From an uncultured Solirubrobacteraceae bacterium (GTDB lineage: Bacteria; Actinomycetota; Thermoleophilia; Solirubrobacterales; Solirubrobacteraceae), in NCBI GenBank assembly GCA_964242305.1, contig CAXTBB010000011.1, positions 52,935 to 76,934 of the forward strand: a stretch of DNA of 24,000 nucleotides. The letters are read 5' to 3'. The position numbers and the translations under genes are program-made. Within the stretch, counting starts at the first letter, position 1; each line of letters opens with the position of its first letter. This document shows positions 1 to 24,000 of the stretch, piece after piece. The notes below the pieces were generated by a model, which worked only from the letters and a program-made list of their open reading frames with translations, did no database searches and had not been told where the DNA came from.

Positions 1-1643
1 TCGACCGCATCCAGCGCGGCGACCGCGGGGCGCTGCGGATCGTCTGCCTGATCGTCGTCCTCGCCGCGCTGGCCCGGCTCGGGCTGTCGGTGGCGCGGCG
101 GCTGGTGGCCGGGCGCGTCTCGCTCGGCGTCGAGGTCGACATGCGCGAGGCGCTGTACGCCCACCTGCTGCGCCTGGAGATGGGCTTCTTCGACGACCAG
201 CAGACGGGGCAGCTGATGTCGCGCGCGACCGTCGACCTCTCCTCCGTGCGCTTCTTCCTCGGCTACGGCCTCGTCTTCATCACCCAGAGCGCGCTGACCA
301 TCATCCTCGCCGCCGTCGCCATGATCGCCCTGCAGCCGGGGCTGGGCCTGCTCGCGCTCGTCCCCACCCCGTTCGTGGTGCTGATCGCCAACCGCTACGG
401 GATGAAGTCGCGGCCGGCGCTGCGGGAGGTCCAGCAGCGCATCGCCGAGCTGACCGCCGACGCCGAGGAGAACGTGTCCGGCGTGCGCGTGGTCAAGGCC
501 TTCGCGCGCGAGGAGCGCCAGCTGCACCGCTTCCGCGGCCGCGTCCAGTCCGTCTTCGACCAGAACCTGATCGCCACCCGCCAGCGCGCGTTCTACAACC
601 CGCTGCTGGCGTTCCTGCCCCAACTCGGCCTCGCCGCGATCCTGATCGTCGGCGGCCGGCGGGTCATCGACGGGACGCTGAGCACCGGCGAGTTCGCCGC
701 CTTCTACACCTACGTGCTCATGCTGGCCGGGCCGATGCGGATGCTCGGCGTGTCCCTGGGCATGTACCAGCGCGCGATGGCGTCTGGCCTGCGCCTCTTC
801 GAGATCCTCGATCGCGAACCGAAAGGGGTCGGGTCTCCACATCCCACACCGCTGCCGGACGGCGACGGCCGCGTCGAGCTGCGTCACGTCTCCTTCGCCT
901 TCGCGGGGGCGCGCGGCAACGCGCTCACCGACGTCTCCCTGACCGTCCCCGCCGGCAGCACCGTCGCGCTGGTGGGCGGGACGGGATCGGGCAAGTCGAC
1001 GCTGGTGTCGCTGCTCCCGCGCCTGTACGAGGCGACGGCGGGCTCGGTGCTGATCGACGGCGTCGACGTCCGCGACATCGCCGCCGGCTCCCTGCGCCGG
1101 GCGATCGCCGTCGTCACCGACGACCCGTTCCTGTTCAGCGACACCGTGCACAACAACATCGCCTACGCGCGCCCGGACGCGACCCGGGCCGAGGTCGTGG
1201 CGGCGGCGCGCGCGGCGCAGGCGGCCGACTTCATCGACGCGCTCCCGGAGGGCTACGACACGCGCATCGGCGAGCGCGGGCTGACCGTCAGCGGCGGCCA
1301 GCGCCAGCGGCTCGCCATCGCCCGCGCGCTGCTGGCCGACCCGCGCGTCCTCGTCCTCGACGACGCCACCTCGTCCGTGGACGCCTCCACCGAGTCGCTG
1401 ATCAAGGACGCGCTGCGCACGGCGATGGAGGGCCGCACGACCTTCGTGATCGCCCACCGCCTCTCGACGATCGCGCTGGCCGACTTCGTCGTCGTCCTCG
1501 ACGGCGGCCGCGTCGTGGCCAGCGGGACGCACGACGAGCTGCTCACGCAGTCCTCGCTGTACGCGGAGATCGCCGCCAAGGGTCTGCCCGACCAGGTCTT
1601 CCTGAACCGCAAGCCGGCCGAGCCGGAGGTGGTCGGGCTGTGA
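1..1643 (+). CDS. ABC exporter half-transporter (fused TMD-NBD), 5'-partial; subunit with degenerate Walker B
   Basis: The reading frame is open to the window edge. Codons upstream of the track ORF 90..1643 read DRIQRGDRGALRIVCLIVVLAALARLGLS, typical of TM1 of an ABC exporter. Motifs: Walker A GGTGSGKST, signature VSGGQRQRLAIARAL, Walker B VLVLDD with Asp (1362-1364) where the catalytic Glu is expected, H-loop AHRLST. The stop TGA 1641-1643 overlaps the GTG of the next gene. Confidence 0.9.
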   Translation, partial: DRIQRGDRGALRIVCLIVVLAALARLGLSVARRLVAGRVSLGVEVDMREALYAHLLRLEMGFFDDQQTGQLMSRATVDLSSVRFFLGYGLVFITQSALTIILAAVAMIALQPGLGLLALVPTPFVVLIANRYGMKSRPALREVQQRIAELTADAEENVSGVRVVKAFAREERQLHRFRGRVQSVFDQNLIATRQRAFYNPLLAFLPQLGLAAILIVGGRRVIDGTLSTGEFAAFYTYVLMLAGPMRMLGVSLGMYQRAMASGLRLFEILDREPKGVGSPHPTPLPDGDGRVELRHVSFAFAGARGNALTDVSLTVPAGSTVALVGGTGSGKSTLVSLLPRLYEATAGSVLIDGVDVRDIAAGSLRRAIAVVTDDPFLFSDTVHNNIAYARPDATRAEVVAAARAAQAADFIDALPEGYDTRIGERGLTVSGGQRQRLAIARALLADPRVLVLDDATSSVDASTESLIKDALRTAMEGRTTFVIAHRLSTIALADFVVVLDGGRVVASGTHDELLTQSSLYAEIAAKGLPDQVFLNRKPAEPEVVGL

Positions 1644-3388
1644 GCGTCCGCCGCCGGCAGCTGACCGGGATCGCCGAGCTGCTGCGCCCCTACCGCGGGC
1701 GCGTCGTGTTGATGGCGCTCGCGCTGCTGTTCGCCACGGCCGCGTCGCTGGCGCCGCCGCCGCTGGCCAAGCTCGCAATCGACAACGGCATCGGCAAGAA
1801 GGACGTCGGCACGCTCGACCTCGTCGTCGTCGCCTTCATCGGCTCCGCGGTCGTGTACTTCCTGGCCACCTATGTGCAGACCTACCTGGTCGGATGGGTC
1901 GGCCAGCGCGTCCTGCAGGACCTGCGGCTGCGCATCTTCACCCACCTCCAGTCGCTGTCGATCGGCTTCTACTCGCGCCGTCAGGCCGGCGTGCTCATCT
2001 CGCGCATGACCAACGACGTGCAGGCGCTCGACCAGCTCGTCACGGACGGCGTCGTCACGCTGTTCGGGTCCTCCCTGACGCTGATCGGGACGGCGGTGAT
2101 CCTGTTCTTCCTGGATGCCCAGCTGGCGCTCTTGACCTACCTCGTCTTCCCCGTCCTCGGCGTCGCCTCCTTCGTCTTCCGGATCGTCTCCGCCGACGCC
2201 TACAAGCAGACCCGCGAGAAGGTCGCCTGGATCACGGCCTACCTGCAGGAGACGCTGTCCGGCGTCCGCGTGGTCAAGCTGTTCGCCCAGGAGCCGCGCC
2301 ACCAGGCCCGCTTTGCCGAGCTCAACGAGGACAACCGCCTGGCCAACATGAAGACGGTCAACCTCAACGCCGCGTACTTCCCGGGCGTCGAGATGCTGTC
2401 CGCCCTCGTCCAGGCCGGCATCCTGCTCTACGGCGGCATCCAGGCCATCCAGGGGGACGTCACCGTCGGCGTGCTGGTCGCCTTCATCGCCGCGCTGAAC
2501 AACTTCTTCGACCCGATCCAGCAGCTCTCCCAGCTCTACACGACCTACCAGGCGGGCATGGCGGCGCTCGACAAGATCTTCGAGCTGCTCGACGAGGCGC
2601 CCGACCTCGAGGACGCGCCCGGCGCCACCGAGCTGCCGCGCGTCCGCGGCGAGATCGGCTTCGACGACGTCACCTTCGCCTACGACGGCCGCGAGGACTC
2701 GCCGGCGCTGGCCGACGTCGACCTGGTCATCCCACCCGGTCAGACCGTCGCCCTGGTCGGCTCGACCGGCGCGGGCAAGTCGACCTTCGCCAAGCTCGTC
2801 GCCCGCTTCCACGACCCGACCGGCGGGCGCGTGCTCGTCGACGGCCACGACCTGCGCGAGGTCACCCAGCACTCGCTGCGCACCCAGCTCGGCATCGTCC
2901 CCCAGGAGGCGTTCCTGTTCTCGGGCTCCGTCGCCGACAACATCGCCTTCGGCCGCGCCGGCGCGACCCGTGAGGACGTCGAGGCCGCCGCCCGCGCCGT
3001 CGGCCTCGACGCGGTCGTGGCGGGCATGCCCGACGGCTACGACACCGACGTCGGCGAGCGCGGCTCGCACCTGAGCGCCGGCCAGCGCCAGCTGATCGCC
3101 TTCACCCGCGCGCTCATCGCCGACCCGCGCATCCTCGTGCTCGACGAGGCCACCTCCAACGTCGACATCCACACGGAGACGCGCATCGAGGACGGGCTGC
3201 GCCGCCTGCTGGCCGGCCGCACCGCGATCGTGATCGCCCACCGCCTCTCCACCATCCGCCGCGCGGGCCGGATCATCGTGCTCGAGCACGGCCGCATCGC
3301 CGAGCAGGGCACCCACGACGAGCTTATCGCCGCCGAGGGCGCCTACTACGCGCTCTACCGCGACTGGGCGGAGCAGGCCGCGGCGTAG
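1640..3388 (+). CDS. ABC exporter half-transporter (fused TMD-NBD); consensus-site subunit
   Basis: 582-aa ORF with a six-helix-type hydrophobic N-terminal half. Motifs: Walker A GSTGAGKST, non-canonical signature LSAGQRQLIAFTRAL (3071-3085), Walker B ILVLDE with a canonical Glu (3146-3148), H-loop AHRLST. GTGA overlap with the upstream partner. Confidence 0.9.
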   Translation: MSVRRRQLTGIAELLRPYRGRVVLMALALLFATAASLAPPPLAKLAIDNGIGKKDVGTLDLVVVAFIGSAVVYFLATYVQTYLVGWVGQRVLQDLRLRIFTHLQSLSIGFYSRRQAGVLISRMTNDVQALDQLVTDGVVTLFGSSLTLIGTAVILFFLDAQLALLTYLVFPVLGVASFVFRIVSADAYKQTREKVAWITAYLQETLSGVRVVKLFAQEPRHQARFAELNEDNRLANMKTVNLNAAYFPGVEMLSALVQAGILLYGGIQAIQGDVTVGVLVAFIAALNNFFDPIQQLSQLYTTYQAGMAALDKIFELLDEAPDLEDAPGATELPRVRGEIGFDDVTFAYDGREDSPALADVDLVIPPGQTVALVGSTGAGKSTFAKLVARFHDPTGGRVLVDGHDLREVTQHSLRTQLGIVPQEAFLFSGSVADNIAFGRAGATREDVEAAARAVGLDAVVAGMPDGYDTDVGERGSHLSAGQRQLIAFTRALIADPRILVLDEATSNVDIHTETRIEDGLRRLLAGRTAIVIAHRLSTIRRAGRIIVLEHGRIAEQGTHDELIAAEGAYYALYRDWAEQAAA

Positions 3389-3392
3389 CGAG

Positions 3393-3464
3393 CTGGGGAG
3401 CAGGGACTCGAACCCCAAATACCAGTACCAGAAACTGGCGTGTTGCCAATTACACCACTCCCCA
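3393..3464 (-). tRNA. tRNA-Gln (anticodon CUG)
   Basis: The reverse complement reads UGGGGAG-UG-GUGU-AAUUGGCA-ACAC-G-CCAGU-UUCUGGU-ACUGG-UAUU-UGGGG-UUCGAGU-CCCUG-CUCCCCA-G. It has a 7-bp acceptor stem with a U1-A72 pair as in bacterial tRNA-Gln, a GG-containing D loop, a 5-bp anticodon stem with loop UU-CUG-GU, and a UUCGAGU T-loop. CCA is not encoded. Folded by hand only. Confidence 0.9.
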
Positions 3465-3493
3465 AGGTCGGCGGTGGTGTTCGCCGGCGGGGA

Positions 3494-3499
3494 AGTATA
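3494..3499 (-). promoter_or_regulatory. candidate -10 element (TATACT) for tRNA-Gln
   Basis: This is the only AT-rich hexamer between the trkA stop (3506-3508) and the tRNA 5' end. On the minus strand it reads TATACT, 29 nt upstream of the mature tRNA 5' end. No convincing -35 was found. Confidence 0.3.
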
Positions 3500-3505
3500 G
3501 GCGGG

Positions 3506-4180
3506 CTAGTCGCGGTCGGCGGCGGAGACGAAGGTGCCCGTGATGGTCTCCTCGAGCCCCGGATCGAGCACGACGAGGACCTCGTCGCCGGCGGCGATGA
3601 CGGTGTCCGCCTTAGGGACGAAGCCGCCCCCCTCCGAGCGCAGGACGGCGACCACGAGGGCGCCGTCGGGGAGGTTCAGATCGGCGACGGAGCAGCCCGC
3701 GGCGGGGGCGCCGTCGGAGACGACGAGCTCGATGATCTCGAGGCGCTCCTCAGGCAGGTCGAGCAGATGGACGAGGCCGTACTTGGGGACCTCGTGCTCG
3801 ATCAGGCGCAGGATCAGGTCGGTGGCGGAGACGGCCGGCTGGATCTCGAGCAGCTTGAACAGCTCGAGGTTGCGGGGGTTGTTGCAGCGGGCGATGATGC
3901 GCTCGACGTTGTACTTCTGCTTGGCGACCTGGCAGATGAGCAGGTTGTCCTCGTCGTCGCCGGTGACGGCCACCACCAGGTCGGCGCGGTTGATGCCGGC
4001 CCGCTCGAGCACCCACAGCTCGGTGGCGTCGCCGTACTGGACGGCGTGCTCGAGCTCCTGCTCGACGGTCAGATAGCGGCGGCGGTCGGCCTCGACCACC
4101 GTCACCTCGTTGTCCTTCTCGAGCAGCTCGCGGGCGAGGTTCCAGCCGACCTTGCCGGCCCCGGCGACGATCACGTACAC
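3506..4180 (-). CDS. trkA: TrkA-family RCK protein (TrkA-N Rossmann domain plus TrkA-C domain)
   Basis: 224 aa. The N-terminus MYVIVAGAGKVGWNLARELL carries the GxGxxG dinucleotide fold. The central part reads DEDNLLICQVAKQKY. The C-terminal part resembles TrkA-C (LVVSDGAPAAGCSVADLNLPDGALVVAVLRSEGGGFVPKADTVIAAGDEVLVV). The start lies 4 nt after the upstream gene's stop. Confidence 0.9.
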   Translation of the reverse strand: MYVIVAGAGKVGWNLARELLEKDNEVTVVEADRRRYLTVEQELEHAVQYGDATELWVLERAGINRADLVVAVTGDDEDNLLICQVAKQKYNVERIIARCNNPRNLELFKLLEIQPAVSATDLILRLIEHEVPKYGLVHLLDLPEERLEIIELVVSDGAPAAGCSVADLNLPDGALVVAVLRSEGGGFVPKADTVIAAGDEVLVVLDPGLEETITGTFVSAADRD

Positions 4181-4184
4181 GCCG

Positions 4185-4646
4185 TCACACGCCCTCTTCG
4201 CCGGGACGGCCGACGGCCGGCTCGCCGTCGCCGAGGGCGGCGCGCTCGAGCTGGTCGATGGCGATCGCGGTCGGGCACACGGTGTGCAGGCCCTGCTCGG
4301 CGTACCAGGCGGCCCGCCGGGGATCGAGGATGCGGGCGATCACCTTGGGGACCTCGAAGCGCAAGCGGGCGAGCTGGGAGACGACGAGGTTGGTGTTGTC
4401 GCCGTTGGTGGAGGCGATGAAGACGTCGGCCTCGGCGATGCCGGCCTCCTGCAGCGCGTCGATCTCCAGCGCCGTGCCGATGGTGAAGCGCCCGCCGGCG
4501 GCCTCCCAGGCCTGGCCGAGCTCCACGTCGAGCCGCTCGTGCGACAACGGGTCCTCGTCTAGGACGGAGACGGTGTGACCCGCGCGTAAAGCGGTGGTGG
4601 CCACGGCGGCCCCCACCCGACCCGCGCCGACGACGAGCATGAACAT
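4185..4646 (-). CDS. TrkA-N domain protein (RCK N-lobe only, 153 aa)
   Basis: Only the last 153 codons of the 860-aa track ORF 4185..6767 are credible. From ATG 4646 they read MFMLVVGAGRVGAAVATTALRAGHTVSVLDEDP...DVFIASTNGDNTNLVVSQLARL, a TrkA-N Rossmann fold. The remainder of that ORF overlaps the permease gene out of frame and is Arg/Pro/Gly-rich. Confidence 0.85.
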   Translation of the reverse strand: MFMLVVGAGRVGAAVATTALRAGHTVSVLDEDPLSHERLDVELGQAWEAAGGRFTIGTALEIDALQEAGIAEADVFIASTNGDNTNLVVSQLARLRFEVPKVIARILDPRRAAWYAEQGLHTVCPTAIAIDQLERAALGDGEPAVGRPGEEGV

Positions 4647-4657
4647 GGCGGCGGAGC

Positions 4658-6637
4658 CTATCGGCGCAGGTGGAAGGCACGGCGGACCGGATCGCCACTG
4701 GGCGGCGGGGCGCCGGGGCGCTCGCGGATCTTGCGCCCGCTGCGGCTCGGCGGCGCCGTCAGGATCACGCGGCAGGGCGCCTTGGTGATCACGTAGCGGG
4801 TGGTGTCCCCCACGAACGTCGACCGCAGCCCCTCGCGGCCGCCCAGCAGGACGCCGCCGCGGATGCGCGACGGCTCCTCGGCGGGCATGACGATCGCCTC
4901 GACGCCGCGGCGGCGGGCCTCGCGGACGATCGCCTCGCCGACCGAGCGCGCCCGCGAGATGAACGGGTTGACGACGACGCCCTCGTACTCCTCCCCGACC
5001 CGCTTGGCGTGGTTGAGGTGCTCGCGGGCGCGCTTGACGTCGGCGTCGGGGACGCGGCCGTCGAGCGGCAGCGACATGGGGATGACCATCACCCACAGCG
5101 CCTCGATCTGCGCGCCGTCGTCCTCCTCGTCGGAGTCGAGCGGCTCCTCGGCCGCCAGCCGCCCCGCCGTCTGCATGATGTCGTCGTCGAGGTCGTTGCC
5201 GAACACGGGCACGAGGATCGACCCGTACTCGGCGCTCGGCCCCGCCTCCCGGGTCAGCGTGTCCTCCGGTACGGTCAGCCGCCGCGTCAGCGACTTCTCC
5301 GACCCCGTCCGGTAGGCGACGTAGAGCGCGATGCCGATCAGCATCCAGATCGGCCCGACCCAGCGCGCCGCGGTGTGCAGCGCGAGCACGGCGACGAGCG
5401 ACGCGCCCGCGATCAGCGCGCCGAGGATGGACGGGATCGGGAGCCCGCGCACGCCGAAGGGGACGCGGAAGGGGCGGTCGCGGTCGGGCTCGCGCCGGCG
5501 CAGGACGAGGACGCTCAGGTGGACGATCAGGAACGCCAGCGTCGCGCCGAACGCGTAGATCGCGCCGAGGAACTCGGTGTCCTCGGGGATGATCAGGATG
5601 AGGGCCAGCAGCGCGCCGATGCCGATGACCACCGTCGGCGTCTTGAAGCGCGGGTGCAGCCGGCCGATCGCGGACGGGATCTGGCGGTTGACGGCCAGCG
5701 CGTAGCCGAGCCGGGACAGACCCAGCATCGAGCCCAGGCAGGCGGTGAAGAGCACGAGCGTCGCCGAGATGGAGACCACCACGCGCAGCACCTCGCGCAA
5801 GCCGTCCTGGTGCACGGCGGCGATCACGCCCAGCAGCGGCGCGTCGACCCGAGATGCCGGTCCCACCACCACCCCCGCACCCGTCCGCGGCCCGACGGTC
5901 GAGGACGCCACCAGCGCCAGCCCGACGTAGGCGACCAGGAGGGACAGCACGCGGACCGCCAGCAGCCGCTTGAGCCCCGCCCGGCCGACCTTCACCTGCC
6001 CGGAGAAGCCCGACGAGGCGTCCAGCGCCGTGAACGCCACGATCGCCAGCGGGAAGGCGAAGAAGATGTCCTTGAGCTCGACGGGCCCGCCGAAGCGCAC
6101 CGGGTGCGCGATCACCTCGGGGTCGAAGAGGACGATCAACCCGACGACGAGCAGGAACACCTGCGCGGCGAGGTCGCCGAGCGCGAAGCCGAAGAAGCGC
6201 AGGAAGCGGCGCGGGTCGATGCCGCGCACGTTCATCCCCGCCGCCAGCGCGATCGCCCCGCCGGCCACGGCCAGCTCCAGGCCGCCGTGGCCCAGCGGCG
6301 ACCAGAACACGGCCAGGTAGTCCGTGATCGTGAACGCCGTGAGGGCGATCAGGATCACGTAGTCGAGCATGATCGCCCAACCCGCGACGAACGAGACCAG
6401 CTCGTTGAACGCGTAGCGGGCGATGATGGTCGCCCCGCCGCGCTCCTGGTGCAGCGACGCCGCCTCCATGTACGACATCGCCGTGAGGACGAAGAAGACG
6501 GCGGCGGCCAGGTAGACGAGCCACGTCCACCCCTCCGCCCGCTCCGCCACGATGCCCAGCGAGAAGTAGAAGCCGGCGGCGACGAACGCCTGCACGAGTC
6601 CCCACAGGACCGGCGAGCCGAGCTGCTTGCGCATCAC
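4658..6637 (-). CDS. APC-superfamily permease with C-terminal universal stress protein (USP) domain
   Basis: 659 aa. About 12 hydrophobic segments fit an APC-type fold. A cytosolic tail follows (YGSILVPVFGNDLDDD...VEAIVMPAEE...VGDTTRYVITKAPCRVILT), typical of a USP alpha/beta domain. The start is GTG 6637 or ATG 6634, and either overlaps the stop of the small upstream ORF. Confidence 0.85.
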   Translation of the reverse strand: MMRKQLGSPVLWGLVQAFVAAGFYFSLGIVAERAEGWTWLVYLAAAVFFVLTAMSYMEAASLHQERGGATIIARYAFNELVSFVAGWAIMLDYVILIALTAFTITDYLAVFWSPLGHGGLELAVAGGAIALAAGMNVRGIDPRRFLRFFGFALGDLAAQVFLLVVGLIVLFDPEVIAHPVRFGGPVELKDIFFAFPLAIVAFTALDASSGFSGQVKVGRAGLKRLLAVRVLSLLVAYVGLALVASSTVGPRTGAGVVVGPASRVDAPLLGVIAAVHQDGLREVLRVVVSISATLVLFTACLGSMLGLSRLGYALAVNRQIPSAIGRLHPRFKTPTVVIGIGALLALILIIPEDTEFLGAIYAFGATLAFLIVHLSVLVLRRREPDRDRPFRVPFGVRGLPIPSILGALIAGASLVAVLALHTAARWVGPIWMLIGIALYVAYRTGSEKSLTRRLTVPEDTLTREAGPSAEYGSILVPVFGNDLDDDIMQTAGRLAAEEPLDSDEEDDGAQIEALWVMVIPMSLPLDGRVPDADVKRAREHLNHAKRVGEEYEGVVVNPFISRARSVGEAIVREARRRGVEAIVMPAEEPSRIRGGVLLGGREGLRSTFVGDTTRYVITKAPCRVILTAPPSRSGRKIRERPGAPPPSGDPVRRAFHLRR

Positions 6638-6870
6638 CGCGCCCCTCGGCCTCGCCCAGAGGGCTCGTCATCGTTCGGCAGATATGTCTTGCGTTCCTTT
6701 CGGAGGCTTTGGGCCTCACTACGTTCGGCCCACAGCCGCAGCCCGCCGGCGACGGCCAGCAACGCACCGATGAGGTAGCCCGCGCCGCCGCCCTCGGACG
6801 CCGTCCGCACGACGATGGCGAGCCCGAGCAGCAGCATGACCAGCGGGAGCAGATGGGTGCGGACGCTCAT
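6634..6870 (-). CDS. small two-TM membrane protein (78 aa), unknown function
   Basis: This is the C-terminal 78 codons of the otherwise spurious track ORF 6634..9072: MSVRTHLLPLVMLLLGLAIVVRTASEGGGAGYLIGALLAVAGGLRLWAERSEAQSLRKERKTYLPNDDEPSGRGRGAR. ATG 6870-6868 overlaps the upstream TGA (ATGA). Its own TGA 6636-6634 overlaps the downstream start. It has two hydrophobic helices with G/C-rich third positions, and a basic/acidic tail with lower GC3. Confidence 0.5.
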   Translation of the reverse strand: MSVRTHLLPLVMLLLGLAIVVRTASEGGGAGYLIGALLAVAGGLRLWAERSEAQSLRKERKTYLPNDDEPSGRGRGAR

Positions 6871-8834
6871 GCGCCAGCCATTTCGGCCCGCAGCGCCAGC
6901 GCGGCCGCGCCCCGCTGGGCGGCGTCGTCGGGCGCCGACTCGATGACCACGCGGCAGGGGCGGTCGGCCAGCACCGTCTCCAGCGTCTTGCCGAACAGCG
7001 ACCCGCCCGCGACCCGGCGCGGCAGCCCGATGACGATCGCCGACGCCCGCATGTCCTCGGCCTCCTCGATGATGCGCCGCCCGGCCTGGCCCGGGCGCAC
7101 CTTCTCCCAGTGCCCGGTCACCCGCCGCCCGCCGGCGACGCGGGCCTGCTCGATCATCGAGTCGGCGGCAGCCTCGGCCGCCGGCATCCGCTCCTCGAGC
7201 TTGAGCGCGTACGGCACCGGGATCGTCACCAGCAGGTGGATGCCGTGCCGCTTGCGGGCCGCCAGCTTCGCCGCCGTGGCCACGATGCGCGGGTTGTAGC
7301 CGTCCTCCCCGTTGAGGGCGACGAGCACGGAGTCGTACTCGGCCTCGTGGTCGACGACCGGCTGCGGGATCGCCACCTTGTGCGTGCTGGTGAGGTCCAG
7401 GCCGAGCGAGTGCCGGAAGGGGACGTAGATGATCAGCCCGAGCACCAGCCAGGTGACGCCGGCGATCGCCACCCCCGGGTTGAGCACGACGATGACGATG
7501 AAGGCGACGAAGGTGAACGTCCCGCCGACGATCGCGAACATGGGCGCGTCGTAGTCGCCGATGCGCAGGTTGCCAGGCCCCCGGTACGGGCGCGTGCGCT
7601 CGGGCATCGTCGCCCGCAGGCGCGCTACGGAGACATGGGCGACCGTGAAGCTCAGCAGCGCCCCGAACGAGTACAGCCCGCCGAGGAAGTCCGCCTGGCC
7701 GGGCAGCAGCGCCACGATGGCCAGGCCCCCGAAGAGGGCGATCCCGATGTACGGCGTCCCGTACTTCGGGTGCAGCGTGCGCAGCCCGTCGGGCATCTGG
7801 CGGTGGATGCCCATCGAGTACACGAGCCGGGACACGCCGATCAGACCCGCGTTGGTGGCCAGGAACAGGATCGTGGCGGCCAGCAGCCCGACGTAGAGCT
7901 CCGTCGGCCCCTGCAGCGGCCCGAGGTCCATCGCGCGCACCAGCCCCAGGATCGGATCGCCGGCGCTGCCGCCCTGCTGCTCGGTCAGCCCGAGGTTGGT
8001 GAACATGTCGCCGACCTTGACCGCTCCGCTCGTGACCGCCTCGTCCCCGGCCCGCGCGGCCTGCACCGGCAGCGCGCTCAGCGCGATCGACGGCAGCGTC
8101 AGGTAGATGGCGAACACCGCCAGGCGGACGCGGTTGATCGCCTTCGGGATCGTGATCGTCTCGTCGATGGCCTCCTCGGCCATGTTCGAGATCGTCTCGA
8201 TGCCCGTGTAGGCGAGCATGCCGATCGGGATCGCCAGCACGAACTGCGACCACGTCGGCGCCGTCCCCAGGTCCACGTTGGAGACCAGCACATCGGGCGA
8301 GAAGACGACGAAGACGCCGAGCAGGACCAGCAGCAGCTGGGTGGCGAAGTCGATGACCGCGAGCAGGACGTTGACCGAGGTCGACTCCTCCGTCCCGCGG
8401 ATGTTGAGCGCGACCAGGCCGGCGACCACCACCGCGCCGCCGATGATGTCCCCCGGCGAGTGCCGCAGGAAGTCCCAGAACAGCCCGCCCAGGTAGTGCG
8501 GGACGAAGAACGCGCTGATCGCGACGGTCAGCGTGTATGTGAGCATCCCCGCCCAGGCGGCGAAGAAGGACCAGAACTCGTTGAACGCCCGCCGCGCGAA
8601 CGACGACGACCCGCCCGCCTCGGGGAACATCGCCGTCGCCTCCGCGTACGACGCCGCCGTCATGAAGAAGAAGACGCCGGTGATCATGAACACGATCGGC
8701 GTCAGGCCCAGCGCGTAGGAGGCGACCAGGCCGAGCGCGTAGTAGATCGACGAGCCGACGTTGCCGTATGCCGTGGCGAAGAGGGCGTTCGTGCCCAGCA
8801 CCCGCTGGAGTCCGTGGAGACGGCGTTCGGCCAA
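6867..8834 (-). CDS. APC-superfamily permease with C-terminal USP domain (paralogue of 4658..6637)
   Basis: The N-terminal motif RVLGTNALFATAYGNVGSSIYYALG aligns with the paralogue's N-terminus. It has a multi-TM core and a C-terminal USP-like tail (YDSVLVALNGEDGYNPRIV...ASAIVIGLPRR...GKTLETVLADRPCRVVI). The start is uncertain. The track gives GTG 8894, but codons 8894-8835 have poor GC3. I prefer TTG 8834, which lies 8 nt after a TAAACT -10 box. GTG 8801 is another option. Confidence 0.85.
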   Translation of the reverse strand: MAERRLHGLQRVLGTNALFATAYGNVGSSIYYALGLVASYALGLTPIVFMITGVFFFMTAASYAEATAMFPEAGGSSSFARRAFNEFWSFFAAWAGMLTYTLTVAISAFFVPHYLGGLFWDFLRHSPGDIIGGAVVVAGLVALNIRGTEESTSVNVLLAVIDFATQLLLVLLGVFVVFSPDVLVSNVDLGTAPTWSQFVLAIPIGMLAYTGIETISNMAEEAIDETITIPKAINRVRLAVFAIYLTLPSIALSALPVQAARAGDEAVTSGAVKVGDMFTNLGLTEQQGGSAGDPILGLVRAMDLGPLQGPTELYVGLLAATILFLATNAGLIGVSRLVYSMGIHRQMPDGLRTLHPKYGTPYIGIALFGGLAIVALLPGQADFLGGLYSFGALLSFTVAHVSVARLRATMPERTRPYRGPGNLRIGDYDAPMFAIVGGTFTFVAFIVIVVLNPGVAIAGVTWLVLGLIIYVPFRHSLGLDLTSTHKVAIPQPVVDHEAEYDSVLVALNGEDGYNPRIVATAAKLAARKRHGIHLLVTIPVPYALKLEERMPAAEAAADSMIEQARVAGGRRVTGHWEKVRPGQAGRRIIEEAEDMRASAIVIGLPRRVAGGSLFGKTLETVLADRPCRVVIESAPDDAAQRGAAALALRAEMAGA

Positions 8835-8869
8835 GGATTTTGAGTTTACGGCCGATACCGTCCGGACCA
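8835..8869. promoter_or_regulatory. compact divergent promoter region with back-to-back -10 boxes
   Basis: Minus strand: TAAACT (8848-8843), then 8 nt, then TTG 8834. Plus strand: TACCGT (8856-8861), then 8 nt, then GTG 8870. Both hexamers fit the actinobacterial TANNNT -10 consensus at leaderless-type spacing. This is the locally most AT-rich stretch (ggattttgagtttac). Confidence 0.35.
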
Positions 8870-10051
8870 GTGAGCGCCACACCGCCCACACCACGACGCC
8901 TGAAGGAGCTCGACGCCGTGCGCGGACTCGCGGCGCTCTCCGTGATGTTCGGCCACTCGGCCACCGTCCTACCCGCCTTTGCCACCGGGACGCGCGGCGA
9001 CGGGGTGACGGCGCTCAACCTGCTCAAGTACACCCCGCTGAACCTGCTGATCTCCGGTTCGGCGGCGGTCATGGTCTTCTTCGTCCTGAGCGGGTTCGTG
9101 CTGACGCTGCCGATGCTCGCGAACGGCGGCGACAGCTACAGCGCGTTCCTGATCCGGCGGTTCTGCCGGCTGTGGATCCCCTACGCAGCGGCCGTGGTCC
9201 TCGCCGTCGTCGCGTCGCTGGCGTTCATCGGGGACACGAACGCGGGCCTCAGCGAGTGGTTCAACACCAAGTGGATGCACGAGCCGGGGCTCGAGAGCAT
9301 CGTCGCCCACGTCGCCCTGATCCCGTCCTTCCACAACGACGCGTTCGACCCGGTGATCTGGTCCCTGGTCCACGAGATGCGCATCTCGCTGGTCTTCCCG
9401 CTGCTCGCGGCCGCGGTGCTCGCGTTCGGTCCCCTTCGCAGCCTCGGCGCCGCGCTGGCCCTGGCGACGGTCTGCTACGTCATCGGCAGCTCGGTCATCA
9501 CGGGGACCGACTATTTCCGGACGGGGGAGTACGTGCTGTGCTTCGTCGTCGGGATCCTGCTGGCCGGCCACCGCCGATCGCTGCAGGAGCGCCTGGTGGC
9601 GACCGGGCCACGGGTGCGCGCGGTGCTGTGGATCGTCGCGGCGGTCGCGCTCAGCTGGCGCGACGTGATCCCCGCCGGGCCGCTCCCCGGGCCGCTCGAG
9701 CGTCTGGCGCACCTCGACCTGGTCGACGTCATCGTCAACACGATCGGCGCCGCACTGGTCATCGTCCTGGTGCAGGACGGAGCGGCCAAGCGGCTGCTGC
9801 GCCGGTCGGTGCCGCAGTTCTTCGGGCGCATCTCCTACAGCCTCTATCTCGTCCACGCCGTCGTCCTGCTCGGTGTCCTGCACCTGATCGGGGAGACGGA
9901 TCGGCCCGCGCTGGCGTTCCCGATCGTGTGGGCCCTTTCCGTCGCCCTCGCGACCCTTGGGCAGCGGTACGTCGAGCTTCCCGCCCAGCAGCTCGGCCGG
10001 CGTCTGAGCCGGCGGCAGCCCGTCGGCGCCCCGTACCCCGCCGAGGCCTGA
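8870..10051 (+). CDS. membrane acyltransferase, acyltransferase-3 (OafA/YrhL-like) family
   Basis: Hallmark motifs are present: LKELDAVRGLAALSVMFGH, AVMVFFVLSGFVL, IRRFCRLWIPY, IWSLVHEMRISLVFP, FGRISYSLYLVHAVV. About 10 TM segments. The ATG 8768 start in the track is rejected, because codons 8768-8869 have low GC3 and are antisense to the permease. GTG 8870 is in frame. Confidence 0.85.
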   Translation: MSATPPTPRRLKELDAVRGLAALSVMFGHSATVLPAFATGTRGDGVTALNLLKYTPLNLLISGSAAVMVFFVLSGFVLTLPMLANGGDSYSAFLIRRFCRLWIPYAAAVVLAVVASLAFIGDTNAGLSEWFNTKWMHEPGLESIVAHVALIPSFHNDAFDPVIWSLVHEMRISLVFPLLAAAVLAFGPLRSLGAALALATVCYVIGSSVITGTDYFRTGEYVLCFVVGILLAGHRRSLQERLVATGPRVRAVLWIVAAVALSWRDVIPAGPLPGPLERLAHLDLVDVIVNTIGAALVIVLVQDGAAKRLLRRSVPQFFGRISYSLYLVHAVVLLGVLHLIGETDRPALAFPIVWALSVALATLGQRYVELPAQQLGRRLSRRQPVGAPYPAEA

Positions 10052-10058
10052 CGTCGCG

Positions 10059-11048
10059 GTGGACGTCAGCGTGCTCACACCGGTGCTGAACGAGGAGTCT
10101 CACCTCCACGACGTGGTCAACCGGATGCAGGGCCAGGACTTCGACGGCGAGGTCGAGTTCCTGTTCATCGACGGCGGCTCGACGGACGCCAGCCGGGCGA
10201 TCCTGGCCGAGCGGGCGGCCGCCGACCCGCGCATTCGCGTCCTCGACAATCCCCGCCGGCGCACGCCCTTCGCGCTCAACCTCGGCCTGCGAGCCGCCCG
10301 CGGGGAGTTCGTCGCGCGCATGGACGCCCACACGCGCTATCCGCCCGAGTACCTGCGGCTGGGTGTCCACCGGCTTCGGCGCGGCGGCGCCACGCACGTC
10401 AGCGGCCCGCAGCTCGCCGTCGGGGACGGGCGGCCGTGGTCGGACCGGGTCGCGCTGGCGCTGTCGACCTCCCTGGGCACCGGCGGCGCTGCCTTTCGCT
10501 CGGCCGGGGACGCCGAGTTCGAGGTCGACACCGGCTTCACCGGGATGTGGCGCCGCGACGTCCTCGAGCGCGCAGGCGGCTGGGACGAGGCCTGGCTGAC
10601 CGACCAGGACTGCGAGCTGGCCTTCCGGCTGCACGAGACGGAGCCGGGCGCCCACGTCTGCGTCCCCGCGATGGCGGCCCAGTACCTGCCGCGCGACTCG
10701 CTGGCGAGCCTGCGCCGCCAGTACTGGCAGTACGGGCTGCACAAGGTCAAGACGTTCCGCCGCCACCCGCAGGCGATGCGCCCGTCGCACCTGCTCCCGC
10801 CCGTCGTCGCCGCCACCGTGCTGGCCGCGCCGTTCAGCCGCATCGCACGCCTCGGCCTGGGCGGTTACGCCGCCGCACTCGTTGTCACCGCCGCCCGCGC
10901 CGACGCGTCGCCGGGAGACGCCGCCGCGCTCCCGCTGGTCCACGCGACCATGCACCTGGCCTACGGCTTCGGCCTGATCGCCGGCGTCCGTCAAGAGGGT
11001 CTCCCCGCCGCCGCGATCGCCGGCGCGGTGAGACGGGTGCTGGCGTGA
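10059..11048 (+). CDS. family 2 glycosyltransferase (ExoA-like)
   Basis: The N-terminus VDVSVLTPVLNEESHL...FLFIDGGSTDASRAIL...ARGEFVARMDAHT is typical of a GT2 GT-A fold with a DxD-like (M)DAH motif. The tail is hydrophobic. Confidence 0.85.
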   Translation: MDVSVLTPVLNEESHLHDVVNRMQGQDFDGEVEFLFIDGGSTDASRAILAERAAADPRIRVLDNPRRRTPFALNLGLRAARGEFVARMDAHTRYPPEYLRLGVHRLRRGGATHVSGPQLAVGDGRPWSDRVALALSTSLGTGGAAFRSAGDAEFEVDTGFTGMWRRDVLERAGGWDEAWLTDQDCELAFRLHETEPGAHVCVPAMAAQYLPRDSLASLRRQYWQYGLHKVKTFRRHPQAMRPSHLLPPVVAATVLAAPFSRIARLGLGGYAAALVVTAARADASPGDAAALPLVHATMHLAYGFGLIAGVRQEGLPAAAIAGAVRRVLA

Positions 11049-12160
11049 GGCTGGCCGCCTACGAGGACGCGATCTACCAGCGCGACACCGACGGGACGCT
11101 GACGGTCCACCGGGCGTTCCCGTTGTTCATGTTCGGCCTGGCCGACGGGGTCGAGGCTCTCACCGTCCTCGGCCGTCTGGACCCAACCCCGGGTCGCTCG
11201 CATTACGCGGTCCCCGCGCCCGACAGCTTCGTGCCGCTGCCGCATTACGAGAACGCGGCCGACGTCGGTGCCGTCGTCCGCGCGCTCAGGGGCACCGTGC
11301 GCGAGTGCTGGCGCGTGCTGGGACGGGTCGACGCGGTCTGGGTCAACGGACCGAGCCCGATGGCGGTCGTCCTCGCGGTCCTCGCCCTGATGCGTCGCCG
11401 GCGGCTCGTCCTCGGGGTCCGTCAGGACACGCTCGCCTACGCCCGCAACCGCTTTCCGGGCCGTCGCGGACCGCTGCTCGCGTTCTGGCTGATGGACGCC
11501 GTCTGGCGCGCGCTCGGGCGCGTCGCGCGGGTGACCGCCGTCGGCCCGGCGCTGGCGGCCCGCCATCCCGGGGCGCATCAGCTCGCCGTCTCCTTCGTCC
11601 GCGACGGCGACCTCGAGGCGCCCCGCGCGCCGTCCGGCGGCGGCCGCACGCTGCTCTCGGTGGGGCGCCTGGAGACGGAGAAGAACCCGCTCCTGCTCGC
11701 GGACGTCCTGGCCGAGCTCGGCGACGGCTACCGGCTGCAGATCGTCGGCGAGGGCCCGCTCGAACCCGAGCTGCGCGCCCGCCTCGAGCAGCTCGGGGTC
11801 GACGAACGGGCCGAGCTGCTCGGGTACGTCCCGCTCGACGGCGGCCTGTTCGACCGCTACCGGTCCTGCGACCTGTTCCTGCACGTCTCCTGGACGGAGG
11901 GCCTCCCCCAGGTCCTGCTGGAGGCGTTCGCCGCCCGCGCGCCCGTGGTCGCCACCGCGGTTGGCGGGGTCCCCGAGGTCGCCGAGGGAGCTGCGCTGCT
12001 GATCCCGCCTGGGGACGCGAAGGCGGCCGCGGACGCCGTCCGCCGCATGCTCGGCGAGGACGCGCTGCGCGAGCGGTTGGTCGCCGCGGGGCTCGAACGG
12101 GCGCGCGCGCGGACGCAGGACGCCGAGCGCCGGCGCCTGCTGGCGTTCATCGCGGCTTGA
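11045..12160 (+). CDS. family 4 glycosyltransferase (GT-B, Glycos_transf_1 C-domain)
   Basis: The real part of track ORF 10436..12160 begins at GTG 11045, a GTGA overlap with the GT2 stop. The C-domain reads LLSVGRLETEKNPLLL...QIVGEGPLEPELRARLEQLGV...LFLHVSWTEGLPQVLLEAFAARAPVVATAVGGVPEV, containing the EX7E-type motif. Confidence 0.85.
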   Translation: MRLAAYEDAIYQRDTDGTLTVHRAFPLFMFGLADGVEALTVLGRLDPTPGRSHYAVPAPDSFVPLPHYENAADVGAVVRALRGTVRECWRVLGRVDAVWVNGPSPMAVVLAVLALMRRRRLVLGVRQDTLAYARNRFPGRRGPLLAFWLMDAVWRALGRVARVTAVGPALAARHPGAHQLAVSFVRDGDLEAPRAPSGGGRTLLSVGRLETEKNPLLLADVLAELGDGYRLQIVGEGPLEPELRARLEQLGVDERAELLGYVPLDGGLFDRYRSCDLFLHVSWTEGLPQVLLEAFAARAPVVATAVGGVPEVAEGAALLIPPGDAKAAADAVRRMLGEDALRERLVAAGLERARARTQDAERRRLLAFIAA

Positions 12161-12935
12161 CGGCCAGGTACTCGAGGCCCTCGACGGCGAGGTTGCCGAC
12201 CAGCCGGGCCGGCGGGGAGGATGCCGCCACCTCCAATACGCGCTGGCGAAGCCCGGTGGCCTCCCCCGCGGCCGCCCGCATCTCCCACTGGTCGACCGTG
12301 CGCGCGAAGCCCGCCTCGTGCAGCCGGCGGACCACCTCGCGGTTGTCGAACCACCAATACGCGGGGCGGGTCGTGTGGCCGACGAGCCACGGCTTCTCGC
12401 GCATCGCCCAGTCCATGATCGCCCGGCGAGCGCGGTCGGGGTACCAGGGGAAGCCCGGGAAGCGCGCGATCTCGTTCTGCCGCGGCGAGAGGTGGCTGGT
12501 GGTCGAGAAGAACATCCCTCCCCCGGGGCGCAGGACGCGGTAGCCCTCGCGGAACACGGCCCACGGATCGTCCACGTGCTCGAGCACCGAGTAGACGTGC
12601 ACGTACTGGAACTCCCCGTCCTCGAACGGCAGCGCCTCGGCCACGCCCTCGACGATCTCGGTCAGAACGCCGGTCGCCTCCGCGAAGGCGTGACGGGTCG
12701 AGAGCGCGTCGAGGGAGGGCTCGACGCCGCGCGCGGCGTAGCCGTGCTCGAGGAAGGCCGTGACGGTCACGCCCTGCGCGGCGCCGACGTCGAGGACCGG
12801 ATCCCCTGGCTCGAGCGCCATGAACGGCCGCAGGCGGGCCACGAGGCGCGGGACGTGGCCGCGCCACTCCGCGAGTCGCTCGAGTGCCTGGTCGACGGTG
12901 TTGAGCTCGGTGGCTCCCTGTTCGCAGTCGGTCAC
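12147..12935 (-). CDS. class I SAM-dependent methyltransferase (atypical motif I)
   Basis: GTG 12935 is preceded by GAGAAAGG and overlaps the upstream TGA (GTGA). Motif I is VLDVGAAQGVTV. The post-motif region FQYVHVYSVLEHVDDPWAVFREGYRVLRPGGGMFFST is typical of the Methyltransf_11/23 type. The rest of track ORF 12147..13442 is out-of-frame overlap. Confidence 0.8.
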   Translation of the reverse strand: MTDCEQGATELNTVDQALERLAEWRGHVPRLVARLRPFMALEPGDPVLDVGAAQGVTVTAFLEHGYAARGVEPSLDALSTRHAFAEATGVLTEIVEGVAEALPFEDGEFQYVHVYSVLEHVDDPWAVFREGYRVLRPGGGMFFSTTSHLSPRQNEIARFPGFPWYPDRARRAIMDWAMREKPWLVGHTTRPAYWWFDNREVVRRLHEAGFARTVDQWEMRAAAGEATGLRQRVLEVAASSPPARLVGNLAVEGLEYLAVKPR

Positions 12936-13627
12936 GCCGCCGCCTTTCTCAGTGTTCCGACGAGGTGGGTGTCGGCCAGGCGCAGCCCCGACAGCGCGAC
13001 CGCGACGGGCCGCGCGCGTCCGGCCAGGGCACGGGCCAGCGGCGGCGCCAGGGTGGCCCGGCGCAGGGTGGGCTCCAGGTCCGGGAACAGCCGGCGCAGC
13101 TCGCGGCGGCCGACGCCGCGCGTGTTCGCGTTGCGCGGCTCGGACACGAAGAAGTCGTACCAGAGGATCAGGCCGCCCGGGCGCAGCACGCGCGTCATCT
13201 CGCCGGCGATGGCCGCGCGCGTGGCACCGTCGAGCACCGACGACAGCATCATGCTCTGGAAGACGACGTCGAACGACTGGTCGTCCCACGCCAGCGACGT
13301 GGCGTCGCCCTCCCGGACGTCGGCACCCGGCAGCCGGTGCGCGGCGCGCTCGGCGCGTGCCGCGACGAGGTCGACACCGGCGAGGCGGTCTCGCTCGGTG
13401 CCCCAGCTCTCGAAGCGCGCCAGCCATCCGCCCCCCCCGCACCCGACGTCGAGCACGGACCGGCCGGCGAGCGGCAGCCCACCCGCACGCCTGAGCGCCT
13501 CGACGGCCAGGCGCTCCGTCTCCTGCACGATGAGGATCTGCGCGGGCTCGGTGAACGCGTAGCGGTCGTCTCCCGCCTGGGCCCGCCGCCGATACTCGTC
13601 ACGGATGCGGTCGGCTTCGGCGCTCAC
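12932..13627 (-). CDS. class I SAM-dependent methyltransferase
   Basis: GTG 13627 overlaps the upstream TGA (GTGA). Motif I is SVLDVGCGGGGWLARF. The acidic loop is GVDLV. Downstream reads FDVVFQSMMLSSVLD...MTRVLRPGGLILWYDF. Confidence 0.85.
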   Translation of the reverse strand: MSAEADRIRDEYRRRAQAGDDRYAFTEPAQILIVQETERLAVEALRRAGGLPLAGRSVLDVGCGGGGWLARFESWGTERDRLAGVDLVAARAERAAHRLPGADVREGDATSLAWDDQSFDVVFQSMMLSSVLDGATRAAIAGEMTRVLRPGGLILWYDFFVSEPRNANTRGVGRRELRRLFPDLEPTLRRATLAPPLARALAGRARPVAVALSGLRLADTHLVGTLRKAAA

Positions 13628-14997
13628 GGGGCCGCCCGCGCCTCGGCGGCACGCCCGAGCCGCAGCAGGCACGGACCGAGGGCGAGCAGGATCCATAGCG
13701 ACTTCTCGTGCTCCATCGAGATGAACATGCCGGCGGCGAGCAGCGCGACCGTCGCCACGATCACCGAGCGCGACAGCAGTTCCATGGCGGTGTCGCCCGC
13801 CCTGTGGAACGCCCACGCCGCCTGGACGCCGCAGCGCATGGCGGCGGCCACGATGGCCATGAAGATCGTCAGGCCGACGAGCCCGAGCTCCGCCCACAGA
13901 CCGAGATACAGGTTGTGGACGACCTTCGGGCTGTCGATGATGAAGTCGACGCGTTGGATGTCGCCCGCGTCGAACAGGTAGTGCTTGGAGACGACCGTGA
14001 AGTTCCCGGCGCCGACCCCCACGACGGGGTGGGCGCGCGCGACGCGCTCGGCGACCCGCCAGATGTCGGTGCGCCCGCTGCCGTTGCCGAACTCCTGCAG
14101 GCGCGTGCGGGCCTCCTGCGGGGCGGCCTGTGTGATGTATGCGGCGCCGAGCCCGAGCACGACGACGGCCAGGATCGCCGCGGGCAATCGGCGGCCGGGA
14201 CCGGCGAAGAGGACCGCGCACGCCGTCGCCGAGCTGAGCGCGATGATCCCCGTCCGCGACGCCGTGACGACCAGCGAGAAGAACAGCACCAGGATGAGCA
14301 CCGCCGCCAGCGCGCGCACCGCGACCGCGTACCCGCGGGTCAGGACGGCGAAGGCGCACATCGCGATCCCGGCGACGAGCGCGGCGGCCAGCTCGTTGGG
14401 GTCGACGCCCGCGCCGCTGATCCGGCCCTCCGCCGCGGCGTCGGCGTCCGCCGGTGCGATGAAGGCGCCGTAGACCGTGCTGACGAGCACGCCGGCGACG
14501 AACGCCATCAGCACCCGGCGCAGATCCTTGTCCTCCCGGACGCCGGCGTAGACGATCCCGAACAGCAGCAGGTTGGGGCCGAACCGCTGGAGCGCGTCGA
14601 TGACCGCGTCGGGGGCCTCGGCCCAGATCAACCCGGCGGAGACCCACGCCATCAAGAGCGCGCCCAGGACGACGATGCCGCGGTGCTTGGACCCGAAGCG
14701 CGGACGCGCGCCGGGCGCCGCCGCAGAGGCGGCCAGCCACGACAGCACCAGGACGCCGCCCAGCAGCTTGGCCGCGGAGAGCGCGCCGAACCCGGGCAGG
14801 ACCTCGGTGAAGCTCGTGAAGGTGAAGATGATCACTCCGGCGGTGAGGTCAAGGACGACGAGGGAGACGAAGGCGATCGCGGCCGCGCCGCCGATCGCCA
14901 CGAGTGGCGCCACGACGGCGACGAGCCCGAGCGCGGCGGCCACCAGCGCCGTGAGCACGGGCACCATCCACACCGGAGCCTCGTAGCGCGCCGTCAT
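13624..14997 (-). CDS. O-antigen ligase/polymerase-like membrane protein (Wzy_C domain family)
   Basis: Polytopic (more than 10 TM). Wzy_C-type signatures: VVTASRTGIIAL, GNGSGRTDIWRVAERVARAHPVVGVGAGNF, HNLYLGLWAELGLVGL. ATG 14997 overlaps the upstream TGA (ATGA). The GTG 15048 start in the track would add an implausible Gly/Arg leader. Confidence 0.8.
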   Translation of the reverse strand: MTARYEAPVWMVPVLTALVAAALGLVAVVAPLVAIGGAAAIAFVSLVVLDLTAGVIIFTFTSFTEVLPGFGALSAAKLLGGVLVLSWLAASAAAPGARPRFGSKHRGIVVLGALLMAWVSAGLIWAEAPDAVIDALQRFGPNLLLFGIVYAGVREDKDLRRVLMAFVAGVLVSTVYGAFIAPADADAAAEGRISGAGVDPNELAAALVAGIAMCAFAVLTRGYAVAVRALAAVLILVLFFSLVVTASRTGIIALSSATACAVLFAGPGRRLPAAILAVVVLGLGAAYITQAAPQEARTRLQEFGNGSGRTDIWRVAERVARAHPVVGVGAGNFTVVSKHYLFDAGDIQRVDFIIDSPKVVHNLYLGLWAELGLVGLTIFMAIVAAAMRCGVQAAWAFHRAGDTAMELLSRSVIVATVALLAAGMFISMEHEKSLWILLALGPCLLRLGRAAEARAAP

Positions 14998-16085
14998 CGC
15001 GCCACCGCCTCGATGCCCGGGGCCATCTTCGCCGCGACGGCCGCCCACGACGCGTCCTCGCGCACCCGCCGCAGCGCCTCGGCTCCCATCGCCGCCGCGC
15101 GGTCCGGGTCACCCAGCAGTTCGATCAGCGCGTCCGCGACCGCACCGGGGTCGCGGGGAGGGACGAGCCGGCCGGTCACCCCATCGTCGATGATCTCCGG
15201 CACGGCGAAGGCATCCGTGCCGATGCAGGGCAGGCCGTTGGCCATCGCCTCGTGATAGACGAGGCCCCACGGGTCCCACAGGGTCGGCAGCACGAACACG
15301 GTGGCGGAGGCATAGAGGGCCGCCAGCTCGGCGCGTGACTCCACCCGTCCCGTCCAGCGTACGCCCGAGGCGTCCGGCCCGGGCGGCGGCCCCACGATCA
15401 CGAGCTCCGCGTCGGGCACCGCCGCCCGAACCGCGGGCCACGCCGCGAGCACCTCGTGGCCGCCCTTGCGCTCCAGCTCGAGGCCCACGAGCAGCGCCCG
15501 CGGCCGGTCGGGGCGCGGTGGCGGCGCGGCGACGATGTCCAGGTTCGCGCCGGCGCCGACCGCCGTGACCCGCGCCGGGTCGCATCCGTAGTCCGAGATC
15601 GCGGAACCGCGGGCGAACTCGCTCATGGTGAAGACGTGCGACGCGCCGGTGAAGACCCGGCGCTCTCGGTCCTGGAGCGCGCGTAGCCGCGTGAGCGTCG
15701 TCGGGAGCCCACCGAAGCGATAGCGCTCGTTCAGCGCCTGCGTGGAATCCGTGTACAGGACGTAGGGCGCCGACCGGCTGCGGCCGCCGGGGGCGTTGAG
15801 GGTCTGCGTCTGCACGATGACGTCATAGTCGCCTACGTGGCGGCGCAGCGCGCGCTCGACCACGAACGTGCGCCCCGCGAAGTGCAGGCGCGAGTAGTCG
15901 ATGCGCAGCTTCCAGGCCGTCACGCTGGGATGCACGGTGCGGGCGGCGAGCAGCGCGAAGAGCGGTCGGGTGAGCACCGGCCGGATGACGTCGACGATCT
16001 CGAAGTGCGCGGCGAGCCCGTCGTACAGCCCGGTCCACTTGCCGCCTGAGTCCTGCGCCACGCCGAGAACGCGGACCTGGGGCAC
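14994..16085 (-). CDS. family 4 glycosyltransferase
   Basis: The C-domain reads ALLVGLELERKGGHEVL...LVIVGPPPG...RWTGRVESRAELAALYASATVFVLPTLWDPWGLVYHEAMANGLPCIGTDAFAVPEIIDDGVTGRLV. The preferred start is GTG 16085 (VPQVRVLGVAQDSGG, a typical GT4 N-terminus), 6 nt after a TACGCT -10 box. The track start 16265 would overlap the divergent flippase gene. Confidence 0.8.
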   Translation of the reverse strand: MPQVRVLGVAQDSGGKWTGLYDGLAAHFEIVDVIRPVLTRPLFALLAARTVHPSVTAWKLRIDYSRLHFAGRTFVVERALRRHVGDYDVIVQTQTLNAPGGRSRSAPYVLYTDSTQALNERYRFGGLPTTLTRLRALQDRERRVFTGASHVFTMSEFARGSAISDYGCDPARVTAVGAGANLDIVAAPPPRPDRPRALLVGLELERKGGHEVLAAWPAVRAAVPDAELVIVGPPPGPDASGVRWTGRVESRAELAALYASATVFVLPTLWDPWGLVYHEAMANGLPCIGTDAFAVPEIIDDGVTGRLVPPRDPGAVADALIELLGDPDRAAAMGAEALRRVREDASWAAVAAKMAPGIEAVAR

Positions 16086-16134
16086 CCCAGGAGCGTATCC
16101 GGCGTCCCAGGCACCGCCCGTATGCTCGCGCGAC
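16086..16134. promoter_or_regulatory. 49-nt divergent promoter region, both genes apparently leaderless
   Basis: Plus strand: TATGCT (16121-16126), then 8 nt, then GTG 16135. Minus strand: TACGCT (16097-16092), then 6 nt, then GTG 16085. A direct repeat CCCAGG occurs at 16086-16091 and 16106-16111, with 20-nt periodicity. Confidence 0.35.
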
Positions 16135-17631
16135 GTGTCCGGTGCCACCGAGCCAACCGCCGTGGCCGGCGGAGAGCCGGCGCCCGAACCGGCGGGCGTC
16201 GTCGCCAACACCTTCTTCGGGTTGGTGGGCCAGGTCGTCACGGCGGGCTTCACAGCGGCACTCACCCTCTATCTCGTCCGCGCACTCGGTCCGCACGAGT
16301 TCGGCGTCTTCTCTCTCGCGCTGAGCGTCAGCTCGATCGCCATCGTCCTGGCCGATTTCGGGATCGCGACCGCGGTGTCGATGTTCACCGCCCGCGAGCG
16401 CGAGAACCCCGCCGAGTTGCGGCGTGTCACCGACGCCGCCCTGCGCCTGAAGGTGATCGGAAGCGCCGTCATCGCCGTCGCACTCGTCCTGCTGGCGCCG
16501 GTGATCGCCTCGGCGTACGGCGAGCCCGGCCTGACCTGGCCGCTGCGGGCGGTCGCCGCCTCGCTGTTCCTCGAGAGTCAGTTGATGCTCTACACGAGCG
16601 TCTTCGGCGCTCTGCTCCGCGTCGCCGTCAACACCCGTGTGATCTTCTGGGAGAGCCTGGTCGAGGCGACCGCCAGCATCTCCCTGGTCGTGCTCGGACT
16701 CGGCGCGGCCGGCGCGCTGCTGGGCCGGGCGGTCGGGTACGCCGTCGGTCTCGGGCTGGCCATGCTGCTGCTCTCGCGCGCCATCGGCCGGCCGTCGCTG
16801 CGCCGGGACGTCGATCGGGACCTCCAGCGCTCGATCCTCGCGTACGCGCGCCCCCTGATCATCCTCGGCAGCGCCTATGTGATCTACAACTACCTCGACG
16901 CCCTGCTGATCGGGGCGCTGCTGTCCGCTCGCGACGTCGGGGAGTTCGCCGCCCCCATGCGCTTCATCGTGCTGGCCGGGTACGTCGGCCAGGCGGTCGG
17001 GTCGGCGATCGCGCCGCGGCTGGCCGGGGACAGCCCGGACACGACGACGTTCATGGTCGGCCTCCGCCTGATGCTGCTCGTGCAGGCGCTCATCGTCGTC
17101 CCGCTGCTGGTCTGGGCGGACCCCATCATCGACCTCCTGCTCGGGCCCGGCTATCGCGAGGCGCCGGCGGTCATGCAAACCCTGACGCCGTACACGTTCT
17201 TGCTGGGGCTCGCTCCGCTCATCACCCAGAGCACGATCTTCATCGGGGCCGCAGGGCGGCGCGTGCGCATCGTCATGGCGTCGTTGGCGCTCAACGCCGC
17301 CGTCGACCTCGCACTGCTGCCGGTGATCGGCGTGGAGGGCGCCGCGATCGGGACCTCGCTGGCCTTCGCGCTGTACGTGCCGGCGCACCTGCGGTTGTGC
17401 TCCACGACCCTCGACCTGCACCTCGGCGTGCTGCTCCCGACGGTGCTGCGCTCGCTGCTGGCCGCCGTCGCGGCGGGCGGCGTGCTCCTGGCGATCGGGA
17501 CGCGGGACCTGAGCGCCGCCCAGTGGGCGTTGGGCGTCGTCGGGTGCCCCGCGGCCTACCTGGGCGTGCTGGTGGCGACGCGCGAGCTCGGTCGCGACGA
17601 CCTGCGCGACCTGCGCACGTTGCGGCAATGA
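16135..17631 (+). CDS. polysaccharide/oligosaccharide flippase (Wzx-like, MOP superfamily)
   Basis: Polytopic protein. The N-terminal region reads NTFFGLVGQVVTAGFTAALTLYLVRALGPHEFGVFSLALSV, with many further TM segments typical of the Polysacc_synt family. The start is GTG 16135 (in frame with track ORF 15901..17631), or alternatively GTG 16162. The stop overlaps the next ATG (ATGA). Confidence 0.8.
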   Translation: MSGATEPTAVAGGEPAPEPAGVVANTFFGLVGQVVTAGFTAALTLYLVRALGPHEFGVFSLALSVSSIAIVLADFGIATAVSMFTARERENPAELRRVTDAALRLKVIGSAVIAVALVLLAPVIASAYGEPGLTWPLRAVAASLFLESQLMLYTSVFGALLRVAVNTRVIFWESLVEATASISLVVLGLGAAGALLGRAVGYAVGLGLAMLLLSRAIGRPSLRRDVDRDLQRSILAYARPLIILGSAYVIYNYLDALLIGALLSARDVGEFAAPMRFIVLAGYVGQAVGSAIAPRLAGDSPDTTTFMVGLRLMLLVQALIVVPLLVWADPIIDLLLGPGYREAPAVMQTLTPYTFLLGLAPLITQSTIFIGAAGRRVRIVMASLALNAAVDLALLPVIGVEGAAIGTSLAFALYVPAHLRLCSTTLDLHLGVLLPTVLRSLLAAVAAGGVLLAIGTRDLSAAQWALGVVGCPAAYLGVLVATRELGRDDLRDLRTLRQ

Positions 17632-18722
17632 CCCATCCGTCGCCAGACGGACGGGTGGCCTCAGGCTCGCGACGTCCGTATCCGATGTACTTCGTGGCCC
17701 CTGTCTCGCCGCCCCTCGCCGTGTCTCTGCGCCTCGCCCCCCTCATCTCCCTCTGCTTCTGGCTGATCGCCTGCGGCGGCCCGGTCGGCACGGTGTCGGC
17801 GGCCACGTGCGACGTCGTCGCCTCCCCCGCCGGCGCCGACGGCGCGGCCGGCACCGCCGACGCCCCGCTGCGCAGCGCGCAGGCGGTCATCGACCGGCTG
17901 CGTCCCGGGCAGACCGGCTGCCTGCGGGCCGGGCGCTACGACGGGCGCGGCGCGCCCGGGTACGCCGCGCGCTTCGGTCACGGGGGCCGGCCGGGCCGGC
18001 CGCTCACGCTGCGCTCCTTCCCGGGCGAGCGCGCGACGCTGCGCGGGGTCGTCTACGTCCCCCGGGGGTCCGACAACGTGACCATCTCCGATCTGACCAT
18101 CGACGATCCCACGTCGTACCTGCGCGATCGCCAGCTCACCGTCCAGCTCAACGCCCGCGCGACGCGCCTGGTGCGCGACGAGATCACCAACGGCGCCACC
18201 AAGACCTGCGTGGTACTCGGCGTGGGCGGGGCACGGGCGACCGGCACCGTCATCCGCGACTCCGTCCTGCACGACTGCGGCGACCCCGGCAACCGGATGC
18301 TCGACCATGCCATCTACGTCGCCTCGGCCCGGCGCACCAGGGTGGTGGCCAACACGATCATCCGCGCCGGCGGCTACGCCGTGCACCTGTACCCGGACGC
18401 CCAGCGCAGCGTCGTCCGCGACAACGTCATGATCGGCAACGGCGGGGGCGTGATCTTCGCCGGCGAGGGCGACGAAGCCTCGTCGAACAACCTGGTCGAG
18501 GGCAACGTCATCGGAGACTCGACCAGCGAGGCGGACATCACGTCCTACTGGGGCGGGCGCACCGGCCGGGGCAACGTCGCCCGGGACAACTGCGTCTCGC
18601 ATGCGCCCGCCACAGAGGGTCGGGGCTTCGCCACCGTAGCCAACGTCGTGGGCATCAACCATTGCGACGGCGTCGTGCCGCCCGCGCTGTCGGCGGCCGC
18701 GATCAAGCTCCTGACGCCCTGA
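17628..18722 (+). CDS. right-handed parallel beta-helix protein, probable lipoprotein (putative glycan lyase/hydrolase/modifying enzyme)
   Basis: This is the C-terminal 364 codons of track ORF 16122..18722. ATG 17628 gives an ATGA overlap with the flippase stop; ATG 17685 is an alternative. The signal-like N-terminus ends in the lipobox L-I-A-C (Cys codon 17772-17774). A beta-helix cap motif follows (ASPAGADGAAGTADAPLRSAQAVIDRLRPGQTGCLRAGRY). Repeated turns read NVTISDLTI, TRLVRDEITNG, VIRDSVLHDCGDP, DHAIYV, NVMIGNGGGVIFAGEGD, NLVEGNVIG. Confidence 0.75.
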   Translation: MTHPSPDGRVASGSRRPYPMYFVAPVSPPLAVSLRLAPLISLCFWLIACGGPVGTVSAATCDVVASPAGADGAAGTADAPLRSAQAVIDRLRPGQTGCLRAGRYDGRGAPGYAARFGHGGRPGRPLTLRSFPGERATLRGVVYVPRGSDNVTISDLTIDDPTSYLRDRQLTVQLNARATRLVRDEITNGATKTCVVLGVGGARATGTVIRDSVLHDCGDPGNRMLDHAIYVASARRTRVVANTIIRAGGYAVHLYPDAQRSVVRDNVMIGNGGGVIFAGEGDEASSNNLVEGNVIGDSTSEADITSYWGGRTGRGNVARDNCVSHAPATEGRGFATVANVVGINHCDGVVPPALSAAAIKLLTP

Positions 18723-18774
18723 CGGCCGGACGTTCGTCCGAATCGTCCGCGCTCCTTCGCGCATCCGCGGCCGG

Positions 18775-20283
18775 GTGTCGATGCAGACGACGATGCCCCG
18801 CCGCCTGCTGTTCCCGCTGCTCGTGTTGGTCTTCGCAACCGCGGCCGCGTCAGCCCACGCCGCCGTCGTCACCTGCAGCCGTTACGCGTCACCCTTCGGC
18901 TCCGACGTGGGCACGGGCACTCAGGCGTCTCCCTACCTGACCGCCCAGAAGCTCGCCGACGCGCTGACCCCGGGCCAGATCGGATGCCTGGACTCGGGCA
19001 CCTACGGAGAGCCCTACGCGGGCGCCAACGTGCTGCGCGTCAACCACGGCGGGACCCCCGGAGCGCCGATCGTCATCCGGAGCACGCCGGGCCAGCGGGC
19101 GACCCTGCGCGGCCTGGTCTACGTGCCGGCGGGGTCGGACAACGTCACCATCTCCAACCTCGACCTCGACGTCCGCCGGGCCACCCCGGACAAGACGGTC
19201 GGCATCCAGGTGATGGGCAACGACGTCGTCCTGGCTCGCAACGACATCACCAATCGCGCGACCGCGATCTGCTCCTCCTTCGGCGCCCCCGGCTGGGGCC
19301 GTCCCGCCCGGGTGACCATCCGGGAGAACGTCTTCCACGACTGCGGTGACCCGGCCGACACCATCTACGACCACGCCGTCTACCTGGAGTCGGTCGACGG
19401 CGGGCTCATCACGGACAACCTGTTCTTGCGCTCCAGCGCCTACGCGGTCCACTTCTACCCCGACGCCACCAACGTGACCGTCTCCCACAACGTGATGGAC
19501 GGCAACGGCAGCGGCGTCATCTTCGCCGGCGAGGGCGACGCCGCCTCTACAGGCAACGTCGTCTCCCAGAACGTCGTGACCAACTCCCGCATCCGGCCCG
19601 GGATCCACTCGTGGTGGGGCAAGGCCGTGGGGACAGGGAACCGCGCGTCGTCGAACTGCGTCAACAACCCGGGGCAGACCAACGTGGACGTGTCGCTGGG
19701 TGGCTTCACCGCCACTGGCAACGTGATCGCCGCTCCGGCCTACGTCGACCCGGCCCACGGCGACTACCGCCTGGCCAGCACCAGCGGGTGCTTGAGCGTC
19801 GTCGGTTACGACACGGCCGCCAAGCTGCGCGCGATCCCCGAGGACACCGCGACCGCACCCACCCCGACGCCGACGCCAACCGCGACGCCGTCCGTGACGG
19901 CCACGCCGAGTCCGACGGCGACGCCGGCACCGACCACGACGGCGGCCCCCACCGCCACACCGGCTCCCACTGCCACCGCGACGCCCACACCGCACCCGAC
20001 CCTGACGCCCACGCCCACCTCCACCCCGACGGCCACACCCGCGCCGGCCACGCCCGCGGTCACCCCGGTCCCGCCGGTGCCGGTGCCGACGATCCCGGCG
20101 CCGGAGGACGGCACCGCGCCGCCGCCGACGACGAACGTCCCGCCGGTGGAAGCCGCCCACATCGAGGTCGACGACAAGGCCTTCAGCGCCAGCGGCGGTT
20201 CCACGGTGTCCCCTGACGCGGTGCGGGCCTGCAAGCGGCTGCCCAAGCGCAAGCGCGCCGCCTGCCTGGCCGCCCTCGGCTAG
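18775..20283 (+). CDS. secreted right-handed beta-helix protein with Pro/Thr/Ala-rich linker and short basic Cys-bracketed C-terminal tail
   Basis: Sec-type signal MPRRLLFPLLVLVFATAAASAHA|AVV. The start is GTG 18775, ATG 18781 or ATG 18793. The cap motif is YASPFGSDVGTGTQASPYLTAQKLADALTPGQIGCLDSGTY. The beta-helix turns are paralogous to those of 17628..18722 (ATLRGLVYVPAGSDNVTISNL, VFHDCGDP, DHAVYL, YAVHFYPDAT, GNGSGVIFAGEGD). Confidence 0.8.
   Translation: MSMQTTMPRRLLFPLLVLVFATAAASAHAAVVTCSRYASPFGSDVGTGTQASPYLTAQKLADALTPGQIGCLDSGTYGEPYAGANVLRVNHGGTPGAPIVIRSTPGQRATLRGLVYVPAGSDNVTISNLDLDVRRATPDKTVGIQVMGNDVVLARNDITNRATAICSSFGAPGWGRPARVTIRENVFHDCGDPADTIYDHAVYLESVDGGLITDNLFLRSSAYAVHFYPDATNVTVSHNVMDGNGSGVIFAGEGDAASTGNVVSQNVVTNSRIRPGIHSWWGKAVGTGNRASSNCVNNPGQTNVDVSLGGFTATGNVIAAPAYVDPAHGDYRLASTSGCLSVVGYDTAAKLRAIPEDTATAPTPTPTPTATPSVTATPSPTATPAPTTTAAPTATPAPTATATPTPHPTLTPTPTSTPTATPAPATPAVTPVPPVPVPTIPAPEDGTAPPPTTNVPPVEAAHIEVDDKAFSASGGSTVSPDAVRACKRLPKRKRAACLAALG
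19846..20139 (+). repeat. low-complexity (ACN/CCN/GCN)n coding repeat encoding a Pro/Thr/Ala linker
   Basis: Codons 358-455 of the beta-helix gene read TATAPTPTPTPTATPSVTATPSPTATPAPTTTAAPTATPAPTATATPTPHPTLTPTPTSTPTATPAPATPAVTPVPPVPVPTIPAPEDGTAPPPTTN. The triplet periodicity is imperfect and in frame. Confidence 0.7.
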
Positions 20284-21404
20284 CGGAGGCGAGCGGCCAG
20301 GAGCCGCTCGTAGACGCCGGCGCAGCGCTCGGCGTACTTGGCAACCGTGAAGTCGCCGGCGCGCGCACGCGCCGCGACGGCCATGGCGGCCCGGCGGTCC
20401 GGGTCACTCAGCACGGTCGCCAGCCCACGGGCCAGCGCTTCCGGATCGCGGCGCTCGACGAGGATCGAGCAACGCTCGTCGACCACGTCCGGGATGCCTC
20501 CGACGTTCGTCGCGACGACGGGGACGCCCGCCGCCAGCGCCTCCAGCAACGAAAGCGGCATGCCCTCGAAATCGGAGCTCATGACCATCACGTCGGCCGC
20601 CGCCCAGACCGCCGCGGTGTCCTCCCGGTAGCCGAGCAGGTGCACCGCGGCGCCCAATCCGCGCCGGACGATGCCGGCCTCCACGGCCGCCCGCTCCTCG
20701 CCGTCCCCGGCCACGATCAGCCGGGCGTCGGGCAGGTTGGCGCGTAGGCGGGCGAACGCGTCCAGCAGCACGTCGAGTCGCTTCTGGGGCCGCATCAGCA
20801 TGACCGCCGCCGCGACGGCGGCGCCGGCAGGGATGCCGAGCTCGGTGCGGAGGTCGCCGGCGGCTGCGGCCGGGCGCGGCGACCAGGCGTTCGGGACGAC
20901 CTCGATCTTCGCGCGGGGCACCCGCTCCAAGCGGTGCATGCGCTCGGCGTCGGCCGACGAGACGGCCAGGAAGGCGTCGGCGAGCCGGCCGATCACGAGG
21001 CCGTCGACCACCCGCCGCACGTACTGGCCCTCGTAGGACCACGTGTGCTCGTGGGCGACGACCGCGGGGACGCGGAACACGCGCCCGAAGATCGATCCCC
21101 AGACGTTCGAGCCGTACATGTGGGCGTGCAGCACGTCCGGGCGCAGCGCGCGCAGCAGGGCCGCGAACCGGCGGTGACCAGCGAGGTCGAACGTGGCCGT
21201 CCGCCCGAGGTGCACGTGACGGGCGCCGGAGGCGAGAAGCTCCTCGAGGGGTTCGCCCCCCGCAAGACGGCTGGTGCACAGCCACACGTCGAACCGGTCG
21301 CGCGGGAGGTTGACGGCGAGGGCGAGCGCGGCGCGCTCGGCCCCCGCGGAGGAGTCATCCAGGCGGTCGACGAGACCGAGCACGCGGATCCGGCCGGACG
21401 GCAT
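20280..21404 (-). CDS. family 4 glycosyltransferase
   Basis: 374 aa. The N-terminus reads RIRVLGLVDRLDDSSAGAERAALALA. The C-domain reads RLIVAGDGEERAAVEAGIVRRGLGAAVHLLGYRED...VMVMSSDFEGMPLSLLEALAAGVPVVATNVGGIPDVV. Its stop overlaps the convergent beta-helix gene's stop within CTAG (20280-20283). Confidence 0.9.
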   Translation of the reverse strand: MPSGRIRVLGLVDRLDDSSAGAERAALALAVNLPRDRFDVWLCTSRLAGGEPLEELLASGARHVHLGRTATFDLAGHRRFAALLRALRPDVLHAHMYGSNVWGSIFGRVFRVPAVVAHEHTWSYEGQYVRRVVDGLVIGRLADAFLAVSSADAERMHRLERVPRAKIEVVPNAWSPRPAAAAGDLRTELGIPAGAAVAAAVMLMRPQKRLDVLLDAFARLRANLPDARLIVAGDGEERAAVEAGIVRRGLGAAVHLLGYREDTAAVWAAADVMVMSSDFEGMPLSLLEALAAGVPVVATNVGGIPDVVDERCSILVERRDPEALARGLATVLSDPDRRAAMAVAARARAGDFTVAKYAERCAGVYERLLAARLR

Positions 21405-21422
21405 CGCCCGGGCAGACTACGG

Positions 21423-21818
21423 CTAGATCAGCGACGCGTTGCCGCTGAGGATGCTGATCAGGCGCGGGAGGCGGTGGGTGCGCGTGGCCAGCATGAAGCG
21501 GCCGATCGCGGTCTCCTGCGCGTGGTGCCGCGCGCCGACAACCGCGCGCAGGCGGCGGTGGTGGTCCGTGTGACCGCCGTCGATCGTGGTGCGGAAGCTG
21601 AGCACCTCGACGGGGCGCCCGCGGCGATCGCGGGTGCGCTCGCGGCGCAGCACCGGGCCGCTCGAGGTCTGGCGGACCAGCACGGCAAGGAGCACCATGA
21701 GCGGGAGCAGAAGCAGCAGCAGCCCAAGGGAGACGAGAACATCGAGGACCCTGCGGACGGAGAGCGTCCGCGCGGGTGAAGTCGACGAAGTGGCTGAGAC
21801 GGTGCGGACGCTGCCCAT
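21423..21818 (-). CDS. truncated, catalytically degenerate phosphoglycosyl transferase (Bac_transf family N-terminal fragment, 131 aa); possibly a pseudogene
   Basis: From ATG 21818: RRVLDVLVSLGLLLLLLPLMVLLAVLVRQTSSGPVLRRERTRDRRGRPVEVLSFRT matches the re-entrant helix plus the GPVxFxQxRxGxxGxxFxxxKFRT motif of monotopic PGTs. AIGRFMLATRTHRLPRLISILSGNASLI aligns to VGRFLRRTSLDELPQLxNVLxGxMSLV. The Asp-Glu dyad reads His-Arg, and the ORF stops just before the expected GPRP motif. GC3 is still high. No SD or -10 was seen upstream. Confidence 0.6.
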   Translation of the reverse strand: MGSVRTVSATSSTSPARTLSVRRVLDVLVSLGLLLLLLPLMVLLAVLVRQTSSGPVLRRERTRDRRGRPVEVLSFRTTIDGGHTDHHRRLRAVVGARHHAQETAIGRFMLATRTHRLPRLISILSGNASLI

Positions 21819-21908
21819 GTGGGTTCGATCGGGACACAAGAGCCAGCGCTTGAGGGGATCGCTGCGCAACTGGACGCCTGATGAGCCAGATGGCATGGTG
21901 TGCGCTCC

Positions 21909-22301
21909 ATGGCCCTGCGCGTCGGCATCGACACCGTTTCCGTGGACGCCGTCCGCGCGGCGCTCGACGCCCACGGGGAGCGATACCTGCGCCGGGTCTT
22001 CACCGAACGCGAGGTCGCGGAGTCCGCGGGCGAGCCGGAGCGGCTCGCCGCCCGCTTCGCCGCGAAGGAGGCGACGCTGAAGGCGCTTCGCGCGGGCGAC
22101 GGCGGCGTGCCCTGGCCGGCGATGGAGGTCCGCCGCCATCCCGGCGGGCACACGGATCTGGCCCTGTCGGGCGTGGCGGCGGAGCGCGCCGCGGCGGCGG
22201 GCATCGTCGACCTCGCGGTCTCCCTCACCCACGAGGCCGGTCTAGCCTCTGCGGTCGTCGTCGCCCAGACGAAAGTTTCCGACGCAACGGCCGATACGTG
22301 A
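21909..22301 (+). CDS. acpS: holo-[acyl-carrier-protein] synthase (AcpS-type 4'-phosphopantetheinyl transferase)
   Basis: MALRVGIDTVSVDAVRAAL...RVFTEREV...LAARFAAKEATLKAL...WPAMEVRRHPGGHTDLALSG...VSLTHEAGLASAVVVA matches the AcpS pattern (GxDxxxxxR, F(T/S)xxE, AKEAxxKA, SISH-like). The track start GTG 21900 is an alternative. Confidence 0.85.
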   Translation: MALRVGIDTVSVDAVRAALDAHGERYLRRVFTEREVAESAGEPERLAARFAAKEATLKALRAGDGGVPWPAMEVRRHPGGHTDLALSGVAAERAAAAGIVDLAVSLTHEAGLASAVVVAQTKVSDATADT

Positions 22302-22324
22302 GCAGACCCCGAGAGGACCGACCC

Positions 22325-22576
22325 ATGACCGACCGCATTCGCACAATCCTTTCCGACCATGCCCGCCTGAGCGTGGACGCCGCCACCCTGGGCAACCACG
22401 ACGATCTCTACCAGGCCGGGATGACGTCGCACGCCAGTGTCCAGGTGATGCTCGCGCTCGAAGACGAGTTCGACGTCGAGTTCCCCGACGCCATGCTCAA
22501 GCGCAGCGTCTTCGAGACCATCGCGAACATGGCCGAGGCCGTGGGCTCGCTGGTCGAAGCAGAGCAGGCGGCGTGA
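22325..22576 (+). CDS. acyl/aminoacyl carrier protein (83 aa)
   Basis: This is the C-terminal part of track ORF 21881..22576. ATG 22325 is preceded by GAGAGGA (22311-22317). The sequence is MTDRIRTILSDHARLSVDAATLGNHDDLYQAGMTSHASVQVMLALEDEFDVEFPDAMLKRSVFETIANMAEAV. It looks like a four-helix ACP with the putative phosphopantetheine Ser in GMTSH, at the start of helix 2. Confidence 0.85.
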   Translation: MTDRIRTILSDHARLSVDAATLGNHDDLYQAGMTSHASVQVMLALEDEFDVEFPDAMLKRSVFETIANMAEAVGSLVEAEQAA

Positions 22577-23736
22577 CCGTCACCGAGGAGACCGTGGACG
22601 CCGACGCCGCTTTCCTGGCCGGCGTTCGCCAGATCGCCGATGACGTCGCCGCGCGGCACGCGCTGGACGTCGACGCGAACGCGCGCTTCCCGGTGGAGAC
22701 GATCGACGCGCTGCGCGAACAGCGCGCGCTCTCCGCCTACCTCGAAGGCGTGTCCTTCGCCGCGCTGGCCCAGGCCTGCTTCGAGCTGGGCCGCCGGTGC
22801 GGCGCCAGCGCGATGGTCTTCGCCATGCACCAGATCCAGGTCGTCTCGATCGCGCGCCACGGCGCGGGGCAGCCGTTCTTCGACGACCACCTGCGCCGCG
22901 TCGCCGACGAGCAGCGCCTGATCGCCTCCGTGACCTCCGAGATGGGGACCGGTGGGGACATGGGCAAGTCCGTCGCGGGCCTCGAGCCGGCTGGGGACGG
23001 GATGCTGCGCTTCGTCAAGCAGGCTCCGACCGTCTCCTACGGCGCCTACGCGGACGATCTGCTGGTCACCGTCCGCCGCACCGCCGAGTCCGAGCCCTCC
23101 GACCAGGTCGCCGTGCTCACCCGGACCGACCAGCACCAGCTCGAGCCGCAGGGCACCTGGGACCCATTCGGGATGCGTGGCACCTGCTCTCCGGGCTTCG
23201 TCGTCGGCGCCACCGTCTCCCCCGACCAGGTCATCGCCGTCCCCTTCTCGACCATCGCACCGGAGTCGATGGTGCCCGTCTCGCACGTGCTGTGGTCGCA
23301 TCTCTGGCTCGGCATCGCCACGGAGGCCTTCGACCGGGCCCGCGCCTTCGTCAAGGTCGCGGCCAAGCGCGCGCCCGGCGCGCCGCCGCCGAGCGCGGCG
23401 AAGCTCTCGCAGGTCATGAGCGAACTGGCGATGCTCCGTGCGGAGGTGTGCATGGGTCTCAACGACTACTGCTCCCACATGGATGACGACCGCGAGTGGC
23501 TGTCGACCATGAGCGCGATCCTGCGCTTCAACAACCTCAAGATCGCGGCCTCGGACGCGGCGCCGCGGATCTGCCAGGGCGCCATGGGCGTGACCGGGAT
23601 CGTGGGCTTCAAGAACGACACCCCGTTTGCGGTCGGCCGGCATCTGCGCGACTCGATGTCGGCCTGCCTGATGGTCGCTAACGAGCGCATCCACCAGACC
23701 AACGCCAGCCTGCTCCTCATCGCCAAAGAGGTCTGA
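22573..23736 (+). CDS. acyl-CoA dehydrogenase-fold flavoprotein
   Basis: 387 aa with ACAD-like organisation: an N-terminal helical domain (ARFPVETIDALREQRAL), a middle beta domain (IASVTSEMGTGGDMGKS...WDPFGMRGTCSPGFVV) and a C-terminal helical domain (...PFAVGRHLRDSMSACLMVANERIHQTNASLLLIA). GTGA overlap with the ACP stop. Confidence 0.85.
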   Translation: MTVTEETVDADAAFLAGVRQIADDVAARHALDVDANARFPVETIDALREQRALSAYLEGVSFAALAQACFELGRRCGASAMVFAMHQIQVVSIARHGAGQPFFDDHLRRVADEQRLIASVTSEMGTGGDMGKSVAGLEPAGDGMLRFVKQAPTVSYGAYADDLLVTVRRTAESEPSDQVAVLTRTDQHQLEPQGTWDPFGMRGTCSPGFVVGATVSPDQVIAVPFSTIAPESMVPVSHVLWSHLWLGIATEAFDRARAFVKVAAKRAPGAPPPSAAKLSQVMSELAMLRAEVCMGLNDYCSHMDDDREWLSTMSAILRFNNLKIAASDAAPRICQGAMGVTGIVGFKNDTPFAVGRHLRDSMSACLMVANERIHQTNASLLLIAKEV

Positions 23737-24000
23737 TGGCCGAGGTGCGCGTTGGGACCCCCGAGGAGACGGCCTTCCTCGAGCAGCTGCTGGCGGCCGG
23801 GCTGCTGATCGACTCCGGCGTCCCCGGCGTGTACGGGCGTGGATCGGCGTTCGAGGAGGTCCGCGAGGCCGTCGACGAGCTGATCACGCGCACGGGTGGC
23901 GACGACGGCGCGGAGCGTCTGCGCTTCCCGCCCGTGCTCCCCAAGCGCAACCTCGAGTCGACGGGCTACCTGAAGTCGTTTCCGCACCTCGGCGCGTCGG
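23736..24000 (+). CDS. amino acid--[acyl-carrier-protein] ligase (SerRS-like class II aaRS homologue), 3'-partial
   Basis: Not in the ORF track, because it has no stop within the window. ATG 23736 overlaps the ACAD TGA by 1 nt. Hand translation: MAEVRVGTPEETAFLEQLLAAGLLIDSGVPGVYGRGSAFEEVREAVDELITRTGGDDGAERLRFPPVLPKRNLESTGYLKSFPHLGAS. The frame stays open to 24000 with high GC3. The pattern resembles the N-terminus of carrier-protein-aminoacylating SerRS homologues. The assignment is from memory, not from a search. Confidence 0.65.
   Translation, partial: MAEVRVGTPEETAFLEQLLAAGLLIDSGVPGVYGRGSAFEEVREAVDELITRTGGDDGAERLRFPPVLPKRNLESTGYLKSFPHLGAS

Follow-up and report, generated by a model that had tools for sequence, protein, structure and literature searches.

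Four tightly packed genes at the end of a 24,000-nucleotide stretch of DNA from an uncultured Solirubrobacteraceae bacterium (the window) encode an AcpS, a carrier protein, an acyl-CoA dehydrogenase (ACAD)-fold flavoprotein and the 5′ part of an amino acid:[carrier protein] ligase. They lie against a glycan assembly locus, and the question is what a carrier-bound amino acid would be used for in this setting. Such ligases were reportedly described by Mocibob et al. in 2010 and 2013; the 2010 description is said to have presented them as connecting ribosomal with non-ribosomal peptide chemistry, and crystal structures are available. An earlier note on this DNA had considered the physiological product of the family unsettled. 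A 2022 review likewise called it unknown (PMC9437257), and no later paper resolving it was found in the literature searched.

Organization of the cassette

All four genes are on the + strand between 21909 and 24000. The gene for the AcpS-type 4′-phosphopantetheinyl transferase (21909–22301) begins with the ATG at 21909 and ends with the stop codon at 22299–22301; an alternative GTG start is present at 21900. It is separated by 23 nt (22302–22324) from the gene for a dedicated aminoacyl carrier protein of 83 aa (22325–22576), and a Shine-Dalgarno-like GAGAGGA motif (22311–22317, + strand) was read from the sequence 7 nt upstream of that gene's ATG. The stop codon of the carrier-protein gene overlaps the start of the gene for the 387-aa ACAD-fold flavoprotein (22573–23736) in a GTGA at 22573–22576, and the stop codon of the latter overlaps the ligase ATG in a TGATG at 23734–23738. 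The ligase ORF (23736–24000) comprises the N-terminal 88 codons and runs off the window without a stop codon.

Direct reading of the sequence confirmed the gap, the Shine-Dalgarno-like motif and both overlaps described in the earlier note. The identities that it gave to the four same-strand genes held in scans with curated models, with E-values far beyond chance. The description as a four-gene unit was too narrow, since the cassette is the 5′ half of an operon of 6–7 genes conserved in related loci; the unit extends past the ligase because the relatives continue with three more conserved genes.

The AcpS matched PF01648 at 50.7 bits (cutoff 25) and TIGR00556 at 65.2 bits (cutoff 45.35), so the cassette carries its own phosphopantetheinyl transferase, as had been proposed. 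Several holo-ACP synthase models matched with E-values of 1e-18 to 4e-26, and the score was just below that of the strict AcpS equivalog TIGR00516 (56.6 against a cutoff of 59.8). The carrier protein matched NF005480/PRK07081 at 111.7 bits (cutoff 72). Its best PDB matches, each with E = 4e-14, were 4H2W_C, an ‘Aminoacyl carrier protein’, and Atu2571 (2JQ4), and generic ACPs reached only about 1e-3 in the PDB search. The GMTSHAS motif, which contains the Ser attachment site, aligns with GLSSFAS of 4H2W_C.

The last gene encodes a carrier-protein ligase

A profile-HMM search matched the last ORF to the amino acid--[ACP] ligase model NF005479 (E = 4.8e-25), with residues 8–87 aligned to model positions 16–95 of 318. 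The fragment scored 88.2 bits against a curated cutoff of 357 because just 88 of about 310 residues are present in the window. The ORF aligns from residue 1 with full-length orthologues of 308–310 aa, two of which (L003 and L004) scored 406 and 380 bits, above the cutoff. Orthologous ligases matched the structures of Bll0957 at E = 1e-83 and a real type-2 seryl-tRNA synthetase (SerRS) only at 4.5e-12. These relatives bear out the earlier proposal of a SerRS-like core without the N-terminal tRNA-binding arm. That the ORF instead encodes a canonical SerRS or another tRNA-charging enzyme has a negligible probability: methanogen-type SerRS enzymes do share a homologous catalytic core, but the ORF opens straight in the core at position 16 of the ligase model, its orthologues are far shorter than SerRS (about 520 aa), and SerRS models gave 32–63 bits against cutoffs of 490–611.

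The Zn ligands Cys131 and Cys279 (Bll0957 numbering) were kept in all 78 ligases compared from related loci. The third, Glu176, was kept in the three full-length rows of the alignment, which are relatives, as the window ORF ends upstream of this position. At pocket position 281, all 78 ligases from related loci have Gly where Bll0957 has Ala; at position 278, related loci have Ala and Bll0957 has Gly. The A281G mutant of Bll0957 reportedly gained activity on alanine and serine. Because of this difference at position 281 and the effect reported for A281G, the pocket sequences suggest that the amino acid loaded here may differ from that of Bll0957.

The ligase is encoded in at least 574 species representatives, a count that is a lower bound, and the operon copy in the window is one among hundreds. 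Bll0957 and its carrier protein from Bradyrhizobium japonicum (PDB 3MEY, 4H2S–4H2Y) belong to the same NF005479 ligase and NF005480 carrier families, and Atu2571 of Agrobacterium (PDB 2JQ4) belongs to the same carrier-protein family as that of the window. We take Atu2571 to pair with the ligase Atu2573, and bsr0959 to be the carrier-protein gene in bsr0959-bll0958-bll0957. The gene bll0958, annotated as an acyl-CoA dehydrogenase, adjoins bll0957 (PMC10888616). The order carrier protein–ACAD–ligase in the window fits bsr0959-bll0958-bll0957, and the numbering of Atu2571–2573 fits the same order by inference. Bll0957 and Atu2571 belong to the same kind of cluster, the neighbourhood of which was noted in 2023, and the operon is widespread in bacteria and already known as a kind, with members that include a characterised ligase and a solved carrier protein. 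The present locus differs from Bll0957-type loci in having its own AcpS, which the alphaproteobacterial operons lack, in its thermoleophilian actinobacterial host and in its position inside a glycan locus.

A conserved operon beyond the window

In 84 related loci from four phyla, the genes follow the fixed order [AcpS]–carrier protein–ACAD–ligase–DUF1839–GH2-like–double α/β hydrolase, with stop codons overlapping start codons. The ligase was found in 83 of these loci, the carrier protein in 82, the ACAD-fold protein in 81, DUF1839 in 78, the GH2-like protein in 72, an AcpS homologue adjoining the operon in 68 and the hydrolase in 55, many loci being cut by contig ends. The contig of the window continues in the same way: a protein 100% identical to the ACAD-fold protein (P0015) and a 306-aa DUF1839 protein (P0139) are encoded on a single 96,569-bp contig. 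None of the conserved operon proteins has a membrane segment, and all look soluble; neither a membrane transferase nor an exporter is conserved with the operon. Accessory genes for a methyltransferase, an HpaB-type oxygenase and a flavin reductase differ between lineages.

DUF1839 is predicted to be a bipartite protein whose N-terminal domain is papain-like, with a C-terminal helical domain and a Cys nucleophile. Its structure was predicted with a pLDDT of 91 and is mixed α/β to about residue 180, followed by helices at 184–305. The only significant PDB neighbours of the model were AziU2/U3, CtaG and CcbD (E = 2e-8 to 3e-5, TM 0.5–0.64), including CcbD bound to PCP and to its amino sugar, and ordinary papain-like proteases gave E > 0.05. 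The model thus has the fold of the carrier-protein-dependent, amide-forming transferases CtaG and CcbD. The best structural matches were the lincosamide amide synthases CcbD/LmbD and the closthioamide ligase CtaG. In both CcbD and CtaG, a catalytic Cys accepts the acyl or aminoacyl group delivered by a carrier protein before an amide is formed; CcbD uses an amino sugar as its acceptor. DUF1839 is a separate Pfam family from these enzymes; a profile search of the PDB returned nothing at E <= 10 and no sequence similarity to CcbD or CtaG. Cys25 in the ETNCY motif is invariant among relatives, and the invariant His120, His141 and Asp152 are candidate partners of the Cys by spacing. An unusual C-(T/S)-H site was proposed for DUF1839 in a 2023 analysis.

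The GH2-like protein matched β-mannosidases at E = 9e-27 and kept both catalytic Glu motifs. In the fused double hydrolase, whose halves resemble the exosortase A-associated hydrolases 2 and 1, a Cys nucleophile is invariant and Gly occupies the nucleophile position of the N-terminal half.

The ACAD-fold protein is more likely an oxygenase

The earlier note had assigned the third protein to the ACAD fold. This assignment stood: PF02771 matched weakly (28.2 bits, cutoff 22.9), and the AF2 model (pLDDT 79, with the C-terminal 44 residues poorly predicted) has this fold. The C-terminal domain model PF00441 remained under its cutoff (17.6 against 22.4 bits), NF049984 gave 74 bits against a cutoff of 600, and the sequence also matched SfnB and DszC weakly, as well as DnmZ. 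Homologues of the protein are 68–86% identical across phyla.

A dehydrogenase role was not upheld to the same degree. At the usual catalytic Glu position, the window has RDSMSACLMVANERI and ACADs have RDAKITQIYEGT in an extended alignment that covers the C-terminal (I/Y)-E-G-T site only, indicating Val in place of Glu. In Foldseek searches of the PDB, the top ranks were the oxygenases KijD3, TdsC/DszC, DnmZ and ORF36 (rmsd 3.5–3.9 Å), against 4.6–6.6 Å and a TM of about 0.7 for true ACADs, although the margin in E-value was narrow (1.7e-15 against 2.3e-14). In six Chloroflexota loci, the end of the operon shows translational coupling to a Flavin_Reduct gene; in one locus (L018), the flavin reductase gene comes after AcpS at the operon end; and in six further loci it is one gene farther downstream, behind an HpaB-type gene where examined. 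In six Chloroflexota loci, an HpaB-type oxygenase gene intervenes between the hydrolase and flavin reductase genes, and the reductase could serve this oxygenase rather than the ACAD-fold enzyme. The protein is more likely to act as the oxygenase component of a two-component flavin monooxygenase than as a dehydrogenase.

We consider it somewhat unlikely that the enzyme is a true dehydrogenase or oxidase, converting the tethered amino acid to an imino, 2-oxo or dehydro acyl group in the manner of prolyl-PCP dehydrogenases or of the ACAD homologues of aminomalonyl-ACP formation, which corresponds to the ‘oxidised aminoacyl’ idea of the earlier note. The fold and the N-terminal domain do match ACADs, true ACADs are among the top 10–30 structural matches with similar E-values, one relative weakly matched the prolyl-PCP dehydrogenase RedW (E = 8.5e-6), and no flavin reductase was seen near most related loci. 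Against this stand the Val at the catalytic position, the oxygenase identity of all the lowest-rmsd neighbours and the flavin reductase joined to the operon in Chloroflexota; moreover, glycine, a known substrate of the ligase family, has no β carbon to desaturate.

Glycan genes beside the operon

Directly opposite the cassette, and divergent from it, is a Bac_transf-like short ORF of 131 aa (21423–21818, − strand; PF02397, E = 2.8e-15, model positions 1–105 of 179 only), 90 bp from the AcpS start. It is followed by a GT4 glycosyltransferase gene (20280–21404, − strand; PF00534, E = 1.2e-35; PF13439, E = 3.4e-20), the last full gene of the glycan locus. Pfam scans placed the remainder of the locus at 8768–20283 on both strands. 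It encodes, on the + strand, Acyl_transf_3 (8768–10051), GT2 (10059–11048), GT4 (11048–12160), Wzx (15901–17631) and two beta-helix proteins (17733–18650 and 18775–20283), and, on the − strand, a methyltransferase (about 12150–13442), Wzy_C (13624–15048) and another GT4 (14994–16265). An amino-sugar aminotransferase was not found in this locus.

The divergent arrangement against a glycan locus, stated in the earlier note, stands with the Bac_transf-like ORF and the GT4 gene. The membrane O-acyltransferase that it cited in support does not, as this gene is 12 kb away and the Acyl_transf_3 query matched the window only, with no match beside any related locus. Of 42 Thermoleophilia loci, 25 have glycan genes flanking the operon, 18 of these within 1.5 kb and in several arrangements. 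In the closest relative (L031), the operon has glycan genes to either side, and the same 131-aa Bac_transf-like ORF occupies the same place as in the window. No glycan genes were detected beside the operon in 19 non-actinobacterial loci (12 Chloroflexota, 6 Alphaproteobacteria and 1 Myxococcales), where the HMMs are less sensitive because they were seeded from Thermoleophilia. Co-occurrence with glycan genes was thus detected in Thermoleophilia and in none of these 19 loci, and the glycan link is lineage-specific. Of the surface decoration suggested earlier, the glycan version is partly supported by these neighbourhoods, and the lipid version found no support.

Proposed pathway and acceptor

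The four genes may form the first half of a conserved operon that runs from carrier loading through oxidation to transfer, with a glycan sugar as the likely acceptor in this organism; we give this reading an even chance of being correct. From the protein families, AcpS would place phosphopantetheine on the carrier protein. The SerRS-like ligase would then activate a small amino acid with ATP, which would be thioesterified to the phosphopantetheine arm. Carrier-protein loading has been shown for the homologous ligase Bll0957, with Gly or Ala. The tethered aminoacyl group would be oxidised by the ACAD-fold enzyme, most likely a reduced-flavin, O2-dependent monooxygenase performing N- or C-oxygenation and not α,β-dehydrogenation. 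Fold and gene order suggest that the papain-like DUF1839 takes the acyl group on its invariant Cys and forms an amide by handing it over to an amine acceptor. CtaG-class enzymes work by a ping-pong mechanism through a Cys acyl-enzyme and use carrier-bound donors (PMC12865890). In the weakest step of the scheme, the β-mannosidase-like GH2 protein and the Cys-nucleophile hydrolase may bind or act on an acceptor or product that contains sugar. All steps would be cytoplasmic. The acceptor here would most likely be a sugar of the Wzx/Wzy glycan or its precursor, because the operon is embedded in a Wzx/Wzy locus in this organism and its relatives. Decoration of the glycan by the operon is plausible in this organism from gene content, and the Thermoleophilia neighbourhoods point to the surface glycan as the likely destination.

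The product could instead be a soluble small molecule, such as an N-oxygenated aminoacyl-sugar or aminoacyl-amine acting as a chelator or signal, with the glycan neighbours in Thermoleophilia reflecting genomic-island mosaicism. We assign this alternative an appreciable probability, although below an even one. It would account for the 19 loci without detected glycan genes, for the frequent occurrence of the operon on megaplasmids of Azospirillum, Rhizobium, Burkholderia and Mycetohabitans, and for operon proteins that all lack membrane segments. All characterised CtaG-class or CcbD enzymes come from secondary-metabolite pathways, and the lineage-variable methyltransferase, HpaB-type oxygenase and flavin reductase resemble natural-product tailoring enzymes. 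However, 18 of 42 Thermoleophilia loci have a glycan gene no more than 1.5 kb away, in several arrangements, and the closest relative has them on both sides, which argues against mosaicism. The operon also has its own GH2-like protein and a hydrolase resembling those of exopolysaccharide-linked exosortase A systems, and no exporter is conserved with it.

Aminoacylation of a membrane lipid or a teichoic-acid-like polymer, as in D-alanylation by Dlt or the addition of glycine to lipid A by AlmEFG, is very improbable. Dlt (DltA/DltC/DltB/DltD) and AlmEFG likewise load a small amino acid onto a dedicated carrier, in their case to decorate an envelope polymer or lipid, and the cassette adjoins envelope genes in a window that also encodes the Acyl_transf_3 membrane protein. 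However, both systems use ANL-type ligases and membrane proteins for transfer, and the operon has neither: its ligase is outside the adenylate-forming superfamily of DltA and AlmE, its partners are all soluble with no DltB/MBOAT-like or AlmG-like membrane transferase, and the Acyl_transf_3 query matched only the window.

Returning to glycan decoration, a more specific form of the pathway, as a self-contained thiotemplated route without a described counterpart, is doubtful as a whole: an aaRS-derived ligase would load a small amino acid on the carrier, an ACAD-fold N-oxygenase would turn the tethered amino group into a hydroxylamine-type function, and the CtaG-like DUF1839 would install this group on an amino sugar, giving glycan decoration in Thermoleophilia and a soluble glyco-amino-acid elsewhere. 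If true, the surface glycan made by Wzx/Wzy in Thermoleophilia would carry a new decoration of the N-(oxygenated aminoacyl) type, a related soluble glyco-amino-acid would exist in other phyla, and the amino acid:[carrier protein] ligase family would at last have a physiological role. The new leads are DUF1839 as a possible transferase belonging to the newly recognised CtaG/CcbD class, a probable oxygenase in place of a dehydrogenase, a putative sugar-binding partner, the invariant Cys nucleophile of the hydrolase, and Thermoleophilia as a lineage with telling glycan neighbours. With the window and its relatives, the question of the role becomes one of concrete experiments.

Comparison with pathways of similar logic

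Biosynthesis of the butirosin side chain (carrier BtrI, ligase BtrJ, monooxygenase BtrO/BtrV and transferase BtrH) works by a similar logic, although the operon is not a member of this system. In butirosin, a stand-alone carrier receives the amino acid, which is oxygenated while tethered and then passed by a papain-like transferase to a sugar amino group. BtrJ is an ATP-grasp ligase, unlike the aaRS-like ligase here, and the fold of the butirosin oxygenase differs from the ACAD fold. The butirosin system has no GH2 protein or double hydrolase, and its product is an antibiotic rather than a cell-surface glycan. BtrH has been listed as a homologue of the CtaG class (PMC12865890), the fold of which DUF1839 shares.

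The two halves of the operon hydrolase matched the exosortase A-associated hydrolases 1 and 2 (TIGR03100 and TIGR03101) at E = 3.6e-25 and 3.7e-24, with scores of 89 and 86 that stay under the curated cutoffs of 168 and 203. The comparison provides functional hypotheses for a hydrolase pair akin to that of exosortase A systems, as the CtaG/CcbD fold does for DUF1839. In exopolysaccharide loci, the exosortase-associated hydrolases are found together with an adenylating enzyme and a carrier protein. They occur as a pair, whereas the operon hydrolase is fused and has Gly in its N-terminal half where the nucleophile would be.

Gene content of the cassette and the conserved operon

Four genes on the forward strand were assigned at the end of the window. 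The AcpS gene (21909–22301, +) starts with ATG, with a possible GTG start at 21900, and its product scored 50.7 bits with PF01648 (cutoff 25) and 65.2 bits with TIGR00556 (cutoff 45.35) in profile searches. A gap of 23 nt, containing GAGAGGA at 22311–22317, separates it from the gene for a carrier protein of 83 aa (22325–22576, +), which matched the carrier-protein model NF005480 with 111.7 bits, above the curated cutoff of 72. In the PDB comparison, the best solved relatives of this protein were the Bradyrhizobium 'aminoacyl carrier protein' (4H2W_C) and the Agrobacterium carrier protein Atu2571 (2JQ4), each with an E-value of 4e-14, whereas generic ACPs reached merely about 1e-3. The gene for a 387-aa protein of the acyl-CoA dehydrogenase (ACAD) fold (22573–23736, +) overlaps the carrier-protein stop codon (GTGA), and the ligase ORF (start at 23736, +) overlaps the ACAD stop codon (TGATG) and reaches the window end after 88 codons without a stop. 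The earlier note had described this arrangement, and the sequence bore out each detail, including the common strand, the gap and the overlaps; its identification of all four genes was correct according to the profile-model matches and structural relatives. A scan of 21300–22400 for promoters and terminators found none, as expected at 72% GC, the G+C content of the window.

To define the extent of the operon, the ligase alignment was used to scan one genome per species, which gave at least 600 matching stretches, at least 574 of them confirmed; 80 loci were fetched. Reference proteins were mapped onto 84 loci by tblastn and HMM searches, and gene calls were used for flank sampling only. The gene order was fixed in these loci as [AcpS]-carrier protein-ACAD-ligase-DUF1839-GH2-like protein (650–850 aa)-fused double alpha/beta hydrolase (approximately 540–620 aa). 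With many loci cut by contig ends, the ligase was present in 83 of the 84 loci, the carrier protein in 82, the ACAD-fold protein in 81, DUF1839 in 78, the GH2-like protein in 72, AcpS in 68 and the hydrolase in 55. The four-gene unit proposed earlier thus needs revision, as the conserved order runs on through DUF1839, the GH2-like protein and the hydrolase.

Among the fetched loci, the closest relative of the window was L031, from a Solirubrobacteraceae metagenome-assembled genome (ACAD identity 83%), in which stop and start codons overlap all along the operon. A protein 100% identical to the ACAD-fold protein of the window (P0015) and a DUF1839 protein 83% identical to that of L031 (P0139) are located on a single 96,569-bp contig. 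Judging from this contig and from L031, the contig of the window very probably continues past 24000 with the same operon.

The fetched loci carrying the operon belong to Thermoleophilia (Solirubrobacterales and Gaiellales), Chloroflexota, Alphaproteobacteria and Myxococcales. Many copies are plasmid-borne, in Azospirillum, Rhizobium, Burkholderia, Mycetohabitans and others, and are labeled by NCBI as acyl carrier protein, acyl-CoA dehydrogenase family, amino acid--[ACP] ligase, DUF1839 family, glycoside hydrolase family 2 and alpha/beta fold hydrolase. On the Rhizobium leguminosarum plasmid pCC283b_4 (L085), IS110 and IS5 elements precede the operon and another IS5 directly follows DUF1839, with no annotated GH2 or hydrolase gene at their usual place; in this copy, the pathway may have been truncated naturally. 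About 21 loci have a class I SAM methyltransferase gene near the operon, and in roughly half of these it comes straight after the hydrolase gene (for example, L004 of Sphingomonas, 16830–17609, and L054, 15596–16453), and a different class I methyltransferase was found in L019 (15841–16503). These neighbors suggest an optional methylation of the operon product.

We take Atu2573 to be the Agrobacterium ligase that partners the carrier protein Atu2571, and this numbering fits the carrier protein-ACAD-ligase order. The biochemistry and structures of the ligase and carrier protein are established, with Gly or Ala loaded onto the phosphopantetheine arm (reviews, including PMC9437257). For this loading, 'The biological role ... 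remains unknown' (PMC9437257, 2022), in agreement with the earlier statement that the product is unresolved. In Bradyrhizobium, the ligase gene bll0957 lies next to bll0958, an annotated acyl-CoA dehydrogenase gene, and both genes were upregulated approximately 3-fold in a phaR mutant under microaerobic conditions, as listed among the PhaR-dependent genes (PMC10888616); this is among the few expression data points for the operon. The GH2-DUF1839-ligase-ACAD-ACP neighborhood is already listed in the supplementary material of a 2023 papain-like fold survey, with the guess that it processes fatty acids or phospholipids, or cell-wall glycans. Within the literature library searched, we found no newer functional work on the operon beyond this survey and the reviews. 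The copy in the window therefore belongs to a known, annotated and widely distributed operon, the function of which has been an open question for about fifteen years. What is added here is a set of mechanistic leads for the ACAD-fold protein, DUF1839, the GH2-like protein and the hydrolase.

Ligase family and amino-acid pocket

Full-length orthologues of the ligase from Baekduia soli (L003, 310 aa) and Sphingomonas (308 aa) scored 406 and 380 bits, respectively, with the amino acid--[ACP] ligase model NF005479 (cutoff 357), and only 32–63 bits with SerRS models, whose cutoffs are 490–611. The Baekduia ligase matched the Bll0957 structures with an E-value of 1e-83 and type-2 SerRS with 4.5e-12, the latter in the C-terminal core alone. 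The alignment of the window fragment with these two proteins begins at its residue 1, which confirmed that it has no N-terminal tRNA-binding arm. By family membership, the protein is classed as a true amino acid:[carrier protein] ligase and not as an aaRS; a canonical aaRS was rejected on the missing tRNA-binding arm and the low SerRS-model scores of the orthologues. Dlt-like and AlmEFG-like readings were likewise rejected, given the aaRS-like ligase and conserved operon proteins without a membrane segment.

A homologue search with the 88-aa fragment returned short proteins alone (59–153 aa), because operon genes are broken up in L001 and L002. Both are long-read metagenome contigs from ENA, and their operon is called as short ORFs with out-of-frame tails, which look like assembly frameshifts and not biology. 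A split or truncated ligase was rejected, as the short proteins derive from contig ends or such frameshifted assemblies, and intact genes for 308–310 aa are the rule among the related loci.

The zinc ligands Cys131 and Cys279 were kept in 78 of 78 aligned ligases from related loci, and Glu176 was kept in all three full-length sequences of another ligase alignment. Two residues past the second zinc Cys, at position 281, every one of the 78 has Gly where Bll0957 has Ala; at position 278, directly ahead of this Cys, 74 of the 78 have Ala and Bll0957 has Gly. Compared with crystallized Bll0957, the pocket for the amino acid has these two residues exchanged. The A281G mutant of Bll0957 reportedly gained activity on alanine and serine. 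The pocket difference, together with this behavior, makes it possible that the amino acid loaded here is other than glycine, which we regard as a lead and not a result.

The ACAD-fold protein as a putative oxygenase

The ACAD signatures of the third protein were marginal: PF02771 gave 28 bits, PF00441 stayed below its threshold, and among NCBIfam equivalogs the top score was 74 of 600 bits, with weak matches to SfnB and DszC as well. In our reading of the alignment, LMVANE of the window lies opposite IYEGT of ACADs, placing Val at the position of the catalytic Glu. The AlphaFold model (pLDDT 79; last 44 residues poor) was closest to KijD3, TdsC/DszC, DnmZ and ORF36 (rmsd 3.5–3.9 Å). These are reduced-flavin-dependent oxygenases, three of which N-oxygenate amino sugars. 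True ACADs ranked next, with a larger rmsd (4.6–6.6 Å) and only slightly worse E-values. The ACAD reading of the earlier note needs revision.

Flavin reductase genes were also found beside the operon. Six Chloroflexota loci have a Flavin_Reduct gene (E-value 4e-35) that begins no more than about 100 bp from the end of the hydrolase gene; its start overlaps the hydrolase stop codon in L017, and in L018 the reductase follows AcpS at the operon end. Six further loci have the reductase downstream of the operon, preceded by an HpaB-type oxygenase in both loci scanned. The Chloroflexota extensions carry either the HpaB-type gene at approximately 16340–17775 (L015 and L021) together with a flavin reductase, or the flavin reductase alone at approximately 16270–16880 (L017, L047 and others). 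Based on the marginal signatures, the Val residue, the oxygenase-like fold and the reductase neighbors, we lean toward a two-component monooxygenase that would use the tethered aminoacyl group as its substrate, and a dehydrogenase is less likely. Ornithine-cyclodeaminase-like or DAO-type oxidoreductase genes are also close by in Chloroflexota copies.

DUF1839, the GH2-like protein and the fused hydrolase

A sequence search of DUF1839 against the PDB showed no similarity to any entry, and the fold search alone was informative. The model (pLDDT 91) is bipartite, with a mixed alpha/beta part to about residue 180 and helices at 184–305. Its only significant PDB neighbors were AziU2/U3, CtaG and CcbD (E-values 2e-8 to 3e-5, TM 0.5–0.64), including CcbD in complex with a PCP domain and with methylthiolincosamide; classical papain-like proteases ranked after the CtaG/CcbD group (E > 0.05). 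CtaG, a papain-like amide ligase that depends on a carrier protein, uses ping-pong chemistry via a Cys acyl-enzyme and has the homologues BtrH, AsbE and MllDE, and the acylation acceptor of CcbD is an amino sugar (PMC12865890). In the DUF1839 alignment, Cys25 (ETNCY motif), His120, His141 and Asp152 were invariant. The CtaG/CcbD-like fold and the invariant Cys25 make DUF1839 a probable off-loading transferase.

The GH2-like protein matched beta-mannosidases (E-value 9e-27). We take it to have kept the GH2 family motifs, among them the acid/base Glu (CGGSE, compared with CGNNE) and FASEC at the nucleophile position. The halves of the fused hydrolase resembled exosortase-A-associated hydrolase 2 and hydrolase 1, respectively (E-values of approximately 4e-24 each, under the curated cutoffs). 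In each of 49 sequences, Gly occupies the nucleophile position of the N-terminal half. The motif of the C-terminal half is G-L-C-(A/S)-G, whose Cys is present in all 49, and this half also has a His in 47 of them. PHA-synthase-like polymerization by this Cys-nucleophile hydrolase and aminomalonyl-ACP-type chemistry were considered as candidate readings. No membrane or signal segment was found in DUF1839, the GH2-like protein or the fused hydrolase.

Together, the proteins would form a chain in which the ligase is followed by the oxygenase, the CtaG-like transferase and sugar-linked partners. The value of the analysis lies in this testable chain and not in features peculiar to this window.

Lineage-specific association with glycan genes

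A divergent Bac_transf-like ORF of 131 aa (21423–21818, −) lies 90 bp from the AcpS start and spans positions 1–105 of the 179-position Pfam model. Its length and position are kept in L031 (7673–8065, before the operon), where a Wzz/tyrosine-kinase-like gene, Wzy_C and a full-length Bac_transf follow the operon. The short form looks like a maintained, truncated phosphoglycosyl-transferase paralogue and not a random pseudogene. Next to it, away from the cassette, is GT4 (20280–21404), and Pfam scans farther upstream gave, in order, two beta-helix proteins, Wzx, GT4, Wzy_C, a methyltransferase, GT4, GT2 and Acyl_transf_3. In Baekduia soli, the operon lies between GT4/GT2/Bac_transf and GT2/Wzx/Wzy.

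We searched six-frame ORFs of the loci with HMMs built from GT4, GT2, Bac_transf, Wzx, Wzy and Wzz of the window and its relatives, and counted only loci with at least 4 kb on either side. Among 42 Thermoleophilia loci, 25 had glycan genes, 19 had at least two families, and 18 had one within 1.5 kb. The same HMMs, whose seeds favor Thermoleophilia, found none in 12 Chloroflexota, 6 Alphaproteobacteria and 1 Myxococcales loci. The flanking regions of non-actinobacterial loci were scanned directly with Pfam and showed SufBD, Rieske, ornithine cyclodeaminase, sigma factor, autotransporter, OsmC, GNAT and tail-collar proteins, and one Glyco_trans_1_2 gene after the operon in a myxobacterium. The association of the operon with glycan genes is real, yet lineage-specific.

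The Acyl_transf_3 membrane protein (8768–10051), previously cited in support of surface decoration, was found beside no related locus, the window being the sole match. Decoration of a glycan is plausible in this lineage, although unproven, and the lipid version of the idea is without support. Four polysaccharide deacetylases, which could expose sugar amines, turned up when 134 flanking ORFs were classified with Pfam; these ORFs came from 16 loci pre-selected as glycan-positive.

The first 8.9 kb of the window contains two ABC transporters, TrkA (3506–4180, −) and, adjoining it, two adjacent amino-acid permeases, each with a fused universal stress protein domain (4658–6637 and 6867–8894, −); the permease and TrkA genes have no relation to the cassette. 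The tandem right-handed beta-helix proteins are encoded at 17733–18650 and 18775–20283 (+), and in the second, the N-terminus resembles a signal peptide and the tail is long and rich in Pro/Thr/Ala. Comparable beta-helix genes adjoin the operon in L031 and in four other related loci (L063, L065, L066 and L071).
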